Virus record (IMG/VR): IMGVR_UViG_3300047508_000198 | Location: 1-64,000 of that record | DNA length: 64,000 nucleotides | Source: a virus | Reading direction: 5' to 3' (one strand) | Translations under genes and position numbers: made by a program | Shown: positions 1 through 64,000 of the stretch, piece after piece | How positions within the stretch are numbered: the stretch's first letter is position 1 | How the letters are laid out: each line of letters begins with the position of its first letter | The notes under the pieces: model-generated | The model's database searches: none | What the model was told of the DNA's origin: nothing | Seen by the model: the letters and a program-made list of their open reading frames with translations, nothing else

Positions 1-160
1 TTTCATATCGAGCTGACGAATGTGGACACGCCGCGGGCAGCGGTGGACAGAAATGTGCCGATATTGTGCACGACATGCGCCGCGGTGGTCGGCTCCTCGA
101 TGATGAACCAGACGATCAGGGCGATCCCGGTCCAGAACAGAAGCTGCTTGAACGTCGGCA

Positions 161-406
161 TCAGGGCGTCTCCGGAGCAGGCCGCGGGTCGGCAACCACC
201 TCATCGGTTATCGTGCGCTTGACCACCCGGTGACCCTGCGGCCGGTCTCCCTGGTCGGCCAGGGCATTCCAGCTGGCCTGGAAGCGGTCGAGCGAGGTGA
301 AGGCGGCATCCGGGATGTCCCACGGGGACAGGTCCTTCCAGCCGGAATCAGGGTTGGCCCCGGCGGGCAGGTACTGGGCCACATAGGTGACACGGGCTTT
401 AGCCAT
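161..406 (-). CDS. Hypothetical phage protein (81 aa)
   Basis: ORF overlaps the stop of the upstream gene (399); the CCTGGGAAGAA motif lies just upstream. Confidence 0.5.
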   Translation of the reverse strand: MAKARVTYVAQYLPAGANPDSGWKDLSPWDIPDAAFTSLDRFQASWNALADQGDRPQGHRVVKRTITDEVVADPRPAPETP

Positions 407-827
407 GAGGACCGAACCATTCTTCCCAGGAGTAGCCGGGGCCGGCGTCAGTCGGCTCGCTCTCGCCGTCGCCGCCAGGCGGCGGGGTCTCGTGCCTGCC
501 GCAGCCGCAGCCGGGCGAGCCCGGGTTGATCACGACGTAGACCCAGGCTTTGCGGTCATTGCGGGTCGGCCGGGTCCCGCCCGTGCGCCTGATGGACAGG
601 TCCCGGTAGTGCAGCTCGGTGAACCGGGCCGAGGCGGTCTGGTGGGACAGCCCCGTGGAAATCTCCACCTCGTCGCAGGTGGCGCCAGTCGCTCCCCGGC
701 TGTCGATGCAAGACCAGATCCGCTGGCGCTGAACCTCTCTCGTTGCGCCGGACAGGGAGGCAAAGGCCTCCTCGCTCTGCAGATCCCCGCGGTGGTAGTT
801 CCGCGTCGGGTCGAGATCATCGCTCAT
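399..827 (-). CDS. Winged-HTH-like DNA-binding protein
   Basis: RQRIWSCI...GATCDEVEISTGLSHQTASARFTEL resembles a phage wHTH; start moved to ATG 827, which overlaps the upstream stop. Confidence 0.55.
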   Translation of the reverse strand: MSDDLDPTRNYHRGDLQSEEAFASLSGATREVQRQRIWSCIDSRGATGATCDEVEISTGLSHQTASARFTELHYRDLSIRRTGGTRPTRNDRKAWVYVVINPGSPGCGCGRHETPPPGGDGESEPTDAGPGYSWEEWFGPHG

Positions 828-1128
828 GGTCATCGGGATCCGGGAAGTCGAACAGGTCCGGCACGCCTGCCAGCTCCTCCTCGATGGAGGCGGCGAACGC
901 GGCATGGTGAGCCGGGGAGCACACGGTGGCATCGCCCCATTCCTCGGTCAGCCGGTAGGGCTCGCCGCAGTAGGCGCACTTGGCCCAGGCCTCGCCGCGG
1001 TCCCGGATGCCCTTATTGATCAGGGCGTACATCACGTGCGTAGGATGCGCGCCCGGGTCGGCCAGGATCTTATCCGGGTCGTAGGGCTCCAGGTCGCCGT
1101 ACGGGTCGAACGGCTCGTCAGCCGGCAA
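817..1128 (-). CDS. Hypothetical acidic protein with CxxC motif
   Basis: TTG start with GGGGAG RBS; CAYCGEPY...CSPAHH. Confidence 0.45.
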   Translation of the reverse strand: MPADEPFDPYGDLEPYDPDKILADPGAHPTHVMYALINKGIRDRGEAWAKCAYCGEPYRLTEEWGDATVCSPAHHAAFAASIEEELAGVPDLFDFPDPDDHER

Positions 1129-1306
1129 AGTGATCGAACTCCCCGTTGCGGGCGCCATCCAGGAAGCAGTCCCACTCGTTGCGAGTGAAGCGCAGCTCCT
1201 GCTCCGGGTGCTTGCTGTCCCGCATCGCGACGCCGCCGCCCTCCAGATGCGCGACCTCGACGCAATCGCCGTCGTCCCCGCTGAGGCTGCTCTTGATCCA
1301 CTCCAT
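1118..1306 (-). CDS. DUF397 family protein
   Basis: WIKSSLS...DCVEVA...VAMRDSK.P...LRFT..EW..FL.G is the DUF397 signature; apparently leaderless after a TATATT -10. Confidence 0.85.
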   Translation of the reverse strand: MEWIKSSLSGDDGDCVEVAHLEGGGVAMRDSKHPEQELRFTRNEWDCFLDGARNGEFDHFAG

Positions 1307-1307
1307 A

Positions 1308-1556
1308 TCAAGGAATATAGCCTCGCTCCCGGGCAATGGCTACTGCCTCGCGCCGGGACGACACGCCGAGCTTGCGGTAGATCGCGTAGATGTGGGTCTT
1401 GGCCGTGTTCTGGCTGACGTGCAGCTGCTCGGCGATCTCGCGCGAGGTCATCCAGGTCGCCAGCAGCTTCATGACCTCCAGCTGGCGGGGCGACAGTTCC
1501 GGGATGTACCGGTCATGACGGATCATGCTCTTCAGGATGTTGCTCTCCCTGGTCAA
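1308..1556 (-). CDS. Stand-alone LuxR/GerE-type HTH regulator
   Basis: LSPRQLEVMKLL...TSREIAEQLHVSQNTAKTHIYAIYRKLGVSSR. Confidence 0.85.
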   Translation of the reverse strand: MTRESNILKSMIRHDRYIPELSPRQLEVMKLLATWMTSREIAEQLHVSQNTAKTHIYAIYRKLGVSSRREAVAIARERGYIP

Positions 1557-1725
1557 GGCCGGCCCGGACGATCAGCCGGACCTGCTGCCTGGCCTCGACC
1601 AGGCTAGCCGCGTCGCCCTCGTGCGGGACATCGCCGAAGGTGAACCGGTACTGCCGCTGGTCGTGGCTGTAGCTGAAGAAGAACCGGCGGCCCCCGACCC
1701 GGACGTCGTACCGGCGGCTGGCCAT
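1513..1725 (-). CDS. Hypothetical protein (70 aa)
   Basis: ATG 7 nt after a TGcTATCTT extended -10 (leaderless geometry). Confidence 0.5.
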   Translation of the reverse strand: MASRRYDVRVGGRRFFFSYSHDQRQYRFTFGDVPHEGDAASLVEARQQVRLIVRAGLDQGEQHPEEHDPS

Positions 1726-1873
1726 ATCAAGGAAGATAGCACGATACGATGGTCCTGCCAGTTACCGCGCGGGTGTCCCGAAGCCCCGCGTGCCCTGCGA
1801 TCAGCAGATCAGGAGGACCGCCTCATGTCCGGCCATGACGCCTGCCCCGCCTAGCGAGGTGAGGAGGTGAGTC

Positions 1874-2053
1874 ATGGACGGGGCCGGGCGGCCTCGCGAG
1901 ATCCCGCTCAAGCACAAGTACCGGGCCCGGAAGCCGAAGGGCAAGTTCCGGGCCGACTACATGGGCAACACCGGCATCAGCAGCGCACTGAAGCACGTGC
2001 GCCTGCCGGCGATCCACGGGATCAAGCGCAAGAAGTACCGCCGCAAGATGTGA
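1874..2053 (+). CDS. Small, highly basic protein (59 aa; not in the ORF track)
   Basis: GAGGAGGT RBS at 1861-1868; MDGAGRPREIPLKHKYRARKPKGKFRADYMGNTGISSALKHVRLPAIHGIKRKKYRRKM; followed by a hairpin. Confidence 0.6.
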   Translation: MDGAGRPREIPLKHKYRARKPKGKFRADYMGNTGISSALKHVRLPAIHGIKRKKYRRKM

Positions 2054-2060
2054 GCGCGGC

Positions 2061-2100
2061 AGGGCGCCCCGGAGCTTGGGATGGCATACCGGGGCGCTCT
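2061..2100. terminator. Hairpin between convergent genes
   Basis: AGGGCGCCCCGG (2061-2072) pairs with CCGGGGCGCTCT (2089-2100). Confidence 0.6.
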
Positions 2101-2119
2101 GTTAATCCTGCCTCAGTGA

Positions 2120-2470
2120 TCAGCTGCTCGCTTCCTTCTCAGCCTTCCTGGCTTCCTTCTCCTCGGCCTTGCGGCGCTGGGTCAGCGTCTCGCGCCCGGC
2201 CGCCTTCGCGTCCTTGTCCGCCTGCTGGATCGCGTCGGCCTCGGCCTTCACCAGCTGGTCGTAGCTCTCCTTGACCTGCTCCCGGGCCAGCTTCTCGGCC
2301 TGGAGCCGCTCGGCCTCGGCCCGCGCCTGGTCGCGCTGCTGGTCCTCGAAGGCCACCCGGGCCCGGGTCGCCTCGGCGGCCCGCTCCTCGGAGGCATCGG
2401 CCTGGCGCTCGGCCTCCTCCTGCCTCAGCTCGGCGGTCGCGTCCTTACGCAGCTGGCCCATGTCGCTCAT
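2120..2470 (-). CDS. Charged coiled-coil protein (116 aa)
   Basis: A/E/K/R/Q-rich helical sequence; GAGGAG RBS. Confidence 0.65.
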   Translation of the reverse strand: MSDMGQLRKDATAELRQEEAERQADASEERAAEATRARVAFEDQQRDQARAEAERLQAEKLAREQVKESYDQLVKAEADAIQQADKDAKAAGRETLTQRRKAEEKEARKAEKEASS

Positions 2471-2540
2471 CGTGTCTCCTCAGGTCGGTGTTTGCCTGCG
2501 GACTACCCGGGCTGCTGCGCTTCATCCCCCGGCAGCGCAG

Positions 2541-2598
2541 CACGGCGCCCCGGCTCCGCCGTCACAACAGGACTTGGCGTTCAGGCCGGGGCGCCGTG
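2541..2598 (-). terminator. Inverted repeat downstream of the secreted-protein gene
   Basis: CACGGCGCCCCGGC ... GCCGGGGCGCCGTG. Confidence 0.45.
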
Positions 2599-2615
2599 CG
2601 TGCGTAAACAGATGT

Positions 2616-3485
2616 TCACGGGCTGACGAAGCTGAAGCCTCCCACCCCGTTCCCGTTCCCGGCCGCCTTGGCGGTCCCGAAATTCAGGTTCTCCTGCGCG
2701 AACAGGTAGAGCGGCCGGCCGTGGTAAGTGACCTGGACGCCGAGCGGGGTACTGGTCAGCCCGACCTGCCCCGGGCGGGCGCCGCCGGTCACGCCCGGCC
2801 AGCTGGCGGTCAGCACGTACGGCCAGGCCCGCGCGCAGGCGCCCGTGCAGGGGCCGGAGGCGGTGTAGACCGGGAACTTGACCCAGCCCAGGAACGTGAA
2901 CATCAGCACGGCCAGGTGCCGGTGCCCGCCGATCCGGACGGTGGTCAAGGTGGCGACCCAGGGCAGCTGCCTGCCATCAGGCCGGACCAGGTTCCATACC
3001 CCGTGCGGCAGCGGGCTGGCCGGGTCGTCGAAGCCCTCACCGGTGACCTGGTTAGGCGCGTCGTCGAACATGTACAGCGGGCGCCCGGCGTAGGTGACCT
3101 GGGTGCCGACGCCCGTCCGGTGCACGGTGCCGAGCAGGTTCTGGTGCACGCCCCGCCCGGCGACGGGCGCCCCGGTGGTGGTGATGGCCGGCCAGACCGC
3201 GGTCTTGTCGTTGGACGGGCCGGTGCAGGACAGCGACATGCCGCCCAGGTGCAGGACCGTGGTCGTGCAGCCGAACGACGACGGCGAGTTGTCCGAGGTG
3301 ATGGTGTAGAGCGAGAAGCCCTTGTACTTGCCGTTGCCGACCACCAGGGCCGGGCCGAACGGGGTGCTGGCAAGGGAGATCTTGGTGCCGGTGCCGACAG
3401 AGGCCTGGGCCGCTCCCGTGCCCAGGGCGAGCAGGCCCGATACGGCCAGGGCCGCGCTCAGAGCCAATCCGATGAATCTGCGCAT
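2616..3485 (-). CDS. Secreted protein with Lipoprotein_15 (COG4315-like) repeats
   Basis: Signal peptide ending AAQA; two QVTY.GRPLY.F motifs and C.G.CA..WP. Confidence 0.8.
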   Translation of the reverse strand: MRRFIGLALSAALAVSGLLALGTGAAQASVGTGTKISLASTPFGPALVVGNGKYKGFSLYTITSDNSPSSFGCTTTVLHLGGMSLSCTGPSNDKTAVWPAITTTGAPVAGRGVHQNLLGTVHRTGVGTQVTYAGRPLYMFDDAPNQVTGEGFDDPASPLPHGVWNLVRPDGRQLPWVATLTTVRIGGHRHLAVLMFTFLGWVKFPVYTASGPCTGACARAWPYVLTASWPGVTGGARPGQVGLTSTPLGVQVTYHGRPLYLFAQENLNFGTAKAAGNGNGVGGFSFVSP

Positions 3486-3565
3486 GCGATAGTGCCCCTC
3501 CTTGTGCAGGTGTGCGTGACTCCGTGCGGTCGCGAGTCACCTATATCAAGGAAGATAGCACGAGG

Positions 3566-3757
3566 TCAGGCTGGGTCCCAGCGCTGGGCGAACCGGAGCA
3601 GGTCACGCTCGAACTTCTCGGCGGTAGCCCGGTCGGCGAACTCGAACCACCACTGCTCCCCGCAGCGGCCCTCCGGGTGATCCTTGTCCATCGGCGCGAT
3701 GCCGGACTGCTTCACCGTGTAGATGACGGGGGAGATGAACGGGTACTCGCTGCGCAT
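3566..3757 (-). CDS. Hypothetical protein (63 aa)
   Basis: Abuts the upstream stop in the lysin operon. Confidence 0.45.
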   Translation of the reverse strand: MRSEYPFISPVIYTVKQSGIAPMDKDHPEGRCGEQWWFEFADRATAEKFERDLLRFAQRWDPA

Positions 3758-4024
3758 CTAGCCCATCCAGGCGCGGCTGCGCTCGCTGGTCGGGACCTTC
3801 ACCTCGCCCGGGTGCTCGCGCTGCCACTGCACGATCTCCGCGATTCTCCCGGTCACCAGATCCTGATGGCGCTGCGGGGCGCCGCCCGTCTCGCACAGCG
3901 CCAGGTAGTAGCCCAGCATGGCCGGGACGAACGGGTCATGGCCGCGGAACACGATCACCGGCTCGTCCTCGGGGATGTCGCCGTGCTCGGTGGTCACCCG
4001 GCCGTACTTGCCGTCATAGCCCAT
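3758..4024 (-). CDS. Hypothetical phage protein (88 aa)
   Basis: Directly downstream of the lysin; IPEDEPVIVFRGHD motif. Confidence 0.6.
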   Translation of the reverse strand: MGYDGKYGRVTTEHGDIPEDEPVIVFRGHDPFVPAMLGYYLALCETGGAPQRHQDLVTGRIAEIVQWQREHPGEVKVPTSERSRAWMG

Positions 4025-4034
4025 ACCAGGGAAC

Positions 4035-4844
4035 CTACTTCACGGCAGCTGCGGTGTGCAGGTTCTGCCAGGTGACCGGGCCGACCTGCCCGTCTACCTG
4101 CAGCCGGTGTCGGCCCTGGTACTCCCGCACCGCAGCGGCCGAGGCGGGCCCGTAGATCCCGTCGGCGGCCAGTGAGTTGACCCAGGCCTCGCCCATCGTG
4201 GTGCGCCGGTAGTTCAGCCGGGCCTGCACCGCCTTGACGTCGGCACCGCGGACGAACGGGGAGGTCAGCGTGATGATCCGGCCCGGCCAGGCGGGGCCGC
4301 CCGGCTTGGCGGCCGGAGCGGCCGGAGCGGCCCCGGTCCCGGTGTACGGCACGTCGTAAAAGCCGTAGACGTAGCCCTGGTCGTTGCGGCGGTCCTTCTC
4401 CACCACCATCCCGCCGTCAGACTGCGACCCGGAGGAGGTGGCGGCCGTGTTGCCTTCCAGGGCCCGGAAGCGCTTGGGGTCGGCCGGGTCCACCCAGCTG
4501 ACCCAGCCGACGTGATCGAAGCGGTCGGCGTTGCCGGGGAAGTCGTACACCACGATGTAACCGCGCTTGGCCTCCGGCTTGAACCGGCCCTGCTTCTTGG
4601 CGTGGGCCATGACATCGCCGCAGTAGGCGAAGCCCTTCGGGGTGCGGATGCCCTCCAGCGGGCTGACGTCGCCCTGGGCACGGAACGCGGTGTAGAACCC
4701 CCACGAGATGAAGATCGCGCACCAGGGCACGGCCTGCATGCCGTACCAGGCCCCGAACTCGGTGCGGTTGGACCCGGCCGGGGACTCCTTCACCCCGAGC
4801 TTGGACTTGAAGACCGCCTCGACCTGAGCGATAGACGTAGCCAT
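4035..4844 (-). CDS. Endolysin: CHAP amidase plus peptidoglycan-binding domain
   Basis: PWCAIFISW, DHVGWV, LEGNT catalytic motifs; C-terminal DGIYGP...VREYQ...LQVDGQVGPVTW (PG_binding_1). Confidence 0.9.
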   Translation of the reverse strand: MATSIAQVEAVFKSKLGVKESPAGSNRTEFGAWYGMQAVPWCAIFISWGFYTAFRAQGDVSPLEGIRTPKGFAYCGDVMAHAKKQGRFKPEAKRGYIVVYDFPGNADRFDHVGWVSWVDPADPKRFRALEGNTAATSSGSQSDGGMVVEKDRRNDQGYVYGFYDVPYTGTGAAPAAPAAKPGGPAWPGRIITLTSPFVRGADVKAVQARLNYRRTTMGEAWVNSLAADGIYGPASAAAVREYQGRHRLQVDGQVGPVTWQNLHTAAAVK

Positions 4845-5863
4845 CAGGACTTGGTGATGGTCGCGATGCCCCTCGGGTTGAGGATCGACATGGCCACCAT
4901 CTCGTCGAAGACCCAGCCCTTCCAGAACGCCTCGACCATGTGGTTCTCCTCGACGTCCAGGCTGTAGAGCACCGGGAACACGCCGAGGAAGTTGGGCTCG
5001 GGGGTGAGGAAGATCTTGGCCTGCGGCACGATGATCGAGCGCTGGATCTGGAACTCGCCGAAGCTGGTGATGGTCTCGCCCGCGACGATCCGGTCCTTGA
5101 ACGCCCAGCCCGTCTGGTTGATGTCCCAGCGGTACATGTCGCGGAAGTCGAACGGGTTGATCATCAGCCGGGCGCTGGGCAGCTCGTGCAGGTCGGTCAT
5201 CGCGACCGCGCTGTAGAGCGAGCCCGGGGTGAGGTAGCCCGAGGCCTCGGTGATGTTGTGGTTCGGGGTGACCACGTGGTCCGGCCGGGTCGCGTAGTCC
5301 GTCACGGCCGCCTGCAGGATGACGAGCAGCCGCGCGTCCTCCTGCTTCAGGATGGCCTGCTTGGTCTCGTCCTGGGCCTGCTCGACCGCGTTGATCCGGA
5401 GGTAGAACAGGTCCTCCTTGCGGATCGCGGGGCGGGAGGCGATCCGGAAGAACCGCACCGGGATGCGCTTGCCCTCGAAGGGAGTCACGCGGACTTCGCC
5501 CTCAGTGCCGCTCAGGATGTAGGCCTGGCCGAGGTCGTCCCAGACGTCGTATTCAACGGGTGTGCCAGGAGTAACCGGGTCCTCGACCAGGACGTTGCGG
5601 GTGATGCCCTGATAGCGCAGCTTCAGCTGGATCGGGCCGACCATGCCCACGCCGAGGCGGCGGAAGCCGTGCAGCTCATCGGAGAGGATGAGCGCCATCT
5701 TGCGGACCTTGGCCTCGCGGGTGAGCGGCGCGGAGCGCGCCCGCCGGGCCTCAATCTGCGCTACGTAGTCGTCGCTCTTGCGCGAGGCGACGCGGGGCCG
5801 CAGGCCGCCGAGCGGCGCTGCCGGGGCCAGCTGGCCTGGGGCCACGGTGGCAAGCTCGGTCAT
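4844..5863 (-). CDS. Major capsid protein (Bxz1/cluster C-like)
   Basis: GPIQLKLRYQGITRNVLVED...YDVWDDLGQAY...VTPFEGKR...FRIAS resembles the cluster C capsid protein as recalled; sits downstream of the protease and decoration genes. Confidence 0.9.
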   Translation of the reverse strand: MTELATVAPGQLAPAAPLGGLRPRVASRKSDDYVAQIEARRARSAPLTREAKVRKMALILSDELHGFRRLGVGMVGPIQLKLRYQGITRNVLVEDPVTPGTPVEYDVWDDLGQAYILSGTEGEVRVTPFEGKRIPVRFFRIASRPAIRKEDLFYLRINAVEQAQDETKQAILKQEDARLLVILQAAVTDYATRPDHVVTPNHNITEASGYLTPGSLYSAVAMTDLHELPSARLMINPFDFRDMYRWDINQTGWAFKDRIVAGETITSFGEFQIQRSIIVPQAKIFLTPEPNFLGVFPVLYSLDVEENHMVEAFWKGWVFDEMVAMSILNPRGIATITKS

Positions 5864-5893
5864 GGGGTGGTCCTTTCCTGCGTACCCGTTGGG

Positions 5894-6547
5894 CTAGTTC
5901 CGGCTGATGCCGTACTGGGCTGCGTCATACGGAGACAGCCCGCCGATCGTGATCTTGGTGCTGGAGTTGACCTTCAGCAGCTTGGCCATCGGGGCCGAGA
6001 TCGAGGTGCTGGACTGCCACGGCACCAGCTGGCCCTGCAGCGTCCCGGCCTGGAGACCGGTGCCGACACCGGTCTGGGTGGCCACGCCGATCAGCGCCGA
6101 GCCGCCGCCGTCGGTCGGGTCGGTCCAGGTGGACGTGGGGTCGAAGGCGGGCGCGAGGATCTCGAACTCGGCGTCGGGGCCCATCACCCACACGGCAAAG
6201 GCGTTGATGCCCGCGTACAGCAGCTCGTCAATGCCGTCGCCGCCGACGTAGAGCGCGCCGAGCCCGTAGATGGACAGCGCCGCCGCGGTGTAGGTCGAGC
6301 CGTTGTTGGCCGCGCCCGCGGCACCGCCGGCACCGGTCATCACGGCGCCGTTCATCTGCACGCCGTTGGCCCCGGCCAGGGTCACCAGGTCACCGCCCGT
6401 GCGGATGAAGCCCATGCCCGGCCAGATCGGCACCGCCCGGGTCCAGTTCGGGTCCAGGAACACCGGCTTGGGAGTTGCCTGCGTCCACACGAAGAGGGGA
6501 CGGATGGTGCGCTTGATGTAATCGTTGCTGAGGTAAGTACGAATCAC
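5894..6547 (-). CDS. Capsid decoration/minor head protein
   Basis: KRTIRPLF...QATP..FLDP.W motif resembles the cluster C gene upstream of the capsid gene; synteny. Confidence 0.7.
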   Translation of the reverse strand: MIRTYLSNDYIKRTIRPLFVWTQATPKPVFLDPNWTRAVPIWPGMGFIRTGGDLVTLAGANGVQMNGAVMTGAGGAAGAANNGSTYTAAALSIYGLGALYVGGDGIDELLYAGINAFAVWVMGPDAEFEILAPAFDPTSTWTDPTDGGGSALIGVATQTGVGTGLQAGTLQGQLVPWQSSTSISAPMAKLLKVNSSTKITIGGLSPYDAAQYGISRN

Positions 6548-6673
6548 GGTCCCAGCACTCCTTCGCCTCGTCCTGCCTCTTCCGGGGCCGACCCGCGCGG
6601 GGCAAGCCCTCTGACTCTTCTGGGGGGAGGCTTAAAGGTCAGGTTGAGGGTGAGACTCAGCCAGGAGCGAACG

Positions 6674-7015
6674 TCAGGGAGTCACGACGTCCGAGGCGAA
6701 CAGCGCGGCCTTCGCGGCCGGGCTGATCGTGGAGTACTGGGCGTCGGACAGCACCACCACGGCGCTGGGGCCGTAGCGCAGCCCGTTGGGCAGCACGACA
6801 TCCTTGACGGTGCTCTTCAGCGTGATGGTGCGGGACACGTTCCCTCCTCCTGCGGTGTGCACCCCGGGGGCGGTGAGCAGCGTCGAGATGGCACGCGGGG
6901 TCAGCTGGCCGTACTCGTCATCGGTCAGCGTGACCACGGCCCCGGCCTGGTACCGGCTGCCGTTCGGCAGGCAGACATCCCGCTTCCCGGCGGCGATCGT
7001 CACTGCGTACGTCAT
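6674..7015 (-). CDS. Small virion-type protein with an internal duplication
   Basis: Two copies of DV.LPNG.RY...AVV.L.D..Y. Confidence 0.65.
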   Translation of the reverse strand: MTYAVTIAAGKRDVCLPNGSRYQAGAVVTLTDDEYGQLTPRAISTLLTAPGVHTAGGGNVSRTITLKSTVKDVVLPNGLRYGPSAVVVLSDAQYSTISPAAKAALFASDVVTP

Positions 7016-7029
7016 GTGCTATCTTCCTT
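7016..7029 (+). promoter_or_regulatory. Candidate extended -10 promoter for array 1
   Basis: GTGCTATCTTCCTT, identical to the 14-mer upstream of minus-strand genes at 1729-1742 and 3548-3561; points into the array. Confidence 0.55.
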
Positions 7030-7034
7030 AGTCA

Positions 7035-7868
7035 GAGTCATGGCCCGGCACGGCATGGCTCGCCTTTGGTGGCTCGGCGGTCACGGCAGCGCCCAGCGCG
7101 GATTGCATAGCGTGGCTTGGCCCGGCGAGGCAGTCAGGGACAGGCAGGGTCAGGCGAGGACGGGCCTGGCGGAGCACAGCGAGGCAAGGCAGTCCAGGCC
7201 CGGCTTGGGACGGAAAGGCTAGGCGTGGCTCGGCAAGGCCTGGCGCAGCCCGGCCCGGCTCGGCAGTCATGGCGAGGAATTGGCACGGCACGGCTAGGCG
7301 TGGCGTGGCAAGGCGTGGCCAGGCAGTCAGTGCTCGGCTGCTCTGGGCGTAGCTCGGAATGGCGACGCACAGCGGGGCTGTCAGGGAAGGGCGCGGCTCG
7401 GCAAAGGGGGCATAGCTCGGCGGCACATGGCCGTCGCGGTATTGCGTGGACGGCGAGGCGGCGCTGGGCGAGGCAGTCGCAGCATGTCCTGGACCGCGGG
7501 GCGGTGCGGCGCGCGGCTTGGCGGCGCGGCGCACGGCCTGGCACGGCAGTCGTGTCAAGGCCGGGCGGGTCACGGCAAGCCATGGCGAGGCCGGCTCGGC
7601 GAGGCCCGGCAAGGCCTGCGAGGGCGAGGCGCGGCCTGGCACGGCCGTCGAGGATTGGCTGGGTGCAGCTCGTCTCAGCACGGCATGGCGCGGGATGGCT
7701 TGGCAGTCAGCGCTGGGCATCGGCACGGGCAGCGTGGTCAGGCTGTCATCACGCGGCGTGGCTTGGCGAGGCGGGTCGGGTCTTGGCGAGGACCGGCATG
7801 GCTCGGCAGTCGTCGCAAGGCAAGGCTGCTCATGGCATGGCCTGGCCGGGCAGGCACAGGAGGCGGTC
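7035..7868 (+). repeat. GGC-NN pentamer array 1 (candidate guide-RNA array, about 14 units)
   Basis: 5-nt periodic GGCNN with GGC[ACGT]GTC separators at about 7076, 7129, 7188, 7262, 7322, 7376, 7429, 7472, 7545, 7643, 7702, 7741, 7805, 7862. Confidence 0.85.
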
Positions 7869-7893
7869 TCCATCGGGGGCACCGCCTCCTTTG
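7858..7893 (+). terminator. Hairpin closing array 1 (possibly bidirectional)
   Basis: AGGAGGCGGT (7858-7867) pairs with ACCGCCTCCT (7881-7890), followed by TT. Confidence 0.65.
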
Positions 7894-7903
7894 CCGTCCG
7901 GGC

Positions 7904-10900
7904 CTAGTCGAACAGGTCCCCGTCGTCATCCGGGCCGCCCAGCCCGGCCGTCATCGCCATCACCGGGGCGGGCTCGCCGGAGAAGCTCGGGGCCGCCCGC
8001 GAGGCGGTCCTGGGCGCCATGGTCCGCGGGTACCGGGGCTGCGCCTGGCTGACCGCGGCGGCCTTGGTCACCTGGCCCAGCGTGCCGATCTCGCGCTCGA
8101 TGTCGTGCAGGCTCAGGGACGCGTCCCGCTCGATCATCGTGGCCAGCTCCAGCTCATCGCCGCGGACCAGGCCCGCGGTGACCCGCAGCTTGGCCAGCCG
8201 GATGGCGGCGAAGGTCCGGGCGCCGCGCTCGTCCTCGGGGGACTGCGGGCCGCTGAGCTGCTGCCGGGCCGCGATCGTCCACGGGAACGCCGTGCCGTCA
8301 TTGCCCGCGCCGCCGATGCCGGGGCCCTGCGCGGCCAGCGGGTTCGGGTTGACCCGCACGTCGGTCTCGATCCGGCGCTGCTCGATCGGCACGCCGCCGT
8401 CCTGGGACGGGTTGGTGCCCTGGACCGGCGCGGTGACGTCCTGCAGGTTGGTGGCCGGAGCGGTCGGGATCTCCACCCCGGGGGTGAGCGCCGTGGTGGT
8501 CGCCTCGGCCGGCACGGCGGTCATCGAGCCGGGCGTGGCGCCGGGACGGGCCGGGTCGTCCTCGGTGTGCCCGGGGCCGCGGGCCAGGCCGTTACCGCTG
8601 CCGGTGGGGGCGCCGCTGGCCAGGGCCTCCTCGGTCGTCTGGCTCGGCGGGGCCTGCGGCGGGTCGTCCACCGGCTGGGCCGGGTTGGCCAGGTCGGCCT
8701 GGCGCAGGATCTGGTCCAGCTCCTCGGTGACGCCCGCCAGCGAGGCGATGAAGCTGAGCCCGGCCGAGAGCTTCGCGTTCTCACGGCGCAGCTCGTCGAT
8801 AACGCGCTGCTGCGCGGTCACGGCCGCCGTCGCGGCAGTGCGCTGCTTGGTCATCTTCTTGCCTCCGGGGCGCTCGTCCTCGTCCTGATCCTTCCCGGGG
8901 GAGCCGCCGAAGCCGGGCTCTTCCTCCTCGGCCTCCTGCATCTCCTGGCCGCCCTCGGCGCCCTGCTCTTCGAGCTGCTCGCCCTCGGCCTGCTCCTCGG
9001 CGCCTTCCTCTTCCAGCTCCTCGCCTTCGAGCTGCGCCTCCTCGGGGTCCTCCTCGCCCGGCTCGGCCAGCTCCTCCTCGTCGCCCGTGGGCTCCAGCAT
9101 CCCCTGGCCGGGGGCGGTGGCATCGGGCTGCACGCCGGGCACCCCGTCGGGGGCGATCTGGTCCGGGTGGAACAGCTGCTCGTCGGCGTCCTCGCCGGAG
9201 CCAATCGGCTCCTGGGGGTTCATGCCGGGCTCGGCGCCGGGGATCAGCTGCTCCTCATCGGCCGGGCCCTCCGGGTACGGCGAGGTCTCCTTGCCCTCCT
9301 CCAGCTCCTGGCGCATCATCTTGGCGTGCTCGATGTCCGGGTCGCGGAAGATGTCCGGCGGCGCGACGAAGCCGCACACCGGGCAGCGCTGGCCCTTGAA
9401 GACGTCCTGGTCCCCGCACACCGGGCAGGCCTCCGGCCGCAGCGTGTCCACCGACGGCGGGACCCGCAGCGGCGGGTCCGCAGCGGTGTGCTGGAGCGAG
9501 GCGTGCATGGTCTGGCCTTCCATCTCGGGGTGGTACTTGCGGACGTGCTCTTCCCAGCGCTTCTGGTCGTTGATGCCCTTCTGGACCCGGCCGCCGCCGC
9601 CGAAGGCGTTCTTGACCGATGAGTCCTCGGCGTCGTTGACCCGGATCTGCCGCAGCCAGGTGGTCGCCTGCATGCGCTCGGGGGTGACCTTCTGGCCGGT
9701 CTCGGCGGAGACCTCATCCGCGGCGTCGAAGTACTTCTGCGCGATGTGGTTGTAGTAGTGCTGCTTGTCGATGGGGGCGCTGACGGCCTCCTTGTCGGTC
9801 AGCCGCTTGCCGGCCGCCACGCTCATCGCGTGCCGGTCGATGACGACCTGGCGGTTACCGGACTCGGTGTCCTCGTCGGTGTTGCCGCCGTGCTCGATCA
9901 GGTGGGCGAATGCCCGCGTCTTCGGCCCGTTCAGGACCTGGGAGTGGTGCTCGCCGGCCAGGATGCGCCGGGCCGGGTTGGTGTGCATGTCCATGATCGG
10001 GCCGTCGCCCGTGCTGTGGTTCAGGGCCCGGCCCTCGTGGAACGAGCGCGCAGCGTGGAACATGTTGGCCGGCCACTTGGTCCGCGGCGAATAGGCCGAC
10101 AGCAGCCCGGCACCCATCGCCGCGTCGCCGCCCGCGATGCCCTTGGCCACCAGGTGCGCGTCCGGGTACCAGTTCTTGCCCTGGGTCTTCTCGTCGTCGG
10201 TGGAGTCGTACCAGGCGGCCTTGATGTTGTCCTTGCTCACCGGGTTGGCCTGGAACCACGGGTGATCGGCCGCGTCCTTGTAGCGCGGGCCGGCCGCCTC
10301 GCGCCGGGTCAGCTCGCCGGGCAGCAGCGCGGTCTTCTGCTTGGCGAACTTCCCGGTCGCGATCAGCATGGAGTTCTGGCCCCGCGTCTCGGTGGTCATC
10401 GCGTGCCTCGCAGGTCCGCTGAACATCCGGGAGTGCGCCAGCCAGGCGGCCTCCTCGCCGTGCCGGTCGAAGGACCGGCCGGTAGCGGCGTGGCCGAAGG
10501 CGTCGTGCACGGCCCGGAACTTGTCGTTGGTCTCGTCGTCGAAGAACGTGTGCGGGCCGGTGGCGCGGGTGGACAGCACGGCCAGGTGCCGGTTCCTGGC
10601 CAGGTCCTGGGTCATCTCCAGGTGGTTGGCGTACGGGTCGTGGTCGACGGCCTCGACGTGCACGCCCATCGCGCCGGTCAGGTGGTCGTACTGGTGGTGC
10701 ACCTGACGGGCCATGTCGGCGAAGGCGGCGTGCGCGCCCGGGTCGTTCATCGGCAACGCGTGGTAGGCCTGCGCGAGGCGCCGGATCCGGCCGGGGTTCG
10801 TCTCGATGTGGCTGTACTGCTCGGCGTGCGGGTCCGGCAGGCCGATCTTGGCGGCGTAGGAGCGGGCCCCCTCCTGGGCGGCGCGCACCGGGCTGACGGC

Positions 10901-13900
10901 CGGGTCGCCCGGGTGATGCAGCCGGTCCTCGATGATGTCCAGCGCCGCGGTGCGCCCGTGACCCAGCCACCGGCCGCAGGCCACGTGGTGGCAGCCGGAC
11001 TGGCTGTACAGGTTGTCGGCGTCGGCCGCCTCCTGGCTCCAGCCGGCCGCCGCGGTGACCTCGATCCAGGGCGCGGTGCCGACGTGGACGCGGGCGCCCT
11101 GGCGGCGCTGCTTCCAGCGCTGGATCCGCTCGTTGCCGCCGTTGGTCCAGTGCTGGCTCTCCACGTGCTGGCGCATCCCCTGCGGGTCGTCGTGCCAGGC
11201 CTTCAGGTGCTTGCCCAGCTCGATGTCATCGAAGTGCTCCGGCACCCGGTCCTGGTCATCGCCGATGTGGATGGAGTCGTGCGAGAGGTCGCCGGTCGCC
11301 CGGTGGTAGACATCCATCCGCGGGCCGCCGTAGTGCTTGACGTACCAGCCCGAGCCCTTGCCGTTCGCCAGCGCGTGCTCGCGCTCGTAGTAGGGCGCGC
11401 CGCCCTCCTCGTCGGAGTCGAACTTGATGTGGCCCCGGCCGCCCGCGTACCGGCCCATCAGCTCCGAGCCCCGCCGGGTGTTCTCCTCGGACTGGCGGCT
11501 CTCCTCGGTGCCGCCCGGGTCCAGGACCTCCGCGCCGCCGCTCCAGATCTTGTCGGCCAGGGACCGGCCGAGGTCCTTGGACTGCTGGCGCCGGTCGATG
11601 TAGTCACGGGACCGCTCGGCCCGCAGCTGGGTCTCGTGCCCGCGCCAGCTCGGCCCCGGGGCGTGCCGCCCGGCGTTGTCGACGACATGGAAGTGGCCGG
11701 TCTCCGGGTGCTTGACCACCTCGTACGGGCCGTGCCACTCGTCCTCCGGGCTGTAGCCCTCCGGCTTGTGCACCCGGGCGTCCGGCCGGGCGACCCGCTC
11801 GGTGTCCTGCGGGTCGATGCGCGAGTGCGGGAAGGCAGGCGTGCGCTCCCTCGCCAGGTCAGTGAACCGCGGTTCCTCTTCGGTCCCGATCCGGTGCGCG
11901 TCCGGGCCCGCAGACTCCAGGTGATGCCACAGCTTGTAAGCCTGGTCCTCCCCGTAGGACCCGTCGTGCTCGGGGTTGCCGAAGTGGCCGTGCATCGGGT
12001 TGGCATCACGGCCGCTGGCGTCAACCACGTGGACCTGGCGGGTCTGCGGGTGCCGGATGACGTGGTAGGGCCCGTGGTAGCTCAGGCCGCGGTACCAGCT
12101 GTGCGGCTCCCGGGTCATCATGTTGTGCTCCAGCTCGGGCCCCACCGGGCTGCGGCCCGGCTGCGGCTCGGCCCAGACCTGGTGGCCCTCGGGGGCCTCG
12201 GCCCCGGTGATGGCCTGGCGGCGGACGCCGTGGCGCTCGCGCCAGCGCTCCTCCTCCGCGTCGTCTTCGTCCTTCAGGAACTGGTAGTGCGGGTGGTCCG
12301 GCCAGTGCTCGGTGTTGCCGCATTCCTCGGCGTGGCAGTACAGCGGGCGCACGTGCTCGCCCACCTGCATCGGGTGCGCCGAGCGCCAGGAGTTCTTCTC
12401 GGTGTCGGCGTACTCCAGGTCGGGCTCGACCGGGCCTGAGGGATGAACCCGGTAGACCCGCGACGGGTAGGCCTGATCCTCGTTCTCGCCAGGCCCCTGC
12501 CGCTGCTCGCGGCCCAGGTCGTGCGCCCGCCGGCTGGCCCCCGAGGAGTCCGCGCGCTCGCCCCAGCGGTGCGCCTCGGCCGGGTCGGTGGTGGCGTGCA
12601 CGTACGGGGCGGCGTGGATGTCGAAGTTGTTCGGGTCCTCCGCGGCCTGCTCGTGCGTCAGCATCTCGCCGGGGCGCAGGACCGAGCGGGTGCCATGGTA
12701 GAGCGGCTGACCCGTGCCGAAGTGGTGCTTACCGGAGTAGTCGGTGTCGGAGAAGCTGCGCCGCCGCGGGGCGCGCGGCGCCCGCGGGGCGAACGGGTTG
12801 CGGTGGCTGCACTGCTCGGAGATATGCGGCAGCTCCTTGCGGTCCTCGCCGAAGTAGCCCCACTCCATCAGCGAGTTGCCGGCGCTGCGGACGTGCTTGG
12901 CCGGGACCACCGTGCTCCAGATGTGCGCCCGGTCAGGGTGGTTGGGGCCCTTCCAGTTCCGCTCGCTGGTGTTGTTGACCGACCGGGCTTCCTGCTCGGC
13001 GTAGGACCGGTTCAGCGTCACCCAGTCACCGTGGTTGATCTCGCCCTTCTTGGCGTTGCGGCTCTCCGGGTTCTGCGCCGGGGCGGCCCGGTAGATGCGG
13101 ACCTTCTTCTCCGGGTTGCCGCGGGCCCGGCGGATGTCGTTCAGGTGCTTGTAGCCATGCTCCCCGCCGGAGTCGTCGTACTCGTGGATCCGCTCGTAGA
13201 TGTCCTTGGGCCAGTCCCCGCTGCCCATGTCGTGCAGCGGGTCGCCCTCCTCCATCGGCTGCATCTCCATCTGGTAGTCAGCCGGGTTGCCCGCCTCGTG
13301 CACGGACGCGAAGTGCTCCAGCAGGCCGAGCGGCGTAAAGGCGGGTTCACGCCGGGCCGCGGTCACCTGGTGCAGGTAGGGCTTGTCGAGCACGTGCGCC
13401 GTCGGGTCGGCCGGGTCCTCCACCAGGAAGCTGTTCTCGAAGAACGTCAGCCCGGCGCAGATCTCGTGGATGAGGCTCTCACGGACCTTGCCGTCGGCGC
13501 CGCGCTTGCGGAACTTCATGCCCTTCTTGCCGGGCATGTGCTGGCAGTACTCGGCCGGGCTGGTGGCCTTGTTGCCGCACGCCGAGCAGGTCGAGTACTC
13601 GCAGTCCACGCCCATCGAGGTGCGGTTGACCCGGCCCTCCAGGATGGCCTTCGCGAGCTTGGGGAAGCGCTGGGCGTCGATCTCGTGCAGCAGCTCGACC
13701 CAGGTGTCCGGGCTGCCGTCCGGGTTGCGGTCGTGGTGCATCGCCGCGGCGACGATGACGCCCCGGGCCCGGCGGTGGTTGGCGTTGTGGTGGTTGATGA
13801 AGGCCGGCTTGCCGAGGAAGGTCTTGTAGCCCTTCTCGATCTCCTCGGCCGGGAACGTGTCCCAGTTGTCGTTCGTCCGGCTGCTGATCGCCCTAGCCCG

Positions 13901-14035
13901 GACGTACAGGTACCCGGGCCGCGGGGTGTAGGCGAAGGAAACACGGTGCGCCGCTTTCCTCAACGCCCGCGCAGAGTTTCCCGCCGGTACGCGCCAGGCA
14001 TCGAGCACCTGCGCATTCGCGAACTTGCGAATCAC
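7904..14035 (-). CDS. Capsid maturation protease/scaffold polyprotein with inserted enzymatic modules (2043 aa)
   Basis: N-terminal cluster C-like protease (RAISSRTNDNWDTF...FINHHN...TSMGVDCEYSTCSACG...FFENSFLVEDPADP); internal Arr-like and other modules; acidic scaffold-like C-terminus; GGGAGG RBS. Confidence 0.8.
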   Translation of the reverse strand: MIRKFANAQVLDAWRVPAGNSARALRKAAHRVSFAYTPRPGYLYVRARAISSRTNDNWDTFPAEEIEKGYKTFLGKPAFINHHNANHRRARGVIVAAAMHHDRNPDGSPDTWVELLHEIDAQRFPKLAKAILEGRVNRTSMGVDCEYSTCSACGNKATSPAEYCQHMPGKKGMKFRKRGADGKVRESLIHEICAGLTFFENSFLVEDPADPTAHVLDKPYLHQVTAARREPAFTPLGLLEHFASVHEAGNPADYQMEMQPMEEGDPLHDMGSGDWPKDIYERIHEYDDSGGEHGYKHLNDIRRARGNPEKKVRIYRAAPAQNPESRNAKKGEINHGDWVTLNRSYAEQEARSVNNTSERNWKGPNHPDRAHIWSTVVPAKHVRSAGNSLMEWGYFGEDRKELPHISEQCSHRNPFAPRAPRAPRRRSFSDTDYSGKHHFGTGQPLYHGTRSVLRPGEMLTHEQAAEDPNNFDIHAAPYVHATTDPAEAHRWGERADSSGASRRAHDLGREQRQGPGENEDQAYPSRVYRVHPSGPVEPDLEYADTEKNSWRSAHPMQVGEHVRPLYCHAEECGNTEHWPDHPHYQFLKDEDDAEEERWRERHGVRRQAITGAEAPEGHQVWAEPQPGRSPVGPELEHNMMTREPHSWYRGLSYHGPYHVIRHPQTRQVHVVDASGRDANPMHGHFGNPEHDGSYGEDQAYKLWHHLESAGPDAHRIGTEEEPRFTDLARERTPAFPHSRIDPQDTERVARPDARVHKPEGYSPEDEWHGPYEVVKHPETGHFHVVDNAGRHAPGPSWRGHETQLRAERSRDYIDRRQQSKDLGRSLADKIWSGGAEVLDPGGTEESRQSEENTRRGSELMGRYAGGRGHIKFDSDEEGGAPYYEREHALANGKGSGWYVKHYGGPRMDVYHRATGDLSHDSIHIGDDQDRVPEHFDDIELGKHLKAWHDDPQGMRQHVESQHWTNGGNERIQRWKQRRQGARVHVGTAPWIEVTAAAGWSQEAADADNLYSQSGCHHVACGRWLGHGRTAALDIIEDRLHHPGDPAVSPVRAAQEGARSYAAKIGLPDPHAEQYSHIETNPGRIRRLAQAYHALPMNDPGAHAAFADMARQVHHQYDHLTGAMGVHVEAVDHDPYANHLEMTQDLARNRHLAVLSTRATGPHTFFDDETNDKFRAVHDAFGHAATGRSFDRHGEEAAWLAHSRMFSGPARHAMTTETRGQNSMLIATGKFAKQKTALLPGELTRREAAGPRYKDAADHPWFQANPVSKDNIKAAWYDSTDDEKTQGKNWYPDAHLVAKGIAGGDAAMGAGLLSAYSPRTKWPANMFHAARSFHEGRALNHSTGDGPIMDMHTNPARRILAGEHHSQVLNGPKTRAFAHLIEHGGNTDEDTESGNRQVVIDRHAMSVAAGKRLTDKEAVSAPIDKQHYYNHIAQKYFDAADEVSAETGQKVTPERMQATTWLRQIRVNDAEDSSVKNAFGGGGRVQKGINDQKRWEEHVRKYHPEMEGQTMHASLQHTAADPPLRVPPSVDTLRPEACPVCGDQDVFKGQRCPVCGFVAPPDIFRDPDIEHAKMMRQELEEGKETSPYPEGPADEEQLIPGAEPGMNPQEPIGSGEDADEQLFHPDQIAPDGVPGVQPDATAPGQGMLEPTGDEEELAEPGEEDPEEAQLEGEELEEEGAEEQAEGEQLEEQGAEGGQEMQEAEEEEPGFGGSPGKDQDEDERPGGKKMTKQRTAATAAVTAQQRVIDELRRENAKLSAGLSFIASLAGVTEELDQILRQADLANPAQPVDDPPQAPPSQTTEEALASGAPTGSGNGLARGPGHTEDDPARPGATPGSMTAVPAEATTTALTPGVEIPTAPATNLQDVTAPVQGTNPSQDGGVPIEQRRIETDVRVNPNPLAAQGPGIGGAGNDGTAFPWTIAARQQLSGPQSPEDERGARTFAAIRLAKLRVTAGLVRGDELELATMIERDASLSLHDIEREIGTLGQVTKAAAVSQAQPRYPRTMAPRTASRAAPSFSGEPAPVMAMTAGLGGPDDDGDLFD

Positions 14036-14305
14036 GGAGCACTACCTCCCGGCTGAACAGCGCCTGCCGCGCCTTCCCTCCTTCCCGGGGCGGTCCCGGG
14101 TCGGCAAAGGTCGCGCCGCGCCCGTCCGGGCCGCAACGATGGAAGTGCCGGATCTTGTGCCGCCAGGCACTATGGCCGGGCCAGGCGCAGCCGCACGGGA
14201 TGATCTCCGCGTCGCACCAGATACAATCCATCGCCTCTTACCCCTGAACCCGATCTCCGCTAGCCTGAGTCGGTTCGGCTCGACCCGACTATGGGGAGGA
14301 TTTTC

Positions 14306-14644
14306 ATGAAGGCCAGGATCTACGCGCTGATCGCCACGGTCGGCATCCTGCTCGGCTCGCTCGCACTCACCGCCGGGACGGCATCCGCCTCGGTGACCGA
14401 CCACAATCCGCAGCCCGTGCAGACCCGGTTCAGCGACGGCAACCCCCGCGCGGACCTGTTCGTCGTCCCCCGGCAGCGGGACCGGGACCGGCGCTTCTTC
14501 TGCACCCGCGAGGACCGGCGGCTGGAGTTCTGGCTGCTCCGCCAGCGGCACCTGGACCGCTTCCAGCGCGCCGAGCTGCGGTTCCTGGAGCGGATCTGCG
14601 ACGACGATTTCCTGTTCGTGTCGCCGTTCTCGTTCCCGCGGTAA
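14306..14644 (+). CDS. Small secreted protein
   Basis: GGAGGA RBS; signal peptide MKARIYALIATVGILLGSLALTAGTASA. Confidence 0.6.
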   Translation: MKARIYALIATVGILLGSLALTAGTASASVTDHNPQPVQTRFSDGNPRADLFVVPRQRDRDRRFFCTREDRRLEFWLLRQRHLDRFQRAELRFLERICDDDFLFVSPFSFPR

Positions 14645-14678
14645 CCCGCATCCGGCTGGCCGAGGGCCCGGCAGCGCC

Positions 14679-14870
14679 TCAGGGCGCGGCCGGGCTCTCG
14701 CCACGTGCGAACGCCATGACCTCGCCCTCGCGGAAGCGGCTGTGCCCGCCTGGTGTCCGGATCCGGGTGAGCTTGCCGGCCTGGGCCCACCGGGTCACGG
14801 TCTTCGGGTCGACCCGGAACAACGCAGCGACTTCACCGGGGGTCATGAGGCGCTCACTATTGCTGTCCAT
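14679..14870 (-). CDS. bldC: BldC-family MerR-like developmental regulator
   Basis: LMTPGEVAALFRVDPKTVTRWAQAGKLTRIRTPGGHSRFREGEV closely matches Streptomyces BldC. Confidence 0.85.
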   Translation of the reverse strand: MDSNSERLMTPGEVAALFRVDPKTVTRWAQAGKLTRIRTPGGHSRFREGEVMAFARGESPAAP

Positions 14871-14912
14871 GAAATATAGAGTGTCAAATACAGACAGAAC
14901 AGACAAGAGGGC

Positions 14913-15179
14913 TCAGCCGGGGATCTTCCACCCAACCGGCAGGATGTCCCGCAGGGTGTCGCGCACGATCTGCTGGTCATCGCCGGTCAGCATCAGGCCG
15001 TAGGCCTCGCAGACCTCCGCGGCCGACTGCTCCCGGCCGCCGCGCCAGGCCGCGCGAACGATCTCGGCCAGCATCGCCGGGAAGGCGGCGTCCAGCGGCG
15101 GCCCGTGCGACCAGGCGTCCCGCGCCGCCTGGCGCAGGACATCCATGGCCGCTTCCTCGAACTGCTGACGGCTCTTCAT
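14913..15179 (-). CDS. Hypothetical protein (88 aa)
   Basis: GGAAGG RBS; continues the operon. Confidence 0.5.
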   Translation of the reverse strand: MKSRQQFEEAAMDVLRQAARDAWSHGPPLDAAFPAMLAEIVRAAWRGGREQSAAEVCEAYGLMLTGDDQQIVRDTLRDILPVGWKIPG

Positions 15180-15366
15180 GGGCCTTCCGGGCGGGTCTTG
15201 TCCTGGACCGTCCAGATGGCGTCCATCAGCGCCCAGAATACCGGGCAGGAGTCGCTCGCCAGGTCCAGGCCGCCGACGCCGGGAGGGCCGGCGATGTAGT
15301 TGCGCCAGTGCCGCCAGCCCTCCCGCACGACGGTGATCCGGTAGCCCCGGTAGCCGAGCTTGAACT

Positions 15367-16017
15367 TCACGACGCCACGCCCTTGTGCGGGCCGGGGCCG
15401 ACGCGGTTGCGGATCGACTCCTCGTCGGTCAGCGCACGGCCGCACAGGGTGCACTTGCCGTAGATCTTCATCTCCGGGGTGATCTCCAGCTTGCGGCTGT
15501 ACTCGATGGCCTGCGCCTCGGTCATCCGCTCGTCCTCGCGCAGGTAGGCGACCATGCCGCTCGCGATGACCCACTCGCCCTTGTCCAGGTCGAGCCGCTT
15601 GGCGTACAGGTGGCCGGAGCCGTAGATGGCCCGGACGACCTTGTACATCCGGCCCTCGTGCAGGAAGAACCCGGCCTCGGCAGGACGGTCGGCCTCGGGC
15701 ACGCGCTGAACGCGGGCCGGGGCGGCCGGGCGGAGATCGCCGCTGGCGGGCATGCCACCAGCCTTGGCGGCCGGGCTGATCCCGGCAACCGCCGCGTTCT
15801 GGGACGCCCAGGCCCGCTGCTCGAACTCGTTTACCTGCGCGGCCACGGCCGGGTCGACCGGCTGGCGGGCCAGGTAGTCGCGCAGCGCCAGGGCGGACTT
15901 GGGGGTCATCGTCTCGGGGTGCGCCAGCTGGCGGGCGCTGACCCGGTGGATCCGGGTGCGGGCCAGGTAGGTGATCTCCCGGACCAGCGGGGTCATGTCG
16001 TCGGTGGTCATGGTCAT
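15367..16017 (-). CDS. DUF6011-like zinc-ribbon protein
   Basis: C-terminal GKCTLCGRALTDEESI...GP; own promoter upstream. Confidence 0.7.
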   Translation of the reverse strand: MTMTTDDMTPLVREITYLARTRIHRVSARQLAHPETMTPKSALALRDYLARQPVDPAVAAQVNEFEQRAWASQNAAVAGISPAAKAGGMPASGDLRPAAPARVQRVPEADRPAEAGFFLHEGRMYKVVRAIYGSGHLYAKRLDLDKGEWVIASGMVAYLREDERMTEAQAIEYSRKLEITPEMKIYGKCTLCGRALTDEESIRNRVGPGPHKGVAS

Positions 16018-16058
16018 CAGTGCCTCTGGATCTTCTCGTCGGTGCCTGGTACCATCCC

Positions 16059-16087
16059 ATCGTATCAAGGTTTATAGATAACTGCAA
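16059..16087 (-). promoter_or_regulatory. SigA-type promoter with operator in the spacer
   Basis: TTGCAG-17 nt (TTATCTATAAACCTTGA)-TACGAT on the minus strand. Confidence 0.7.
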
Positions 16088-16100
16088 AGGGCGGCAGCGC

Positions 16101-16307
16101 ATGACCTGCGAGCTGACTGAGGCAGAACTGATCATCCGGGCACGGTGCGGGGAGTGCTGGGCCGAGCCCGGCTGGCCCTGCGACCGGACGGTGTTCACCG
16201 GAGGGTGGATCACCGTCGGTAGGAGCCGGTTCCACCAGCTGCGGGTGGAGCGGGCCGACCGCAAGCTAGGCGGGCTGCTCGCCGCCGTACTGGGCGAACT
16301 GACTTAG
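16101..16307 (+). CDS. Small zinc-finger-like protein
   Basis: CGECWAEPGWPC...FH..R motif. Confidence 0.45.
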   Translation: MTCELTEAELIIRARCGECWAEPGWPCDRTVFTGGWITVGRSRFHQLRVERADRKLGGLLAAVLGELT

Positions 16308-19300
16308 CTCCCGGGTCCAGTGCTCGCTGGCCATCAGCCAGGCATGCCAGGCCCGCTGGGCCTCGCCGTCCTCGGTCCACAGCTGCGTGAACGCAGCGCC
16401 GTACAAGCCCGACGGGCCCCCGGCGATCTTGCGCTCGATGTAGTAGTCCGATGCGGTCTGGGCCTCCGCCGCGGCGACCGCGTAAGCCGCCCAGAGGTCG
16501 TCCAGGTTAGGCCCGCTGGCCGCGCCTACCCGCATCGAGCCCGACGCGGACATCGCGATGGCGCCGAAATGCACCGGGCCCGTGGTGATCGAGACCGCGG
16601 TGAACGCCACCGTGCCGAGCAGCGCGGCCGGCCGGACGGTCGAACCCGCCCTCGCCACCGGGGGCGTGAAGCTCGCCGCGGTGAGCAGGGCCGCCGGGGT
16701 GACGCTAACGCTGGCGCCGCCCTGGACGGCCGGGGCCGGGAAGCTGGCGAAGGTGACCAGGGCGGCCGGGGTGATGCTGGCCCCGGCGGTGACCTGCACC
16801 GCCGGGAAGCTCGCCGCGGTGGCCAGCACCGACGGCGTGACCGCGGCATTGGACCCGGCCGTGACGGCCGGGGGCGCGAACGTGGCTGCGGTGGCCAGCA
16901 CTGCGGTCGTGAAGGACGAGCCGCAGTGCATGTTCATGGACGGGAAGATGGCCGCGGTGGCCAGCGCAGCCGGGGTCACCGACTGGCTGGCCACGATGGC
17001 CGGGGCGGCGAAGGTGGCCGCGGTCAGCAGGGCCGCGGGCGAGGGGGACTCGCCGGTATGCAGGCCAGGCGGGGCGAACGCCGCAGCCGTGGCCAGGACC
17101 GCGGGGGTGACGGCCTGGCTGGTGTGCAATGCCGGGGCCGCGAAGGCCGATGTCGCGGCCAGGACGGCCGGGGTCACCCGCGAGCCCGCGTTGGCCGTGA
17201 CGGCCGGGAATGAAGCCGAGGTAGCCAGGGCGGCCGGGGTAACTCCTGAGCCCGCACTGACCGTGACCGCGGCAAAGGAGGCCGAGGTGGCCAGCGTCGC
17301 GGGGATGGCGTTGGCGTTGCCGCCCGCGGTGACGCCAGGCGGCACGAACACGGCCGCGGTGGCCAGCACGGCCGGGGTGACGGTCGCATCGCACTGGAAC
17401 GACGGCGCCGCGAAGGCCGACGTCGTGGCCAGCACGCCAGGGGCAGCCGCGGACCCGGCAGCGATCGCGGGCGCACCGAAGCTGGCGGAGACGGCCAGCA
17501 CTGCCAGCCGGATCGAGTTGACGACCGGGGCGCCGAAGCCCGCCGAGACAGCCAGCAGCACAGGCCGGATCGAGTCTACGGCCGGAGCGGGGAAGGCGGC
17601 GGCCGTCGTCAGGGCCGCGGGGGTGACACCGGACCCGGCGCGGACGGTGACCGCGGGGAACGAGGCTGAGGCGGCCAGGACCGTCGTGGTCAGGCCCGAG
17701 CCCGCATTGACCGTGGCCGCCGCGAACGCCGCCGACGTCGCCAGGGCCGCGGGGACGACGCCTGAGCCGGCGCTGACAGCCGGGGCGGCAAAGCTGGCCG
17801 AGGCGGCCAGGACCGCCGGGGTGATCACCGAGTCCGTGCGGACGGCCGGAACGGCAAAGCTGGCCGAGGTCGCCAGCACAGCCGGGGTGACCGCGGCGTT
17901 CGCGCCCGACTGGATGGTAACGGCCGGGAACGAGGTGCTGGCCGCCAGCAGCGCGGGGGTGACAACCGACCCGGCGCTCAGCACCGGGGCGGCAAAGGCA
18001 GCCGAGGCAGCCAGGACCGCGGGGGTGACGACCGAGCCCGCCGCGATGGTGACGGCCGGGAAGCTGGCGGAGGTGGCGAGCGCCGCGGGCGTGACACCGG
18101 ATCCGGCGCCGACCGACGGGGCTGCGAAGCTGGCCGAGGTGGCCAGCAGCGCGGGCTGGATCGAGTTGACGGCCGGGGCGGCGAAGCTGGCCAGGGCAGC
18201 CAGCAGCGCGGGCCGGATCACGTCGATGGCGGGCGCGCTGAAGCTCGCCGACGTGGCCAGCAGCGCCGGGGTAACCCCCGACCCGGCATTGACTGCAGGT
18301 GCCGCGAACGCGGCGCTGACGGCCAGCAGAGCCGGGGTAACGCCCGAGCCCGCGCTGAGGGACGGGGCCGCGAAGCTGGCGCTGACCGCCAGGACGGGCG
18401 GGGTGACCCCCGACCCGGCGTTGACCGTGACCGCGGGGAAGCTGGCCGAGGTGGCTAGCACCGCCGGGGTGACGGTGGTGCTCGTACCGACGTTGACGGT
18501 GACGGCCGGGAAGGAGGCTGACGTAGCCAGGGCTGCCGGAGTGACTCCCGAGCCGGCATTGGCCTGCGGGGCCGGGAACGAGGACGTCGTGGCCAGGACT
18601 GCCGGGGTAACCCCCGAGCCCGCATTGACCTGCAGCCCCGGGAACGAGGCCGCCGGGCCGAGCACGGCCGGGGTGACCACCGACCCGGCCCTGACCGTGA
18701 CCGCGGGGAAGCTGGCGCTGACGGCCAGCACAGCCGGGGTAACTCCCGAGCCCGCGCTGACCGTGACCGCCGGGAAGGAGGCCGAGGTGGCCAGGACCGC
18801 GGGGGTGACCCGCGAGCCCGCATTGACCGTAACGGCCGGGAAGCTGGAGCTGACGGCCAGGACGGGCGGGATGACCCGGTTGCCGGAGATGAAGGTGGCG
18901 ACGACCGCGGCCCAGGCCTGGCTGGACTTGAGGTTGGCGATGAAGTCCGGGATGGCGGTGGCGGTGGCCAGCGAGTACGAGCCGCCCTCCATCAGGACGC
19001 TCAGGTGCAGGCCGACCTGGCCGCCGTTCGGGTTCGGGCCGGAGGTGGAGTTGTTCCCGGCGCCGCCGCCCATGCAGGCGAGCCAGAACTCATACGCCTG
19101 GGTGGTGATCGCGGTGGTGACCTCGGCCGTGACGCCGGTCCCGGTGGCGCCGTTCTTCTGGTCCGTGCACAGGACGGGATCGGGGTAGATCCCGGCGACC
19201 TCCAGCGCGATCATGCCGGTGCTGTTGCCGAGGGCGTTGTTCGTCGCGGCGTAGGCCACGGTGGTCTGCCCGCCCGCGGTACCCAGGTCGGCCCAGATCC

Positions 19301-20390
19301 CCGCGTAGTAGGCGTTGGCCCCGCCGGCCTGGGAAGCCTCCCGGACGGCGAAGAAGTTGTCGGCCGCGCCGTCCAGGGTCATGCCGGAGACGGCCGGCAG
19401 CGCGGTCGCGTTGTTGGCCAGCGAGAGGATGGCCAGGACCGAGTTGCCCGGCGTGACCGGATTGGCGAACGTTGCGCTGGTGGCGTTGAATCCCTGGGCG
19501 GTCTGGATGACCCGGAACGGGTAAGTCGGGATCTGGATCTGGCGGGCGGAGACGGTGTACAAGGTGGCCTGGGTGGTGCCGCCGGCCCCGGAGCCGCCCG
19601 AGATCGTCTCGGCGCCGGGCGTGGCCCCGGCGTTCTGCCCGGGGAGGTACTGCATGTTGGAGCCGTAGACGAACTGGCCGCTCGTGCCGACGTTGGACAC
19701 GACTGATGCCGCGGGCATGGTGAAGCCGGCCGAGGCGGTCTGGGTGAACGCCGTGTTGCCGGTCGCCGAGGCCACCGACCCGGTAAGGACCAGGGCGCAA
19801 TCGGTGAACGGCGAGGTGATCGTGTAGGCGTTCGGGGTATGCGTGGTGGCGGCCGTGGTGTCGGTCTTGATCGACCCCCAGCGGTCGGGGAAGATCATGT
19901 ATCCCGTATCCGGGGCCAGCGCCACGATCGAGTAGGTATTGCGGTTGCTGGCCCAGGTCCAGGTCGGCGCGGTCTCGGTGCCCTCCCAGATCCGGTACCA
20001 GACCGAGGTGGTCAGGCCGGTCGCGCCACCGTTGTTGCGGTTGGGGTCGAGCACGGTCCAGCGGGTGCCAGCCGTCTGGCTGATGGAGTCGCTGGCGGTG
20101 TTGCTGGTCATGATGATGATCAGCAGGTCACCGGCCTGCGGGGCGGTGCCGGCCGGGCCCGCGCCGGCGTTCGTCCAGCCGGTCAGGGCCGGGGAGATGG
20201 CCGTCGTAGCGGTCGTGCCGGACAGGACGCAGCGGGGCTGGATGCCGATCTGCGGCAGCACGCCGACCTGCTGCGATGGCCCTTCGGGCTGCTGGACGTC
20301 GGCGGACGGCGGGTACTGCACCGTGGCCGGGTAGAGCTGCTGCCCCCAGGGGAGCCCGCTGGGCGGGTACTGCACCGGGTACTCGGGCAT
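16266..20390 (-). CDS. Fibre-like virion protein with long 22-aa tandem repeats (1374 aa)
   Basis: Beta-rich N-terminal domains, then about 35 copies of VTPAVLATSASFPAVTVNAGSG. Confidence 0.75.
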   Translation of the reverse strand: MPEYPVQYPPSGLPWGQQLYPATVQYPPSADVQQPEGPSQQVGVLPQIGIQPRCVLSGTTATTAISPALTGWTNAGAGPAGTAPQAGDLLIIIMTSNTASDSISQTAGTRWTVLDPNRNNGGATGLTTSVWYRIWEGTETAPTWTWASNRNTYSIVALAPDTGYMIFPDRWGSIKTDTTAATTHTPNAYTITSPFTDCALVLTGSVASATGNTAFTQTASAGFTMPAASVVSNVGTSGQFVYGSNMQYLPGQNAGATPGAETISGGSGAGGTTQATLYTVSARQIQIPTYPFRVIQTAQGFNATSATFANPVTPGNSVLAILSLANNATALPAVSGMTLDGAADNFFAVREASQAGGANAYYAGIWADLGTAGGQTTVAYAATNNALGNSTGMIALEVAGIYPDPVLCTDQKNGATGTGVTAEVTTAITTQAYEFWLACMGGGAGNNSTSGPNPNGGQVGLHLSVLMEGGSYSLATATAIPDFIANLKSSQAWAAVVATFISGNRVIPPVLAVSSSFPAVTVNAGSRVTPAVLATSASFPAVTVSAGSGVTPAVLAVSASFPAVTVRAGSVVTPAVLGPAASFPGLQVNAGSGVTPAVLATTSSFPAPQANAGSGVTPAALATSASFPAVTVNVGTSTTVTPAVLATSASFPAVTVNAGSGVTPPVLAVSASFAAPSLSAGSGVTPALLAVSAAFAAPAVNAGSGVTPALLATSASFSAPAIDVIRPALLAALASFAAPAVNSIQPALLATSASFAAPSVGAGSGVTPAALATSASFPAVTIAAGSVVTPAVLAASAAFAAPVLSAGSVVTPALLAASTSFPAVTIQSGANAAVTPAVLATSASFAVPAVRTDSVITPAVLAASASFAAPAVSAGSGVVPAALATSAAFAAATVNAGSGLTTTVLAASASFPAVTVRAGSGVTPAALTTAAAFPAPAVDSIRPVLLAVSAGFGAPVVNSIRLAVLAVSASFGAPAIAAGSAAAPGVLATTSAFAAPSFQCDATVTPAVLATAAVFVPPGVTAGGNANAIPATLATSASFAAVTVSAGSGVTPAALATSASFPAVTANAGSRVTPAVLAATSAFAAPALHTSQAVTPAVLATAAAFAPPGLHTGESPSPAALLTAATFAAPAIVASQSVTPAALATAAIFPSMNMHCGSSFTTAVLATAATFAPPAVTAGSNAAVTPSVLATAASFPAVQVTAGASITPAALVTFASFPAPAVQGGASVSVTPAALLTAASFTPPVARAGSTVRPAALLGTVAFTAVSITTGPVHFGAIAMSASGSMRVGAASGPNLDDLWAAYAVAAAEAQTASDYYIERKIAGGPSGLYGAAFTQLWTEDGEAQRAWHAWLMASEHWTRELSQFAQYGGEQPA
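16600..18875 (-). repeat. 66-bp coding tandem repeat
   Basis: Degenerate 66-nt units encoding the 22-aa repeat. Confidence 0.85.
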
Positions 20391-20402
20391 GCCCGCCCCC
20401 GG

Positions 20403-20837
20403 TTACTCGTCGTAAACGAAATAGCCGGCGAACACCGAGGTTGCCGCGCCGATGTTATGCACGACCAGCTCAGCGGGGCCGGTCGGGATGACCAGGCCCT
20501 GCGGGAATGTCCAGACGATCCCGGCGCCGAGGGTGGCGGGGATGCCGAACCGGCGCAGGAACAGCGTGGGCGCGGTTGGCTTGGTGGACGCGGCGACCTG
20601 CCCGGTGCAGGTAGCAGCACTGGCGCTGGTGTCCTCGGCCTGCGGCACGACGGTGGTCGGGGTCAGGCTGATGGCGGCGGGCCGGCCCAGGCCGACCGAC
20701 GTCGCGGTGGCGGTGCCCGACTCCTGGTAGACGGCGATCTCCCAGACCCGCATGTCCTTGGCCGTCGTGGACCGCAGCCAGGCCAGCGCGGAGGCCGAAA
20801 CGCCGGTCGTAGTCCAGGCGTAGGAATAGCGGGCCAT
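20403..20837 (-). CDS. Putative structural protein (144 aa)
   Basis: T/A/G-rich beta sequence in the fibre operon. Confidence 0.6.
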   Translation of the reverse strand: MARYSYAWTTTGVSASALAWLRSTTAKDMRVWEIAVYQESGTATATSVGLGRPAAISLTPTTVVPQAEDTSASAATCTGQVAASTKPTAPTLFLRRFGIPATLGAGIVWTFPQGLVIPTGPAELVVHNIGAATSVFAGYFVYDE

Positions 20838-20846
20838 AGGTGCCCC

Positions 20847-21365
20847 CTACTGCGTCAGCGTGATCTGGCTGAGCCCGGAGCCCGACGGGGTGACGCCGAA
20901 GACGCCTGCCACGGTGGAGTAGGCCGCGCCGAAGGCAATCGCCAGGACCATCGGCTTGACGATCGGCGCGGACAGCGGGTCGGCGTAGATGATCATGCCG
21001 CCGGCGTTGGTCAGCGTCGTGCCCGCCACCGAGAGCGGGTTCGTCCAGCTGTACTGGATGCCGTACGGCGAGGAGCCGAACAGCGTAACCGTGGGCGTGA
21101 CCGACGTCGAGCCGGTGGCCGCGGCTGACAGCAGCACGCCGGTCGTCACCCAGCCGGTGCCGGTGTTCTCGAACGTGTTAACCCAGGCCTGGGTCACGGT
21201 CTGGAACTGCACCGGGGATGCGCCGTCGGTGACGGACGCGTAGGTGAGCAGCGAGACCTTCCACGTGGCCAGCGAGTAGTTCAGGCCGCCGGTACCGGTC
21301 TGCGCGGTGGCCAGCAGCGCAGCCAGCATCGTGTTGGTGTACCAGCCGCTTTTGGTCATCGCCAT
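20847..21365 (-). CDS. Putative structural/fibre-associated protein
   Basis: T/G/S-rich; WKVSLL, GTGWVTTGVLL motifs typical of phage structural proteins. Confidence 0.6.
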   Translation of the reverse strand: MAMTKSGWYTNTMLAALLATAQTGTGGLNYSLATWKVSLLTYASVTDGASPVQFQTVTQAWVNTFENTGTGWVTTGVLLSAAATGSTSVTPTVTLFGSSPYGIQYSWTNPLSVAGTTLTNAGGMIIYADPLSAPIVKPMVLAIAFGAAYSTVAGVFGVTPSGSGLSQITLTQ

Positions 21366-21366
21366 G

Positions 21367-21618
21367 TCAGAGTCCAACCTCTAGATGCGTGACGTGCGTC
21401 TCCGGGTGGATGTTGACGTCCTGGCGGTTCTCCGACTCGGTGATGACCGTGCCCAGCTCGTCGGTGGTCTCCTTGGCCTTGCGGCCGGCGTCGATCATGC
21501 CGGGGTCGTCGACCGGGCGCCTGACCGTGCGCACCTTGTCCTTGGTCTGGCCCTTCGACAGGAAGCCGACCGAGGCCATGCGCCTGCGGAACTCCTCCGG
21601 CGTCTCCAGCTCCGGCAT
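21367..21618 (-). CDS. Hypothetical protein (83 aa)
   Basis: GGAGG RBS; preceded by the CCCCGGAAGAGG motif. Confidence 0.6.
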   Translation of the reverse strand: MPELETPEEFRRRMASVGFLSKGQTKDKVRTVRRPVDDPGMIDAGRKAKETTDELGTVITESENRQDVNIHPETHVTHLEVGL

Positions 21619-21930
21619 CGGCCCTCCTAGGTGCTCGCGTCACCTCTTCCGGGGCCAAGCCAGGCCGCCCACCGGGCGCGCAGGTCCTCCGCGATGGCCG
21701 GGGAGGCGGCCGAGGTCCGGGTGTCGGCCCAGGCGGTGCCGGAGCTGAACAGCACGACGTGCCCCAGCCCGGTGACGGCCTGGACATCGGAGATCGAGAC
21801 CTCGCGGTCAGCCGGGAAATCCAGCCGGACACCGCGGCCCTCGAACGGGTCGGCGGCGGCGATCTCCTCCGGCGTCAGGGCCCGGCCGGACAGGCCCCAG
21901 GCGGCAGCCGGGATCGCGGAGACGGGGACC

Positions 21931-24900
21931 TCAGGCATACAGCACGTCGTCCTCGTGGTCATCCAGGCGGGGATCGTCGGTGTAGTGCGTGCCCTTCAGG
22001 TCGAGCAGGTCCAGGTTCCGGGCCCGGGTGCCGCGACCCTCGCGGATCAGCTCGTCGGCTTCCTCTTGCGGCAGCACGTCAGCGGTCTTGGCCAGGAAGT
22101 CACGAGCTGCCGCGGCGATGTCGCTGTTGCCGAGCTGGACGGCGCCGTCGCCCGCGTACTGCCGGGCCGCGGCCGAGTGCTGGAACTGCTGCACGATATC
22201 GGCGTTGGGCCCCTCTACCGGGTTCTCCTGGCCGGCGTTGGCGAAGGTCGTGTCGCCAAGGTCGTCCCCGGCGCCGCTCCACTGCTGCTGGCCCATGGTC
22301 TGGATGGAGGGGTCGTCCGGGCTGTAGGGATCGTCCATGCTGCCGGGCCCGGGATTCTGGGTCACCTGGCTGGGATGCTGGGCCCGGCCGGTATCGGTAG
22401 TACTACTGGTGTCGGTGTAGTCCGGTAGAGTCCGCGCCAGGTTGTAGGCCTTCGCGTCCTCATAGGTCGCCTGGTGCGGCTTACCCCACGCGGTCAGGCC
22501 ATCTTCTTCCAGCGCACCCTCGGGCTCGTCCTTCAGCTCGGCCAGGGCGCCGTCCAGCTGGGGCTCGGCGATCAGGGCCTGCTTGTGGACCGGATCACCA
22601 TGGTCCAGGCCGCACTCGTCGCAGCCGCGGTGGCCGTTGTCCTGGAAGGCATGCGCCGCAGCCTCAGCCGAGCGGCTCATCGAGGCGGTGAACGCGAGCC
22701 GGGCCGCGGCCAGGGCCTCCTCCATCCGGAGCCCCTGCGGATCGCGCGGCGTGATCGCTGTTGATGATCCTGCCGTGGCCGCGCGATCCGCGTAGCCGAA
22801 TGACTCCTGCCCTTCGGGGACGGTGGCCGGCCCGGTGCTGGTATTCATCGACGCGATATCCATGACCGGGCCAGCCGCTTGCCGCGCCGTGCCGTTCCTG
22901 CCAGAGGTGCTCGCGACGGGAGCAACCGGGGCCAGCACCCCTGTATCAATAATGCTAGCAGACCTCGGGTCCTCGTACGCAAACGTCTGGCCCTCCTCGG
23001 CCCAGTCGTCGACCGAGGGGTGGTCCGGGATCAGCGGATCGCTGTGCTTCACCGCATCGGACGTCAGCGGCATCTGGATCGCGGAGTTGTCCTGGATCTC
23101 GCCCCAGTTGTCCGGGTCCGGGCCCGCCAGCGGGCCGTAGGAGCCCGGGTCCCGGTCCTTCTCCGGCGGGCTGGTCGCGCCGTAGGGCTTGGGCGGCGGG
23201 TCGTCGATGACGTTCTGGGAGCCCCACGGGGCGTTCGCCTGGTCGGCGGTCAGGACCATGCCCGCGCACGACATCAGGACGGCGATCGCCGCCGGGTCCT
23301 CTCCCGCATCGAAAAGAACCCGGGCGGCAACCACAGCCGGCGGCCCGTACTGCGCCGCACCTACTGAACTCAGGATAGGACGCCGGGTCATCGGGGCCTC
23401 GTACTGCGTGGCCCACTGCTTGTCAGACGGGTGCCAGGGCGGCCAGGACTTGGTGACGACCTCCTCGGGCCAGCCGGCCACCTCGGGGAACATCGTCTTG
23501 CGCACCGCGCCGCGCTGGCGGGCCTCCAGGCTCAGCGCATAGGCGTGCGAGCACATCCGCCCGGCGAACCGGGACGGGTAGTCAGGGTCCTGGTGGAAGC
23601 TCGCCCACGGGCAGCCGCAGCTGTAGGCCATCACCGAGAACCCGCGGCCCGGGTAGTACTGGAGCCCGGTCTCGTATGTGGCGTGATCGCCTTTGACCTC
23701 GCCGACCGTCAGGCTACCGGCCAGCGCAGTGATCCGTACGCCGTTCTCGCGGACGATCCGCTCGGCCTTGGCCACGACGTCGCGCCAGGCGGCGGTGAAC
23801 TCGAACCGGAACGGAGCGCTGCCCGCGGCCTTCTCGAAGGCGTCCAGGGCGTCCTTATCCGGCCCGGCGTCCTTGCCGGGCTTGGCGGGCTTGACCGTAG
23901 TCACCGGCTGGATCGGGGCGAGGTTCTTGGTCCGCGGGCCGGGCGTGCCGCTCTGCGACAGCGGCGGCAGGCCGGTGACGACGGGCGGGTTCATGCCGGG
24001 CTCGGCGCCGGGATCCCCGGCCGAGGAATGGCCCGGCTCGAACGGGGCAGGATCCTCCTCGGCTGCCCCCGAGGGCTCCTGGCCAGGGTCCTCCAGGGGC
24101 GGCACCAGCTCGTCCTCGGTGCCCTCGATCGGCGGTTCCGGCTCCTCGCCTTCCTCGTGCTGGCTGGAGTGCATCGTGTCCCAGGGGCCCTCGACGTCAT
24201 CGACGTGCGCGGTCCAGGCGTGCAGGCCCTCGCGGCTGTCATCGTCCTCGGCCAGCTGCTCCTCGGCCAGCGCCCGGTGATGGCCGTCGGCGATCATCTT
24301 GGTGTCCTTGCCGGGCCGGTCGACCAGGATGGCAGCCTTGGGGTCCTTGCCCTTCTTCTCCTTCTTCAGGATCTTCTTGCGGGCCTTCTTGACCTTCTTC
24401 GGGTCGCTGCTGGCCGCCCAGCTGTCCCGGTTGGTGAAGTCGATCTGGTCGAGCGGAACGCGCCCGGGGCCCTCCCACTTCGCGTCGTGCACCCAGGACG
24501 TGGCCTCCGGCGGGAACTTCTTGCTCAGCAGCTTGTAGACCTCATCGGCTACCGGGTCGTGCACATCATGCAGGGCCAGCCTCGCCGTCATCTCGGTGAA
24601 GGCGCGCGGCCCGACCGCCTCGGCGAACTCGGTCTCCGGGTCGGGCTCCGGCACGTACTCCGGGAGCTTGTTGGTAAACGACTGGCTGTTCACGAAGTCG
24701 CCCTCGGTCGCGGTCGGGGCCGCCTGCCAGCTGTGCAGGTGCTCGCGCTGCTCGGGCGTCCAGGGCACCCGGGCATGTTTCACGGGAATCATTCCGGCCG
24801 TGTGCCGAATCGGCTTGCCGAAGTCGTGGTGCTCGAAGGGCTCGTTCGGGTACTCCGGCTCGTGCGGCTTCCAGCTGATCCCCTGCAGCCGCAGCGGTGA

Positions 24901-26787
24901 ACCCGGCTTTACCGGCCACTCGTCCTCGTCCTTGGAGTGGGCCCAGCCGATCCCGCGCCGGTCCAGCTCGTCACGATTGCGCAGGCGGTTGCGGTCACCA
25001 GGCCGCTTGACATGGAACATGACGTCGGTGTGGGTGGGCCGGTCCTCGTGCTCCTCGCCCTCGTCCTCCTCGCCGTAGCCGTGGTCCTCCATGTAGTCGT
25101 CGATGTTGTACTCGGGGTCCTCGTCGTCCTCGTGGCCGCCCTGATCGGCCGCGTTCCAGATCGCGCGGTGGGCGATCTGGGTGTGCGGGGTCCAGTGCAT
25201 GCCCAGGCCGCCCTGGCTGAAGTGATCCGACAGCGCCTCGGCCCGGTGCTCGCGCGGCACGCTCTCGTCGTGCACGTAGTCATGCAAGTCGGCCGGCAGC
25301 CGGACGTGGATGCCGCGGTGCAGGGTGTCCGGCCGGTAGGCCTGGTTGTACTCATGCCAGCGGTCGGACTTGTCATCGCGCAGGCTGGACAGGATCGCCC
25401 GCGGGTTATCGGACTGGTGCCGCGGCTGGAAGTCTTCCCAGTGCGGGTGCAGCGGGTGATCTTCGGGGATCTCCCCGCCCCGCCATAGGCCCGTCGGAGT
25501 CGGCCGGGGATTCTCGGCCGCGCCGCCCTGCTCCGGCCGGAAAGCCGGGAGCTTCTTGTGGACCGGGATCATCGGCTGGAAGCGGTCTTCGAGCGGCCAG
25601 TCATGATCGTGGTTCTGGCCGCCCTGCTCGTGCAGCGCCCGGTGGTCGTCCCAGATATTCCCGCCGGCCTCCTGGCTGCGCCTGAAGTTGTACTTGTGCC
25701 GGCTCATCATGTGGAAGACCATGTGCTTCTGGCCCTCCGGCGTGTTCCACGGGAACAGGCCCGCGGCCGTCGCCTCCAGCCCCTCCGGTGGCCCTTCCTC
25801 CTCCTCGCCCGGCTCCGGCCCGACCATCTCGACCGGGCCCGGCTCGGGCTGGCCCAGCTCGTCATCGACGAAGGCCTGCTGGGCCGGGGCGCCCCAGTAG
25901 ACACCGCCCACCGGGGGCTCGCCGTTGTAGTCCTGCTCGCGCGGGTCGACGCCATCGGCGTAGCTGGCGGCCTGGTGCCGCTGGGTGAACGGCAGCGGCT
26001 CGCCGCGGTACGGGACCTCGCGGACCACCCTGAAGGGAGACTGAGACATCCGGGTGGCGTGCTCGTTCATCTCGTCGTCGGACTCGAAGTCCTCGGGGAA
26101 TGCCTCATCGCCCCAGGTGATGTTGCCGGTCGGCTTGACCTCGTAGACGTGATGGGCGCCGCCGTGCTCGTGCACCGCGTTGTCGGCGTGCTGCCAGGCC
26201 TGCTCGGTATGCGGGGTAGCGTGCACGCGGGTGGCGGCCTCCTCCTCCATCCCGTCGTAGGCGCCCGGGTAGTGGGTCGGGTGGCCGGGCTCGATGTAGT
26301 CGCCTGTCCCGAACGCGTGGTTGGTGCCGTGGTACAGGCGCGGCCTCGGGCCCGGGTGGTACGCCGGGTTGTGCTCGGTGCTGTACGTGTCCTCATACGG
26401 CTCGACCAGCTGGCCGATCACCGTGATCTGGCGGCCGGGGTCCGGGCGGTCGCGCAGGATGTCGCCCATCTCGGGGTAGTCCAGGCTGGCCTCGTGCTCG
26501 TCGAGGTCGGCGGTGTGCACGCCCGCGGGCAGGTAGGCCGGGGCCTGGTGGCCGCCGCCGTAGTCCTCGCCGACCGGGCGCAGCTGGCTGCCCAGGAAGG
26601 TGCCGCCGCCCTGGCCGTCATCGAGCACGACCTGGTAGGCGTTGTTGCCCGGGGCGAAGGACTCGGTGATCACCAGGATCCGGCCGATGAAGCCGTCCAG
26701 GGTGCGGACCCGCTGGCCGACGTGGAACCCCTGATCGAGGGCGGCCTCGGACAGGCGGGACGAGTGCCGGGTGATCCTGCGCTCCAC
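21931..26787 (-). CDS. Giant modular head-associated protein (Arr-like, ART-like, ParB-like, SWIM zinc finger)
   Basis: GTG start after GGAGG; LYHGT...VYEVKPTG (Arr-like); LHRG...GMHWT...EDE; ADGHHRALA (ParB-like); CGCPWA...MCSH (SWIM). Confidence 0.75.
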   Translation of the reverse strand: MERRITRHSSRLSEAALDQGFHVGQRVRTLDGFIGRILVITESFAPGNNAYQVVLDDGQGGGTFLGSQLRPVGEDYGGGHQAPAYLPAGVHTADLDEHEASLDYPEMGDILRDRPDPGRQITVIGQLVEPYEDTYSTEHNPAYHPGPRPRLYHGTNHAFGTGDYIEPGHPTHYPGAYDGMEEEAATRVHATPHTEQAWQHADNAVHEHGGAHHVYEVKPTGNITWGDEAFPEDFESDDEMNEHATRMSQSPFRVVREVPYRGEPLPFTQRHQAASYADGVDPREQDYNGEPPVGGVYWGAPAQQAFVDDELGQPEPGPVEMVGPEPGEEEEGPPEGLEATAAGLFPWNTPEGQKHMVFHMMSRHKYNFRRSQEAGGNIWDDHRALHEQGGQNHDHDWPLEDRFQPMIPVHKKLPAFRPEQGGAAENPRPTPTGLWRGGEIPEDHPLHPHWEDFQPRHQSDNPRAILSSLRDDKSDRWHEYNQAYRPDTLHRGIHVRLPADLHDYVHDESVPREHRAEALSDHFSQGGLGMHWTPHTQIAHRAIWNAADQGGHEDDEDPEYNIDDYMEDHGYGEEDEGEEHEDRPTHTDVMFHVKRPGDRNRLRNRDELDRRGIGWAHSKDEDEWPVKPGSPLRLQGISWKPHEPEYPNEPFEHHDFGKPIRHTAGMIPVKHARVPWTPEQREHLHSWQAAPTATEGDFVNSQSFTNKLPEYVPEPDPETEFAEAVGPRAFTEMTARLALHDVHDPVADEVYKLLSKKFPPEATSWVHDAKWEGPGRVPLDQIDFTNRDSWAASSDPKKVKKARKKILKKEKKGKDPKAAILVDRPGKDTKMIADGHHRALAEEQLAEDDDSREGLHAWTAHVDDVEGPWDTMHSSQHEEGEEPEPPIEGTEDELVPPLEDPGQEPSGAAEEDPAPFEPGHSSAGDPGAEPGMNPPVVTGLPPLSQSGTPGPRTKNLAPIQPVTTVKPAKPGKDAGPDKDALDAFEKAAGSAPFRFEFTAAWRDVVAKAERIVRENGVRITALAGSLTVGEVKGDHATYETGLQYYPGRGFSVMAYSCGCPWASFHQDPDYPSRFAGRMCSHAYALSLEARQRGAVRKTMFPEVAGWPEEVVTKSWPPWHPSDKQWATQYEAPMTRRPILSSVGAAQYGPPAVVAARVLFDAGEDPAAIAVLMSCAGMVLTADQANAPWGSQNVIDDPPPKPYGATSPPEKDRDPGSYGPLAGPDPDNWGEIQDNSAIQMPLTSDAVKHSDPLIPDHPSVDDWAEEGQTFAYEDPRSASIIDTGVLAPVAPVASTSGRNGTARQAAGPVMDIASMNTSTGPATVPEGQESFGYADRAATAGSSTAITPRDPQGLRMEEALAAARLAFTASMSRSAEAAAHAFQDNGHRGCDECGLDHGDPVHKQALIAEPQLDGALAELKDEPEGALEEDGLTAWGKPHQATYEDAKAYNLARTLPDYTDTSSTTDTGRAQHPSQVTQNPGPGSMDDPYSPDDPSIQTMGQQQWSGAGDDLGDTTFANAGQENPVEGPNADIVQQFQHSAAARQYAGDGAVQLGNSDIAAAARDFLAKTADVLPQEEADELIREGRGTRARNLDLLDLKGTHYTDDPRLDDHEDDVLYA

Positions 26788-26960
26788 GGGACCTCCTCTC
26801 CCTTCTTCCCGGGAGGACCAGGCAAACTCTAGATTTTTAGAGCACATCCGGGCTACGGTGAATCTTGCAGCGAGTCGTGCCGTGCATTATGACAGTGCGT
26901 AGCGGCAGGCCCGGTGTGGTTACCGTCCGTGACAGAGCGTATCAGATAGGGGAACATCTG

Positions 26961-27092
26961 ATGTTCGGTGAGGAGGGCTGGGCCAACGGCAACAGCTTCA
27001 GCCTCGAAAAGCGGCCTCACGCCAAGGTCGTCCCGTGCTGGAGGTTCGGTATCTCGGTCGAGGCCATGATGGCCGGAGCAGTGAGGGTCTGA
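26961..27092 (+). CDS. Mini-ORF 1 (43 aa)
   Basis: AGGGG RBS; shares segments with mini-ORFs 2 and 3; TGATG coupling. Confidence 0.55.
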   Translation: MFGEEGWANGNSFSLEKRPHAKVVPCWRFGISVEAMMAGAVRV

Positions 27093-27229
27093 TGGCCGAC
27101 GACGACGGCTGGTCCAACGGCAACAGCTTCAACCTCGAAGCACATCCCGGCGCCACGCGCAGCAACTGCATGGAGCCGTTCTACCCATGGGGCTGCACGA
27201 GGCAGAACCAGGACAGGGGCAGCATGTGA
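27092..27229 (+). CDS. Mini-ORF 2 (45 aa)
   Basis: MADDDGWSNGNSFNLE...; TGATG overlaps at both ends. Confidence 0.55.
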   Translation: MADDDGWSNGNSFNLEAHPGATRSNCMEPFYPWGCTRQNQDRGSM

Positions 27230-27366
27230 TGTTCGGCAACACAGTCCAGCTCGACCGCCCGAACGACTACGGGATCGCGATCAGGGACCTGCCCGGCAAG
27301 GTCACGCCGTGCTGGAAATTCGGCGTCTCGGTCGAGGCCATGATGGCCGGGGCGCTCCCGGTCTGA
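27229..27366 (+). CDS. Mini-ORF 3 (45 aa)
   Basis: MFGNTVQLDRPNDYGIAIRDLPGKVTPCWKFGVSVEAMMAGALPV. Confidence 0.55.
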   Translation: MFGNTVQLDRPNDYGIAIRDLPGKVTPCWKFGVSVEAMMAGALPV

Positions 27367-27392
27367 CCCGCGGCACGGCGCGGTCGCCGGGT

Positions 27393-28958
27393 GACGGCCG
27401 CGCCATGCCGGGCCCTGCCTTGCCGATCCGAGCTGCGCCCTGACACTCCTAGCCCTGCGTGGACTGCCGAGCTGCGCCGTGCCCTGCCTTAAACGGCCCA
27501 GCCGCGCCATAACTGCCGAGCCGAGCCGAGCACGGACTAGCCAAGATAACCGAGCCGCGACGGCCGGGCCATGCCAAGCTGTGCCCAGTCAAGCCACGCG
27601 ATGACTGCCGAGCCATAACGCGCCCAGTCGAACCACGCCATGCGATGACTGCCTTGCTGTCCCGAGCTGATCCTTGACCAGCCGAGCGACGACGGCCTGG
27701 CCATCCCTGCCGAGCCTGGCCGGGCCTGGCCCTGAAGATCCGTGCCAAGCCGCGACGGCCACGCCCAGCCTCGCCAAGATCAGCCGCGCCCCGACTGCCA
27801 AGCACAGCCGCGCCGAACTGCGCTGTCCAAGTGAAGCACTGCCCTGCCTATCCGGCCATGCCGCGCGATGCCTTGCCTTGCTACCCGCGCTATCCGCGCC
27901 GCGCCTATCCAGCCAGGACCGGCGGCGCCATGCTACGCGATGCCTCACGACAGCACGCGATACCGCGCCAGCCATGCCATGCCGCGCCTCGCTATGCCGC
28001 CCGTGCGCTCCCAGGCCTAGCCATGACGGCCTGGCCATATCTGGCCATGCCACGCCTTGACCAGCCACGCACTGAACAGCCGTGCGCTAACTGCCTCGCC
28101 GCGCCGCGCCAAGACCGACCAGGCCTTGCCAAGCCGGGCCTTAACGGCCTCGCCATGCCCTGCCGTGCCTCGCCAAGCGATGCCTAGGCTGCCGTGCCGA
28201 GACGAGCCTGTCCCTGACGAGCCCGGCCTCACCTTGGCGGCCAAGCCAAGCCATGCCCAGCCTCGCCAAGCCTCGCGAGCCTGACCCCGCCCTATGCTGC
28301 CCTGGCGAACCCAGCCTGGACTGCCACGCCGTACCCAGCCGAGTCGCGCAGAGCCTTGCACCTCCTGCCACACCTGGCCGAGCGGCCCTCGCTGTCCCAG
28401 CCGGGCAACGCCTCGCCATGCGCCGACAGCCTTGCCGAGCCGAGCCGCACTCAGCGCAGCCCTGCCAACCCGATCCTGGCCCTGACGGCCGAGCCCAGCT
28501 GTGCCAAGCCGTGACTCGCCTCGCCAAACCCGGGGGCGCCATGCCATGACGGCCCTGCCGAGTTGCGCAATGCCGAGCGATCTGTGCCGCCCAAGCCAAC
28601 CATGCCTTCCGGCCTTGCCCAGCGCTCCATGCCGTACCCTCCATGACGGCCTTGCTGCGCACAGCCAGTCCATGCCAAGCCCCGCATCGCCTCGCCATGA
28701 CTGCGTTGCCCCGCCCGACCTGGACTGGACAGGCCTCGACTGCCTCGCCCGGCCTCGCCTAGCCTGGCCTTGACCCGCCATGCCTTGCGTCAACGGCCTT
28801 ACCCCGCCGGGACGGGCTCCGCTCCGCCTGGATCAGCCCCGCCTTGCCTCGACTGCCTCGCCTGGCCCGGCCTCGCCAAGCCGTCCTTGCCGGGCCTTGA
28901 CTGCCACGCCTTGCCATGCCGATCCGGAACGCGCCCAGCCTACGAAGCCGAGCCTTGG
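27393..28958 (-). repeat. GGC-NN pentamer array 2 (about 27-30 units)
   Basis: Plus strand reads NNGCC with GACTGCC/GACGGCC separators (27393, 27462, 27559, 27603, 27647, 27691, 27754, 27793 ... 28851, 28899); starts about 10 nt after the portal stop. Confidence 0.85.
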
Positions 28959-28968
28959 CTATCTAAGT

Positions 28969-31140
28969 TTATAGCACATCCTCGTCCGGCAGCTCGTCGC
29001 CCTCCTTGACGCCGAGCTTGCCGCGGACGCCCACCGTCCTCGGCGCCTTGTACTGAGGCGGGGCATCATGCGTCTCCCACTCGCGCACCTCCTGCAGCTG
29101 GCCGTCAGACCGGTAGACCGGGGTCTGGTGCTCCTCGTCCCCGTGCACCGGGTACGACCGCGCCTTCGCTGCCTCGCGGGTGCGGGCGGTGCGGCGGAAC
29201 AAGCTGGCCTCAGACGGCATGCCCTCGCGCTCCTCGTCGGACTCCTCCGGCCGGTCGGACTCCTCGCCGGGGCCGGGCTCCTCCTCGCCGCCCTCCTCCT
29301 CGCCCTCGGGCGGGGCCATCGGGTCCTCGCCCTCCATCTCGGCGTCCTCGGGCCCGGGGGCCAGCGCCAGCAGCGGCGGGCCGGGCTCGGTGCCCAGGCG
29401 GGGGATGGGCAGGCCGCCCATGGAAGCGCCTGCGGGCATGCCCTCGACCTGGGCGTAGGCACCGAAGTCGTCCTGCAGGTCCTGGGGGATCGGGTAGCCG
29501 CCGTCCTTCAGCGCGATGTAGGCCCGCTTGCGGGTGTCCTGCTCGGCGACGATCTGGTCCACCGCCTCGTCCTGGGACCGGGCGACCTCCTCGTCCAGGT
29601 CGATCTCCAGGTTCCGGGTCCGGGTGCGCTGGGAGATCGGGATGCCGGCGGCGCGCAGCGCCTCGATGAACTGGCGGGTCGCGTCCTCGTCCTTCAGGTT
29701 CAGCACCTGGAACTTGCGGTCGGGGACCAGCAGCTTGGGCTGCTCGACGAGATGCTTCTCGCCGGTCTCCTCGTCGGTCTCCAGCACCTCCTCCATGATC
29801 ACGTAGCGCTTGCCACCGTGCTCGCGGTAGGCGTAGTGCTCCTGGGCCTCGGCCACCACCAGGGCCCGCTGCCGGAAGTGCCGCGCCTGGAACTTCTGGT
29901 ACTTGGTCATCAGCATGGTGACCAGTTCCTTGTTCAGCGCGTCGGCCGCGTAGGTCTGGCCGGACTGGGCACCCATCAGGAACGTCCGGGACAGGCCGAA
30001 CACCTGCAGGATCGAGTCCTCGATCCGCTCGAAGTCGGGGGTCAGGTCGGGCATCTGCTCGCGGCCCAGCACCGGCAGCATCTCGACGGCGAAGTTGTAG
30101 ATCAGCGCGCGGAAGTCGCCGGCCAGGGCCGCGTCCAGGGCCAGCTCGAAGTTCTCCAGGTCGTCATCGGTGGGGATCCACGGCTGGGAGGTGCCCAGGT
30201 CGGTCGCCGAGGCGCCGAGCTTGCACAGGATCAGCGGCGTGTAGAGCCGGTCGGCGATCGAGTCCAGCGCGGTGTTGAGCATCTCCTTCTGCAGCATCGA
30301 GCGCATCGCCCGGGTCAGCAGCGGCACGCCGCGCACGTTGAACGTGTCGCCCCTGAACTTCAGCTGCTTCAGCAAGATGTTGCTCACCGGCATGAAGGTG
30401 TTCTCGGCCGTGTAGGCGGTCAGCTCGGGGTACTCCTGGACCAGCCGGTTGTACTCCCAGGCGGGCTGGCGGGTCTGCAGGATCTGCCGGATCGTCCAGG
30501 GCAGCCGGATGAAGAACCGCGGCTCCTTCAGGAACGGGCTGCGCTCGACCTTGACGTCATCGGGGTTGAGCAGCTCCTCGTCGTCCCAGATGCCGAGGTC
30601 CTCGTTGAACGTGGCGAAGCACCAGGCCTCGCCCGAGGTCCAGTACTCCCGGCCGATGTCGACGGTGAACTCCTCGTAGTCCAGGTGCTCCTCGCCGAAG
30701 AACAGGTCGCCGTAGAAGTCCTCCAGCCGGGAGTCCATGCACTCCAGGTGGTCGCCCATGGTCGGGAACTTGGAGAAGATGTCGACACACGAGCCGATGA
30801 TCGGGTCGGTCTGGTACAGCAGCCGGCAGAACGCCCGGACCTTGGCCAGCTCCTCGTTCTGGCTGAAGTCGTAGGGCAGGTTGTTCTGCCGCCAGTAGAA
30901 CAGCGGGTCGCGCGGGCGGCCGGTAGCGAACTGGATATCGCCGAACCCGCCGCCCGCTCCGCCCGCGCCCCCGGCACCGTACGCGGCAGTGCGCCGGTTG
31001 ACCGAGCGGTTCTTGCGGGCCTCGGCCACCTCGGCCGTCATGGACCCGTCCGCGGCCCCGTAGGCCAGCATCCGGCTCATCCCCTCGGAGACCCGGCGGT
31101 CGCGGTCGAGGGCGGCGGTGGCGCTGAACCTGACCTTCAC
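28969..31140 (-). CDS. Portal protein (cluster C-like)
   Basis: RPRDPLFYWRQNNLPYD...IADRLYTPLIL.KLG...ALDAALAGDFR resembles the cluster C portal as recalled; 723 aa. Confidence 0.85.
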   Translation of the reverse strand: MKVRFSATAALDRDRRVSEGMSRMLAYGAADGSMTAEVAEARKNRSVNRRTAAYGAGGAGGAGGGFGDIQFATGRPRDPLFYWRQNNLPYDFSQNEELAKVRAFCRLLYQTDPIIGSCVDIFSKFPTMGDHLECMDSRLEDFYGDLFFGEEHLDYEEFTVDIGREYWTSGEAWCFATFNEDLGIWDDEELLNPDDVKVERSPFLKEPRFFIRLPWTIRQILQTRQPAWEYNRLVQEYPELTAYTAENTFMPVSNILLKQLKFRGDTFNVRGVPLLTRAMRSMLQKEMLNTALDSIADRLYTPLILCKLGASATDLGTSQPWIPTDDDLENFELALDAALAGDFRALIYNFAVEMLPVLGREQMPDLTPDFERIEDSILQVFGLSRTFLMGAQSGQTYAADALNKELVTMLMTKYQKFQARHFRQRALVVAEAQEHYAYREHGGKRYVIMEEVLETDEETGEKHLVEQPKLLVPDRKFQVLNLKDEDATRQFIEALRAAGIPISQRTRTRNLEIDLDEEVARSQDEAVDQIVAEQDTRKRAYIALKDGGYPIPQDLQDDFGAYAQVEGMPAGASMGGLPIPRLGTEPGPPLLALAPGPEDAEMEGEDPMAPPEGEEEGGEEEPGPGEESDRPEESDEEREGMPSEASLFRRTARTREAAKARSYPVHGDEEHQTPVYRSDGQLQEVREWETHDAPPQYKAPRTVGVRGKLGVKEGDELPDEDVL

Positions 31141-31913
31141 CCAGCCTCATCCCACAGCGTGCAGCCCGGCCCGTTGTGGTCCGCCTTGCAGTCCCGGGAA
31201 TGGAACTTGGGCCGGTCGGCCGCGTAGTCGTGGTAGCCGTCGTACCAGGCGTCCGGCTCGTGGCGGAAGTCGGCGCGGTCCAGGGCCGAGTTGGCGCCGC
31301 CACCCTGCGAGGCCTTCCAGCCACGGTTGTAGTGGCCGGTGTACTCCGGATCGCCCGCGGCCTCGTGGCGGATCCGGGCTAGCACCGCCGGGTGGCGGCC
31401 GGAGACCATGATCGCCAGGTGCCGGACGTAGGCGTCCTCCGGCAGCTCATCGCCCGCGATGGTGCGGTAGAGGCGGGCTGACTTCTTCTTTGCGAATGGC
31501 GGGGCTTCGCCTTCCCCTTCTTCCTCGCCTTCCTCCTCTTCCCCGGGAGGCGCGCCCTCTTCTTCTTCCCCTGCCTCTTCGTCGCCGAATGGCGGCCCAC
31601 CCTCGTCCTCCTCGCCCGGCGGCATGCCCTCGTCCTCCATGCCAGGTGGCAGTCCGCCTTCTTCCATCCCGGGTGGTGGCATAGCGCCCATGTCGGGGCC
31701 GACATCGGTGGGCGCGCCCATGCCCGGAGCCTGGGGCATACCCGGGAACGCGGGCTGGACCCGGACGATGAAGGACTGGCCGCAGAAGGCGCAGTCGATG
31801 CCGCCGTCACTGCGCCCGGTGATCTGCCCGCTGCCGCAGAACGGGCAGTGCGAGCACAGGACCGGATCGCCCGGGTCGTGCGCGACCTTGATGAACCGGG
31901 AATCGAGCTGCAT
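31137..31913 (-). CDS. Zinc-ribbon/acidic head-module protein upstream of the portal
   Basis: HCPFCGSGQITGRSDG..DCAFC; overlaps the portal start; GGAGG RBS. Confidence 0.7.
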   Translation of the reverse strand: MQLDSRFIKVAHDPGDPVLCSHCPFCGSGQITGRSDGGIDCAFCGQSFIVRVQPAFPGMPQAPGMGAPTDVGPDMGAMPPPGMEEGGLPPGMEDEGMPPGEEDEGGPPFGDEEAGEEEEGAPPGEEEEGEEEGEGEAPPFAKKKSARLYRTIAGDELPEDAYVRHLAIMVSGRHPAVLARIRHEAAGDPEYTGHYNRGWKASQGGGANSALDRADFRHEPDAWYDGYHDYAADRPKFHSRDCKADHNGPGCTLWDEAG

Positions 31914-31947
31914 GCGGCTGCGCCTCCTTCCCTCCTTCCCGGGTCGG

Positions 31948-31977
31948 TTGGCAGATACCAAGGTTCATTGATATTGT
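31948..31977 (+). promoter_or_regulatory. Operator-type promoter (degenerate copy), leaderless
   Basis: TTGGCA-18-TATTGT with ACCAAGGTTCATTGA in the spacer; ATG at 31985. Confidence 0.55.
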
Positions 31978-31984
31978 CTCCCTC

Positions 31985-32230
31985 ATGATGATGCTCCGCA
32001 GGGCCCGCCGGGCCGTGTACCGGATCTGGTGGCGGCACCTGCCGTGGTCCCTGCCGGTGAGCCGGGCGATGGCCCCGATGCTCCTCGCGTTCGTCCCGAT
32101 CCTGATCCGGGAGAGCGCGCTGGCCGGGTTCATCGCAGCCATGGGGTCGATCGCCTGCTCATTCTGGTCGATATGGTCCGGTTTCGCCCGCAACCACGCC
32201 AAGACGGGCTGGTTCCCCTGGAAGCCGTAG
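31985..32230 (+). CDS. Small membrane protein
   Basis: Two hydrophobic segments; leaderless geometry. Confidence 0.5.
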   Translation: MMMLRRARRAVYRIWWRHLPWSLPVSRAMAPMLLAFVPILIRESALAGFIAAMGSIACSFWSIWSGFARNHAKTGWFPWKP

Positions 32231-32240
32231 CCCAGCCGAT

Positions 32241-32269
32241 TTTGCGTTATCAAGGTTTATTGATATAGT
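32241..32269 (+). promoter_or_regulatory. SigA-type promoter with operator
   Basis: TTTGCG-TTATCAAGGTTTATTGA-TATAGT. Confidence 0.7.
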
Positions 32270-32301
32270 GATCCTGTACGCACCGACGAGCAGGAGCACC
32301 G

Positions 32302-32679
32302 ATGGACACCAGGACCGAACCCCTCACCCACGCCGAGCTGGCCGCGGCCTATGCCGAGTTCTACCGCGAGATGTGGATGCGCAGCGCAATGGTCTACGGG
32401 GCGCTGGACGTGCGCTATACCCACGCGGCCTTCCTCGTCTACGACGAGGCCCGCGCCGAGGCCGAGCTGGAGGAGACCTACGAGATCGCCGACGTGATCG
32501 AGCAGGTCGTCTTCGCGAGCAAGCCCGTCGGCCACTGGTGGACGATCAGCGCGGTCGCGCGCAAGGGCCACCTCGACCCGCGCAAGACCGCCCGGGTGCT
32601 GACCTGGATGGTCGAGAACAAGTTCGCCATCGACAACGGCCGCGGCGGCTGCTGGATCAACTTCGGGCGGCGGTCATGA
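32302..32679 (+). CDS. Hypothetical protein, possible wHTH C-terminus
   Basis: AGGAG RBS; first gene of a coupled operon. Confidence 0.6.
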   Translation: MDTRTEPLTHAELAAAYAEFYREMWMRSAMVYGALDVRYTHAAFLVYDEARAEAELEETYEIADVIEQVVFASKPVGHWWTISAVARKGHLDPRKTARVLTWMVENKFAIDNGRGGCWINFGRRS

Positions 32680-33020
32680 CCGAGCAAGTGCGGTTCGTCC
32701 CCGACGGCGGGAAGCCCCGCAGGCGGAAGCCCGCCCCGAAGCCCGCCACCGTCCTGGGCCGGGATATCCAGCCGGGTCAGGTCGTCAAGGTCCACGGCCG
32801 CTGGCTGCGCATCGTGAGCTGGGCCGACGACGGGTTCCCGATGCGGTTCGCCATCGTCGCCCCGCACCAGATCGACCCGCGGCTGACCACCAGCGTCACC
32901 GGCCGGTGGCGGCTGATCCACGCCGAAGACGACTACCCGACCCGCGACGAGCCCGCTCCCGTCTGGGAGCACGTGACCAGGCAGATCGAGCGCGAGCGAG
33001 CTGAAGGACTGAGGGACTGA
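32676..33020 (+). CDS. Hypothetical protein
   Basis: ATGA coupling; start MTEQVRF. Confidence 0.5.
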   Translation: MTEQVRFVPDGGKPRRRKPAPKPATVLGRDIQPGQVVKVHGRWLRIVSWADDGFPMRFAIVAPHQIDPRLTTSVTGRWRLIHAEDDYPTRDEPAPVWEHVTRQIERERAEGLRD

Positions 33021-33021
33021 G

Positions 33022-33225
33022 ATGAAGCAGCTGTTCCAGATCACCGTGGCCGATGAGCAGGGTGTCGTGATCGACACCGGCTGGGTCTTCATGGAGGTCC
33101 CGCTGGTGCCCGCAGGCGCCACCCAGGACCTGCCCCTCGCCGGGGCGGCGCTGTTCGACGCCGTGATCACCCACGGCATCGACCAGGGCATCGAGGCCGA
33201 CCCCGAGGAGGCGAGACGCGCATGA
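33022..33225 (+). CDS. Hypothetical protein (67 aa)
   Basis: Operon continuity. Confidence 0.5.
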   Translation: MKQLFQITVADEQGVVIDTGWVFMEVPLVPAGATQDLPLAGAALFDAVITHGIDQGIEADPEEARRA

Positions 33226-33437
33226 GCGACGCCGGGCTGAACGACAAGGTGAGCTTCCGCGCCATGCGGGACCCGCTGAACGGCGACGAAACCCTGATCA
33301 CGGTCGAGGGCATCGTGGTCCGGGAGCGCTGGGGCCACCGGGCCGACCACTTCACCATCCGCACCCTGGAGCACCCGCCCCGGACCTTCGTGCGGCTGGC
33401 CAGTGCCATCGAGGTCATCGCGAAGGCACCGCTATGA
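33222..33437 (+). CDS. Hypothetical protein (71 aa)
   Basis: ATGA coupling. Confidence 0.5.
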   Translation: MSDAGLNDKVSFRAMRDPLNGDETLITVEGIVVRERWGHRADHFTIRTLEHPPRTFVRLASAIEVIAKAPL

Positions 33438-33706
33438 GCGGCTCAGCGACAAAGGCCGAGCGCGGCAAGACGCAGATCGAGGTCACCACCGAGACGCGAC
33501 GCGACCTGCGGCTGCTGGCCGCGCTGACCGACCAGGGCATGGCCGAGGCTGCCGCCGACGCCATCAGCGCGGCCCTGGAGAGGGCCCAGGGCGGCCCCGT
33601 GGCCGAGTCCATCCTCCTGGTCCTGGCGGCCGTGATCCTGCGCAAGCACTCGTACGGCCGGTTCGCCGACCAGGTGGACGCCATCGCGGAAGGAATCAAG
33701 TCATGA
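33434..33706 (+). CDS. Possible ribbon-helix-helix protein
   Basis: KTQIEVTTETRRDLRLLAALTDQGMAE fits the RHH pattern; ATGA coupling. Confidence 0.45.
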   Translation: MSGSATKAERGKTQIEVTTETRRDLRLLAALTDQGMAEAAADAISAALERAQGGPVAESILLVLAAVILRKHSYGRFADQVDAIAEGIKS

Positions 33707-34212
33707 GCAGCACCGCGGCCAAGAACCGGCGGCGTAAAGGCGGGTTCACGCCGCCGCGCGAGTGGATCCCGATGACCCGGGGCGAGCTGATCGTCGACCC
33801 GCAGATGCAGGAGATCGCCGCGCAGAACCCCGACGTCGCCGAAGTGCTGGATGACGTCAACGAGATCTGGATCAACAACCAGTACGTGGTCACCGTCCGG
33901 CGCTTCTCCGAGGGCAAGCCGGACGTCATGTCGCTGTCCATCCGGCGGATCGACCGCAAGCCCATCGACAACTGGCGGCACAAGCAGCGGATCAAGAACG
34001 AGATCGCCGGCGAGGACGTCGATGCCTTCGAGCTGTACCCGATGAAGAAGCGCACCGTCGACACGGCCAACCAGTACTGGATCTGGTGCATGCGGCCCGG
34101 CGTCGAGCTGCCCATGGGCTTCACCGAGCGGGCGGTCAACGGGGATAATGACCCGCGATTCCCCATGTCGCGGCAGCAGCCATTCGCCAGGGGTGAGAGG
34201 GAGGCCATCTGA
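33703..34212 (+). CDS. Conserved phage protein of unknown function
   Basis: LSIRRIDRKPI.NWRHKQRIKNEIAGE..AFELYP...VDTANQYWIW resembles a widespread phage family. Confidence 0.7.
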   Translation: MSSTAAKNRRRKGGFTPPREWIPMTRGELIVDPQMQEIAAQNPDVAEVLDDVNEIWINNQYVVTVRRFSEGKPDVMSLSIRRIDRKPIDNWRHKQRIKNEIAGEDVDAFELYPMKKRTVDTANQYWIWCMRPGVELPMGFTERAVNGDNDPRFPMSRQQPFARGEREAI

Positions 34213-34661
34213 TGAACGACACCGCGGCACTGGTGTACATGATCTTGTGGCTGGCCGCCGTCGTCACGCTGGGCTTCGGCTGCCTCCTGCTGATGGTCAG
34301 CCTGGTCCTGTTCGATAAGCCCGCCGGGCAGCTGAGCACCCGGGAGGTCCTCGTGCCGCTGTGGTGCCTGCTGGCCGGGCCCCGGCAGCAGGACCGGCTG
34401 CGGGCCATCCTGGCGCGGCGGGCCGCGGGGCAGGCGCTGGCCAGCGGCACCCTCCGCGACGTCGCCCGGCACCGGGTCAGCGCGCCGCCGCGGCGTGACC
34501 GGGCTGAGACGTGCCGGGACTGCGGCGCCACCCGGGTCCGCTTCATCCCGCCGTACCACCCGGGGATGGGCCCCGGCTTCTGGGGATTCATGCCGATGGA
34601 GGTCGTCACCGAACGAGACGCCGACTGTCGCTGCCCCCGGCACGCGCACCGCTTCCCCGAT

Positions 34662-34690
34662 TTGCCGTTATCAATAAACCTTGATATCCT
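34662..34690 (+). promoter_or_regulatory. SigA-type leaderless promoter with inverted operator
   Basis: TTGCCG-TTATCAATAAACCTTGA-TATCCT; ATG at 34697. Confidence 0.7.
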
Positions 34691-34696
34691 GGGGTC

Positions 34697-35632
34697 ATGA
34701 GCACGAGCACCCAGGAGCAGACAGTGAGCACCGAGACGATCAACCCCGTCGACTTCGACAACCAGCTGATGGCCCTGCACGAGAAGGCCGGCCAGGTCCA
34801 GGCCCGGCTGACCGGCAACCGCGACTTCCAGCACATCGCGGTCGGCGACCGCAAGAGCTACGTCGGCAAGGCGCACCTGTGGCGCCGCACCGCGGCCGAG
34901 GTCCTGGAGAGCCTGCAGATCATGGCCAAGCACGGCCAGGACCTGCCCGCGAGCATCAGCCGCGGCGGCCAGCTGACCGCCCGCAAGCTGCTCGACCAGG
35001 AGAACGACCTGATGGTCGAGCTGTCCGGAATCATGCTGGCCATCTCGAAGATGGATGCGACCTACGCCCTGCCGGAGAACCGCTGGAACCGCTACTTCCG
35101 CTGCATGAACAGCGACGGCCACATCCACAGCTCGCTCCGCGGCTGCCAGACCGTGAACTACTCCACCGCGATGAGCTGGAACACCCACCTGTCCGGCCAG
35201 CCGGTCGAGGCGGCCATCGCCGACATCGGCCCGACGCTGTGCAGCGTCTGCTACCCGGGCGCGCCGGTCGAGTGGCGGCAGAGGAAGTCCGACGTCGAGC
35301 GCGCCGCCCGCGAGGCCGCCAAGGCCGCCCGCGAGGAGGCCAAGTTCGTCAAGCGGCTGCGCGATGACGAGCTGTTCCGCTGCGACCACAGCTTCGTCGA
35401 GACCGTGGCCGCGTGCCTGGAGGTGCTGCGCAAGGAAGTCGAGTTCCGCGACTACTACGGCCGCGGCGAGCACCCCTTCCACCGCGAGTACTGGGAGGCC
35501 GCCCACCTGGCCAAGGCCGTCCTGATCGCCCGCGAGGAGCGCCAGCCCGGCACCGGCCGCACCGCCGAGCAGATCGACAAGACCATCGACAGCGCCATCA
35601 AGAAGAACCGCAAGGAAGGAGCACGGATATGA
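34697..35632 (+). CDS. Conserved actinophage protein with His/Cys metal-binding motifs
   Basis: WNRYF...DGHIHSS..GC.T...LSG...GPTLCSVCYPGAPVEW. Confidence 0.7.
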   Translation: MSTSTQEQTVSTETINPVDFDNQLMALHEKAGQVQARLTGNRDFQHIAVGDRKSYVGKAHLWRRTAAEVLESLQIMAKHGQDLPASISRGGQLTARKLLDQENDLMVELSGIMLAISKMDATYALPENRWNRYFRCMNSDGHIHSSLRGCQTVNYSTAMSWNTHLSGQPVEAAIADIGPTLCSVCYPGAPVEWRQRKSDVERAAREAAKAAREEAKFVKRLRDDELFRCDHSFVETVAACLEVLRKEVEFRDYYGRGEHPFHREYWEAAHLAKAVLIAREERQPGTGRTAEQIDKTIDSAIKKNRKEGARI

Positions 35633-35934
35633 CAGCGACCCTCGTCGGGCCGAAGGCCACGACCCCCGGGGCGGAGGCCCTGGTGGACCTGACCAGGGGG
35701 CAGGGGTCGAGGGGCGAGCGTCTTCCGGTGATGCCGCGGGGAAACAGGCCCGTAGCGCTGCCCTCCCTCCCGGAGGGCCACCGGCTGTTCGCCGGCTACG
35801 ACCAGGGCCTGGGGGAGCAGCTGGTCCTGATCGAGACCCTGGAGGACGCCCAGGAGCTGTGGGACCGGCAGGACTACATGCTGGAATCGCCCATCTGGTA
35901 CTCCGCCCCGGTCCTATTCGCCCAGGACAACTGA
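35629..35934 (+). CDS. Hypothetical protein
   Basis: AAGGAG RBS, ATGA coupling. Confidence 0.5.
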   Translation: MTATLVGPKATTPGAEALVDLTRGQGSRGERLPVMPRGNRPVALPSLPEGHRLFAGYDQGLGEQLVLIETLEDAQELWDRQDYMLESPIWYSAPVLFAQDN

Positions 35935-36102
35935 TGCCGTTCAGGCTGCCCCGGGAGTGCCCGACCTGCGGCCTCTCGATGGCCGTGCAAGGCGACGGGA
36001 CGCTGTACCCGCACAGCCGCTATGTCACGGGCGGCGGCCCGCTACCGGACCAGGACCACACGATGGTGCCCTGCGAGGGCGAGACAGAAGGAGAGTGACC
36101 AG

Positions 36103-36420
36103 ATGAGGACGATTACCATCCAGGCCGACGGCGGGCCCGGCGGCAACGACGAGGTGATGAAGGCCGCGCTGCTGTTCATCGTGACCAGCATCCCGGTCGG
36201 CGGGAAGGGGTTCAAGTTCGACGGCGACCTGGACGACGGGACCATCGTCAACCACCGCCACCAGGGCGACTGGGTGGTCAGCTTCCGGCCCATCGCGAGA
36301 GACCGCACCCGCCGCCATCACTACACCAACCCGTACCTGGTGGTCGAGGCGATCATCACGCGCCGGCACGTCGTCCGGAGCACGGACCAGGACGAGGCCG
36401 CCGAGCCGCTGGCCGGCTGA
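36103..36420 (+). CDS. Hypothetical protein
   Basis: AAGGAG RBS; followed by a hairpin at about 36430-36460. Confidence 0.5.
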   Translation: MRTITIQADGGPGGNDEVMKAALLFIVTSIPVGGKGFKFDGDLDDGTIVNHRHQGDWVVSFRPIARDRTRRHHYTNPYLVVEAIITRRHVVRSTDQDEAAEPLAG

Positions 36421-36497
36421 GCGGAGACCGCAGCGGCGGCCCGGATCGGGCCGCCGCTGCTGCGTATCTGGACTAAGGTACATTGAGCATCCCCGAT

Positions 36498-36526
36498 TTG
36501 GCATTATCAAGGTTTATTGATATCCT
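36498..36526 (+). promoter_or_regulatory. SigA-type promoter with operator
   Basis: TTGGCA-TTATCAAGGTTTATTGA-TATCCT. Confidence 0.7.
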
Positions 36527-36556
36527 GGGGGAAGACACCGACGAGAGGAAGCACCG

Positions 36557-37171
36557 ATGGACCCCCAGGGCCTTACCCCGCAGACCACGTTCCAGGGCAC
36601 CTGCCCCGAGTGCGGACGGCCAGCCAGCTACCACCCGCTGCCCGGCGGCTACGCGCCCCGGTCGGCGTTCCTGAACGTCACCTGCCGCGACTGCGGCAGC
36701 ACGGTCAGGCTGACCGCCACCGCGTGCACCGTCTGCCATGTGCAGGCCCTGCTGAAGGGCTCCGAGTTCTTCGCGGCCCGCGGCCTGGACTGGCCGATGA
36801 CCGCGGTCCTGACCCCGGCTGGCGGCGCCGTCCGGGTGCACAAGGCCTGCGCGAGCGAAGCTGAGTCAGCCGTCCGGCACGCCGACGACCTGGACATCGA
36901 CGTGGCCGGCATCGGCCGCTGGACCACCAACGACCAGGTGATCCCGGACGACAGCGCCGCGATGCTCATCGCGCTCGGCCTGGCCCAGGGCCTGGACCTC
37001 GGCGCCACCGCCGCCGCCCGTGACACCGAGACCCGCAAGTTCCTCGCGGCCTACCGCGAGCGCATGGCCGGTCACGTGCCAGATGACGAGGAGCTGGCCG
37101 AGATGCGCGCCGCCTTCGGCCCCGGCGCCACCGTCGTGAACGCCATCACCGGACAGGAGACCCAGCTATGA
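36557..37171 (+). CDS. Cys-rich protein with conserved C-terminal EMRAAFGPG.TVVNAITG motif
   Basis: Several CxxC motifs; GAGG RBS. Confidence 0.65.
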   Translation: MDPQGLTPQTTFQGTCPECGRPASYHPLPGGYAPRSAFLNVTCRDCGSTVRLTATACTVCHVQALLKGSEFFAARGLDWPMTAVLTPAGGAVRVHKACASEAESAVRHADDLDIDVAGIGRWTTNDQVIPDDSAAMLIALGLAQGLDLGATAAARDTETRKFLAAYRERMAGHVPDDEELAEMRAAFGPGATVVNAITGQETQL

Positions 37172-37545
37172 ACGACCCACACGACAACCGCGAGGCCGAC
37201 GACGCGATCCTGCGGCGGCTGCAGGCCACCGAGGCCGAGCACGTCCGGCTGACCGCCGACGGCGAGCCCGACGGGTGCTTCTTCATCCCGGCCAAGCCGT
37301 GGAAGGACACCGGCAAGTGGGTGCCCAGCTGGGTCCGGCGTAACCAGCCCGGCCACACCCCGTTCGCGGGCAACGGCCCCTGCGCCGAGCCCTGGTACTG
37401 GGGCAGAAGCTACCAAGAGGCCCAGGAGACCGCCACCCGGGAGAACGCCAAGCTGGGCATCAGCCCGGTGCAGGCTGCCGCGATCATCCTGTCCAGCGTC
37501 CGGGCCTCCCGGCACGTCGGTACCGAAGCGGACTTCACCTCATGA
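37168..37545 (+). CDS. Hypothetical protein
   Basis: ATGA coupling. Confidence 0.55.
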   Translation: MNDPHDNREADDAILRRLQATEAEHVRLTADGEPDGCFFIPAKPWKDTGKWVPSWVRRNQPGHTPFAGNGPCAEPWYWGRSYQEAQETATRENAKLGISPVQAAAIILSSVRASRHVGTEADFTS

Positions 37546-38198
37546 CCGGCGAGCACCGGCCCGACAGCCCGCTGTGCCGGTACTGCTGGCGGCACATCTT
37601 CATCGAGGGCCTGGGCCGGCACTCCGGCCAGTGGATCCTGGTCATGAAGGAGTACGACCACACCGAGTGCTGCGACGCCCGCGGCGACGGGGCCGTGCTG
37701 TCCACCCTGCCGCACGTGCCTTGCGAGGTGCAGGCCGTCACCATCGAGCGGCTGATCGAGCTGGCCGCCCGGGAGATCAGCGTGCCGGGCAGCTTCCGGG
37801 ACACCGACATGGCCCATGACGCCGCGCTGGTCTGGCTGATCACCGCGGCGGCCGGACTGAGCCGCGAGGACGAGGACTACGTGTTCGCGGCGATCATGCG
37901 GGCCGCCTACGACACCCGCGGCCGGGACTTCCAGAAGGCCGCCTACCGGTACCGGGCGCTGGATCCCTGGGACCAGTACTGGCAGGCGCGCAAGCGCCAG
38001 CTGGCGCTGGACCGGGACCTCCCGCCGGTCATTACCCGGCAGGAGTCCGACGCGCGCATGACGGCCTGGGTGGCCGCCGGGCGCCTCGGCCACGAGTTCA
38101 CCCGGCCGGGCGAGACGCTGTGCCGCATCTGCGGCAGCCGCATAGACGGCATCCAGCACAATGAGGAAAGGTGGCCCCGCGATGGCCAGCCCCGTTAG
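37542..38198 (+). CDS. Hypothetical protein
   Basis: ATGA coupling; CxxC motifs. Confidence 0.55.
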   Translation: MTGEHRPDSPLCRYCWRHIFIEGLGRHSGQWILVMKEYDHTECCDARGDGAVLSTLPHVPCEVQAVTIERLIELAAREISVPGSFRDTDMAHDAALVWLITAAAGLSREDEDYVFAAIMRAAYDTRGRDFQKAAYRYRALDPWDQYWQARKRQLALDRDLPPVITRQESDARMTAWVAAGRLGHEFTRPGETLCRICGSRIDGIQHNEERWPRDGQPR

Positions 38199-38705
38199 CC
38201 GCACCCCGCTGACCGGGCAGCCGCTGGAGCAGCCCGACCCGCCGCCGCTGCGGGTAAACGCGGTTTTCGACAAGGACCAGCCCTGCACCGAGCACCATGC
38301 CCCGTTCACCGGGGACATCCCCTGCACGGGCGTGCTGCGGTGCACGCTGTGCCTGACCGAGTGGGACCCGGACACCGGGCGCCTGCTGCCGCCCAGGAGG
38401 GCCGTGTGATGCCGACCGGACCCGAGCACTACGCCCTGTCCGAGGGGCACCTGGCGCAGGCCCGCGAGCACCACGACGTCCGCCCGGAGGAATCAGCCTG
38501 GCACCAGCGCCAAGCCGCGGTGCACGCCGAGCTGGCCCTGGTCGCCTGGCACGCCGCGGGCATCTTCGACCGCTCCGGCTGGATGAAGGCCACCATCACC
38601 GTGCCCGCGGATCCCGGGCCAGAGGGACCGCCGAGGGTCCACGACATCCACGGCGGGCCCGGGGAAGACTGCTGGTGCGGCTATGTCGGCCACTGAAGGA
38701 CGGCC

Positions 38706-38969
38706 ATGAGGCCGGCCCAGCCGCCCTTCCTCGGCGGCGACAAGGCCGAGGTGGTCGAGCACGACCCGGCCACCCGGCGGCCGGTAGCGGGCGGCAAGGT
38801 CATCCCGGTGACCGTCGTCGACCTGACCGACGGCGACTTCACCTGGCTGTTCATCCGGGTCCGGATGCCGGACGGCGGGCACGCCGTGTTCTGGCGGAAC
38901 TCGCGCTTCCTGCGCTGGCCGCAGATCGAATGCCGGTGGCGGCTGGAGGCGGTCAGCGATGCCAGCTGA
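38706..38969 (+). CDS. Hypothetical protein
   Basis: AAGGA RBS. Confidence 0.5.
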   Translation: MRPAQPPFLGGDKAEVVEHDPATRRPVAGGKVIPVTVVDLTDGDFTWLFIRVRMPDGGHAVFWRNSRFLRWPQIECRWRLEAVSDAS

Positions 38970-39246
38970 GCCGGACCTGAGCGCCATCCGGGAGGCGCTG
39001 GCCATGGCCGGCTACCACAACGGCCGGGTCCAGTCCTCCGCCATGCAGGCCACGATCTTGCTGAGCGCCTACGAGGGGACGATCGCCGACGACGAGGTGC
39101 CGCTGTGCCCGCCCGGCGACCCGGCCTGGTTCCAGCAGGCCGTCACCGTCCTTGAACAGGCTGACCAGGAATGCGCCCGGCTCAAGGTGCAGCTCCTCAC
39201 CGCCCAGCTCCGGATCCTCCAGCTGATGCTCGCGGGCAAGCCCGAT

Positions 39247-39275
39247 TTGGAGTTATCAAGGTTTATTGATATTCT
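39247..39275 (+). promoter_or_regulatory. SigA-type promoter with operator, inside ORF 38959-40041
   Basis: TTGGAG-TTATCAAGGTTTATTGA-TATTCT. Confidence 0.7.
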
Positions 39276-39309
39276 GGTGCCAGACACCGAGACACACCAG
39301 GAGACACCG

Positions 39310-40041
39310 ATGACCACAGGACCCGCCCCCAAGCTGCTCGACCGGGTACGCAAGCTGCTCGCCAAGGCCGAGGCCGAGGGCGTCACCCCGCCGGAGGCCG
39401 AGGCCCTGACCGCCAAGGCGGCCGAGCTGATGGCCCGCTACGGCATCGACCGGGCCCGCCTCGGCGCACACTCGCAGCAGGACCGGCCCGGCAACCGGAT
39501 CATCGACATCGACAACCCGTGGGCCCAGGTCCGCGCCCACCTGCTGGCCGGCCTGGCCGGGGCGATGAACTGCCAGTGCGTGCTGCTGAGCACGAGCAAG
39601 CCCGGCGCCCGGATCCACGTCTTCGGCTACGCCTCCGACCTGGAGCGCGCCGACATCATGTACACCTCGCTGCTGCTCCAGATGGCCAGCGCGCTGCGCA
39701 AGACGGCCGTCCCGATTGGCGTCCGCAGCGTCCGGGCCTGGCGCCGGAGCTTCCTGCTCGGCTTCGTCACCGCGGTCATCCTCCGGGTCAAGTCAGCCGA
39801 GGAACGCGCCCGCGGCGTGGCCAAGACCGAGGACTACGGCAAGGACGGGCCGAGCACCGCGCTGGTGCTGGCCGACCGCGCCGTGGTCATCCGCACCCAG
39901 CTGCAGCAGGCCTACCCGACCACCCGGCGAACCCGGATCACCTACTCCGGCCGCGGCTACAGCTCCGGCTACGCCCAGGGCCAGCGGGCCGACATCGGCC
40001 AGTCCGGGCTGAAGTCCACGCGGGCCCTGGGCCGGGGCTGA
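39310..40041 (+). CDS. DUF2786-domain protein
   Basis: KLLDRVRKLLAKAE...EAEALTAKAAELMARYGID and RRSFLLGF; AGGAG RBS before ATG 39310; in frame with an upstream extension from 38959. Confidence 0.8.
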   Translation: MTTGPAPKLLDRVRKLLAKAEAEGVTPPEAEALTAKAAELMARYGIDRARLGAHSQQDRPGNRIIDIDNPWAQVRAHLLAGLAGAMNCQCVLLSTSKPGARIHVFGYASDLERADIMYTSLLLQMASALRKTAVPIGVRSVRAWRRSFLLGFVTAVILRVKSAEERARGVAKTEDYGKDGPSTALVLADRAVVIRTQLQQAYPTTRRTRITYSGRGYSSGYAQGQRADIGQSGLKSTRALGRG

Positions 40042-40042
40042 G

Positions 40043-40339
40043 ATGGCCGTCCAGGAGCTAAACGCGGCCCAGCTACGCGAGCGCATCGTGCGGGAGAACC
40101 CGCACGAGCATGACATCGTGCTGGAGATCATCAACAAGTGGCTGGGCCGCGGTGACGGCATCGCCGTCTACGTGAACGATCACCCCGGCGCCACGCTGCA
40201 CGGCGAGAGCATGTACGTCTCGTACGGGTCCGACCAGGCCATCCTGACGGCCAGCGAGGCGCCCGAGCGGCTCGTCCCCGATTCCCGCTACGAGCTAGTC
40301 GCCACCTACCGCGGCGAGCCCCTGAAGGAGGAGCCATGA
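40043..40339 (+). CDS. Hypothetical phage protein
   Basis: Operon continuity; WLGRGDGIAVY.N motif. Confidence 0.55.
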   Translation: MAVQELNAAQLRERIVRENPHEHDIVLEIINKWLGRGDGIAVYVNDHPGATLHGESMYVSYGSDQAILTASEAPERLVPDSRYELVATYRGEPLKEEP

Positions 40340-40526
40340 AGCCGCCCGCCCGGCGCTGGGATCCGGTCCTGGCGATGAGCGGCGCGCCGGACGCGGCCGT
40401 CGTGCAGGGACCGTGCCCGGATCACGGCCACGTCCTCGTGCAGTACTGCGAGGTCTTCACCCAGGACCTGCAGCCCGGCCTCGTGGGCGTCTTCCAGCTG
40501 ATCGTCAGCATGAACTGAGGGATGAC

Positions 40527-41204
40527 ATGACCACGTACCTGACCCTGGAGCAGGCCCGCGAGGCCGCCGCCGACGCGTGGGCCCTCGGCGAGCTGATCGG
40601 CGTGCCGTACGGGCGCTGGTCGGGCAAGTGCCACGAGGTCTCGTTCCAGCTGCTGTCCACCGGGCGATTCGGCCCTGGGCGCGTCGCCCGGGGCTGGTCC
40701 CCGGCCGTCATCGGGCAGCACAGCTGGATCGTGCTCGGGCCCGACGTCTACGCCTCCGACGCGGTAATCGTCGACCCCACCATCACGCCGTACCTGCGCA
40801 AGCACGGCATGGCCGGGACCAACCGACCAGGCGGCCTGCCGGACATCCAGGTGGAATACGCCCACGACCTGAGCCACCGGGCGCACGGCCACGGCTCGAT
40901 CTGGGAGGGCCAGAACAAGCCGTGCCCGGGAGGCGGCCCGATCATCGAGCTGACGCCCGGCTTCGAGCTGTCAGAAGCCGCGAAGTTCTTCCTGAGCGAG
41001 GACATCCTCGGCCCGCTAGACCGGCGCGGCTGGGGCCAGCTCGCCAACGGGCCCATGCAAGAGTGGCCGGCCGCGGAGATCATCAGGGCGATGTACGACA
41101 CGCCTGAGCTGAAGATGCTGGTGCCGGTCGACATCATCGGCATGCTGACCGATCACAATCCCGGCAAGTGCTACCTGACCGAAGACCTGGAGCTGAGACC
41201 ATGA
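40527..41204 (+). CDS. Hypothetical protein, possibly transglutaminase/papain-like
   Basis: GKCHEVS...QHSWIV...IVDPT fits Cys-His-Asp triad order. Confidence 0.5.
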   Translation: MTTYLTLEQAREAAADAWALGELIGVPYGRWSGKCHEVSFQLLSTGRFGPGRVARGWSPAVIGQHSWIVLGPDVYASDAVIVDPTITPYLRKHGMAGTNRPGGLPDIQVEYAHDLSHRAHGHGSIWEGQNKPCPGGGPIIELTPGFELSEAAKFFLSEDILGPLDRRGWGQLANGPMQEWPAAEIIRAMYDTPELKMLVPVDIIGMLTDHNPGKCYLTEDLELRP

Positions 41205-41782
41205 AAGCCGAGCGGCGGATGAAGCCGGAGTGGGGGATCACGCTCGATGGCGTGTGGATCCCCTACTCCATGCTGGAGGAGCTGGCCGACCAGGGCGAGT
41301 GGGATTCCCAGCTCGGGCCCGGCTCCGCCTACATCCGGCCGAACCGGGACCAGCAGCGGGTCCTGGTCGCGCACCAGCTGGCCGTCAAGGAGACCCGCGG
41401 CGGGCTGCACCGCGGCCCCGGGCTGCAGGCCCTCATCAGCGCCGTGGAGTTCCCCTCCTTCGCCCAGATGTCCACCGGAGCCTACGTGGCCCGGCCTCCC
41501 GCCCCGGAGATCGTCCAGGCCCGCCAGTGGCTCACCGGGACTGACCCGGAGGAGCTGGCGGAGTGGTGTGAGGGCTGGACCTACACCGGCACCCAGCACG
41601 GGCACACCAGCCCGCCCTGGGCCGAGCACACCTGCCTGAACCTGGAGGTCCGCGAGAACAGCCCGAAGGGCCACGCCGACCCGGGCGACTGGATCGTCCG
41701 GTACGAGGACGGCACCTACACGATCATCCCGCCGGGGGAGTTCACCGCGAGCTTCGACCCGTACCCGGGTAACGGTTCGTGA
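41201..41782 (+). CDS. Hypothetical phage protein
   Basis: ATGA coupling; ADPGDWIVR...F...FDP C-terminal motif common in phages. Confidence 0.55.
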   Translation: MKAERRMKPEWGITLDGVWIPYSMLEELADQGEWDSQLGPGSAYIRPNRDQQRVLVAHQLAVKETRGGLHRGPGLQALISAVEFPSFAQMSTGAYVARPPAPEIVQARQWLTGTDPEELAEWCEGWTYTGTQHGHTSPPWAEHTCLNLEVRENSPKGHADPGDWIVRYEDGTYTIIPPGEFTASFDPYPGNGS

Positions 41783-42293
41783 GTAAACGTGAGTTCACCA
41801 CCTGCACCCCGGACACGCACGGGGCCACCGGCAACCGGGTCTGGGACGTCGACTTCCGGAGCTGGCGCTGCCGGGGCTGCGGGCACCGCTGCGCCACCAA
41901 CGGCCGGAAGCCGAAGCAGACCCGGTACATGTGGCCGTGGAAGTGGCCGCGCGAGCTGGCCCGGCGCGCGTGGGCCCGGACGGTCACCGACCCGCCGCCG
42001 GAGCCTCGCCTCCGCCGCCCGCGGTCATTACCTCAGCTGGGGCTGGATCGTCCTGCCGGTCGCCTGCGGGATCCTCGGCGCGGTGCTCTGGACCCTGCTG
42101 TGATCAGGCGATCGGGCCGCCCGGTCCCCGGCCGTACACCCCGCCCAGCGCCACCGAAATGCCGATGAAAACGATGATGGACGCCAGGGCGTGGATCACG
42201 GTGATGTGACCGAACCACACCACCACGCCCCAGATGACGATGATGATGCCGACCAGGATGGACACGACCCAGACGTTCCTCATGACATGCCTC

Positions 42294-43403
42294 CTACAGC
42301 ACGGCCAGCTCTGCTGCCTCGCCGAGCATCCCGGCCCCGGCAGCAGCCCCGCCGCCGGCGCCGGGAATCTTGTTGATCAGGGCCTTGCCCAGGCCGTACT
42401 CGCCCAGGCCCATGCCGTGGCCGCCGTCCCCGCCGCTGTCGCCGGGACTGGCGTTAGTGCCCGCGCTGGGCGCCCAGGGCTCGTCGCTTATCACGCTGCT
42501 GGCCATGTCGGCCTGGCGCAGGTAGGAGCCGACCACGCGGCGCGCCACCCGGCGGCACTCCGACGGCGCCAGGTACGGGTTGGAGGCCTGCACCGTGGCA
42601 GCGACCGCCTCGACCTGACGGCGCACCGGGTCCTTGCGCGCGGCCGTGACGGCCTGGTCGGGCGTCGTGTCGTACCCGGCCGTGCCGGTGCCGCCCTGCA
42701 GCCCGGTGCCCGCTGACGTCGCCTGGGTGCCCGACTGCAGGCCGCCGGGCTTCATGCCGTCCGGGGTCGAGGTCGCGCCGCCCACGCCCGCGGGCAGGCC
42801 CGCGCTCATCGGCGCACCGGAAGGCGGCGAGCCCGAGGTCACGTCCGCGGTCGCGCGCATGCACAGGCAGGCGCCCGGCTTGTCCTTGCAGCTCTTGCAC
42901 CGGCCGCTCTTCTTGGTGAGCCTGCTGCCGCACCGGCACAGGCCCGCGGTGGCGCCCATCTCCGGCGCCGGGATCTCGGGAGCCTGCGGGGTGACCACCT
43001 GGGGCGCCGGGCCGCCAGGAGCGCCCTGGGGGATCTCGGCGTAGCCGTGGCTGTAGTCCGGGCCCTCGTCGTGCTCGTAGCCCTCAGCGGGCCCTGAGCC
43101 GAAGCTCTGGCCGGCCTGCAGCACCGGGGCCACCGGGTCGACACCCTCGGGCAGCGCCTCCTTCAGCAGGGCGTAGCGGCGCCGGGCGGTCTCTTCCAGC
43201 TCCTCGGCGGGCAGGCCGCACGCGGCGGCTACCCGCTCGATCCGCTCGGCCGCAAAGGCCAGCCGGTGCTCCAGCTCGCGAGCCGAGCGGGACTGGAACA
43301 GGAACGCGTAGACCGGCAGCATCTCGGCGTCGGCCCGGTCCAGGCTTGCCTCGCGCGCCTCCAGGTCGTGATCGGCGCTCGCCTCGTGCCACAAATCCGA
43401 CAT
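42294..43403 (-). CDS. Putative head-associated structural protein (369 aa)
   Basis: GGGAGG RBS; candidate late motif upstream; RQA/TA linker motifs. Confidence 0.65.
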   Translation of the reverse strand: MSDLWHEASADHDLEAREASLDRADAEMLPVYAFLFQSRSARELEHRLAFAAERIERVAAACGLPAEELEETARRRYALLKEALPEGVDPVAPVLQAGQSFGSGPAEGYEHDEGPDYSHGYAEIPQGAPGGPAPQVVTPQAPEIPAPEMGATAGLCRCGSRLTKKSGRCKSCKDKPGACLCMRATADVTSGSPPSGAPMSAGLPAGVGGATSTPDGMKPGGLQSGTQATSAGTGLQGGTGTAGYDTTPDQAVTAARKDPVRRQVEAVAATVQASNPYLAPSECRRVARRVVGSYLRQADMASSVISDEPWAPSAGTNASPGDSGGDGGHGMGLGEYGLGKALINKIPGAGGGAAAGAGMLGEAAELAVL

Positions 43404-43440
43404 GCTCTGCCTCCCTGGGCGTCCTACTTCTTCCCAGGGG

Positions 43441-45509
43441 GCAGAGCCATGCCTGCCGCGCCATGCACTGCCGATCTATGCCGAGAGCCGCCATACGATG
43501 CCGAGACGGCCACGCCATGCCGAGCCTTGCCGGTCCTTGCGAGGCCGCGCCGTGCGATGACTGCCACGCCTCACCCAGCCCCGCTTCGCCTCTCCAGGCA
43601 AGGGATGCCATGCGGCGACTGCCGGGCCTGGCCGGGCCGTGCCATACCGAGCGATGACTGCCGGGCCTGGCCTAGCCATGCTGCGCCCTGCCTGGACTGG
43701 ACAGGCCACGCCGAGACTGCCATGCAACGCCGGGCCCAGCTGCGACTAGCCGGGCCTAGACAGGACTGCCAGGCCAAGCCCACCGTTGCCACGCCACGCG
43801 TGTCCGGCCTGGCCATGCCGAGCCGTACCCTGACACGCCTAGCCAACCGAGCCCTGCCGTGCCTCGACTGCCCAGCCCGGCCTTGCCCAGACGTCAATGC
43901 CAAACCTAGCCAGGCGGGCCGTAGCCTGCCGAGCAAAGCTGTGCTGCGCCTACGCTAGCCGAGCCGAGCCCTGCCTAGACCGCCCGGCCAGGCCACGCCG
44001 TGCCCAGCACTGGCTAGCCGTGCCCGGACAAGCCGCGACCGTCCATGCCCCGACTGCCTCGCCGAGTCATGCCTCACCCGGCCGCGCCCTGCGCTGACTG
44101 CCCCGCAACGCCTATCCCAGCCATCCCGCGCCGCGACGGCCTCGCTGAGACGAGCCTCGCTATGCCGCGCCCTGCGCTAACTGCCTCACCTCGATTTGAC
44201 GCGCCTGGCCCCGCCGAGCCACGCCGTCCCTTGACTGCCAGGCCACGCCGTACCCTGACTAGCCCAGACGGGCCTCGCCTTGCCTCGACTGCCGTGCCAC
44301 GCCCCGCCTAGCAAAGCACACGATGCCCCGCGATGCGCCGACTGCCCTGCCTTCCGTGCCGGGCCGAGCATCCCGGGCCCAGCCATTCCGAGCCCCGCGT
44401 TGCGACGACTGCCCGGCTAAGCCAGGCCTTGCAACGCCGGTCCTTGCCAGGCCTCTCCCGGCCTGGCCCAGACTGCCTTGCCGAGCCAGGCCCCGCCGAG
44501 CTGCGCCTACCCTGGCCTAGCCAATCCAGCCATGCCGAGCCGAGCCGCGCCAAGCCAAGATTGGCCTAGCCCTGACTGCCGGGCCAAGCCACGCGACGAC
44601 ATACTGCGCCCTGACCTGACTGCCTGGCTGAGCCGTACCGAGCCAGGCCGGACCATGCCTCGACTGCCGAGCCACGCCATGACCTGGCTGCCGATCCTCG
44701 CCTGGACGCGCTGCGCCGTAGGTAGCCCGGCCTGTCCATGGCAGCCGAACCGGGCTGTGCCGCGCCTAGCCACTCGGTGCCCCGCGCCGCCTCGACTGCC
44801 GCGCCTAGCCACGCCTTGCCTAATCACCCATGCCGCGCCGCGCCACGACGGCCGGACCATACTGCGCCGTCCATGCTGGGCAACACCGGGCTGTGCCGCA
44901 CGATGCCCTGACTGCCTGGCCGAGCCGTGAAGCCCCTGCTTCGCCTTGACGGCCGAGACCGGCCGAGCCATGCACTGACTACAACGCCGCGCCTTGACTG
45001 CTGTGCCAAGCCTTGCCCTGCCCGGACAAGCCACCCGATGCCTTGACTGCCTCACCACACCTTGCCTCGCCCAGCCTTCCCAGACCGCGCCTTGACTGCC
45101 GTGCCGGGCGACGCTATCCAAGCCATGCCCTGCTCAGCCAACCCAGGCCGAGCCTTGACGGCCTCGCCCCGCTGTACGAACAGCACCATGCGCCGACGGC
45201 CACGCCGAGCCGGGCTGCTCCGGGCCAAGCAACGACCAGCCCTGAGCTGCCAAGACTGCCCTGCCTAGCCGCGCAAAGCCACTCCTTGCCCCGCCTCGCC
45301 GCGAGACACCACGCGACGCCGAGACTGCCGCGCTAAGCCAAACCACGCCCGTCCCAGCGGTCGATGCTTCGCCATGCCTTGACGGCCCTGCACTGCCGCA
45401 CCCCGACCAGCCCAGACTGGCCTCGCCCAGGCTGGCCGGGCCTGGACTGCCTGGCCGCGCCAGGCCGCGCCGTGACGCAACCAGCCACGTCACGGCCCGG
45501 CCTGACGGC
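43441..45509 (-). repeat. GGC-NN pentamer array 3 (about 35-40 units), directly downstream of the Cas7-like operon
   Basis: Same grammar; separators at about 43505, 43559, 43617, 43656, 43715, 43764 ... 44233, 44287, 44574, 44618, 44662 ... 45445, 45504. Confidence 0.88.
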
Positions 45510-45986
45510 TTAGGCCTCGTCGCCAACGGCGAGAGGGCCGTCATCTTCCTCGACATCCATGGTCCGGCGGACCATGGCGATGAACTCGCTGAACATGCGG
45601 TAGCGGCGCTGCATGTTCCGCCAGTCCACTTCCATCTGGCGCCGCACCTGGGCGGTCAGCACCTCATCCCGCTGGATCTCGTCCAGCGGCACGTACGAGC
45701 GCCCCGGCACGCCAGCGGCGTGCACCGAGTGGAACACCCGGATGGACTGCACCTCACTGCGCTTGTCGATGTACTGCTCGCGCACCACGCGAACCAGCTG
45801 CCGGGCCTGCTGCAGCCGGTACTTGCGCGCGGCGACATCGTTGTTCCACTCGAACCGGCTGTGCAGCGGGTGACCCTCGGCGGCGGCGGCCGAGACAATG
45901 GCCGCCGCCGTCAGGATGCCGCCGTTCTCCTCGCGGATCTGCAGCAGCTCGGTTTCGAGCTGGCTAGGAGCCTGATCCGGCGCCAT
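45510..45986 (-). CDS. Accessory protein coupled to the Cas7-like gene (158 aa)
   Basis: GILTAAAIV.AA....HPLHSRFEWNNDVAARKYRLQQARQL resembles a phage family of unknown function; overlaps the Cas7-like stop by 23 nt. Confidence 0.75.
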   Translation of the reverse strand: MAPDQAPSQLETELLQIREENGGILTAAAIVSAAAAEGHPLHSRFEWNNDVAARKYRLQQARQLVRVVREQYIDKRSEVQSIRVFHSVHAAGVPGRSYVPLDEIQRDEVLTAQVRRQMEVDWRNMQRRYRMFSEFIAMVRRTMDVEEDDGPLAVGDEA

Positions 45987-46956
45987 CGCCGGCCTCAGCA
46001 GCCATCGCAGCGCGGTCCTCCGCGGTCAGGCCGCGGTCGGGACCGGGCTCCTTGTCCTTGACCGGCTTGGCCTCGGGCTCGGGCTCGGGCTCCTCGGCCA
46101 GGACCTCCGGCGGGGCGTCCAGCTCGGCGAAGTCGTCCATCGTCAGATGGTCTTCCTCGCCGTAGACGTCGTAGTCCACCGAGTCCAGCAGGTACATCGG
46201 GTCCAGCTCGCGGACCACGGTGACGGCGTTGCGGCCGTCGGCGATCCGGAACGTGCCGAATTCCCCGTTCCGCTCGGGCCGCCACTCGCCGACGCCGACA
46301 TTGCCGCCGCCCGCCTCGATCAGCGAGACCACCGAGTCCCGCTCCAGCAGGTTGGAGGTGTAGCCCACCATCAAGGTGGCGCTCCACCGGTAGAAGCAGC
46401 CGCGGTACCGCAGGTCCGCGGGGTGGTTGACGCCGGCCAGGCGCACGTAGTCCTCGCGCATCCGGGGGCGGCCGTCGAGCACGACCATCCGGCCGGCCTC
46501 GCTCGGCACGCTGACGCCGTAGAACGTCAGGAACTGGCGAAGCTCGGTCATCTTCACCTGCTTGCCCCAGAACCGCCCGGCCCCGATAGTCGCCATCTTG
46601 AAGGCCATGGCGGGCAGGCCGAACAGCACCTCCTCGGTCGCCGGGTCGACGCCCGCACGGTAGAGGCTGGCCAGGTACTCGCGGTGCGGGTCACGCTTCT
46701 CCGGCTGGCGCTTCTTGCCCTGCTGGGCGGCCAGCATCTGGGCCTTGGCCTTCTCGGAGAACCGGCTGACGATCAGCGGCGCGGTGCCGATGATCCGGAT
46801 GGCGAGCAGCTCCTGCCGGATCGGCTTGATGGTCAGCGCCGCGGCCGGAGCCGGGGCAGATGCCGTCGTGCGCCGCTTGACGGCTGGCTTGGCGTCGGCT
46901 CCGTTCGTACCGGTGGCGGTAGCCGCCGGGTCATCCTTAACCTGTGTTCCAGGCAT
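45964..46956 (-). CDS. Stand-alone Cas7/RAMP-like RNA-binding protein (330 aa)
   Basis: RAMP motif order: IRIIGTAPLIV, GLPAMAFKMA helix, thumb-like REDYVRL...DLRYR, WSATLMVGY, and Gly-rich loop GGNVGVGEWRPERNGEFGTF; GAGGAGGG RBS. Confidence 0.7.
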   Translation of the reverse strand: MPGTQVKDDPAATATGTNGADAKPAVKRRTTASAPAPAAALTIKPIRQELLAIRIIGTAPLIVSRFSEKAKAQMLAAQQGKKRQPEKRDPHREYLASLYRAGVDPATEEVLFGLPAMAFKMATIGAGRFWGKQVKMTELRQFLTFYGVSVPSEAGRMVVLDGRPRMREDYVRLAGVNHPADLRYRGCFYRWSATLMVGYTSNLLERDSVVSLIEAGGGNVGVGEWRPERNGEFGTFRIADGRNAVTVVRELDPMYLLDSVDYDVYGEEDHLTMDDFAELDAPPEVLAEEPEPEPEAKPVKDKEPGPDRGLTAEDRAAMAAEAGDGAGSGS

Positions 46957-47034
46957 GGTTCAGTCCCTCCTCGGGGGAGTGAATCGTGTCGCGGCCCCCG
47001 CCTCCTTACCAGGTCGGGGGCCGCCTTGGCCTTG

Positions 47035-47063
47035 ACACTATACTTACGAGCACGCACTGTCAA
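47035..47063 (-). promoter_or_regulatory. SigA-type promoter of the Cas7-like operon
   Basis: TTGACA (47063-47058)-17 nt-TAGTGT (47040-47035); a second TTGACA on the plus strand (47032) makes an inverted repeat; 5' UTR hairpin at 46991-47024. Confidence 0.7.
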
Positions 47064-47095
47064 AGAACCTTGATATTTCTGCTACGATGGCTGAC

Positions 47096-47235
47096 GTCCC
47101 CGCCCGGACACCCGCCCCTAAGGCCACGGGGCGGTTCGCCAGGTGACGCGCGTAAGCGGCAAGCGTGGTCCGTAGCCGAAACCGGAGCCGTATAGGTAGT
47201 TGGGCCAGCCTCAGTCTGGCCCGTCCGGGCGGGGC
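47096..47235 (+). ncRNA. Candidate structured ncRNA (about 140 nt)
   Basis: Perfect 12-bp closing stem 47098-47109/47223-47234; internal hairpins 47112-47134, 47149-47158 (GTAA loop), 47202-47222; TGcTACGAT extended -10 at 47080-47088. Confidence 0.55.
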
Positions 47236-47511
47236 CCAGTCTCTAGGAACATTGATACTCTAGGCCCATGTGCTGCTGGACTCACGAAGACCTGAGCTAC
47301 CCGGGCGCGCTCGCCTCCACGGACGTGGACGACCGCTGCCGGTGCGAATGCCTCCCGCCGTGCCGGCGCCGTGCCACGGCCGAGGACGTGCGCTGCGACG
47401 TATGCGGCGGGCGCGCCTCCTCCGACCCGGCCCAGGGAGGAGGGCGAACGGCCCAGGTGGAGCCGCAATCGTTCGAGCGCTCGGTCACCGAGCGCGAGTA
47501 CCCGCTCTCCA

Positions 47512-50500
47512 TCACCCTGCCCGGCGCGCTGCCAGCGACGCCTGGACAACCCTTCTGAACGCCACCGCCTGCGGCTTGTGCATCGGGTCGCCCTGGTAGG
47601 CGTCGGTGTTGCTGTAGCCGCTGCTGTCCGCGGTGTTCGGCGCGACCGGGGCCAGGTCGGCGTTGCCCGGCTGACGGCCGCTGAAGGTCTGGGTGAACGG
47701 GCCGCCCGGCTGCGGCGGCTCCTGCGGCTGGCCGAGCACGTCATCAGGCGCCACCGGGCCCGTGCCCTTCGGCTCGGTGCCCTGGTACGGAGGCGGGCCG
47801 CCGGAGCGGGCCGGGTCCTCCCCGCCGCCCATCACCGGCGGCGTGCCGGGACCGTTCAGCGGCGTGCTGCCCATCGGGTCCGGGCTCGCGCCGGGACCGT
47901 CGGTGATCAGGTCGACCGAGGTGGCCGCGGTCTTGCCCTGGCGCTGCGCGTGGTCCTCCAGCCCGTTCCACGTCGCGGATCCCGCCTGAGCCGTCTGCCA
48001 GTAATGCGACCCGGCCGCCTCGGCGTTCGCATAGCCCCTGGCCCTCAGGTGGTCGATCGCATCCTGCCCGGTTTCCGGCCAGCGCTTGTGTCCCATAGCT
48101 ATAAAGATAGGGTAGGTGCCGGTCGCCGACGGCTGCCAGCGGCCCCGCTCGGCCAGCAGGAGCTTGCGGGTGAACCCGGCGTGCGCGTCGAGCCGCTGAG
48201 CCAGCACCGGGTGCCGGGCCGCCTGGTCCTGGTGCGCCACCACCCACCGGGCCTGGATGCCGCCCGGCCGGTCGGCGATCGCCGCGTACAGGCCGGCCTC
48301 GAAGGCCGGGGAGCCCTGACCGACCAGGCGGCGGCCGGGCTGCCAGCGGGCCGCGAACCGGTAGCCCTTGGCGAAGCCGGGGTCGTCGACCGCGGAGCGG
48401 GTGACGAAGCTGGCCGAGACGGTGAACGCGGCCTTGCCGAACTCCTTGCGCTTGCGCTCCAGGTAGGCGTGGCGGCGTACGCCCTCGTGGCCGAAGTAGG
48501 CGTCGTGGACGCCCTGCCCGTGGGTGCGCCGTACGTAGTCACGGAACCGGCTGTAGTCCTCGTCGGTCGGCTCGCGCTCGCCGGCGTCCGGGTCCCGCCG
48601 CCACAGGTCGTGCATGACATGCTGCGGGATCGCCGACCGCACCGACGGGTCCACGTAGTCGTAGGAGTCGTGCTCGTAGGGCCGCTGGTAGTCCCCCTGG
48701 CGCTGCAGCGAGGCGTGGCTCACCTGGAAGGCGCGCTGCGCGTCGGCCGCGTTCCCCGCCTGGCCTGCGTCCCCGCCCATGCTGCGCGGAACATCCATCT
48801 GGCCAGGGTCAGGAGGACGGCCACTGTAGCCCACCGAGTAGCCCTGGACGTACGGGCTGACCCGCGAGCTGTTGTCGCTGAACGTCGGGTGCTCCCCGGC
48901 TGCCGCGTCATCCTGGCCGTCCTTGACGCCCTGGCCGTAGTCACCGCTGCCCTCGTTCGAGGACCACGGGTCCGGGCTGGTCTGCGCCGAGTTGAACGGC
49001 GCGGTTCCGTCGTCGGTGGTCTCGTGCGGCTTGGTCAAGATGTCGGCCTGGCGCCGCAGCGAGCCCATGTACTGGCCGCCGCCGGGCTCGTTGGAGAAGG
49101 CGCGCTCCCCGGGGATGCGGCTGGTGACGTCCAGGTCGTGCTGCGCCTTCACGGTGGAGTACACGCCGAGGTAATGCGCGTGCAGGTCCGGGCGGCCGGT
49201 CATCTCGCCGTAGGCCTTCTTGTCGACCGGCTCGCGGCCGTTGGTGGCGTCGATCACGCCGCGGGTCTCGTTGTGGCCGCGCAGGTACTGCCCGTGCCCC
49301 TTGCGGCCGAAGACGTAGCTGTCCTTGTGCGGCGGCTTCTTGCCCTCCATGGCGTCCATCCGGCCGAACATCCGCAGCGCCGTGTTGGAAGGCGTCATCG
49401 AGCTGCGGGCCGCAGTCGCGCCCTTGGGCCGGGCGCCGTCCGGGCCGGTCTCCCACTCGCCCTGGAACTCCGGGTTGAGCGGGAACGCGACCTCCTGGTT
49501 CAGCTCGTCGGCCTGCGGCGTGGGGACGTCGTGGGAGTCCACCGTCTGCTGGATCTGGGGCAGCTGCGAGGCAGCCTCGTGCTGACGGTCAGAGGCGGCG
49601 CCCTGGTCGGGCATCTCCTGGCGCTGCTGCTCGCTGTACACGTCCCACTGGTGCCGGGGCTGCTCCTCCTCCGCGTGGGCGGTGCGGTGCTGGCCTTCCA
49701 CCTGGTGCTTGATCTTCCCGCAGTAGGCCTCGGGGTCGTTCTTGTCGGAGTTGGCCGCGACGCACGCGGCGAAGTCCTCGTACCCGGCGAACGGGGCGCC
49801 CTTCGTCAGCTGCCCCTGGCGGGGCTCAGGAAAATTTGGCGGCCTGCCGGCCCCGGCCCCGGTCTTGTCCCAGGGCTTGCCCTTGCCCTTCTTCTTGCCC
49901 TTGCCCTTCTTCTTCTTCTGGCCGAAGGCGTCCTGCTCCTCATCGTCCTCGGCAAACGGGTTCTTGCCGCCCGCCAGGACCGGGCGCACCCGGGCCAGGT
50001 ACCCGTGCAGCCAGGCGATCTCGTCCTCGCTGCGAGCCTCGGCCCGGAACGCCGCGGCGATCGTCCGGTGATGGGCGGCCACCTTCTTCAGGTCCCCGGT
50101 GCGCAGCACGGCGGTGCCCTCGTCCGCGCCCTGGACCTCGAAGTACGCCTGGCGGCGGAAGTCCTCGGCGTTCATCAGGTAGCCGACCGCGACCGAGGCG
50201 GTGTGCTCATGGCCGTTGCCGCAGGACTGCTCGGGCCAGTGCAGCGAGCCGCACCGCTCGTGGTAGGGCGCGTCAAACGTGTCGACATCCTGGTCCGAGC
50301 CGATGTGCCAGCGGAACCCGTCCTGGTCCGGGCCGGTGTAGGCGGAGACGCGCAGCGCAGCCTGGCGCTCGGCCGTCGGGCGCGGCGGGGCGCCCTCGTC
50401 CATGTCCTGGTCCTGGCCCGGGGCAGGCGTAGAGGACGGCTGGCTGGGGGCCGCGCCCGGCGGGGTAGTGGGGATCTGGCCGGGCGGGCCGAGCGGGATC

Positions 50501-51207
50501 TGGGCGTAGGAGTCGGCGGTGTCCATCGACGTGGTGTGCTCGTCCGGCCGCTCCGGGCCCGAGCCGAAGCCGGAGCCCGAGCCGTCCATCTGCTGCAGCT
50601 GCTGGATGCCCGGGGCCTGCTCCGAGCTGATCTGCGAGCTGTGGTCCGGCGACTCGACCCCGCCGTTGTACTCGTTCTGCGGCGGCGCGAAGTTGTCGAA
50701 CACCTCCTCGGGCAGCGGGGTCGGCGCGGGGTTGTCCTGGGGGTCGCGCTCCTGCTGGATCTGCGGCAGGCCGGAGGCGCCCTGGCGGGTCAGGTAGCCG
50801 ACGTAGGTCATGAACTCGCGCCGGGCCGCCAGCGCGTGAATGCCGTACGGGCTGGCCGCGGTGTAGGCGTGGCCGAGAGCCTGCTCCTGGAACTCATCGG
50901 GGTCGGCCATCAGGTCCCGCGGGATGCCGCGGTACCACTTGGCGGCCTCGGCGATCATCGCGGTGCGGTAGTCCGAGGCGATCTCCTCATCGCCCAGCCA
51001 GTCGGTGGCCGCGGTGTGCCGCTCGAAGGCGGGCAGCGGCTCCAGCGTCTGGCGTACCGCCGTCGCGCTCAGGTCGGTCTCGCGCGACTGCGCCGCCGAT
51101 GCCGTCCGGCGCCGGTCGTGCGCGTCGAGCGCAGCCACGGTGATCGCCAGCTGGCCGCCAGTCCGGGCACCCTGGATCGCCCGCAGCAGGTCGTCACGCT
51201 CGGCCAT
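47512..51207 (-). CDS. Large head-associated polyprotein (1231 aa)
   Basis: Duplicated ASxLPQIQQ...PTP..EV segment; many [HRK][TQE]A linkers; candidate late motif upstream. Confidence 0.7.
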   Translation of the reverse strand: MAERDDLLRAIQGARTGGQLAITVAALDAHDRRRTASAAQSRETDLSATAVRQTLEPLPAFERHTAATDWLGDEEIASDYRTAMIAEAAKWYRGIPRDLMADPDEFQEQALGHAYTAASPYGIHALAARREFMTYVGYLTRQGASGLPQIQQERDPQDNPAPTPLPEEVFDNFAPPQNEYNGGVESPDHSSQISSEQAPGIQQLQQMDGSGSGFGSGPERPDEHTTSMDTADSYAQIPLGPPGQIPTTPPGAAPSQPSSTPAPGQDQDMDEGAPPRPTAERQAALRVSAYTGPDQDGFRWHIGSDQDVDTFDAPYHERCGSLHWPEQSCGNGHEHTASVAVGYLMNAEDFRRQAYFEVQGADEGTAVLRTGDLKKVAAHHRTIAAAFRAEARSEDEIAWLHGYLARVRPVLAGGKNPFAEDDEEQDAFGQKKKKGKGKKKGKGKPWDKTGAGAGRPPNFPEPRQGQLTKGAPFAGYEDFAACVAANSDKNDPEAYCGKIKHQVEGQHRTAHAEEEQPRHQWDVYSEQQRQEMPDQGAASDRQHEAASQLPQIQQTVDSHDVPTPQADELNQEVAFPLNPEFQGEWETGPDGARPKGATAARSSMTPSNTALRMFGRMDAMEGKKPPHKDSYVFGRKGHGQYLRGHNETRGVIDATNGREPVDKKAYGEMTGRPDLHAHYLGVYSTVKAQHDLDVTSRIPGERAFSNEPGGGQYMGSLRRQADILTKPHETTDDGTAPFNSAQTSPDPWSSNEGSGDYGQGVKDGQDDAAAGEHPTFSDNSSRVSPYVQGYSVGYSGRPPDPGQMDVPRSMGGDAGQAGNAADAQRAFQVSHASLQRQGDYQRPYEHDSYDYVDPSVRSAIPQHVMHDLWRRDPDAGEREPTDEDYSRFRDYVRRTHGQGVHDAYFGHEGVRRHAYLERKRKEFGKAAFTVSASFVTRSAVDDPGFAKGYRFAARWQPGRRLVGQGSPAFEAGLYAAIADRPGGIQARWVVAHQDQAARHPVLAQRLDAHAGFTRKLLLAERGRWQPSATGTYPIFIAMGHKRWPETGQDAIDHLRARGYANAEAAGSHYWQTAQAGSATWNGLEDHAQRQGKTAATSVDLITDGPGASPDPMGSTPLNGPGTPPVMGGGEDPARSGGPPPYQGTEPKGTGPVAPDDVLGQPQEPPQPGGPFTQTFSGRQPGNADLAPVAPNTADSSGYSNTDAYQGDPMHKPQAVAFRRVVQASLAARRAG

Positions 51208-51705
51208 AAGATCGTCTCCCGGGAAGGCAGCGAAGTCTCTGCTTCTTCCCGGGCCGCCCCGATCAGCGCCCTGAGATGCTCATGGCTAACCGGGGGCGTC
51301 CGGCCGACATCCAAAGCATCCAGGAACATTCCGCTGATCTGCGGGACATCCAGGCCCGCCTCGACCCGGGCCGCTGACCAGCCGGGGATCCGGGCGTACC
51401 AGCGCACCCCGTGCACGCCCCTGTCCGGCCGGCGGACGGGCTCGGCGCTGGCGAGCAGGCACAGCCCGCGCAGGGCCTTCTTGGAGATGGCTACCCGGCC
51501 GCCTGCGTCCAGGGCCGCCTGCGCGGCCTGCACCGGGTCCTCGGGGCCGCTGGCCGCCTTGCGGGCACAACCCGGGTGCTTGCCGTACAAAATCGGGTCG
51601 CCGACCGCGATCTCCAGCTCACACACTGGGCAGGTCAGTCCCGATTCCCAGTTCTGTCCGAGCACGGGCCCTCCTCACAGCTTCCGGGGGCAGGCTGGAA
51701 TCGGT

Positions 51706-51734
51706 TTGGAAATATCAAGGTTTATTGATATTCT
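51706..51734 (+). promoter_or_regulatory. SigA-type leaderless promoter with operator
   Basis: TTGGAA-ATATCAAGGTTTATTGA-TATTCT; ATG at 51741. Confidence 0.7.
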
Positions 51735-51740
51735 GGGGTC

Positions 51741-52190
51741 ATGATGACCAAGGTAGAGAAGATCCGCAAGGCAGCCCCCGGCCTCCCCGAGGCCGACGTC
51801 ACCCGGTACGCCCGGATGACCGTGGCCGAAGTGGACAGCCTCTGCCGCATCCTGCGCCGGACCCGGCGCGACGCGCTGCAGGCCGAGGCCGCCAAGCGCC
51901 GTCAGCGTAGGCTCGACAACCGGAGGCACGGCAACTATGACGAGTTCCAGCTGACGGAGCGCAACTTGCGGGTGGTCGGCAAGCAGGGCGAGCGGGCCGG
52001 CGACGGCAACCTGGATGCGCTGGCCGCGCTCGGCGCGACCGCCCGGTTCGTTGATGAGCAGATCGCCCAGGCGGTGGCCAAGTGCCGCGCCCGGGGCTAC
52101 ACCGACCCGGAGATCGCCGAGATGCTGGGCGTCACCCGGCAGGCCCTGGGCCAGCGCTACGGCCGCAAGAAGAACATCGGCCTGGCGTAA
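51741..52190 (+). CDS. HTH protein (candidate repressor)
   Basis: C-terminal GYTDPEIAEMLGVTRQALGQRYG HTH. Confidence 0.7.
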   Translation: MMTKVEKIRKAAPGLPEADVTRYARMTVAEVDSLCRILRRTRRDALQAEAAKRRQRRLDNRRHGNYDEFQLTERNLRVVGKQGERAGDGNLDALAALGATARFVDEQIAQAVAKCRARGYTDPEIAEMLGVTRQALGQRYGRKKNIGLA

Positions 52191-52226
52191 AGGCGCCTTT
52201 ACGCGGGCCGCGCTAGGATTATAGAG

Positions 52227-52339
52227 TCCGGCCCGGCAGGCATCAGTCCCGGAGTTGACCCGAGTGCAAGGCACATCAGCTTCCCAGGGATCAGCGCGAA
52301 CTGTGCCGCCCATGGCGCAAAGGGGCCTGGCGGGCCGGG
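52227..52339 (+). ncRNA. Candidate structured ncRNA (about 113 nt)
   Basis: About 15-bp closing stem 52227-52241/52325-52339; inner stem GGCACA/TGTGCC; TAGGAT -10 at 52214-52219. Confidence 0.4.
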
Positions 52340-52344
52340 CCGGG

Positions 52345-52755
52345 TCACGTCTTCATGTCCGGCAGCCGCCGGGAGCGATCGGTCGGCGGCTGCCGGTCGG
52401 GCATGATGTCACGCCGCTTGCGCACCTCCTCGGCCATGTGCGCCAGGCCCGAGGACATCCGCTGCTGCGGGGTCTGCAGCGACCCGGGCTCGGGCACCTC
52501 GATCCCGTGGTGGGTCAGCACGGTGACGGCCAGCTCCCGGCGGCGGGCCAGCAGCACGCTGGCCATGAAGTCGGTGAACACCTGGCAGGCCGAGTCATCA
52601 GCCGAGCCGGCCATCAGCTGCACCGCCTGCTCGATCGCCTCGATGTCCATCATGATCGTCTGGGCCCTGGCCGGCCAGGAGGCCACCGGGTGCCACTCGA
52701 TCTCCGGCTCCTCCGGCTCGGCCGGCTCCGCCGCGGCCTGCGGGTCCTCAGCCAT
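52345..52755 (-). CDS. Hypothetical protein
   Basis: GGAGG RBS; coupled operon. Confidence 0.55.
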   Translation of the reverse strand: MAEDPQAAAEPAEPEEPEIEWHPVASWPARAQTIMMDIEAIEQAVQLMAGSADDSACQVFTDFMASVLLARRRELAVTVLTHHGIEVPEPGSLQTPQQRMSSGLAHMAEEVRKRRDIMPDRQPPTDRSRRLPDMKT

Positions 52756-52963
52756 GGGTGCGGGCCTCCTCCCAGGCCAGGAACGCCAGCCAGCCGGGGC
52801 CGTCCAGCCACTCGCCGAACAGCCCGGCGTGGTCGTCGTCGGTGAACTTCAGCAGGATCTCATGCTCGCCGAGGGACCGGGTGATCTTCTCCGTGCGCGG
52901 CAGGTCCGGGAACGGGATCCGCGGCGGCTCAGCCCGGGGCAGGTCCTGAAACGGGATCGCCAC
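52748..52963 (-). CDS. Hypothetical protein (71 aa)
   Basis: AGGAGG RBS; internal IPF.DLPR duplication. Confidence 0.5.
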   Translation of the reverse strand: MAIPFQDLPRAEPPRIPFPDLPRTEKITRSLGEHEILLKFTDDDHAGLFGEWLDGPGWLAFLAWEEARTHG

Positions 52964-53522
52964 CGAACGCCTCCTTCCAGTGCGGCAGGACGGCCAGGTC
53001 GGCCCTCATCTTTTCCAGGACGCGCGGGTCGCGCAGGCCCGCGCTCGGGTGGTAGGTCGGCAGCATCATCCGGCCGTCCCGGCGCTCCAGCTGGCCGTGG
53101 CACTCGCTGACCGGCGGGCCGTCCGGGACCAGGGCCCGGCGGGCCACCGCGCCCAGGGTGATCACCAGGGCCGGGTCGATGCCGGTGATCTCAGCCTGCA
53201 GCCGCGGGCGCGAGACGTGGATCTCGAACTGCTCCGGCGTGCGGTTGGCCGGCGGCCGGTAGGCCAGCACGTTAGTCACGTAGCACATCCACCGCGGCAG
53301 GCCCCGCTCCGCCAGCAGCTGGTCCAGCAGCTGGCCGGACGGGCCCACGAACGGCTTGAGCTGGACGACCTCCTGCGCCCCCGGGGCCTCGCCGACCAGG
53401 AGCACCGGGGCGTTGAGCGGGCCGTCGCCACGGACCAGCGGGGACTGGGCCCGCAGCGGCGCCAGCACGGCGATCTGCTCGTAGTCCTCATAGGCCTGGA
53501 TGATCAGTGCCGGGTCAATCAT
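52929..53522 (-). CDS. Uracil-DNA glycosylase, family 4-like
   Basis: LLVGEAPG..E....PFVGPSGQLL, YVTNV...RPPANRTP, ITLG, PTYHPSA. Confidence 0.9.
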   Translation of the reverse strand: MIDPALIIQAYEDYEQIAVLAPLRAQSPLVRGDGPLNAPVLLVGEAPGAQEVVQLKPFVGPSGQLLDQLLAERGLPRWMCYVTNVLAYRPPANRTPEQFEIHVSRPRLQAEITGIDPALVITLGAVARRALVPDGPPVSECHGQLERRDGRMMLPTYHPSAGLRDPRVLEKMRADLAVLPHWKEAFGGDPVSGPAPG

Positions 53523-53758
53523 CCATGCCTCGCATGTCTCCCGGCCGGGTTGGCCCGGCCGTCGGTCCAGGCCCGCTGCATGACGTCATGCGCGCCCGCC
53601 CGGAAGGCATCCTGCAGGCGCGGCGTCAGCTTCTCCCAGGGCGGCATGACGGCGCCGTCCTGCTCCCAGCCGAGTGCGCCGGCGTAGGCCTCGTAGCAGA
53701 TCTGGCCGGCTTCCCGTGGCGGTTCGCTCCACGCCATCAGCTCATCGGTCAGGCTCAT
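53519..53758 (-). CDS. Hypothetical protein
   Basis: ATGA coupling; MPPWEKL motif. Confidence 0.5.
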   Translation of the reverse strand: MSLTDELMAWSEPPREAGQICYEAYAGALGWEQDGAVMPPWEKLTPRLQDAFRAGAHDVMQRAWTDGRANPAGRHARHG

Positions 53759-54426
53759 CGGCGATCAGCATACGGCTCCCTTTCCGGCCGGGGGCTGAGC
53801 AGGGCGCTCTGGTCAGCCAGCTGGCTGGTGTTGATCCCGAACCGCTCCAGCGTGTCCAGGATGATCTCGATGGCCACCCGCGGGTGCGGGCCGTCGCTGT
53901 TGGTCCGGGTCGCCGCCATCAGCCTGGGGAAGGCCTCGTCGAACAAGCTGGAGGACAGCTCGACGCGGCTGGCGTAGACCCACCGCGGCGGGCCAGGCGG
54001 GCCCTCGTGCAGGTCCGGGACCTCGCCGACCCGCCGGAAGATCTCCACCCGCACCGGGTAGCCGAACTCATCCGGCGGCAGCGGCATGTCAGCCAGCGGG
54101 TAGGTGTCGTACCGGGTGAAGTTGACCACGCCGACCCGCCGGGTCATCTTCACCGGCCAGCGGCGGGTGAACCAGGCCGGGGCGTGCTCGTCCTTCAGGT
54201 GCTGCCACCAGCTGGCCGGGTACTCGATGTAAAACTCCTGGTTCTCGCTGAGCACCTGCGCGCCCAGCAGGCTCGCGCTCAGCTCCATGAGCATGCCCCA
54301 GGCGTCCTTCCTGACCGCCTCCAGCTGCATCGAGCTGGTGGTGAAGCTGCCCAGCCGCTCCGGCGCCTGCCGCTGGATCTTGGTCCTCAGCTGGTGCAGG
54401 TAGACATGGTGCGGCTCCGGCATCAT
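53755..54426 (-). CDS. Hypothetical phage protein (223 aa)
   Basis: ATGA coupling; YPASWWQHLK...WF.RRWPVK motif. Confidence 0.6.
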   Translation of the reverse strand: MMPEPHHVYLHQLRTKIQRQAPERLGSFTTSSMQLEAVRKDAWGMLMELSASLLGAQVLSENQEFYIEYPASWWQHLKDEHAPAWFTRRWPVKMTRRVGVVNFTRYDTYPLADMPLPPDEFGYPVRVEIFRRVGEVPDLHEGPPGPPRWVYASRVELSSSLFDEAFPRLMAATRTNSDGPHPRVAIEIILDTLERFGINTSQLADQSALLSPRPEREPYADRR

Positions 54427-54638
54427 GGCGTGATCCCCTTGAACGGGTCATCCATGGTGCTCAGTGACTCCCAGCCGGGATTGGCGGCCTCCCAGGTGTC
54501 CCGGGCGGTCACGCTGCGCGGCACCGACAGGGACGCACACGGGCCCGGGTGGTACTCGCGGACCTCGCACGGGTGGTCGATCCAGTCCCCGGGCACCGGG
54601 ATCCGGCAGCTGCGCTCGGGGTAGGCGGCCTTCTTCAA
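54423..54638 (-). CDS. Small Cys/His protein
   Basis: C...HPC....HPGPC; coupled. Confidence 0.5.
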   Translation of the reverse strand: MKKAAYPERSCRIPVPGDWIDHPCEVREYHPGPCASLSVPRSVTARDTWEAANPGWESLSTMDDPFKGITP

Positions 54639-55113
54639 TCATCACCTGCTAGCGCGTCGAGGGTGATCTCGCGTTCTAGCATTTCATAGTCGGGGACTGG
54701 ACTGTAGGCCGTGCGGCACCGCGGGCAGAGCTTGTAGCTGAGGTTGTCTTCCAGCAGGACCTGGCAGCGCGAGCAGTGCGTCATCAGCTCGAAGCCCTCG
54801 CGCGACCGGCGGCACGCCTCCGGAGTCCACCAGGACGGCCACCAGGCCGGGCGCTCAGTCACCACCAGCCCAGGCCCTGGCGGCACTTACCGCACCTGTG
54901 GTACCACTCATCCTTCTTCTTGTCGTACTTGACCTTGGTCGGGTTGTGCGGCGGGCACGGCTGGCCGTAGTTCGTGCCGGGCCGGGGGACCGCGCCGCCG
55001 GGGCCCTTGTCCCCGCGCTTGTGCCGGTCCCCCTTCTTCCTGACCGGCTTGCCGCCCCGCTCGCAGCCGGGCCAGTGCCCGCGGCCCTTACCGCACTTGT
55101 CGCAGGCCACCGG

Positions 55114-55431
55114 TCATCCGGCAGGCTCCTGGTCAGTCGGGACGTCCGGGACGGGCTCGATTTCAGCGTCGTGCCACACGCACAGGCAGCCGGTGCCCAT
55201 GCTTTCACCCTGGCACTTGACGTGCTCGGCACGGCGCTGATCGTAGCTCATCGTCGTGGCGCGGAACTCCAGGTGGCCCCGGCAGCGGGTGCTCAGGTGC
55301 GCATCGGCCGCCTGCTGGCGGGCCAGGTCCAGGGCCTTGTCCAGGATCATGGACCGCAGCTGCTGGCGCTCGGCCAGCGGCATGCCGGGCCGCATCCTCG
55401 GGCGGTCCTGCCCCGTCGTCTCGTCCGGCAT
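55114..55431 (-). CDS. Hypothetical Cys/His protein
   Basis: GAGAGG RBS; C..H, H..C, CLC..H. Confidence 0.5.
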   Translation of the reverse strand: MPDETTGQDRPRMRPGMPLAERQQLRSMILDKALDLARQQAADAHLSTRCRGHLEFRATTMSYDQRRAEHVKCQGESMGTGCLCVWHDAEIEPVPDVPTDQEPAG

Positions 55432-55443
55432 GCCGCTGTCCTC

Positions 55444-55752
55444 TCAGAACTGGTCGGGCGAGGTGATCGCGTCGGTGATCACGACGGTCGGCGGCACGGA
55501 CATGTCGCCGCCCACCGAGGCGATGAACGTCTGCAGCTCGGGCCGGCTGAAGAACGACTGGAAGCCGTCCTCGTCCGTCCACTCGTCCACGACCATGATC
55601 ATGCCGTCGCCGACGCCGAACCGGTGATGCAGCGCGCCGGCCATCCGGGCGTCTGCGGCGAATCGCTCGTAGTCATCGGCCCGGTCGGTCAGGGACTTCT
55701 GGAATACCTCGGTGTCGCCCTCGATCGCGACGGTGATGAGCTTGCTACCCAT
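55444..55752 (-). CDS. Dimeric alpha/beta-barrel (ABM-like) protein
   Basis: GALHHRF...IMVVDEW...FQSFF; GAGG RBS. Confidence 0.6.
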   Translation of the reverse strand: MGSKLITVAIEGDTEVFQKSLTDRADDYERFAADARMAGALHHRFGVGDGMIMVVDEWTDEDGFQSFFSRPELQTFIASVGGDMSVPPTVVITDAITSPDQF

Positions 55753-55780
55753 GCGGGAGCCTCTTCCTTGAGGGGGTGTA

Positions 55781-58700
55781 TCAAGGAACCATAGCAGGCT
55801 TCGCCTCGCGCTCGATGCCAAGTTCGCTGTAATCGGCCGCGCCGCGGCCGGAGTGCTTGATCGTGACGTGGTGGCCGAGCGGGTGGTATTCCCAGCTGGG
55901 GCTGGTGCGCTCCGGCTTCTGCGGGACCAGGTAGCCGGGGTTGCCGCTGTGGTCGACGTACGCGCCCTCCAGCTTGACGTGAGCACCCGGCCGGAAACGC
56001 ACCTCGGCCTCCCAGTCCATGGACCGGTGGATGCCCCGCCACATCGGGTGCGACCGCGGGAACGCCTGCTTCTCGTGGTCCTCGACGACGCCCTGCCAGA
56101 CGACCCGGCGCTTGCCGGGCTCGCCGGTCGGGTGGGTGATCAGCGCATCAGGGTTGGCCGTCCAGTGCATGCCGACCGACCCGGCATCCTTCGGGTGCTC
56201 GGTCTCATCGCGCATCTCGCCGCGCCAGACCCGGGTGCCGGGCGGCGGGTTCTTCGCCAGGTCGAACATCTCGCGGCGGTGCACGCCCAGGTCCTCGGTG
56301 TCGAAGGCGCGCTGCTGCTCCGGGGGCAGGCTGCCCGGGGTGATGACCGCGGTCCTGGCCGTGCGGAAGTCCTTCACCAGCACCGGGACCGGCTTGTCGT
56401 ACCCGGCCTCGTTCAGCGCGAAGGTCCGGTGATGGCCGTTCCACAGCCAGGACTGGTCATCATCGTGGACCAGGGTGATCGGATGGCTGGGCGGGTAGCT
56501 ATGCGTGTCGCCGCTCATCCCGCCGTGCAGGGACGGCTTGTAGCCCTGCTGGCGGATCTTCTCAGCCAGGTCGCTGATGTGCCGGCGCCCGGCGGGGTCC
56601 TGCATGCGCCAGGCCTCCCGCTGCGCGTACGGCAGCAGGTCGCGCGGGTGGATGCGCTCTACGCGCTGGGTGTAGAGGGCCGCCGCGGTCTTGTCCACCC
56701 GCGAGCGGCGCACCGTGTCCCAGGTCTTGGCGAAGCCCGGGTGCAGCGCGCCGGTCTCCTTCAGGCCGTCCACCTCGTGCTTGTCGAACCAGGCGTGGCC
56801 CTCGGCCTCGAAGCTGGTGCTGCCGCCGCCCTTCGGCTCGAACCGCTTGCCGAGGTCGGCCACGTGGGTGTCCGCGAACCAGCCGCCGTGATCGTCGCGC
56901 ACGGTGTGATGGTGCTTCATCCGGGGCAGCGGGCCCATCTCCTCGGCCGCCTCGCGCCGGGCCGCAGCGTAGGAGTCTTCCCCCTCGTGCTGCAGCGCGC
57001 CGCCGGGCAGCGCCCAGGTGCCGCCGTGGTCGGTGAAGCCGGAGGAGGTCCGCTTCTGCAGCAGGTACCGGTGGTGGCCGTCGGGGGCCCGGTGCCGCAG
57101 CAGCAGGAATGAGGCCCCGTGCGGGCCCCAGTGCTCATGGCCCTGGTCGCATTCGACGTAGCCGGTGTCAGGAGTAAAATCGTCACCGGCATTGGCCATA
57201 TCAATAATCATAGCCTTCTTCGGATACCCCTTGCCGGGCACCTCTTCCAAAACCCTGACCGGGGCTTTCGTGCGGAATGCTCCCGGGCCGCCATCTTCAG
57301 AGTCATCCTCCACCGGCCCGCTGGGCCGGACCCGGTACACGCGCGGCGTGTCGTCGGAGTATTCGTCATCCGGACTAGGGGCCGCATGAGCATAACCCGC
57401 GGCACGCTCCTGGCTCGTGGTGAGGTACACATGCTCCATGACAGAGCCGCTGACTCCCCCGCGGTGGCCGGGAGTCAGGTCCTGGCCGGGATGGAAGAAT
57501 TTCCTCGTCCCGTGAAAAAACTCCTGCGGCCCGGCCGAGGCCTGGCGCGGATACCCCTTGCCGGTACCCGGCTGGTTCCACCAGGGGTTCGGGTCCTCCG
57601 GCGAGGCACCGCGCTCGTGGAGGCTGACAACCCGCAGCGGGTGCTCAGACCGGTGGCCCATGCCGTCCGGGTCCGGCTCGACCGGGCCGGTCGGCTCCAC
57701 CTGGTAGATGCTGTACGTCTTGGCCTTGTTGCGGACGGCGGCCAGCCCGCCGAACGTCCGCGCCACTGAGTCAGTAGCCGATAGATATACATGCTTCTTG
57801 CTCGACACGTCATGGCCCTTGTGGCCGGGCTCGATCAGGGCGCCGGGGCTGAGCCGGGCGGCGGTGCCGTGGTAGTAAGGCCCGTCGTAGGCCGGGGCCG
57901 CGGCGGTCTTGCCCGGGTGGTGCATGTAGTCCTCGGGCAGGAACTCCGACGGCGCGATGTCGGCCGGGATGTGGTTGCCGTGCCGCTCCTTCACCTCGGG
58001 GCCCTTAGATGCGCCGGGCAGCTTGTACTTGCGCCGGTTCGGGATCCAGCTGTGCCGGTGGCCGATCACCGGCACCGCCTCGTGCCCGGCCTCAGCTGCC
58101 CAGGCCAGGCGGCTGTTGCCCTCGGGCACGTAGGCGTAGTTGGACTTCGGGTCCCAGTTGACGTGGATCGGCTGGCGGATGCCCTCGTCTCTCACGGACT
58201 GGACATTGGCCGCCCACTCCTCGGGCGTGTGCCGCGGCGCCATCACCTCGCCCTCGGGGCTGCGCGAGGTACCGGGCCCGTGGTGCCACTCGCGGTGCTT
58301 CATCAGCTTGTCGGTGCGCACCCACTCCACCCGGGCCTGCTCGAACCGCTTGCTCACCTCGGACAGGTCCCCGCCGGGCAGGATGGCCTGCTTGCGCACG
58401 CCGGGGTAGGCGCCGCCGTGCTCGGCGTGGAAGCGGCCCACCCGGTCGTACATCGGCTTATCCTCGTTCAGCTCCGAGGAGTAGCCACGCTTACCGTGCT
58501 GCCAATTCTCGTCCTCGCCCCAGAACCGGGGCTCGACCGGGTGATGCTCGACCTCGTGCGGCTCGGGCGCGGTCTTCGGCGGGGCGATGTGCTCGACGTG
58601 GGTGGTCTCGATCTGGCTGGGCCGGGTGGCGATCGCCGAGATGTGCCGGACGTCCTGCCTGGTGTGCTCGGCGAACTCCTTGTCCCACTCGCCGTCGTAG

Positions 58701-61054
58701 CTGCCCTGGCCGGGCCCCTCGACCTCGTTGCCGTAGGTGATGCCGTGATGGCCCTTGCGGATCAGGTCATCGGTGAAGTCGTGCAGGATCCGGGGCAGCT
58801 TCGGATGCCACTGCAGCACCTGCTGGGCGTGCCCGGCCACCCGGTGGAAGTACCGGGCGTGCGACGGGTCCTCCTCGCCCCAGTTGCGCTCGGCCAGCTC
58901 GTCATCGGACAGGCCGTGCGGGTTGGGGTGGCCGCCGGGCAGGTGCTCCTCGTGCCAGTTGCGGCGGGTGCCCTTGCTGTCGGAGTACTGCCACTGCATG
59001 CTGGCGTTGAGCTTGTCGTCGTGCCAGTCCGGGTGGTGCTTGTCGGCCCACTGGGCGATCGCCAGGTTGAGATGGTCCTCGGTCGGGAAGTGCGCCGGGT
59101 TCCGCATGTGCAGCCGGGCATGCACCAGGGCCGAACCGACGCCGGGGCTGCCGCCGCCGATCTTCGACGGGTAGATGCCCTTGGCGAACCCGTGCGCCAC
59201 CCGGTGCAGCGGGCTGAAGTGCGTGCCGAGCAGCTTGTTCGGCTGCGGCCAGCCGCGGCCGGACTCGCCGCCGCGCTGGTCCTCCAGCGGGCGGCCGGCC
59301 CGCAGGTCCTCCGGCTGGCCCTTGGTGCCGTGGAACCAGGCGTGGCTGAACTCCGGCCGGCCGCCGAACTGGCTAGTGCCGTGGTAGGGATTCGGGAAGG
59401 CCTCGGGCACGGCCGGATCGCCGACCGCGGCCAGGTGCCGGGAGGGGCGGCCGAAGTCGTGCCGGTGCCAGTGCTCCTGGCCGCCGTGCTTCCAGCTGAT
59501 GCCGGTCAGGTGCACCGGGGCCCCGTACTTCAGCGGCACCTCGTGCTCGCTGCGCTCGTGGTCGAAGCCGTACATGTGCCGGGCTTCGAGGTGGTCCGGA
59601 TCGGTCTCGATGTGGTCCTCGTCCGGGCTGGCGGCGTGCAGCACCACGTGGGTCACCGACGGCTTAGGACCCATCCCGACCGGGCCCTCATACGTATCGT
59701 CCGAGCCCCAGTGCCGGGCCGCGGTCTCGTTCGGGGTCCAGTGCACGCCGAGGTGGCCCTCATGGTCGGCGCCGTACTCCGCCTCCTCCTGGGTGCCGCC
59801 GTGGAAGCCCTCGCGGTGCAGGTAGCCGCGCAGGGCATGAGCGCGCTCGGCGGACGGCCGGGACTCGTCATGCACCGCGTCATGGACCTCGCGCGGCAGC
59901 TGCTTGACCAGGCCGCGGTGGATGCCGCCCGCAAATGGCAGGTGGTAATACCAGTCGGTGTAGGTGTCGCGGTGCTGCTCGGCCACCATCGGGTCATCGT
60001 GCTCGCCGTGCACCGGGCACTCGCGCATGGTCTGGCATTCCTCGTGCGCGCTGTTGTGCCCGGCAACATCCTCGTCGTCGAGCGGCTCACCGCAGTGGAA
60101 GCACGGCGGGTTGACGGCCGCGGCGAAGTGCTCCAGCAGGCTGACCTTGCGAACCACGCGCAGCGGGTGGCGCGAGCGGTAATCGCCCCCGCCGCCGCCC
60201 GGGTCGGGCTCGTGCGGCCCAGTCGGTTCCACCTCATAGACGGCTGGCGGCAACCGCGGGTCACCGCGGCTGCGGGCCCAGCGCGCGGCCTGGCCCGCCC
60301 CTGCGGAGAAAAACGTCCGGCCGATGGTGTCGTCCTGCTGGGTCGGCGTGATGCCGTGCTCGCGCAGGTACGGGGCGAGGGAAGACTCATGGCCGGGCTC
60401 GATCACAGCGCCCGGCTCCAGGTCCGCCCGGGTCCCGTGATACCAGGCGGCGAAGTGCTCCAGCAGCCCGGCGGTCTTCGGCTCGTCGAGACGCTCCAGG
60501 TGCTTCGCCGAGGGAACCACGGCGGAGATGGACCCCTCGTCCTCGCTGACGTTGCGGTAGAAGTAGCCGCTCTTGGCCCGGCCGCGCTTGATCTGGCCGG
60601 CCATCAGGCCGTTGGCCTTGAAGTCCTCGTGCGGGATGGCCGGGTGATTGGTCATGGGCCCGGTGATCCGCACCGGGAAGATGTGCGGCCGGGCATCGAG
60701 CGGGATCTTCGGGCTGTGGCCGGAGGCATCCGGTGAGTAGCTGGCCGTGCCGTTCGGGTAGGCCGGCTCGTGGTGCTCGACAACCCGCTTCCAGGTCCTA
60801 TCCGCGGGATTGAACTCGTGCCGGACCTGATCGCGGCTGATCAGCGTCTTGCCGTACTCCCGGGTACCGTCCCATTCGCCCTCGTGCGGCTTGCCGATCC
60901 GGGCCTCCAGCGCCTGCTTAGCCGCCTCGCGGGTCCCGACGTGGATGCCGTACCTCGCGCCGGTCTGCCAGGTCCGTACGTCCGGGGTGCCGTGGTAGAA
61001 GGTCCACCCGGGATCCGGCTGGTACGTCCCGAAGTGCGCCATCAGGTCAGGCAT
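55781..61054 (-). CDS. Polyvalent effector polyprotein (1757 aa): multiple ART-like, 3 Arr-like, 2 ParB-like and 1 NUDIX modules
   Basis: [YF]HGT starts; VY.V.P.GP.E.D...R...PLRVV; Nudix box PGG....E....AARREAAEEMG; EGNSRL and NGHHRT ParB-like motifs. Confidence 0.8.
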   Translation of the reverse strand: MPDLMAHFGTYQPDPGWTFYHGTPDVRTWQTGARYGIHVGTREAAKQALEARIGKPHEGEWDGTREYGKTLISRDQVRHEFNPADRTWKRVVEHHEPAYPNGTASYSPDASGHSPKIPLDARPHIFPVRITGPMTNHPAIPHEDFKANGLMAGQIKRGRAKSGYFYRNVSEDEGSISAVVPSAKHLERLDEPKTAGLLEHFAAWYHGTRADLEPGAVIEPGHESSLAPYLREHGITPTQQDDTIGRTFFSAGAGQAARWARSRGDPRLPPAVYEVEPTGPHEPDPGGGGGDYRSRHPLRVVRKVSLLEHFAAAVNPPCFHCGEPLDDEDVAGHNSAHEECQTMRECPVHGEHDDPMVAEQHRDTYTDWYYHLPFAGGIHRGLVKQLPREVHDAVHDESRPSAERAHALRGYLHREGFHGGTQEEAEYGADHEGHLGVHWTPNETAARHWGSDDTYEGPVGMGPKPSVTHVVLHAASPDEDHIETDPDHLEARHMYGFDHERSEHEVPLKYGAPVHLTGISWKHGGQEHWHRHDFGRPSRHLAAVGDPAVPEAFPNPYHGTSQFGGRPEFSHAWFHGTKGQPEDLRAGRPLEDQRGGESGRGWPQPNKLLGTHFSPLHRVAHGFAKGIYPSKIGGGSPGVGSALVHARLHMRNPAHFPTEDHLNLAIAQWADKHHPDWHDDKLNASMQWQYSDSKGTRRNWHEEHLPGGHPNPHGLSDDELAERNWGEEDPSHARYFHRVAGHAQQVLQWHPKLPRILHDFTDDLIRKGHHGITYGNEVEGPGQGSYDGEWDKEFAEHTRQDVRHISAIATRPSQIETTHVEHIAPPKTAPEPHEVEHHPVEPRFWGEDENWQHGKRGYSSELNEDKPMYDRVGRFHAEHGGAYPGVRKQAILPGGDLSEVSKRFEQARVEWVRTDKLMKHREWHHGPGTSRSPEGEVMAPRHTPEEWAANVQSVRDEGIRQPIHVNWDPKSNYAYVPEGNSRLAWAAEAGHEAVPVIGHRHSWIPNRRKYKLPGASKGPEVKERHGNHIPADIAPSEFLPEDYMHHPGKTAAAPAYDGPYYHGTAARLSPGALIEPGHKGHDVSSKKHVYLSATDSVARTFGGLAAVRNKAKTYSIYQVEPTGPVEPDPDGMGHRSEHPLRVVSLHERGASPEDPNPWWNQPGTGKGYPRQASAGPQEFFHGTRKFFHPGQDLTPGHRGGVSGSVMEHVYLTTSQERAAGYAHAAPSPDDEYSDDTPRVYRVRPSGPVEDDSEDGGPGAFRTKAPVRVLEEVPGKGYPKKAMIIDMANAGDDFTPDTGYVECDQGHEHWGPHGASFLLLRHRAPDGHHRYLLQKRTSSGFTDHGGTWALPGGALQHEGEDSYAAARREAAEEMGPLPRMKHHHTVRDDHGGWFADTHVADLGKRFEPKGGGSTSFEAEGHAWFDKHEVDGLKETGALHPGFAKTWDTVRRSRVDKTAAALYTQRVERIHPRDLLPYAQREAWRMQDPAGRRHISDLAEKIRQQGYKPSLHGGMSGDTHSYPPSHPITLVHDDDQSWLWNGHHRTFALNEAGYDKPVPVLVKDFRTARTAVITPGSLPPEQQRAFDTEDLGVHRREMFDLAKNPPPGTRVWRGEMRDETEHPKDAGSVGMHWTANPDALITHPTGEPGKRRVVWQGVVEDHEKQAFPRSHPMWRGIHRSMDWEAEVRFRPGAHVKLEGAYVDHSGNPGYLVPQKPERTSPSWEYHPLGHHVTIKHSGRGAADYSELGIEREAKPAMVP

Positions 61055-63998
61055 GGGCGGGCTCCAGGTCAGCGGTCGTCATGCCGTGGCCGAGCGCGAC
61101 TGGAGCATGGTCCGCTGGACCGTACTTCAGCTGCTTCAGCTTGCTCACCAGGTCGCCGCTGGCCTGGTCGAGGGCCTTCTCCAGCACGTTGGCGGTGCCC
61201 TGCCAGCCCAGCCCGGTCTCGCTGAAGTCCTGCACCCGGCCGCCGTGGATGTAGTCCCAGATCCGGCCCGCCTCCTGGGTGCGGAACGGCTCGGGCAGCC
61301 GCAGGATGGCGCGGACCTGGCTGATCAGCCCGCGGGCCTCCTGGAAGACCGCGCTGCCCTGCGGGAACTGCTCGGGGGACCAGTCCGGCATGTCCGGCGG
61401 CTTCACCGCCCAGTCGTCGCGGGTCAGGTCGTAGGCGGCGTAGGGCTTGATCACCCGGATGTCCAGCGCGTTGTGGTTGACGTAGCCGGTCAGGTCATAC
61501 GTGCCGTCCGGGTCGAACGGCGGGTGCCAGCCGGGCGCGTTGAAGCGCTGCTGCAGGATCGTGTTCAGGTGCCGGTCGATCTCGGTGTCAGTCAGGTCGG
61601 CCAGCTGCATGCTCTCCCGGCGGGCGTAGGAGTAGGCCACGCCGATCAGCACGTCAAGGTCCCCGTTGCCGACCAGCTCCGGGCTCGTCCACTTGGAGGC
61701 CTGAGAGCCCGCCAGGTAGACCCGGGTCACCACGTCCCAGGCCGGGCCCAGGACGGGCTCCAGGACGCCCTGGAGCCGCCCCAGCAGCGCCTGGCGGACC
61801 TCGGGCTTCAGCTGCTCGTCCTTGGTGAACAGCCGGTGATCCAGGCCGTAGGTCGGGCCGAAGATCCGCTCGGTCGGGACGAAGACCGCGGTATGCCGGC
61901 TCTCCCTGCGCTCGCGGCAGGCGTCCTTGTCGGTGCACTCCATCGCGAGCCCCATGACCGGGGCGTACGGGCTGGCCTTCGTGAACTTCTCTTTACTGTC
62001 CCGGACGCCGCACTTCCAGCACTCTTCCTGGTCCGGCTGCAGCGGCTTGCGGCGGGCCCCAGCGCGCCCGAGCGGCAACGGCTCCTGGCCGTGGCCGGGC
62101 ATCCGGGCCTGCTGGTGCTCAGCCTCCCCTGGGCTCAGGTGGTCCTCATACGCGCCGTGGTGCTGGGTGACCTGGATCCGGTGCGGGTCGAAGACGATCG
62201 CCGACTTATTGGCCTCCGTGCCGTGCTTGCTGACCTCATACTCGTTGCCGTAGATGACGCCATCGTGGCCCTGGTCCTGCAGCCGCCTGCGGAACCGGTC
62301 GGCGATACCCCACCGGTCGGGGTGCCGGTTCAGCCAGGTGGTCCGGGCCGGGTGCGGGTTGGCGCCGTAGCCGAACGAACCCTCGATCTTGTCCTTCCAG
62401 ATCTTGTGGTTACCGAACTGCTGGTGGATCCGGTGCGCCTCGGGCCACATCTCCTCGACCTCGGCCCGGTCGTCCTCGTCGTCGCTGCCTAGAGGGATGT
62501 GGTTGCTGGGGTGATTGCCGGCCGCGTACTCGTGCTCGTAGGCCTCGTGGTCCATGTCGTGCTCAGAGTCGTAGACCTTCGGGTTGTGCATCCCGAGCCG
62601 GGCGTGGATGATGCCGCGGGACTCGCCGCGGTGCTCGTCCCCGTGCCGCTCGTTGCGGCCGGAGGTATGCTCGCCGAGCGCGAAGTCCTTGGCGATGTCG
62701 TGGTCGGCAGTGAAGTGCGTGCCGAGCAGCCCGTTCCAGCTGCCGTTCGGCTCGGAGTCCGGGTGCTCGAAGTAGCTCTCGTCCGTCGTCATCGGGTCCT
62801 GGAAGCCGTGCTGGCTCAGCTCCTCGGGGTAGGCCCGGGTGCCGTGGAACCACTCGTCGCCCCCGGTGTGCGGGTTGCGCATGCCGGGCATCGGCAGCAC
62901 GGCCTCGTGCTGTCCGGGGCGCGGCACCTTCCGGACCACCTCCCACGGGTCGGATGAGGCCCACTCAATGCCCCGGGCGTCGCGGCGGTGCCCGTACCAG
63001 CCGGTCGGCTTGACCTCATACACGTGCTGGCCGTAGCCGCGGGCGCCCTTGTAGGCATCATCCGGCTCGGCCTGCTCGGTCGCGTAAACGTGCGTCATCC
63101 GGCTCACGAAGTTGCCGGGGTGGCCGGGCTCGATGTGCTCACCGGGCCCGAACTCCTTGCGGCTGCCGTGGTACAGCGGCGCCGGGACATCCTGCGGGTG
63201 GCGCAGGTGGGTCAGGCCGGTGCCCGCCGTCCACAGGTCCTCGTGCTGACCAGCGGGGCCATGCGCCGTCACCCGGCCCTTGATGTTGGTGTCGTAGGAC
63301 CAGCCGGCCTGGCGGGCACCTTCACGCTCATTCCAGTGGTCCTGGTTGGTCCAATGACCGGGATCATCGGGACCCCTGCCGAGGTGGTCCGGGTCGTCGG
63401 GGTCCATGAACCCCTCGTGCTGGCGGGTCGGCACGTGGGTGATGCCCGCGCGCTCGGCCGCGAGCAGCCGGGTGTGGCCGTTGCGGACCTGGGGCGGGTC
63501 CTGCTCGTAGTCGACCGGGATGGGCCGCTTGACGCCGTTGCGCGCAACGTCCGCAACGAACGCGCGCACCGAGGGGTGGTCCCAGACGATGTTGTCCCGG
63601 GCCTCGGCCCAGGTATCGAAGTCGTACGGCTTGTAGTGCGCGAGCATGTGCGCCACGGACTCGGTGCGCTCGGCCGCGGGGACCGGACCTGAAGTTTTCT
63701 CCCAGGCGCTCGTACGAAACTTAAAATGACTATAAGGTCCAAAGTTGCCTGCTGAGCCCTCGTGCTGCTGGTGGGGCTCCAGGTGTTCAGTGTGATGGAC
63801 GTCGAGGGCGTCGCCCGTGCCGGTGCGCCACTCGCTCATGCTGCTCACCGGATAGCCCTGCGCGCCCGGCTTCGGCCGGACGTGCAGCATGGCGAAGTGC
63901 TTCGGGTCCTTGGCGGCGAAGGCCTTGGTGTCGGTGGCGAAGAACATCGGGTCCTCGGGCCCGCCCGCGATCTGCCGGTGCACCGCGAAGTGCTTGTA
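61047..63998 (-). CDS. Polyvalent polyprotein, 5'-truncated by the window edge: ParB-like, Arr-like, ART-like, C-terminal nucleotidyltransferase
   Basis: Frame open to the edge; RNGHTRL; LYHGS...VYEVKPTG; WFHGT...LLGTHFT; LAGSQAS...GDLDVLI (Pol-beta NTase motif). Confidence 0.78.
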   Translation of the reverse strand, partial: YKHFAVHRQIAGGPEDPMFFATDTKAFAAKDPKHFAMLHVRPKPGAQGYPVSSMSEWRTGTGDALDVHHTEHLEPHQQHEGSAGNFGPYSHFKFRTSAWEKTSGPVPAAERTESVAHMLAHYKPYDFDTWAEARDNIVWDHPSVRAFVADVARNGVKRPIPVDYEQDPPQVRNGHTRLLAAERAGITHVPTRQHEGFMDPDDPDHLGRGPDDPGHWTNQDHWNEREGARQAGWSYDTNIKGRVTAHGPAGQHEDLWTAGTGLTHLRHPQDVPAPLYHGSRKEFGPGEHIEPGHPGNFVSRMTHVYATEQAEPDDAYKGARGYGQHVYEVKPTGWYGHRRDARGIEWASSDPWEVVRKVPRPGQHEAVLPMPGMRNPHTGGDEWFHGTRAYPEELSQHGFQDPMTTDESYFEHPDSEPNGSWNGLLGTHFTADHDIAKDFALGEHTSGRNERHGDEHRGESRGIIHARLGMHNPKVYDSEHDMDHEAYEHEYAAGNHPSNHIPLGSDDEDDRAEVEEMWPEAHRIHQQFGNHKIWKDKIEGSFGYGANPHPARTTWLNRHPDRWGIADRFRRRLQDQGHDGVIYGNEYEVSKHGTEANKSAIVFDPHRIQVTQHHGAYEDHLSPGEAEHQQARMPGHGQEPLPLGRAGARRKPLQPDQEECWKCGVRDSKEKFTKASPYAPVMGLAMECTDKDACRERRESRHTAVFVPTERIFGPTYGLDHRLFTKDEQLKPEVRQALLGRLQGVLEPVLGPAWDVVTRVYLAGSQASKWTSPELVGNGDLDVLIGVAYSYARRESMQLADLTDTEIDRHLNTILQQRFNAPGWHPPFDPDGTYDLTGYVNHNALDIRVIKPYAAYDLTRDDWAVKPPDMPDWSPEQFPQGSAVFQEARGLISQVRAILRLPEPFRTQEAGRIWDYIHGGRVQDFSETGLGWQGTANVLEKALDQASGDLVSKLKQLKYGPADHAPVALGHGMTTADLEPAHA

Positions 63999-64000
63999 GA

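Follow-up and report, generated by a model that had tools for sequence, protein, structure and literature searches.

A probable detached vrRNA array of a VIPR system lies antisense in the head operon of a high-GC phage

The DNA analysed here, called the window, is the first 64 kb of a viral record of 84,944 bp with 70% G+C and a CheckV completeness of 53%. Because complete relatives measure about 162 kb, the record corresponds to about half a genome. At the junction between the gene for a head protease fusion and the next head gene, the plus strand reads GGC every five bases, with a strong 5-nt periodicity of the form GGC-NN (array 1 in Table 1). Counts of GGC pairs with 5-nt spacing reach 29 and 25 per 500 nt at 7001-8000, compared with a window median of 1. 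The remaining periodicity peaks of the window are GCC arrays only, at 27.4-29.0 kb and 43.4-45.5 kb (arrays 2 and 3), and a further short GCC tract (plus-strand reading) is found near 84.6 kb of the record. An earlier note on this DNA had described array 1 as lying on the plus strand, opposite to arrays 2 and 3 and to the flanking genes, and strand mapping bears this out. Very large multi-domain proteins are encoded in the virion region at 7904-14035, 21931-26847 and 55781-61054; the first of these, the 2043-aa protein, combines a head protease N-terminus with a ParB-C-like segment, a weak Arr-like segment and DUF7178.

Table 1. Features of the array 1 junction, of the other arrays and vipr genes of the window, and of VIPR arrays in deposited phages (for the latter, positions are those of the locus named by its L number).
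Feature	Position	Strand	Remarks
Genes flanking array 1		all -	head protease fusion, 113-aa gene, cement protein, major capsid protein, endolysin
113-aa gene	6674-7015	-	next head gene after array 1
Promoter-like 14-mer GTGCTATCTTCCTT	7016-7029	+	extended -10 box TGCTATCTT at 7017-7025; predicted start near 7032
Open frame, 284 codons	7028-7882	-	gene-sense strand; fills the whole gap
vrRNA array 1	7030-7860	+	about 13 staggered guide units of GGC-NN pentamers
Array 1, shared-G positions	7080, 7133, 7192, 7266, 7326, 7380, 7433, 7476, 7549, 7647, 7706, 7745, 7809
Array 1, cleanest units	7133-7192, 7192-7266, 7647-7706, 7745-7809		12, 15, 12 and 13 pentamers, respectively
Perfect 10-bp hairpin AGGAGGCGGT / ACCGCCTCCT	7861-7892		candidate terminator, possibly two-way
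2043-aa head protease fusion	7904-14035	-	upstream gene of the array 1 junction
Array 2	27367-28974	-	second detached array, directly after the portal gene; headed by GTGCTATAAACT
Array 3	43441-45510	-	vipr-adjacent vrRNA array; 31 loose boundaries
Candidate vap (vipr-accessory) gene, 158 aa	45510-45986	-	overlaps the vipr end; phrog_15946
vipr gene, 330-aa RAMP protein	45964-46956	-	phrog_4652 match
Array in Quico (L001)	2960-3215
Array in Donkeykong (L002)	2910-3260
Array in ODay (L004)	6610-6790
Array in Pipp (L005)	6650-6890
Two arrays in cyanophage Cy-LDV1 (L006)	6610-6810, 7400-7570		flanking a 194-aa gene

Within array 1 the unit boundary is GGCNG/TC, where the terminal G is shared with the GTC of the next unit. 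The loose form GGCNGTC occurs 14 times in 7030-7900 and delimits 13 segments of 39-98 nt, in agreement with the approximately 14 GGC-NN units first counted. The strict form GGCAGTC is found 8 times in array 1, out of 10 plus-strand copies in the whole record; on the minus strand, 31 of the 38 copies fall within the other arrays. Six of the 13 spacings are 5n-1, such that neighbouring units share one G. The other seven depart from this rule, which indicates register shifts in several units, possibly decayed ones. The fraction of GGY in phase is 0.79, comparable in pentamer quality to arrays 2 and 3 (0.80 and 0.74). Runs of constant register are 9-14 units long, and the NN positions vary from unit to unit. 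Units abut with no tail between them, and neither a 3' tail nor a pseudoknot is seen. Rfam (at gathering thresholds) and tRNA scans of the window gave no match, nor did megablast of window positions 1-20000 against phage records. A TRAP-like ring binder, a G-quadruplex or R-loop element and a Rho site were considered and dropped, since the VIPR papers explain the array grammar; the variable unit length also argues against a fixed TRAP-like ring.

VIPR (Viral Interference Programmable Repeat) is the subject of three bioRxiv preprints of 2026 and has been described mainly in elements of E. coli and Pseudomonas, where the guides lie beside vipr. It is presented there as a CRISPR-like RNA-guided DNA silencer of phages, in which the protein Vipr polymerises on vrRNAs composed of GGY-NN pentamers (bioRxiv 10.64898/2026.04.26.720920). 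The NN pairs read double-stranded DNA with every third base skipped, and binding silences rival phages and satellites (bioRxiv 10.64898/2026.04.26.720920, 10.64898/2026.04.26.720927). As far as the accessible text of the first of these describes it, a guide consists of 9-16 tandem GGY-NN (YNNGG) pentamers, units of 'staggered arrays' overlap by one nucleotide at a spacing of 5n-1 (legend to fig. S18), natural targets follow a 1-nt skip rule with at least 80% of NN positions matched, and the systems do not target themselves (bioRxiv 10.64898/2026.04.26.720920).

The record encodes a Vipr RAMP protein. A Cas7-like gene had been placed about 38 kb from array 1, and the measured distance is 38,071 nt. 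A profile built from 60 homologues matches one solved structure, PDB 36pp_D, 'SUSP1 Vipr protein' (E 5.4e-7). The AF2 model of the 330-aa protein (pLDDT 82.9) has Csm3/Cas7 chains as its best Foldseek matches (E 1.4e-6 to 2e-4, probability 1.00), and an invariant glycine-rich loop, G217...G221.G223-E-W-R-P-E, is present. Profile match, model and loop agree with a Vipr protein, which is characterised as a minimal RAMP with an RRM core, a glycine-rich loop and a thumb. The 158-aa candidate vap product has no match to a Pfam family or domain, and its family, phrog_15946, also follows the vipr homologue in mycobacteriophage Quico. In cluster F mycobacteriophages (Quico, Donkeykong and others) the phrog_4652 and phrog_15946 pair flanks GGC-NN arrays, and arrays of this kind have phrog_4652 homologues beside them in ODay and Pipp, both Gordonia phages, and in cyanophage Cy-LDV1. 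In deposited phage genomes such VIPR modules are annotated solely as hypothetical proteins, and the vrRNA array itself has been annotated as a protein-coding gene (Donkeykong gene 48, Pipp gene 43).

The GGY-NN grammar, the encoded Vipr and the published system together identify array 1 as a vrRNA array. Its pentamers share the unit boundary GGCAG/TC with the arrays that lie beside vipr and on the vipr strand. The VIPR system is already in print, and array 1 is a variant layout of it. Like published systems, the record combines GGY-NN guides, a RAMP protein related to SUSP1 Vipr and a small candidate accessory gene; like published staggered arrays, array 1 has units that abut with a one-base overlap (5n-1) and has no match in the phage's own DNA. 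Units of type II VIPR have a conserved, structured 3' tail that array 1 lacks, and it fits the staggered architecture as the accessible text describes it (bioRxiv 10.64898/2026.04.26.720920). Unlike published VIPR arrays, it lies within the head operon, 38 kb away from vipr and opposite to it in strand, and has a promoter-like box and a hairpin of its own.

How unusual this layout is can be judged from 80 other IMG/VR vipr loci, examined with up to 10 kb of flank. An adjacent same-strand array is present in 79 of them, and 104 of their 105 arrays lie on the vipr coding strand, which makes a detached, opposite-strand array in a late operon atypical. Array 3 has the usual position next to vipr and on its strand; array 1 has neither. 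The sole opposite-strand array of the 105 is found in L156 (7446-7513), 2.5 kb upstream of vipr. The same strand count, along with the published GGY/NN vrRNAs, supports the earlier suggestion that the GGC strand is probably the transcribed one.

The 14-mer at the GGC-strand 5' end of array 1 contains an extended -10 box. A scan for GTGCTATCTTCCTT that tolerates up to 2 mismatches finds exactly 3 matches, where 0.07 are expected and 0 of 100 shuffles reach 3. The identical 14-mers that had been listed at 1729 and 3548 do exist as exact copies; both are on the minus strand, a point left unstated at the time, and are oriented in promoter-like fashion toward minus-strand starts (ATG 1725 and GTG 3540). 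With its flanks the identity extends to a 21-nt motif on the minus strand (window 1726-1746 and 3545-3565), 7 nt upstream of ATG 1725 and 12 nt upstream of GTG 3540. The 7-nt distance suggests that the gene starting at ATG 1725 may be leaderless. A related sequence, TGCTATGGTTCCTTGATA, occurs at 55779-55796, about 30 nt upstream of another minus-strand start, and it and the 14-mer copies look like a small phage promoter family.

The reverse complement of the 14-mer, AAGGAAGATAGCAC, is the Shine-Dalgarno region of the minus-strand 113-aa gene, and the caveat that the two overlap, already raised in the earlier note, stands within this window. In a different reading of the locus, array 1 is a VIPR array by descent, a promoterless passenger or decaying copy read only antisense (as GCC-NN) in the head operon, with the 14-mer serving as a ribosome-binding site and the hairpin belonging to the upstream gene. 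The 14-mer does abut the ATG of the 113-aa gene, a consensus scanner found no sigma-70 -35/-10 promoter in 5800-9000, and the seven off-register spacings would suit a decaying copy. Against this, the box outlives the overlap in relatives. Four further distinct relative arrays, L009 (identical to L011), L014, L015 and L021, retain a TGCTAnnnT box at the 5' end of the GGC strand, where TGCTA-nnn-T is followed by CCTTGATA and the inner hexamer varies (TATCTT, TAGAAT, TAGGTT). The next gene in L014 and L015 comes with a separate Shine-Dalgarno sequence, GAAGGAGG, further on, so that there the box is not a ribosome-binding site. Array 2 likewise starts behind a similar box, which overlaps the portal stop codon. 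Conservation in relatives and the box at array 2 support the proposal that the extended -10 box is the putative promoter of array 1.

At the other end, the perfect 10-bp hairpin that had been seen to close array 1 is the core of a longer stem (about 24 pairs, 7846-7901). Folding of the 61-nt stretch 7845-7905 yields -45.7 kcal/mol (z = -5.7), a stability that 0 of 200 shuffles attain. Two base pairs of the hairpin are altered on both sides in L014 and L015, as compensatory changes, and in L021 a hairpin of different sequence takes its place. The same scanner called no T-tailed terminator in 5800-9000, as the hairpin has no T-run. Lacking a free U-run and lying 11 nt past the stop codon of the 2043-aa gene, it may serve that upstream gene instead, as the passenger reading holds. 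The compensatory changes support its proposed role as a terminator, and it could equally end the transcript of the upstream gene. The passenger reading also has to accommodate a pentamer quality equal to that of the vipr-adjacent array and an antisense orientation kept in relatives (below), and it is judged unlikely.

The relatives compared are IMG/VR loci, 80 found through the cement protein and one through the 113-aa protein. In fourteen of these an array is present upstream of the genes for the 113-aa and cement proteins; their cement identity is 78% or more in every case, and in 14 of 14 GCC is on the gene-sense strand, i.e., the antisense orientation is kept. Among loci with cement identity of 73% or less, no array was called at this head-gene junction; only three short GCC clusters are present (L052, L081, L084), all downstream of the cement gene. 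A comparison of related phages for presence or absence of the array had been recommended, and it is informative. Counting loci with both anchor genes (L083, with a poor anchor, was set aside), the junction spans 547-833 nt in the 11 that bear an array, -1 to 178 nt in the 19 that lack one and 888 nt in the window. Array 1 has been inserted between head genes that adjoin tightly in array-less relatives, and expansion only where an array is present supports the idea that arrays can be placed at new loci. Two complete relatives of about 162 kb that have no array also have no vipr and no tract of six GGCNN (a positive control was run). Exact blocks of at least 20 nt shared between array 1 and L009 add up to only 230 of 889 nt, while the flanking genes are 89-93% identical, which argues that array units turn over quickly. 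The record of L023 (G003), a 45-kb fragment estimated as 28% complete, has the junction array together with further arrays on both strands, at 32979-34999 (+), 37234-37324 (-) and 41311-41650 (-), and no vipr within its 45 kb. Taken with the boxes and hairpins of relatives, these comparisons lend indirect support to the earlier view of array 1 as a putative self-contained antisense transcription unit.

The complement of array 1 is open in one frame. Stops per frame on the gene-sense strand number 0, 11 and 6, and an in-frame ATG (7873) lies inside the hairpin behind AAAGGAGG, a strong Shine-Dalgarno sequence. The TAA stop is 12 nt before the start of the next gene, at its ribosome-binding site. 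Shuffling of pentamer blocks leaves the frame open in 0.3-1.2% of trials and shuffling of segment order in 0.6%, and in arrays 2 and 3 none of 2,006 windows of 836 nt is open. The minus-strand frame (7028 to 7873 or 7882) might then encode a functional product, or act as a translated spacer that prevents polarity of C-rich antisense RNA on the capsid genes, with a pentamer grammar shared with a guide array on the opposite strand. The product is low-complexity, rich in Pro, Ala and Cys, and has no Pfam or PHROG match. A 10-nt indel relative to L009 shifts the frame and leaves the hairpin-loop ATG out of frame there, GGCAGG stands in place of the Shine-Dalgarno-like AGGAGG in L014 and L015, and composition alone predicts an open frame in L009, L014, L015 and L021 (P 0.28-0.68). 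A conserved minus-strand protein was accordingly downgraded, since the start is not kept in relatives and no family is matched; a translated spacer or chance ranks above a real protein. As an account of the locus the frame is improbable.

Searches for targets of the array 1 guides covered the record itself, 89 loci and the 80 vipr loci under skip rules 0-3, and no guide did better than shuffled guides. With skip 3 each guide matched only its own locus, a trivial self-match that serves as a positive control for the scanner; with the contiguous code (skip 0) no target was found in the own genome or the loci scanned. Nor did the neighbouring gene of sister phages provide a target in the 81 related head loci. 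Four exact 10-unit patterns had 0 matches in viral_contigs. One exact 9-unit pattern had 6 metagenome and 4 genome matches with flanks at chance level (19-21 of 30 in total), so that exact 9-10-unit guide patterns gave no target beyond chance in three public collections. There is no sign of self-targeting: the best own-genome matches cover 0.62-0.81 of NN positions, within the range of 50 shuffled guides except for one. That one, the mini-array guide A4r1, reached 16 where the null maximum was 15, a difference without significance across 29 guides. A 9-unit guide of array 3 (window 45300) matches L174 1520-1545 at 17 of 18 NN positions under the 1-nt skip rule; about 0.4 such matches are expected over 58 guide-by-rule tests (our own estimate), and it was rejected as a chance match.

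The lack of targets in the own genome and the loci scanned is what a promoterless passenger would give. A further notion is that array 1 acts as DNA, as a decoy or landing pad for the VIPR complex of another element or as a protein-binding repeat. Some published vrRNAs target vrRNA loci of other phages, as stated in section 8 of the accessible text (bioRxiv 10.64898/2026.10.15.759431), and a DNA site, being indifferent to orientation, would explain the flipped strand. Yet the conserved promoter-like box and the hairpin lie exactly at the array ends, the unit grammar is the same as that of transcribed-type arrays, and no guide of the record matches array 1 beyond the trivial skip 3 self-match. 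A role at the DNA level is very improbable.

The reading preferred here, with a probability of roughly 0.62, is that array 1 belongs to this phage's VIPR system as a detached vrRNA array, with its own promoter and terminator, whose guides are loaded in trans. Host RNA polymerase would start from TGCTATCTT and read the GGC strand against the head operon, producing a precursor of about 830 nt that would end at the hairpin. The precursor would be cut at GGCAG/TC boundaries to yield about 13 vrRNAs of 40-100 nt. Vipr, encoded 38 kb away, would coat each GGC, presenting the NN pairs, and the loaded complex would bind double-stranded DNA with NNxNNx... and silence rival mobile DNA, as published for SUSP1. 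A more speculative extension, to which little probability is given, treats the antisense layout as a timing device. Early firing of the extended -10 box would make guides; late transcription of the head operon would then sweep across the promoter, where the next head gene has its ribosome-binding site and start, and occlude it, and the complementary RNA would silence the guides. The stop-free complement would be a translated spacer, with ribosomes crossing 836 nt of C-rich RNA and sparing the capsid genes polarity.

Orphan CRISPR arrays and phage-borne mini-arrays are guide arrays that occur apart from effector genes and act in trans. Like orphan CRISPR arrays, array 1 is apart from its effector gene, and units are gained and lost between relatives. 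Unlike CRISPR arrays, it has no repeat-spacer structure, the guide being the NN of each pentamer.

Closer counterparts exist within VIPR itself, namely the 'solo' vrRNAs reported on satellites and vipr-null phages in the accessible text of a later preprint (bioRxiv 10.64898/2026.10.15.759431). Array 1 resembles the solo vrRNAs of F5 satellites and vipr-null SUSP1-like phages in having no adjacent vipr or vap, such that Vipr is expected to be supplied in trans; the suggestion in the earlier note that arrays may act in trans would fit these solos. The published solos, as that text has them, consist of 1-2 vrRNAs with a type II tail in vipr-lacking elements of Enterobacteriaceae, and all 7 uses of 'orphan' in it concern satellites or vipr-null phages (bioRxiv 10.64898/2026.10.15.759431). 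The words 'orphan', 'distal' and 'in trans' are absent from the accessible text of bioRxiv 10.64898/2026.04.26.720920. Array 1, encoded away from the vipr-vap operon as solos are, differs from them in size, with about 13 staggered units, and in its carrier, a high-GC phage with a vipr of its own.

The known VIPR mechanism is unchanged by array 1. What is added is a vipr-positive actinophage that spreads guide arrays over its genome as separate units, with one detached array inserted backwards into a late structural operon and a recognisable promoter-like box common to the detached arrays. This yields an annotation rule for such arrays, which several deposited genomes now label as hypothetical proteins. 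Presence and absence among relatives makes the junction a natural case of array mobility, and the antisense placement offers a way to test how guide expression fares against late transcription.

What the first reader, a model, noticed from the sequence alone, without database searches (positions are those of the whole stretch)
27393..28958. Array grammar: unit length is quantised at 5n+4 nt and the information sits in the NN dinucleotides
Seen: separator spacings in array 2 include 44, 44, 44, 39, 44, 64, 54, 44, 49, 59, 64, 54, 39, 54, 59. Array 1 gives 59, 74, 54, 59, 39, 64 and array 3 gives 54, 39, 59, 49, 44, with occasional 1-nt slips. This equals a 9-nt GGCAGTC-NN element plus 6-13 pentamers. 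One clean unit (7188-7261) reads NN = CA CC TT AC AA TA GT TC AA CT GC CC CC TC. Inference: slippage would homogenise NN, so a kept register with diverse NN implies selection on a code. GGCAGTC is a likely processing or handle site. A 2-read/1-skip code would ignore codon wobble positions and resist synonymous escape.
Basis: partly seen in the sequence, partly recalled or inferred. Interest (0 to 1): 0.88.

Follow-up and report, generated by a model that had tools for sequence, protein, structure and literature searches.

The report
Phage VIPR guide-RNA arrays (staggered type)

Summary
Observation confirmed. The window is the first 64 kb of an 84,944-bp, 70% GC phage genome. It holds three arrays of GGC-NN pentamers (about 7040-7897 +, 27393-28958 -, 43404-45511 -). 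A fourth, small array lies outside the window. Of 117 register breaks, 111 are 4-nt steps (GGCA or GGCC, then GTC), which gives unit lengths of 5n+4. The GGC positions carry 0.83-1.09 bits of entropy and the NN positions 1.98 bits.

The gene at 45964-46956 (-) is a homologue of the solved SUSP1 Vipr protein (profile E = 1.2e-6), and the GGY-contacting residues are conserved. A partner gene and array 3 follow it on the same strand. In the other loci parsed, 612 of 614 guides lie on the vipr strand, and GGCA is the usual boundary.

This matches the "staggered vrRNA arrays" of VIPR systems (bioRxiv 10.64898/2026.04.26.720920), in which NN pairs with DNA and every third base is skipped. It is a new member of a known kind. 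This scan already holds 641 VIPR-type notes on other DNA.

Three guides in related loci hit other vipr genes under the 1-nt-skip rule. For this phage's own guides I found only leads. One 20/20 match lies in a Nudix hydrolase gene of Streptosporangiaceae MAGs and is not separable from chance.

The parts
27393..28958 (-). Array 2, the finding itself: GGC-NN pentamers read on the minus strand. It holds 38 in-phase runs, 22 of them with 7 or more pentamers, separated mostly by a 4-nt step (GGCA or GGCC) followed by GTC. These are candidate staggered vrRNAs.
28950..28980 (-). Promoter-like element at the 5' end of array 2, lying over the portal gene's stop codon. It has a TGn-extended -10-like motif (ATGTGCTAT ... 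CTTAG) followed by GATAGCC[AG]AGGC.
   Evidence: The 9-mer occurs 3 times in the genome, two of them at array starts. The strict sigma-70 scan found nothing.
7040..7897 (+). Array 1: the same grammar read on the plus strand, opposite to both flanking genes. It has 22 runs, 13 of them with 7 or more pentamers.
7014..7035 (+). Promoter-like element at the 5' end of array 1, with the same ATGTGCTAT ... CTTAG motif as array 2.
7858..7895 (+). Strong hairpin followed by UUUG at the 3' end of array 1 (terminator-like).
   Evidence: -30.1 kcal/mol, z = -4.18, 0 of 200 shuffles fold as well.
43404..45511 (-). Array 3: the largest array, with 53 runs, 32 of them with 7 or more pentamers. It starts directly after the vap stop codon on the same strand as vipr and vap.
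43385..43450 (-). Strong hairpin at the 3' end of array 3.
   Evidence: -34.9 kcal/mol, z = -4.45, 0 of 200 shuffles fold as well.
45964..46956 (-). The vipr gene (330 aa). The core, residues about 40-245, is homologous to SUSP1 Vipr. It carries low-complexity N- and C-terminal extensions.
   Evidence: GC3 is 0.92.
45510..45986 (-). Candidate vap (vipr-accessory) gene, 158 aa. It overlaps the end of vipr.
   Evidence: phrog_15946. A homologue is found in 131 of 150 loci that hold a vipr homologue, in most of them within about 200 nt downstream of vipr. No Pfam or PDB match.
47035..47063 (-). TTGACA-17-TAGTGT promoter-like site upstream of vipr (approximate coordinates).
   Evidence: Read. It was not called by the strict scan because the second hexamer matches only 3 of 6.

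Best explanation
The arrays are vrRNA (guide RNA) arrays of a phage-encoded VIPR system of the 'staggered' architecture. They are transcribed in the GGC sense. Array 3 is co-transcribed with vipr-vap. Arrays 1 and 2, and array 4 at genome 84,490-84,690, have their own promoter-like elements. By homology with SUSP1 Vipr, one Vipr protomer binds each pentamer, sequestering G-G-Y and exposing the two N. A run of 7-14 in-phase pentamers makes one helical filament, and its exposed NN pair with double-stranded DNA while skipping every third target base. The 4-nt step (GGCA|GTC), where the last G of one unit is the first G of the next, shifts the register by -1. This ends one filament and starts the next, and it is why unit lengths are 5n+4. 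Binding is expected to silence the target gene, most likely in competing phages or prophages, and possibly in the host. Shown here: the grammar, the protein homology, the synteny and the strand rule. Inferred from the published system: filament assembly, the 1-nt-skip read-out and silencing. Unknown: what this phage's roughly 70 guides target and how the units are cut apart.
For: (1) The grammar and its statistics are. (2) Entropy is 0.83-1.09 bits at the G, G and C positions and 1.98 bits at each N. No two guides share more than 79% of NN. (3) P0001 matches PDB 36pp 'SUSP1 Vipr protein' at E = 0.0055 as a single sequence and 1.2e-6 as a 42-sequence profile. SUSP1 residues R138, D177, W178 and R179, which hold G1, G2 and Y3 (preprint .720927 section 5), align to R185, E224, W225 and R226, all invariant in alignment A1. 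(4) In the 149 other loci parsed (two brought in by DNA similarity to the array, 80 viral and 67 genomic that encode a relative of P0001), guides of 8 or more pentamers were found in about 100. Of these guides, 612 of 614 lie on the vipr strand, and 467 of 652 run ends are the 4-nt step GGCA. (5) Array 1 is inverted relative to its flanking genes, yet it carries the same 5' motif as array 2 and a 3' hairpin. Orientation therefore follows the RNA, not the neighbouring genes. (6) Under the 1-nt-skip rule only, 3 of 518 guides from related loci match vipr genes of other loci at 90% or better: 26/28, 19/20 and 18/20. All three have the skipped base on the codon wobble position, and none of 1554 shuffles reaches 90%. 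(7) The preprint describes GGY/NN vrRNAs, vipr+vap loci, staggered arrays with 1-nt overlap, and no self-targeting. Here no guide self-targets above shuffles.
Against: There are no RNA data, so transcription, unit ends and Vipr binding are not shown. The sequence match to SUSP1 Vipr covers only the C-terminal 55-65 residues, and SUSP1 H17 appears to align to a Ser in a weak alignment. For this phage's own guides no rule beat the controls. Mean best match was 0.794, 0.804, 0.800 and 0.800 for skips 0 to 3, and 1 of 57 guides exceeded all 30 shuffles against 1.8 expected. In the whole-locus cross-test the count of hits at 0.9 or better under skip 1 was only 5, against 4 for skip 0, and two skip-3 hits at 0.9 or better in the vipr-only database were not examined. 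Only 57% of internal triplets are exact GGC (422 of 745), so part of the arrays may be decayed. Adjacent identical NN are in modest excess.
Confidence: 0.9

Rival explanations
1. Non-functional tandem repeat: a GGCNN microsatellite-like tract expanded by slippage and decaying neutrally.
For: Adjacent identical NN are in excess (68 against 50.4 +/- 6.8). Only 57% of internal triplets are exact GGC. No target was proven for this phage's guides.
Against: Neutral decay would erode all five positions alike, but entropy is about 1 bit at GGC and 1.98 bits at NN. The -1 register step recurs 111 times of 117. The arrays follow a vipr homologue, on its strand, in unrelated phages and prophages (612 of 614 guides). 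NN is 47.8% GC in a 70% GC genome.
Confidence: 0.03
2. A DNA-level element: an array of protein-binding sites (centromere-like or packaging-related, for example for the phage's ParB-like modules) or G-quadruplex/i-motif-prone DNA that acts without being a guide.
For: GG-N3 spacing could form two-tetrad quadruplexes (my inference, not tested). First-stage notes report ParB-like modules in the genome (unchecked).
Against: The strand rule relative to vipr, the promoter-like 5' ends and the hairpin 3' ends in the GGC sense fit an RNA product. A binding-site array needs no hypervariable NN and no -1 register step.
Confidence: 0.04
3. Protein-coding repeat, such as a pentapeptide-type or Gly/Ala-rich repeat protein.
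For: ORFs of 100-258 aa can be drawn across the arrays.
Against: None of these ORFs passes the GC3 > 0.85 frame test that every neighbouring gene passes. A 5-nt period with -1 shifts every 40-70 nt cannot keep a reading frame.
Confidence: 0.01
4. A CRISPR array or another catalogued RNA family.
For: The modular repeat-plus-variable layout, next to a RAMP-like gene.
Against: No Rfam family reaches its gathering score anywhere in the window. There are no 25-40-nt direct repeats, and the period is 5 nt.
Confidence: 0.01

Closest known systems
VIPR systems with staggered vrRNA arrays (bioRxiv 10.64898/2026.04.26.720920; Results and the fig. S18 legend, read)
   Same: A vipr gene plus an accessory gene, with downstream GGY/NN pentamer arrays on the same strand. 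Successive vrRNAs overlap by 1 nt, which is exactly the 5n+4 grammar seen here. The system is phage-borne.
   Different: The junction here is GGCA|GTC, where most relatives I parsed have GGCA|GGC. There are four arrays spread over the genome, three of them 17-38 kb from vipr. Vipr carries N- and C-terminal extensions (330 aa against about 210). The figure itself and the type tables were not visible, so the type (I-VII) cannot be assigned.
Type II VIPR of Escherichia phage SUSP1 / Pseudomonas fulva prophage (same preprint; structures in .720927; PDB 36pp)
   Same: A homologous effector with conserved GGY-contact residues, the GGY/NN code and a vap partner.
   Different: SUSP1 has four vrRNAs of about 100 nt, each with a conserved 3' tail and pseudoknot. 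Here units abut with no room for a tail, and there are about 70 units of 7 or more pentamers. Sequence similarity is confined to the C-terminal third of the core.
Class 1 CRISPR Cas7 (RAMP) filaments on crRNA
   Same: One RAMP protomer per fixed RNA step, with thumb-induced periodic unpaired bases (as described in the preprints).
   Different: There is no repeat-spacer array, no cas genes and no adaptation genes. The step is 5 nt with 3 guide bases flipped and 1 target base skipped, not 6 nt with 1 flipped.
Loci in cultured actinophages: Cluster F-type mycobacteriophages (Quico, Philus, Saal and others) and Gordonia phages (ODay, Pipp, UmaThurman, Ecliptus)
   Same: They hold a Vipr homologue (39-50% identity). 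In the mycobacteriophages a roughly 240-bp GGC-NN array with GGCA|GGC junctions lies next to it.
   Different: A single short array lies upstream of vipr in the early lytic operon, and the genes are annotated only as hypothetical. The cluster name is my recollection and comes from no call.

Membership tests
VIPR system | A Vipr protein (a RAMP homologue outside any CRISPR-cas context) encoded at the locus | tested here: met
   P0001 against PDB 36pp 'SUSP1 Vipr protein': phmmer E = 0.0055 and profile E = 1.2e-6. R138, D177, W178 and R179 of SUSP1 align to the invariant R185, E224, W225 and R226. No cas genes or CRISPR repeats are present.
VIPR system | RAMP fold: RRM core, glycine-rich loop and thumb | not testable with these tools
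Only the G-loop motif (GVGEWRP) and the thumb Arg are seen by alignment. The ESM Atlas neighbours are unnamed viral proteins of 195-211 aa (TM 0.86-0.91).
VIPR system | vrRNA locus: tandem Y-NN-GG / GGY-NN pentamers (4 or more units) with a conserved GGY and hypervariable NN | tested here: met
   866 pentamers fall in 121 in-phase runs. Entropy is 0.83-1.09 bits at GGC and 1.98 bits at NN.
VIPR system | Array adjacent to vipr and on its strand | tested here: met
   Array 3 starts at the vap stop codon on the vipr strand. In the other loci parsed, 612 of 614 guides are on the vipr strand.
VIPR system | vipr-accessory (vap) gene | tested here: inconclusive
   A conserved 158-aa partner gene is found in 131 of 150 loci, mostly just downstream of vipr. 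Its relation to the published vap1-6 cannot be checked because the supplements are closed, and it has no Pfam or PDB match.
VIPR system | vrRNAs expressed and bound by Vipr | not testable with these tools
   There are no RNA or protein data. Only promoter-like 5' ends and 3' hairpins were seen.
VIPR system | NN specify a DNA target with one base skipped per pentamer | tested here: inconclusive
   In the clade, 3 of 518 guides hit other vipr genes at 0.9 or better under skip 1, all wobble-phased, with 0 of 1554 shuffles reaching that level. For this phage there was no excess over controls. There is one 20/20 hit in a Nudix gene, at a search depth where about 1-3 chance hits are expected.
VIPR, staggered-array architecture | Successive vrRNAs share 1 nt, so the register shifts by -1 at each boundary | tested here: met
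   111 of 117 boundaries are 4-nt steps. Spacings are congruent to 4 mod 5 in 36 of 69 cases.
VIPR type II (SUSP1-like) | Each vrRNA ends in a conserved structured 3' tail or pseudoknot of about 40-60 nt | tested here: not met
   Units abut, and only GGCA|GTC lies between runs. No conserved inter-unit sequence is long enough for a tail.
CRISPR array | Direct repeats of about 25-40 nt alternating with spacers; cas genes | tested here: not met
   No such repeats in the TRF output and no Rfam CRISPR family.

The most novel reading that the evidence does not exclude
This phage deploys an unusually dispersed VIPR arsenal. About 70 guides sit in four separately promoted arrays that make up 5.6% of the genome, one of them directly behind the portal gene. 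At least part of the arsenal may be aimed at host chromosomal genes rather than at rival phages. The guide at 7593-7642 spells, 20 of 20 informative bases and in codon phase, the 3' end of a Nudix hydrolase gene of Streptosporangiaceae and related MAGs. A second guide (28491-28550) matches 21 of 24 bases at the 3' end of an ORF in the same MAG. First-stage notes say the phage carries many ADP-ribosyltransferase-like and Nudix modules. If so, silencing a host Nudix enzyme would be a case of RNA-guided host takeover.
Probability: 0.1. Interest if true: 0.6.

Novelty: new member of a known kind. Interest (0 to 1): 0.3.

Why it matters
The finding independently re-derives the grammar of VIPR guide arrays and adds a complete 85-kb high-GC actinophage with a large, dispersed guide set. 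Two side results have practical value. First, the same vipr-plus-array cassette is present in cultured, genetically tractable mycobacteriophages and Gordonia phages, where its function could be tested directly. Second, in this Vipr clade the first guide after vipr often targets the conserved 3' end of other vipr genes, which fits VIPR-against-VIPR conflict. Neither result changes the known mechanism.

Tried and rejected
Local target scans for this phage's guides. I ran mismatch-tolerant scans under skip 0 to 3 with shuffled-NN controls, with all arrays masked.
- Against 82 loci plus the phage's own genome (1.3 Mb), there was no difference between rules.
- Against the phage's own genome, the number of 57 guides exceeding all 40 shuffles was 0, 0, 2 and 0 for skips 0 to 3.
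- Against 150 vipr genes, 1 of 71 guides reached p <= 0.01. It lay across a vipr stop and vap start and was not wobble-phased, so I rejected it.
- Against 230 loci (2.65 Mb), 1 of 57 guides exceeded all 30 shuffles, against 1.8 expected.

Exact xNN scans of public collections.
- Viral contigs, 9-NN cores of five long guides: one hit in all. It was in a 304-aa ORF that looked capsid-like to me (unchecked). Its flanks matched 2 of 10 bases and it has no relative in this phage, so I judged it chance.
- Genome contigs, the 10-NN core of guide 43985-44054: 0 hits.
- Full guide 28096-28145: 3 hits. Two lie in non-genic short ORFs and one in a roughly 1030-aa P-loop protein of Georgenia. I judged this chance level.
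- Full guide 7593-7642: 4 hits. Three are orthologous Nudix genes and one is an unrelated Nitrospirae ORF. I kept this only as a lead.

Whole-genome pattern searches.
- Guide 7192-7261 at up to 3 mismatches: 0 of 5 genomes and 0 of 401 genomes of the class sample drawn around handle G001 (Streptomyces caeni).
- Guide 7593-7642 at up to 3 mismatches in 121 genomes of the family sample drawn around G406 (a Streptosporangiaceae MAG): 38 places against 12 for the backwards control. Only one place had 0 mismatches and two had 2 mismatches.
- Eight guides of 12 or more NN against the four candidate host genomes: 1 hit (21/24) and 0 control hits.

Other tests.
- No guide is shared with other loci above the shuffled level (top real 0.93 over 7 NN against 0.88 for the null).
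- The strict sigma-70 and terminator scans found nothing useful.
- There are no tRNA genes.
- Quico gp56 is not a Vipr; gp57 is.

They may already list this phage clade or the mycobacteriophage loci. The main texts do not contain 'actino', 'mycobacteri' or 'streptomyces'.
Full report
WHAT IS THERE. The window is bases 1-64000 of a single 84,944-bp contig with 70.3% GC. It is a tailed-phage genome. The ORF at 28969-31140 (-) is a portal protein, about 35% identical to portals of Gordonia, Rhodococcus and Mycobacterium phages. A GC3 frame test gives a clean gene map. Most genes are on the minus strand, with a plus-strand block at about 32-42 kb.

Three stretches have no ORF that passes that test: about 7040-7897, 27393-28958 (the finding) and 43404-45511. 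A fourth, short stretch lies at 84,490-84,690, outside the window. All four are built from GGC-NN pentamers. The GGC sense is the plus strand for the first stretch and the minus strand for the other three. Together they cover 4,733 bp, or 5.6% of the genome.

CHECK OF THE OBSERVATION. GGCAGTC occurs 42 times against 17.6 +/- 3.8 expected, and 39 of the 42 lie in the three arrays.

I parsed each array with a dynamic program that rewards GGY every 5 nt and penalises a 4-nt and a 6-nt step equally.
- It returned 121 in-phase runs holding 866 pentamers.
- Of the 117 internal boundaries, 111 are 4-nt steps, one is 6 nt, three are 3 nt, one is 7 nt and one is 8 nt.
- The 4-nt steps are GGCA 52 times, GGCC 22 times, GGCT 8 times and others 29 times. 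P = 2e-32 for 4 nt against 6 nt.
- The next triplet is GTC in 65 runs.

A unit is therefore GTC-NN, then (GGC-NN)k, then GGCA, with the following G shared. Its length is 5n+4.

Separator-to-separator spacings are congruent to 4 mod 5 in 36 of 69 cases. They are congruent to 3 mod 5 in 19 of 69, which corresponds to two units with one degenerate separator. Within the finding's coordinates the unit lengths are 14-64 nt, all 5n+4, with 44 (6 times) and 29 (7 times) the commonest. Run lengths peak at 8 and 10 pentamers, and 71 runs have 7 or more.

IS THE NN DIVERSITY MORE THAN DECAY? Entropy is 1.09, 0.83 and 0.93 bits at the G, G and C positions and 1.98 bits at each N. NN is 47.8% GC in a 70% GC genome, and all 16 dinucleotides occur (26 to 87 times each). 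No two guides of 8 or more pentamers share more than 79% of their NN.

Against a purely 'written' code, adjacent identical NN are somewhat too frequent (68 against 50.4 +/- 6.8, P = 0.007). Only 422 of 745 internal triplets are exact GGC. Some duplication and some decay are therefore present.

WHAT IT IS. [quoted passage not shown] I read its outline, Results, four Methods sections and figure legends.

The preprint describes VIPR systems as follows.
- They hold a Vipr protein (a stand-alone RAMP), an accessory vap gene and vrRNAs made of GGY/NN pentamers.
- The NN pair with dsDNA while one target base per pentamer is skipped. In natural targets the skipped base is usually the wobble position.
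- There are seven types. [quoted passage not shown] S18 legend). That is the 5n+4 grammar found here.

A companion preprint (.720927; outline and sections 5-6 read) gives the structural basis. One protomer binds each repeat. G1 is held by H17 and D177. G2 is held by R138 and W178. Y3 sits in a pocket that includes R179.

MEMBERSHIP TESTS. The gene at 45964-46956 (-) encodes P0001, 330 aa.
- It has no Pfam family but matches phrog_4652 (E = 3.6e-29).
- It has at least 1374 homologues, mostly about 210 aa, from phages, metagenomes and some actinomycete genomes.
- Against PDB sequences its only hit below E = 0.1 is 36pp, 'SUSP1 Vipr protein'. E is 0.0055 for the single sequence and 1.2e-6 for a 42-sequence profile.
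- The aligned stretch places SUSP1 R138, D177, W178 and R179 on R185, E224, W225 and R226, which are invariant in my alignment.
- The alignment covers only the C-terminal 55-65 residues of the core. The weak N-terminal alignment puts a Ser where SUSP1 has H17.
The ESM Atlas gave only unnamed viral neighbours.

The 158-aa gene that overlaps the end of vipr (P0002, phrog_15946) has a homologue in 131 of 150 loci that hold a vipr homologue, in most of them just downstream of vipr. Array 3 begins at its stop codon.

Comparative evidence is strong. I fetched 80 viral and 67 genomic loci that encode a relative of P0001, and two mycobacteriophage loci found by DNA similarity to the array. Guides of 8 or more pentamers were found in 102 loci, counting this phage. 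Of those guides, 612 of 614 are on the vipr strand, and the commonest run end is the 4-nt step GGCA, 467 of 652. In most relatives the next triplet is GGC, whereas this phage uses GTC. Arrays of up to 3.9 kb occur elsewhere (L030), so the size of these arrays is not exceptional.

TRANSCRIPTION UNITS (inferred). Array 3 follows vipr-vap, which has a TTGACA-17-TAGTGT site upstream. Arrays 1 and 2 each start just after the motif ATGTGCTAT...CTTAG, a TGn-extended -10-like element. That 9-mer occurs only three times in the genome. The third copy, at genome 68,355, is not followed by an array. Arrays 2 and 4 also share GATAGCC[AG]AGGC at their start.

Arrays 1 and 3 end in strong hairpins (z = -4.2 and -4.45). 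Array 2 does not (z = -0.5). Array 1 reads opposite to both neighbouring genes, so its orientation is set by its own signals. The tool's strict sigma-70 scan found none of these sites.

DOES THE 1-NT-SKIP CODE HOLD IN THIS CLADE? I parsed guides from all fetched loci and scanned them against the same loci with arrays masked.
- In a database of 150 vipr genes, 3 of 518 guides reach a 0.9 or better NN match under skip 1. None do under skip 0 or skip 2, and two do under skip 3 (not examined). None of 1554 shuffles does under any rule.
- The three hits are 26/28 (L017 to the vipr of a Streptomyces caeni contig, antisense), 19/20 (L016 to L015) and 18/20 (L025 to L017).
- Each of these guides is the first one after its own vipr gene. 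Two of them target the codons just after the GEWRP G-loop motif. In all three the skipped base is the wobble base.
- In the whole 2.7-Mb database the count at 0.9 or better is 5 for skip 1, 4 for skip 0, none for skips 2 and 3, and 1 and 0 for two shuffle sets. The support therefore rests on where the top hits fall, not on the counts.

TARGETS OF THIS PHAGE'S OWN GUIDES. No self-targets were found, which agrees with the preprint. There was no excess in any local scan.

Exact scans of public collections gave one chance-like viral hit. They also gave a 20/20 in-phase match for the guide at 7593-7642. The match is at the last codons of a Nudix hydrolase gene (PF00293, E = 1.8e-10) in two Streptosporangiaceae MAGs and one other actinomycete MAG. 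The proteins compared from two of these MAGs are 84% identical. The same scan also returned one unrelated hit.

A second full guide gave three unrelated hits in the same collection. About 1-3 chance hits per 20-base pattern are therefore expected, and the three Nudix hits count as one event.

In high-GC coding DNA a 50% GC pattern can hardly match except in codon phase, so the phase adds little. The site is not conserved across the family: 1 of 121 genomes matches with 0 mismatches and 2 of 121 with 2 mismatches. Of eight further long guides tested against the four candidate genomes, one matched 21/24, in the same MAG at the end of an unannotated 117-aa ORF. No control pattern matched. I treat this as a lead only.

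CULTURED RELATIVES. A tblastn search of P0001 against 50,697 phage records found 36 records: 27 Mycobacterium, 5 Gordonia, 3 Pseudomonas and 1 cyanophage. The records listed among the 22 with DNA similarity to array 2 recur in that set. In phage Quico a roughly 240-bp GGC-NN array lies between gp56 and the Vipr homologue gp57, in the early lytic operon.

VERDICT. This is a new member of a known kind. The scan's own notebook already lists 641 VIPR-type findings in at least 423 genomes. What remains open is what these guides target and how staggered units are separated.

Noticed in passing
L001 2470-2710 (Mycobacterium phage Quico, record 37310-37523) and record 37686-38285: Cultured mycobacteriophages (Quico, Florinda, Philus, Saal, BobaPhett and others) carry a roughly 240-bp GGC-NN array next to a Vipr homologue (39.5% identity). 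Gordonia phages ODay, Pipp, UmaThurman and Ecliptus have closer homologues (about 49-50%). All are annotated as hypothetical proteins. This offers a tractable model for VIPR in actinobacteria. In Philus, gp52 is annotated across both the Vipr homologue and part of the array, so its annotated start is probably too far upstream.
   Followed up: partly
L017 7170, L016 10620, L025 10689 (first guide after vipr in each locus): In several related loci the first guide downstream of vipr matches the conserved 3' part of vipr genes of other systems (26/28, 19/20 and 18/20, all wobble-phased). This suggests VIPR-against-VIPR targeting in this clade.
   Followed up: yes
window 7593-7642 (+); L233 1047-1075, L232 258-286, L231 555-583: One guide spells 20 of 20 informative bases of the C-terminal codons of a Nudix hydrolase gene in Streptosporangiaceae and other actinomycete MAGs. 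The statistics cannot separate this from chance at the depth searched, but it may be a clue to the host.
   Followed up: partly
window 7014-7035 (+), 28957-28979 (-); genome 68355 (+, outside the window): A recurring motif, CGTCATGTGCTAT-N-TTCC-Y-TAG, occurs three times in the genome. Two copies are at array starts. Two copies overlap the ATG of a divergent minus-strand gene. It is probably a phage promoter type of the extended -10 kind.
   Followed up: partly
genome 84,490-84,690 (-), outside the window: A fourth small GGC-NN array (6 runs, 3 of them with 7 or more pentamers) lies near the right genome end. It has the same GATAGCC[AG]AGGC start as array 2 and a hairpin plus T-run at its 3' end.
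   Followed up: partly
window 45964-46956 (-), residues 1-40 and 250-330: This Vipr carries a basic Ala/Pro/Thr-rich N-terminal extension and an acidic Glu/Pro-rich C-terminal extension. Both are absent from the roughly 210-aa homologues. The closest relatives (62-82% identity) share the longer form.
   Followed up: no
L030 10734-14658 (IMGVR_UViG_3300043313_001352): A related viral contig has a 3.9-kb GGY-NN array (390 pentamers in exact runs) directly after its vipr gene, larger than any single array here.
   Followed up: no

What the first reader, a model, noticed from the sequence alone, without database searches (positions are those of the whole stretch)
43441..47063. Phage-encoded Cas7/RAMP-like gene, accessory gene and GGC-NN repeat array: a candidate non-CRISPR RNA-guided system
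Seen: a minus-strand unit of TTGACA-17-TAGTGT promoter, a 330-aa ORF, an overlapping 158-aa ORF and, straight after its stop, about 2.07 kb of GGC-NN pentamers cut into about 35-40 units by GGCAGTC/GGCCGTC. GGC is near-constant, NN varies freely, and units differ from one another. Established: the 330-aa ORF has the motif order of RAMP proteins, which polymerise along a guide RNA with a fixed nucleotide step. Inference: the array is processed into guides; each subunit binds one 5-nt period, gripping GGC and displaying NN, so the NN string encodes a discontinuous target, probably in competing phages or the host. No cas1/2/3/6 or canonical CRISPR is in the window. From memory this fits recently reported phage VIPR-type (GGY-NN) systems, which I cannot verify here; the separator, accessory gene and three dispersed arrays may define a distinct subtype.
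Basis: partly seen in the sequence, partly recalled or inferred. Interest (0 to 1): 0.97.

Follow-up and report, generated by a model that had tools for sequence, protein, structure and literature searches.

The report
Phage VIPR system, large guide arrays
This uncultured high-GC phage carries a VIPR system, a CRISPR-related RNA-guided DNA-binding system first described in 2026, with an unusually large stock of five-letter-repeat guides, one of which spells a conserved motif of a bacterial helicase gene.

Summary
The 330-aa ORF has a Cas7/RAMP fold and matches the solved SUSP1 Vipr protein by profile (E 5.9e-7), including its GGY-binding residues. The 158-aa ORF is the usual partner gene. It has a homologue at 150 of 161 Vipr loci examined, and its fold is winged-helix-like. 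The 2.07-kb GGC-NN tract is a vrRNA array. A same-strand array lies within 3 kb of the gene at 137 of those 161 loci.

The GGCAGTC punctuation shifts the register by -1 per unit. This is the norm of the clade and fits the 'staggered arrays' of the 2026 VIPR preprint, so no new subtype is shown. The phage has four arrays with about 70-90 guides. Only 2 of 161 loci have a longer vipr-linked array.

One new lead emerged. A guide kept in three related phages reads, antisense and with every third base skipped, L-F-V-G-D-P/S-G-Q-I-D-P-F. That is a core motif of an SF1 helicase in a conserved three-gene operon. With at most 1 mismatch it was found in 110 of 121 genomes of the Streptomyces caeni genus, against 0 of 121 for the reversed control. 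Four other guides found essentially nothing there. This scan has noted VIPR on other DNA many times.

The parts
47035..47063 (-). Promoter-like site TTGACA-17 nt-TAGTGT upstream of vipr
   Evidence: Read. Not called by the sigma-70 consensus scan. The fit of TAGTGT to an actinobacterial TANNNT -10 box is recalled knowledge, not tested.
45964..46956 (-). vipr: 330-aa Vipr (stand-alone RAMP/Cas7-like) protein. The core is about residues 48-238. The N-terminus is disordered, and an acidic C-terminal tail is shared with the closest relatives.
   Evidence: PHROG 4652, E 3.6e-29. No Pfam match. The profile hits PDB 36pp_D 'SUSP1 Vipr protein', E 5.9e-7. AF2 model pLDDT 81.8. Foldseek gives 87 PDB matches at E<=0.001, the listed ones subunits of type III, VII and I CRISPR effector complexes. 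At least 1374 homologues.
45510..45986 (-). vap-like accessory gene, 158 aa, overlapping vipr by 23 nt. Residues about 1-113 are winged-helix-like.
   Evidence: PHROG 15946, E 3.8e-24. tblastn homologue at 150 of 161 Vipr loci. AF2 pLDDT 90.4. VIA-align best Z 6.8, with many winged-helix regulators at Z 4.5-5.6. Foldseek not significant. No Pfam or PDB sequence match.
43441..45509 (-). vrRNA array C: about 2.07 kb of (NN-GGC)n units punctuated by [A/C]GTC, about 35 units
   Evidence: No Rfam family, so no hammerhead.
44340..44406 (-). Guide unit conserved in two related phages. Its NN string reads antisense as L-F-V-G-D-S-G-Q-I-D-P-F (P in place of S in the relatives).
   Evidence: Alignment. 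Metagenome hits. Genome hits.
43405..43446 (-). Strong hairpin closing array C, overlapping the ribosome-binding region of the next gene (start codon at 43403)
   Evidence: -37.1 kcal/mol, z -5.9, 0 of 200 shuffles as stable.
7030..7870 (+). Array A: solo vrRNA array of the same grammar, antisense to both flanking genes, closed by a hairpin at about 7858-7890
   Evidence: Hairpin -41.3 kcal/mol, z -7.7.
27390..28975 (-). Array B: solo vrRNA array of the same grammar, starting just after the portal gene stop and closed by a hairpin at about 27365-27410
   Evidence: Portal assignment. Hairpin -41.9 kcal/mol, z -3.4.

Best explanation
This is a phage-borne VIPR (Viral Interference Programmable Repeat) system.

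Inferred from the published type II system (not shown here):
- The vipr-vap-array unit is transcribed from the minus strand.
- Vipr protomers bind the transcript one per pentamer. They hold each GGC through the thumb arginine and the G-loop E-W-R, and expose the NN pair.
- The filament binds double-stranded DNA whose sequence reads NNxNNx..., and represses transcription there.
- The winged-helix-like vap assists on DNA.

Shown in sequence, processing inferred:
- Units are set off by a four-base step ([A/C]GTC after the last GGC), which moves the register by -1.
- This fits the 'staggered, 1-nt overlapping' vrRNA arrays of the discovery preprint.

Inferred:
- Three further arrays elsewhere in the phage use the same grammar and so probably feed the same protein.

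Shown in sequence, biological effect inferred:
- At least one guide, kept in three related phages, is aimed wobble-aligned at the GDPGQ motif region of an SF1 helicase gene.
- That gene belongs to a conserved three-gene operon of actinomycetes or of a mobile element carrying a homologue.
- This suggests silencing of a host or rival function during infection.
For: Fold and family
- RAMP fold.
- Profile match to the SUSP1 Vipr protein of PDB 36pp. R185 aligns with R138, and E224-W225-R226 with D177-W178-R179. All four are invariant in 52 homologues. The preprint names these residues as GGY contacts.

Locus conservation across 161 Vipr loci
- A same-strand GGY array within 3 kb at 137 loci.
- A vap homologue at 150 loci.
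- The -1 register step is the commonest change in nearly every array: L029 57 of 77, L033 23 of 29, L087 17 of 21.

Array properties
- NN 1.99 bits against GGC 0.6-0.8 bits.
- A 5-nt period is incompatible with coding.
- No two units are alike.
- Each of the three arrays in the window ends in a strong hairpin.

Context
- Portal and major head protein genes lie in the window.

Conserved guide
- 22 of 24 NN letters are identical in three phages whose Vipr proteins are 62-69% identical to this one, while the GGY letters vary.
- 13 exact metagenome matches to its 10-NN NNx pattern. 11 fall in frame on V-G-D-P-G-Q-I-D-P-F of SF1 helicase ORFs, with the skipped base at the wobble position.
- 16 places in 14 of 401 genomes of the phylum, against 0 for the reversed control.
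- 110 of 121 genomes of the genus of the Streptomyces caeni genome, against 0 of 121.
- The four bases of the guide not used in the first search also match.
- The two relatives' variants each have a 24/24 target: L003 on L164, L002 on L173.
Against: - Nothing here shows transcription, processing, RNP formation or repression.
- The SUSP1 match covers only about 55 residues.
- H17 of SUSP1 aligns to a serine in a low-scoring stretch. K33 was not mapped.
- No invariant 3' tail or pseudoknot like that of type II vrRNAs is present.
- About a third of the parsed triplets are not GGY.
- 18 of 35 units in array C are not 5n+4.
- Four-base repeats also occur inside the conserved guide, so a -1 step is not always a unit boundary.

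Against the target reading
- Only one guide has a found target.
- This phage's own copy never matches perfectly. Its best is 23/24. It is 22/24 on all 10 Streptomyces-type loci fetched, and one of those mismatches falls on the proline codon that is invariant in the family.
- Five guides gave 0 exact hits in IMG/VR.
- Four other guides gave 1, 0, 0 and 0 of 41 genomes.
- No other guide converges on the helicase loci above shuffled controls.
- A pooled test of 524 guides against 2.5 Mb around Vipr loci showed no skip-1 enrichment.
Confidence: 0.88

Rival explanations
1. The system is a VIPR, but the helicase match is not its working target. The guides are aimed at rival phages, satellites or plasmids that are missing from the collections searched. 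The chromosomal Streptomyces-type helicase is only a paralogue of, or a chance look-alike to, the real target.
For: - Published natural targets are satellites, prophages and other VIPR loci.
- Only 1 of 6 guides tested anywhere found anything.
- There is no convergence of other guides.
- Every genome hit of the genus and phylum searches carries the same Ile-to-Leu mismatch.
- This phage's copy has a further mismatch at an invariant proline codon.
- The exact matches lie on unplaced metagenome contigs.
- Distant helicase homologues sit on large actinobacterial plasmids.
- An earlier check of a similar claim on other DNA partly fell.
Against: - The reversed-pattern control gave 0 of 401 and 0 of 121 genomes.
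- Bases outside the search pattern match.
- The relatives' guide variants each have a 24/24 target in a different helicase subfamily.
- 95-100% NN identity is well above the 80% cut-off used in the preprint.
- The guide sits on the family's most conserved motif, as in the published recombinase case.
Confidence: 0.4
2. The arrays, or some of them, are decoys or decaying remnants rather than an active arsenal. They would soak up a rival's Vipr protein, as satellite-borne solo vrRNAs do, or no longer serve any purpose.
For: - Solo vrRNAs that redirect Vipr are published.
- About a third of the triplets are degenerate.
- Many units are off the 5n+4 length.
- The conserved guide has lost a base in two of its repeats.
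Against: - An intact vipr and vap stand directly upstream of array C.
- NN entropy is maximal and the units are all different.
- In the conserved guide the NN letters are kept while the GGY letters drift.
- The preprint itself reports frequent internal degeneracy of working vrRNAs.
Confidence: 0.06
3. The pentamer tracts act as DNA, not RNA (for example protein-binding or recombination-prone repeats), and their closeness to a RAMP-like gene is coincidental.
For: No expression data exist for this phage. No canonical promoter or U-tract terminator was called.
Against: - Same-strand linkage to the gene at 137 of 161 loci from many phyla.
- Solved structures of a homologue bound to such RNA.
- A guide that follows the published code.
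Confidence: 0.03

Closest known systems
VIPR systems with 'staggered' vrRNA arrays (bioRxiv 10.64898/2026.04.26.720920, Results text and legend of fig. S18; read)
   Same: A stand-alone Vipr RAMP, one accessory gene, and GGY-NN pentamer guides set head to tail without a long tail. Here the last repeat of one unit and the first of the next can be read as sharing one base (GGC-AG / GTC-NN), which gives units of 5n+4.
   Different: I could not see the figure or the supplementary tables. The identity of the architecture, and the VIPR type (I-VII) of this clade, are therefore inferred from the legend only. The preprint says staggered arrays were not among the architectures confirmed by sRNA-seq. 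The arrays here are very long, and four are spread over the phage.
Type II VIPR of Escherichia phage SUSP1 and the Pseudomonas fulva prophage (same preprint; structures in 10.64898/2026.04.26.720927, PDB 36pp)
   Same: Homologous protein, with the thumb arginine and G-loop W-R conserved and D replaced by E. GGY-NN grammar. A small accessory gene with a likely DNA-binding fold. One-base-skip, wobble-aligned match of at least one guide.
   Different: SUSP1 has four vrRNAs of about 100 nt, each with an invariant 3' tail and pseudoknot. Here there are about 70-90 units with only a four-base separator. Sequence similarity is limited to about 55 residues at E 5.9e-7. This protein has an extra acidic C-terminal tail of about 90 residues.
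Solo or orphan vrRNA loci of satellites and VIPR-null phages (bioRxiv 10.64898/2026.10.15.759431; abstract and passages read)
   Same: Arrays A and B, and the small one at 84.5 kb, stand far from any vipr gene. Targeting is wobble-aligned on codons of a catalytic-core motif.
   Different: The solo arrays here sit in a phage that has its own vipr. The one target found is a helicase gene of a bacterial operon, not a satellite recombinase, a vipr gene or a REP decoy. The word 'helicase' does not occur in that preprint.
Cas7-family backbone subunits of class 1 CRISPR effectors (type III Csm/Cmr, type VII, type I Cascade)
   Same: RRM-based RAMP fold with a glycine-rich loop and thumb. Polymerisation along a guide with a fixed step, which is established for Cas7 and published for Vipr.
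   Different: No repeat-spacer array. The step is 5 nt with 2 read bases instead of 6 nt with 5. Sequence identity to the PDB hits is 8-17%. The locus is minimal at two genes.

Membership tests
VIPR (Vipr protein + vrRNA) | Vipr protein with a RAMP fold (RRM core, G-loop, thumb) | tested here: met
   AF2 model pLDDT 81.8. Foldseek gives 87 PDB matches at E<=0.001. The listed ones are subunits of Csm, Cmr, type VII and Cascade complexes; the best is 6xn3_F at 5.5e-7.
VIPR (Vipr protein + vrRNA) | Sequence homology to an experimentally characterised Vipr | tested here: met
   A profile of 52 homologues hits PDB 36pp_D 'SUSP1 Vipr protein' at E 5.9e-7 and 32 bits, chain residues 135-189. The match is partial.
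VIPR (Vipr protein + vrRNA) | GGY-contact residues of SUSP1 Vipr (H17, R138, D177, W178, R179) | tested here: inconclusive
   R138 aligns to R185, W178 to W225 and R179 to R226. D177 aligns to E224, a conservative change. All four are invariant in alignment A1. H17 aligns to S64, in a stretch scoring -3 bits. K33, E71 and M72 were not mapped.
VIPR (Vipr protein + vrRNA) | Tandem GGY-NN (YNNGG) repeats, at least 4 units, next to vipr | tested here: met
   The same holds at 137 of 161 homologous loci.
VIPR (Vipr protein + vrRNA) | GGY conserved, NN hypervariable | tested here: met
   NN 1.99 bits per position and GGC 0.61-0.83 bits in 642 pentamers. The parse required 2 of 3 GGC letters, which favours this result.
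VIPR (Vipr protein + vrRNA) | Minimal locus with a vap accessory gene, and no cas genes or CRISPR array | tested here: met
   The partner gene has a homologue at 150 of 161 loci. No CRISPR-like repeats in the window. The cas genes were not searched one by one.
VIPR (Vipr protein + vrRNA) | Target recognition by the one-base-skip (NNx) rule | tested here: inconclusive
   One guide fits, wobble-aligned, with clean reversed-pattern controls. That guide was not tested under other skip rules. Pooled tests on 1.3-2.5 Mb showed no preference for skip 1.
VIPR (Vipr protein + vrRNA) | vrRNA expressed, processed and bound by Vipr; represses its target | not testable with these tools
   Needs sRNA-seq, pull-down and reporter assays.
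VIPR type II (SUSP1 / P. fulva) | Each vrRNA ends in an invariant 3' tail with a conserved fold (a pseudoknot in the SUSP1 clade) | tested here: not met
   Units are separated only by [A/C]GTC. No repeated tail appears among the direct repeats. No Rfam match.
VIPR with hammerhead-interspersed arrays (types I and V in the preprint) | Hammerhead ribozymes between vrRNAs | tested here: not met
   Rfam search at E<=1 over 43300-47200 found 0 families. The separators are 4 nt long.
CRISPR-Cas class 1 | Repeat-spacer array, adaptation genes and multi-subunit effector genes | tested here: not met
   No such array. The locus has two genes. The RAMP fold alone is shared.

The most novel reading that the evidence does not exclude
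A lineage of high-GC phages keeps a VIPR guide aimed at the catalytic-core codons of an SF1 helicase. That helicase belongs to a three-gene operon of unknown function found in about nine of ten genomes of the Streptomyces caeni genus. Its first gene has a weak PD-(D/E)XK nuclease lead. If the operon is an undescribed anti-phage or DNA-surveillance system, these phages use programmable RNA guides to switch off a host chromosomal function. The roughly 70-90 other guides would then form a catalogue of further host and rival genes worth silencing.
Probability: 0.3. Interest if true: 0.75.

Novelty: new member of a known kind. Interest (0 to 1): 0.45.

Why it matters
VIPR was described only in 2026, and its tested examples come from enterobacterial and Pseudomonas phages.

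This locus is a clean actinophage example with one of the largest guide stocks among the 161 loci compared. It shows that the -1 'staggered' punctuation and the winged-helix-like partner are family-wide in this clade.

The one decoded guide makes a concrete question testable. Does a phage use VIPR against a host chromosomal operon, rather than against a rival mobile element? And what does that near-universal helicase operon of the Streptomyces caeni genus do?

The guide list is also a ready set of natural programmable sequences for testing the code in high-GC hosts.

Tried and rejected
Target searches that found nothing
- 48 guides of this phage against its own 84.9-kb contig plus 81 loci (1.3 Mb), with skip 0-3 and shuffles: no enrichment.
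- 524 unique guides parsed from all arrays against 2.5 Mb around 161 Vipr loci: skip 1 gave 26 hits at <=15% mismatch. Controls gave 12-27.
- Exact NNx scans of IMG/VR for five guides: 0 hits each.
- Two guides that I thought spelled Walker A and Walker B motifs: 0 of 41 and 1 of 41 genomes of the Streptomyces caeni genus. I therefore drop that reading.
- Two long guides of 14 and 12 NN at <=3 mismatches: 0 of 41 each.
- All guides against the 13 metagenome loci and the 10 genome loci that carry the helicase: no convergence above shuffles. A low-complexity 7-NN guide (B_28796) hit homologous positions at 13/14, which I judge to be chance.

Identity of the helicase operon partners
- No Pfam or PADLOC match for either partner.
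- No PDB sequence match.
- The Atlas gave only an unnamed actinobacterial cluster for the second gene. For the first gene it gave a sub-threshold PD-(D/E)XK/Exo5 lead, score 0.84.
- The helicase itself matches PADLOC and NCBIfam models only weakly, through its generic helicase domains.
- Flanks in the Streptomyces-type genomes are ordinary chromosomal genes, not an obvious island.
- One metagenome contig has a PglX-like methylase next to the operon.

Other points
- A shared 'ATGTGCTAT' leader before arrays A and B: rejected as a promoter motif. In two places it is the start-codon region of minus-strand genes, and in one it is the end of the portal gene.
- Host: relatives cannot be drawn for a virus record. 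The portal is only about 35% identical to portals of Gordonia, Rhodococcus and Mycobacterium phages. No tRNA gene. The host is therefore unassigned, and the Streptomyces-type genus is suggested only by the guide match.
- VIPR type (I-VII): not assignable.
- In print: searches found four papers that use the terms. I read the Results and two Methods sections of 720920, two sections of 720927, the outline and passages of 759431, and passages of 10.64898/2026.10.21.760802. I found no passage on actinophage VIPR or on helicase targets. 'Actino', 'Streptomyces' and 'Mycobacter' have 0 occurrences in 720920. 'Helicase' has 0 occurrences in 759431.

Full report
**1. The observation**

On the minus strand the window holds these features.
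- A TTGACA-17-TAGTGT site at 47063-47035.
- A 330-aa ORF at 45964-46956.
- A 158-aa ORF at 45510-45986, overlapping the first by 23 nt.
- From the base after its stop down to about 43441, a tract in which GGC recurs every five bases.

The periodicity is far beyond chance.
- Identity at lag 5 is 0.487, against 0.20-0.30 at neighbouring lags.
- 111 of 239 successive GGC spacings are exactly 5.
- GGY pairs five apart number 135, against 13.3 +/- 3.6 (maximum 26) in 500 shuffles.

The tract is cut by 23 GGCAGTC and 7 GGCCGTC, or 36 with a relaxed pattern. Of the 48 GGCAGTC sites on both strands of the 84.9-kb contig, 41 lie in the arrays.

In 642 parsed pentamers the two N positions carry 1.99 bits each and are 50% A+T, in a genome of 70% G+C. 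The GGC positions carry 0.6-0.8 bits. A period of five cannot be coding.

The same grammar occurs at 7030-7870 (+), at 27390-28975 (-), and in a short array at contig 84.52-84.68 kb, outside the window. Each of the three arrays in the window ends in a strong hairpin, with z of -5.9, -7.7 and -3.4.

**2. The proteins**

The 330-aa ORF.
- It has no Pfam family.
- It belongs to PHROG 4652, of unknown function.
- It has at least 1374 relatives. Among them are genes annotated 'hypothetical protein' in 27 Mycobacterium phage records and 5 Gordonia phage records.
- A profile of 52 relatives matches one solved protein family only: 'SUSP1 Vipr protein', PDB 36pp, E 5.9e-7.
- In that alignment R185 falls on R138 of SUSP1, and E224-W225-R226 on D177-W178-R179.
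- The structural preprint names R138, D177, W178 and R179 as the contacts that hold the two guanines and the pyrimidine of each GGY. All four columns are invariant in the 52 sequences.
- The AlphaFold model (pLDDT 81.8) finds 87 PDB chains at E<=0.001. The listed ones are subunits of type III Csm/Cmr, type VII and type I effector complexes, including a chain named Cmr6.
- That the roughly 200-residue chains are the Cas7-family backbone subunits is my inference from their size.

The 158-aa ORF.
- It belongs to PHROG 15946.
- Its model (pLDDT 90.4) has no significant Foldseek match.
- With VIA-align, residues 1-113 resemble winged-helix DNA-binding domains such as MexR, MecI, forkhead, MarR and Fur. 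The best Z is 6.8 and 18 chains reach Z>=5. By the tool's own warning this is a middling score.

**3. Relatives**

I fetched 80 viral loci, 80 loci from named bacterial genomes and one annotated phage locus. Among these 161 loci:
- 137 have a same-strand GGY array within 3 kb of the gene, 128 with one downstream and 19 with one upstream;
- 150 have a homologue of the 158-aa gene;
- 24 have no array. Five of these end within 125 bases of the gene, and many are A+T-rich, where another repeat consensus may apply.

Gene order varies: gene-partner-array, gene-array-partner and array-gene-partner all occur.

In nearly every array the commonest change of register between runs is -1. Examples are L029 with 57 of 77, L033 with 23 of 29 and L087 with 17 of 21. 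The 5n+4 punctuation is therefore a property of the clade, not of this phage.

In this window 17 of 35 units of array C and 12 of 21 units of array B are 5n+4. Most of the rest are 5n+3 or 5n+2, that is, with further one-base losses or degenerate separators.

Only 2 of the 161 loci have more vipr-linked array DNA than the 2.07 kb here: 4.1 and 2.3 kb.

**4. What is known**

The discovery preprint (10.64898/2026.04.26.720920; Results and two Methods sections read) describes VIPR as follows.
- A stand-alone RAMP (Vipr), an accessory gene (vap) and vrRNAs of 9-16 GGY-NN repeats.
- The systems are mostly on phages.
- Double-stranded DNA is read by the NN pairs with one base skipped.
- The outcome is transcriptional repression.
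- There are seven types. Array forms include type II vrRNAs with tails, hammerhead-interspersed arrays, single vrRNAs, and 'staggered arrays with overlapping vrRNAs' derived from 'positions overlapping by 1 nt'.

The units here end ...GGC-AG and the next begins GTC-NN-GGC. If the G is shared, that is a one-base overlap and gives 5n+4. I could not see the figure, so this fit rests on the legend alone.

No hammerhead or other Rfam family is present, and no invariant tail. The locus is therefore not of the type II or ribozyme form.

The other papers.
- The structural preprint (720927; two sections read) gives the filament mechanism that I adopt.
- A third preprint (759431; abstract and passages) shows wobble-aligned targeting of a recombinase active site, and solo vrRNAs.
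- A fourth (10.64898/2026.10.21.760802; passages) recovers 99 VIPR-like clusters from 5-nt periodicity.

The kind is thus known, and this is a new member.

This scan has noted VIPR on other DNA many times: 454 notes in at least 344 genomes. One of these is a related high-GC phage with about 90-100 guides in five arrays.

**5. Context**

The contig is a virus record of 84,944 bases.
- The portal gene is at 28969-31140 and the major head protein gene at 4844-5863.
- Array B starts just after the portal stop.
- Array A lies antisense between two minus-strand genes.
- The portal is only about 35% identical to portals of large Gordonia, Rhodococcus and Mycobacterium phages. The host is unknown.

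**6. Targets: negative results first**

- Guides of this phage against its own contig and 81 loci: no enrichment.
- 524 guides from all arrays against 2.5 Mb around Vipr loci: no skip-1 enrichment.
- Five guides in IMG/VR: no exact hit.
- Four guides in 41 genomes of the genus of the Streptomyces caeni genome: 1, 0, 0 and 0 genomes.

**7. Targets: one positive**

A BLAST of the arrays against all loci found one unit (44340-44406) shared with the two closest phages, L002 and L003. Their Vipr proteins are 69% and 62% identical to this one.

In the three-way alignment 22 of 24 NN letters are identical, while the GGY letters differ at many repeats and single bases are lost at different repeats. 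This is what selection on the NN string would give.

Metagenome search.
- Its first ten NN, as an NNx pattern, found 0 places in IMG/VR and 13 in the metagenome collection.
- Eleven of the 13 lie in frame in ORFs of 452-675 aa, on the peptide V-G-D-P-G-Q-I-D-P-F, with the guide antisense and every skipped base at a wobble position.
- Two lie in 37-codon frames, about what chance would give.
- All eight ORFs tested are SF1 helicases with AAA_11, AAA_12 and AAA_30 domains.
- [VI]-G-D-P-G-Q is present in 118 of 120 family members listed.

Genome search.
- At <=1 mismatch there were 16 places in 14 of 401 genomes of the phylum of the Streptomyces caeni genome, with 0 for the tool's reversed-pattern control.
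- For the full 12-NN pattern at <=1 mismatch there were matches in 110 of 121 genomes of its genus, with 0 of 121 for the control.
- All 14 places fetched are helicases of the same family. They are 34-40% identical to a metagenome member and read L-F-V-G-D-P-G-Q-L-D-P-F.
- The two extra NN of the guide, not used in the first search, thus match the L-F codons.
- The relatives' variants each have a perfect target: L003 at 24/24 on L164 and L002 at 24/24 on L173.
- This phage's own copy reaches 23/24 at best, and 22/24 on all 10 genome loci fetched. One of its mismatches falls on the invariant proline codon.

**8. The target gene's setting**

- The helicase is the third gene of an operon whose first two genes (about 410-490 and 490-530 aa) are conserved with it, both in the metagenome contigs and in at least 9 of the 10 genome loci.
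- These two genes have no Pfam, PADLOC or PDB sequence match.
- The first has only a sub-threshold PD-(D/E)XK lead.
- Flanks in the genomes are ordinary chromosomal genes.
- The family also occurs in Chloroflexota, Bradyrhizobium and Mesorhizobium records.
- It occurs distantly on large actinobacterial plasmids, and not in the phage collection.
- No such helicase is encoded on the phage contig or near any of the 161 Vipr loci.

**9. Reading and weights**

- That this is a VIPR system working as published: 0.88.
- That the helicase family, whether a host chromosomal copy or a homologue on a rival element, is a real target of the conserved guide: about 0.5-0.6.
- That the phage thereby silences a host function, the bolder reading: about 0.3.

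The weakest points are these: only one guide of about 70-90 has been decoded; no other guide converges on the same loci; this phage's own copy is never a perfect match; and an earlier claim of the same type on other DNA partly fell when checked.

The significance argument rests on the reversed-pattern controls, on the four other guides that found nothing, and on the extension bases.

Noticed in passing
window 16660-18835: A long run of diverged 66-nt (22-codon) tandem repeats, 19 copies at 60-82% identity to a reference copy. It lies in a stretch where my GC3 gene caller found no gene, and it looks like a repetitive structural protein gene.
   Followed up: no
window 47075-47240 (+): The intergenic stretch divergent from the vipr promoter folds into a multi-hairpin structure closed by a long helix (-82.3 kcal/mol, z -2.4, 3 of 200 shuffles as stable). 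It has no tRNA or Rfam match in the part searched.
   Followed up: partly
contig 84520-84944, beyond the window end: A fourth, short vrRNA array of the same grammar (about 3 units). It is preceded by tandem CCTGGGGAC-like nonamers, and by their inverted counterpart further upstream.
   Followed up: partly
L189-L198 (genomes reached from L088, Streptomyces caeni, and its phylum); L162-L174 (metagenome): A conserved three-gene operon: an unknown gene of about 410-490 aa, an unknown gene of about 490-530 aa, and an SF1 helicase of about 450 aa. The helicase motif site was found in 110 of 121 genomes of one genus. The operon has no Pfam or PADLOC assignment for its first two genes. It may be an undescribed system in its own right.
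   Followed up: partly
window 44340-44406 (-) with L002:12435-12515 and L003:13365-13450: Inside the conserved guide, single bases of the GGY triplet are missing at different repeats in the three phages, yet the NN string stays in phase with its target. A four-base repeat is therefore not always a unit boundary, and Vipr may tolerate it.
   Followed up: partly
L001 (Gordonia phage ODay, MW534375.1) 4980-6245: In this isolated, annotated phage the Vipr homologue (gene 19), a 250-nt GGY array and the partner homologue (gene 20) sit between the tail assembly chaperone genes and the tape measure gene. All are annotated as hypothetical. It is a culturable system for experiments.
   Followed up: partly
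window 7904-14035, 21931-26847, 47512-51207, 55781-61054 (all -): Giant ORFs of 1231-2043 aa. PHROG matches are piecemeal: ParB C-terminal domain, head maturation protease, methyltransferase-like and Nudix. I did not examine them here.
   Followed up: no

Follow-up and report, generated by a model that had tools for sequence, protein, structure and literature searches.

A widespread family of small acidic viral proteins very probably represents a VIPR accessory protein distinct from Vap1

Introduction

[quoted passage not shown] In the available portions of that preprint, a VIPR locus consists of a small RAMP gene (vipr), a vap gene belonging to one of six families, and vrRNAs composed of GGY/NN pentamers. 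As portrayed in the accessible sections of the 2026 VIPR preprints, Vipr forms a polymer along the vrRNA in which each pentamer is covered by one protomer, with GGY hidden and the NN pairs presented; these pairs read double-stranded DNA, one base being skipped for every two read, and the transcription of rival mobile elements is silenced. Two neighbouring protomers hold each GGY, and in SUSP1 Vipr the residues H17, R138, D177, W178 and R179 hold this motif (10.64898/2026.04.26.720927, available parts). In staggered arrays, neighbouring vrRNAs overlap by one base (10.64898/2026.04.26.720920, fig. S18 legend), and solo vrRNAs occur in elements that carry neither vipr nor vap (10.64898/2026.10.15.759431, available parts).

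What do the Vaps contribute? In types III–V the accessory proteins are nucleases (HNH or other) or helicases (10.64898/2026.04.26.720920, available parts). According to the accessible text of two of the preprints (10.64898/2026.04.26.720920, 10.64898/2026.10.15.759431), Vap1 is the only accessory protein tested: neither RNP formation nor reporter silencing depends on it; it enhances defence and is required for plaquing on a satellite-bearing host. Deletion of Vap1 costs SUSP1 about 10^4 in plaquing on the satellite lysogen (2026 VIPR preprints, available parts), and the same portions of the preprints give no mechanism for any Vap.

We analysed a 64,000-nt stretch of viral DNA (the window; positions 1 to 64,000 of IMG/VR record IMGVR_UViG_3300047508_000198). 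An earlier reading of its letters, here called the original prediction, had singled out a gene for a 158-aa protein, located between a Cas7-like gene and a repeat array, as accessory to a RAMP system guided by RNA. The system is one that has already been published, VIPR; the locus in the window is a further member, for which we predict the function of the partner protein.

Results

The 158-aa ORF occupies 45510..45986 on the minus strand. As the original prediction had stated, it overlaps the stop codon of the Cas7-like gene: it starts with ATG and shares 23 nt with the end of a 330-aa ORF (45964..46956, minus). The sequence block quoted for it, HPLHSRFEWNNDVAARKYRLQQARQL, is present in the translation, and a GAGG is read from the sequence 6 nt 5' of the ATG. 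The source record measures 84,944 nt, with about 70% G+C and a CheckV completeness of 53%. Could the ORF be a chance frame in such DNA? Its product matches PHROG 15946 at E 3.8e-24, the PHROG to which all 99 aligned relatives are likewise assigned, and to no other. The family HMM recovers the protein at E 3.9e-53 as a single copy in the 84,944-nt record, in which the 330-aa gene is also present once. A scan of 1.84 billion cluster representatives returned 7,461 members at E <= 1e-3, 652 at <= 1e-10 and 1 at <= 1e-30, typically about 140 aa long, and homologues occur in genomes spanning 37–72% G+C. In the alignment of 99 sequences W47 is invariant, and P40, L41, H42, F45, A52, R57, A61, L64, R83, Y98 and F135 are kept by at least 90%. 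Judged by this conservation, the ORF is a genuine gene and not a chance frame in 70% G+C DNA. A single longer relative, an apparent Vipr-Vap 'fusion' of 339 aa (P0162), was rejected as an artefact in which the C-terminal part of Vipr is read out of frame and then runs into Vap. In P0142 and P0056 the N-terminus derives from the array, which looks like a wrongly called start in each.

The 330-aa protein combines a core (approximately residues 37–244) of pI 9.99 with an acidic C-terminal tail (residues 245–330) of pI 4.05. It has no match in PADLOC, and the ESM Atlas returned only unnamed viral clusters. It belongs to PHROG 4652. Searched as a single sequence with phmmer, it matches the PDB entry 36pp_D, 'SUSP1 Vipr protein', at E 0.0055; a family profile of 47 sequences (A3) matches the same entry at E 6.5e-14 over nearly its full length, profile positions 19–202 aligning with residues 2–188 of 202. 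Comparison of the family with the SUSP1 gene product agp039 by hhalign gave a probability of 98% (E 1.6e-13). Three of the five SUSP1 residues that contact RNA are identical (R138 corresponds to R185, W178 to W225 and R179 to R226), and the other two are substituted, D177 by E224 and H17 by S64. The His17 column shows H in 67, N in 15 and S in 5 of 96 Vipr family members. By these profile matches, the 330-aa gene is a vipr homologue. Upstream of it, at 47035..47063 (minus), we read a putative promoter, TTGACA-17 nt-TAGTGT; it is not listed by a consensus scan, and its -10 element fits TATAAT at only 3 of 6 positions.

Directly downstream of the 158-aa gene lies a pentamer array, one of several that were located by motif density. 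This array (array C; 43430..45509, minus) extends over about 2.1 kb of staggered GGC-NN pentamers, begins at most about 60 nt from the vap stop codon on the same strand, and contains 30 GGC[AC]GTC junctions. GGC stands in register on either side of a junction, and the register moves by one base at the junction itself, where the G that follows [AC] opens the next one; in the junction logo the G, G and C positions each reach 71–97% and the NN positions are mixed. Fourteen of the 29 junction spacings fit 5n+4, and 14 guides of 8–14 units each could be parsed cleanly. Between the vap stop codon and the first junction, the inverted repeat I5 (45440..45515, minus) is predicted to form an RNA hairpin with a fold energy of -52.3 kcal/mol (z -4.34), which none of 200 shuffled sequences equalled. 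Array B (27291..29010, minus), about 17 kb from vipr and vap, follows the same grammar with 16 junctions. Array A (6991..7970, plus) has the opposite orientation and 11 junctions, and a fourth pentamer tract runs from 84400 to the end of the 84,944-nt record, bringing the record to 59 recognisable junctions in four arrays.

Several other readings of these tracts were set aside. A protein-coding array is contradicted by the period of 5 nt combined with a one-base frame shift at each junction. A replication origin served by an initiator and loader pair, a centromere-like site or terminase pac site, a TRAP-like RNA ring or Chi-like sites, and R-loop or G-quadruplex tracts resembling immunoglobulin switch regions were weighed by reasoning only, and all were dropped once the Vipr homology had been measured. 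Rfam found no family at the gathering threshold in the window, and neither a hammerhead nor any other family in eight low-GC loci. A tRNA scan gave nothing useful, Tandem Repeats Finder reported one short row only, and a search of the literature for pentanucleotide repeats and for the PHROG numbers turned up nothing useful. When 24–25 parsed guides were compared with about 1 Mb of sequence (the record itself with its arrays masked, together with the fetched loci), no target exceeded shuffled guides at skips of 0–3; at skip 1 the best-match fraction was 0.780, compared to 0.787 for shuffled guides.

How closely does this locus conform to the published VIPR systems? Like them, it is a phage-borne, two-gene locus with a small RAMP protein, here homologous to SUSP1 Vipr, and with GGY/NN pentamer guide arrays that lie on the gene strand, flank the genes and are staggered with a one-base overlap. 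The additional, distant arrays resemble the published solo vrRNAs. The differences are of degree and detail: 59 junctions in four arrays, as opposed to four vrRNAs in SUSP1; a junction that reads GGC[AC]GTC instead of GGY-A-GGY, as it does in the three closest relatives (L031-L033); a serine where SUSP1 Vipr has His17; and a Vipr that ends in an acidic tail of 86 residues. The locus is further removed from CRISPR-Cas, as no Rfam family reaches its gathering threshold in the window, neither of the two proteins has a PADLOC match, and the arrays have a period of 5 nt, not a repeat-spacer organisation. Since the 330-aa gene is vipr and the array downstream has the form of a staggered vrRNA array, the 158-aa gene is the vap of this locus, an assignment that we consider very probable.

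Do homologues of the 158-aa protein mostly occur without the RAMP gene or without an array? We fetched 119 loci that encode the family, of which 97 remained after the removal of 21 duplicates and of the window's own stretch (L012). Searched with an HMM of the 330-aa family, 95 of the 97 have a Vipr-like ORF on the same strand, so the link held; in the other two (L088, L102) the contig breaks off immediately upstream. In 88 loci vipr precedes vap, and in 7 it follows. The two genes overlap or lie no more than 60 nt apart in 56 of the 95 loci and are more than 100 nt apart in 31; as a rule they are either translationally coupled or have nothing but vrRNA arrays between them. In 78 of the 95 loci we found a GGY-NN cluster at a distance of up to 800 nt, exclusively downstream in 41, between the genes in 18, upstream in 5, and in more than one position in 14. 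Under a strict GGC rule, arrays were found in 58 of 97 loci, none of them in the opposite orientation. Several array-negative loci carry degenerate arrays that these rules miss.

The converse query gave a similar picture. Among 80 loci fetched with the 330-aa clade, 46 of them not seen before, 77 encode a member of the 158-aa family on the strand of the vipr gene; of the remaining three, L154 is cut by an edge, and L159 and L197 have no Vap within the DNA fetched. Pairwise identities of Vipr and Vap correlate (r 0.764, a value that none of 999 permutations reached), as is expected for any linked genes, and this correlation is no proof of contact. The 158-aa family is thus an almost obligate same-strand neighbour of its Vipr clade. 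The linkage to vipr in both directions and the arrays in 78 of 95 loci support the claim of the original prediction that the gene is accessory to an RNA-guided RAMP system.

The pair also exists in cultured phages. By tblastn, the 158-aa and 330-aa proteins match the same 32 phage records (27 Mycobacterium, 5 Gordonia), in which the two genes are adjacent or nearly so; the 330-aa protein alone has matches in further records, 3 from Pseudomonas and 1 from a cyanophage. The pair corresponds to gp51/gp52 in Saal, 3' of the antirepressor gene, to gp39/gp41 in UmaThurman, 3' of the excise gene, and to gp19/gp20 in ODay, where the genes for the tail chaperone and the tape measure protein flank it. 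It travels as a cassette: in Saal and UmaThurman it follows cro or antirepressor genes, and in ODay it has tail genes on both sides.

These surroundings bear on the possibility that Vap acts as a small DNA-binding regulator of transcription of the VIPR operon or of neighbouring early genes, or that it prevents self-targeting. In Saal, UmaThurman and ODay the cassette has repressor, cro or antirepressor genes as neighbours, and for types II, VI and VII the accessory proteins are predicted to bind DNA through winged-helix-like or HTH-like folds (10.64898/2026.04.26.720920, available parts). However, Pfam detected no HTH or winged-helix family among the 99 members of the family examined here, the protein is acidic overall, and its tight co-occurrence with vipr across very different neighbourhoods is more in keeping with a component of the machinery than with local regulation. 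We therefore regard a regulatory role as very unlikely.

Could Vap instead act on the guide RNA? It might recognise the junction that is short by one base (GGY-N-GKY) and set the ends of filaments or recruit a host RNase, so that single vrRNAs are released. At least two staggered junctions are present in 68 of the 97 loci, with 572 junction matches on the gene strand versus 17 on the other, and the near-invariant His, Trp, Arg and Tyr residues of the family could form a base-binding pocket. Staggered arrays also have neither the structured tail nor the ribozyme by which the ends of vrRNAs are marked in other types (10.64898/2026.04.26.720920, legends of figs S18 and S19), and SUSP1, which has tailed vrRNAs, uses the unrelated Vap1. 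On the other hand, clear family members (HMM E 1e-21 to 1e-26, with reversed gene order) stand beside short A-N-A/NN runs that are split by non-repeat segments, and the loci of some other members bear GGA or GGT repeats. The presence of the family next to arrays that are neither GGY nor staggered argues against a Vap that reads the repeat or the junction. Moreover, no RNase-like family or motif was found in Pfam or NCBIfam, SUSP1 RNPs form from vrRNA and vipr alone (2026 VIPR preprints, available parts), and a shift of one base would by itself break a filament in which two protomers hold each GGY, so that no extra factor would be needed. A role at the junction may still be compatible with the data for most members, given the 68 loci with staggered junctions, but for the family we consider guide biogenesis an unlikely function.

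The arrays of the relatives range from about 100 nt to 3.3 kb. This wide variation, together with the circumstance that the available portions of the 2026 VIPR preprints describe no acquisition machinery, could suggest a Vap that writes arrays by adding or duplicating pentamer units or whole guides. Yet neither Pfam, NCBIfam nor PADLOC revealed a polymerase, integrase, nuclease or recombinase signature in Vap. Arrays far from vap, and the solo vrRNAs reported (in the accessible text) from elements devoid of vipr and vap, show that arrays persist and spread without it, and slippage and recombination suffice to explain changes in size. Array writing appears extremely improbable, and the expansion role put forward in the original prediction found no support.

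What kind of protein is the 158-aa Vap? The absence of a recognisable nuclease motif, noted in the original prediction, agrees with Pfam, NCBIfam, PADLOC and PDB profile searches. The protein itself has no match in Pfam, NCBIfam or PADLOC, and an ESM Atlas search returned unnamed viral clusters only. Across the 99 family members, Pfam produced scattered single matches, none below E 0.002; where a nuclease or helicase domain was sought, one weak PD-(D/E)XK match appeared at E 0.016. A profile search of the PDB with the family gave nothing below E 0.08. The same prediction had called the protein basic, which is incorrect: its pI is 5.61 and its net charge -4. Charge is unevenly distributed, with +3 in residues 36–70, +5 in residues 111–142 and -7 in the C-terminal tail (143–158). 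The median pI of the family is 5.86, with values below 6 in 57 of 99 members and above 8 in 14.

An acidic partner next to a basic filament protein could point to an assembly chaperone that keeps the Vipr core off non-specific RNA or DNA until GGY repeats are available, much as the P protein of negative-strand RNA viruses holds the N protein free of RNA. The opposite charges of Vap and the Vipr core (pI 5.61 versus 9.99), the close spacing or overlap of the two genes in 56 of 95 loci and the co-divergence of the two proteins are in line with such a function. It is nevertheless deduced purely from charge, 14 of the 99 members are basic, and SUSP1 Vipr assembles without any Vap (2026 VIPR preprints, available parts). 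A dedicated chaperone accordingly seems quite unlikely to us.

The obvious reference point is Vap1. In SUSP1, agp039 is Vipr by hhalign, and GGYNN tracts lie on either side of the agp039/agp038 pair; agp038 (146 aa, YP_009199428.1) is therefore Vap1, being encoded directly downstream of Vipr. The 158-aa protein resembles it in its place directly downstream of vipr, in its similar size and in the lack of a recognisable enzyme domain. In sequence the two have nothing detectable in common: hhalign of the 158-aa family (A1) against Vap1, entered as a single sequence, gave a probability of 0.2%, and BLASTP gave no alignment. Unlike the 158-aa family, Vap1 is strongly basic (pI 9.88), and it has 3 relatives in a large protein collection as compared to the 7,461 representatives of the 158-aa family, which were counted in a different, larger library. 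As far as these comparisons can tell, the 158-aa family is an accessory family distinct from Vap1.

A second point of reference is provided by the Cas11 small subunits of class 1 CRISPR effectors, small proteins that are encoded beside the gene for a Cas7-like backbone and are represented in Pfam by Cse2, Csm2 and Cmr5. None of these three families is among the Pfam matches for the 99 members. We do not claim membership; the resemblance concerns the mode of action, in that a protein of about 140 aa encoded next to the backbone gene could sit on the filament and stabilise the target once it is bound.

Discussion

How might the 158-aa Vap work? Modelled on Vap1 and on the conservation of the locus, Vap would be made in step with Vipr and would have no enzymatic activity of its own. 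It would bind the Vipr protein or the target-bound filament, not the repeat sequence, and would thereby strengthen or prolong silencing in vivo; it would neither process, cap nor write guides. We put forward this non-enzymatic, filament-binding partner tentatively, at somewhat less than even confidence. The account as a whole, in which the gene is a VIPR vap that acts in the manner of a partner, is the best explanation we can offer, and we consider it evenly poised between right and wrong. The analogy with Vap1 may fail, as the two proteins have no detectable similarity and are of opposite charge. The original prediction had named guide processing, a filament cap, an effector and array expansion as candidate roles; all four remain no more than candidates, and processing and capping are weakened by the loci with non-GGY, non-staggered arrays.

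More speculatively, the acidic Vap family could constitute a second, structurally distinct class of VIPR partner that binds the Vipr backbone, either as a Cas11-like lock on the RNA-DNA triplex or as a chaperone of filament length, and that lets dozens of staggered guides work from a single transcript. We regard this extension as doubtful.

The picture of what VIPR is remains unchanged by the 158-aa family. What is new is the PHROG 15946 family itself, which is separate from Vap1, acidic and an almost constant companion of its Vipr clade. Metagenomes contain it in large numbers, with 7,461 cluster representatives as compared to the 664–667 representative VIPR systems that were counted from NCBI (10.64898/2026.04.26.720920, available parts). 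The characterisation of accessory proteins is announced as still to come in the discussion of the cryo-EM paper on VIPR, as far as its available text extends. The family is present in cultured, tractable phages of Mycobacterium smegmatis and Gordonia terrae, in which its function is directly testable. If it does form a distinct class of backbone-binding proteins, it would be the mechanistic component so far lacking from the largest VIPR clade and would represent an early analogue of the CRISPR small subunits.

Divergence of the window Vipr and of its guides

How does the Vipr of the window, the 330-aa RAMP protein, compare with its characterised counterpart from phage SUSP1? Typical Viprs measure ~205–215 aa and lack the acidic C-terminal tail of 86 residues (pI 4.05) that occupies residues 245–330 of the window protein (ORF 45964–46956, minus strand). 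The two proteins also differ at the position of SUSP1 His17, which contacts the first G: the aligned residue 64 of the window Vipr is Ser. Serine is likewise found at this position in two of the three closest relatives (L031 and L032), while the third, L033, has a gap there. In all three, the first triplet of each vrRNA is GTC, not GGC.

VIPR cassettes in cultured phages and variant layouts

VIPR cassettes with short arrays are present in cultured phages, namely 27 Mycobacterium records of the Saal type and 5 Gordonia phage records. In Mycobacterium phage Saal, the short array (locus L001, 3975–4220) lies upstream of gp51. The array region of Gordonia phage ODay occupies positions 4825–4964 of locus L003; here the cassette and a pair of HTH genes form an insertion that separates the tail assembly chaperone gene from the tape measure gene, a placement like that of a mobile cassette.

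Some vrRNA arrays are translated as protein in public annotations. 'gp40' of Gordonia phage UmaThurman (L002, 4659–4982) spans the array between vipr and the accessory gene vap, and the N-termini of two database proteins (P0142 and P0056) derive from array sequence. A 339-aa 'fusion' (P0162) was rejected as a true fusion, being a frameshifted vipr that runs into vap.

A clade of low-GC viral and metagenome contigs (L010, L011 and L116–L119) has the reversed gene order vap, array, vipr, and its arrays consist of short A-N-A/NN pentamer runs separated by non-repeat segments that are possibly structured. An Rfam search of this clade for a ribozyme found none. VIPR repeats of a non-GGY kind are mentioned in 10.64898/2026.10.21.760802. 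The longest vipr–vap spacing among the loci seen belongs to a 177-kb viral contig, whose vrRNA array of ~3.3 kb lies between the two genes (L057, 1436–4676).

Guide arrays of the record

Rfam at gathering thresholds gave no match over the window, including the intergenic stretch at 47080–47235 (plus strand), which lies back to back with promoter-like sequence of vipr. Near the locus, a 360-aa protein with DUF2786 and DUF7168 domains (38959–40041, plus strand; PHROG 421) is the product of an ordinary phage gene. A 76-nt hairpin (45440–45515, minus strand; −52.3 kcal/mol, z −4.34), located 3' of the vap stop codon and ahead of the first vrRNA junction, may serve to shield the end of the mRNA or to signal where processing occurs.

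The record carries a single vipr/vap pair for four vrRNA arrays, at 6991–7970 (plus strand; 11 recognisable GGC[AC]GTC junctions), 27291–29010 (minus; 16), 43430–45509 (minus; 30) and, beyond the window, 84400–84944 of the record (minus; 2). The arrays distant from vipr/vap are similar to solo vrRNAs, described in 10.64898/2026.10.15.759431 from elements without either gene. Whereas SUSP1 has four vrRNAs, the 59 recognisable junctions of this record represent a very large guide set.
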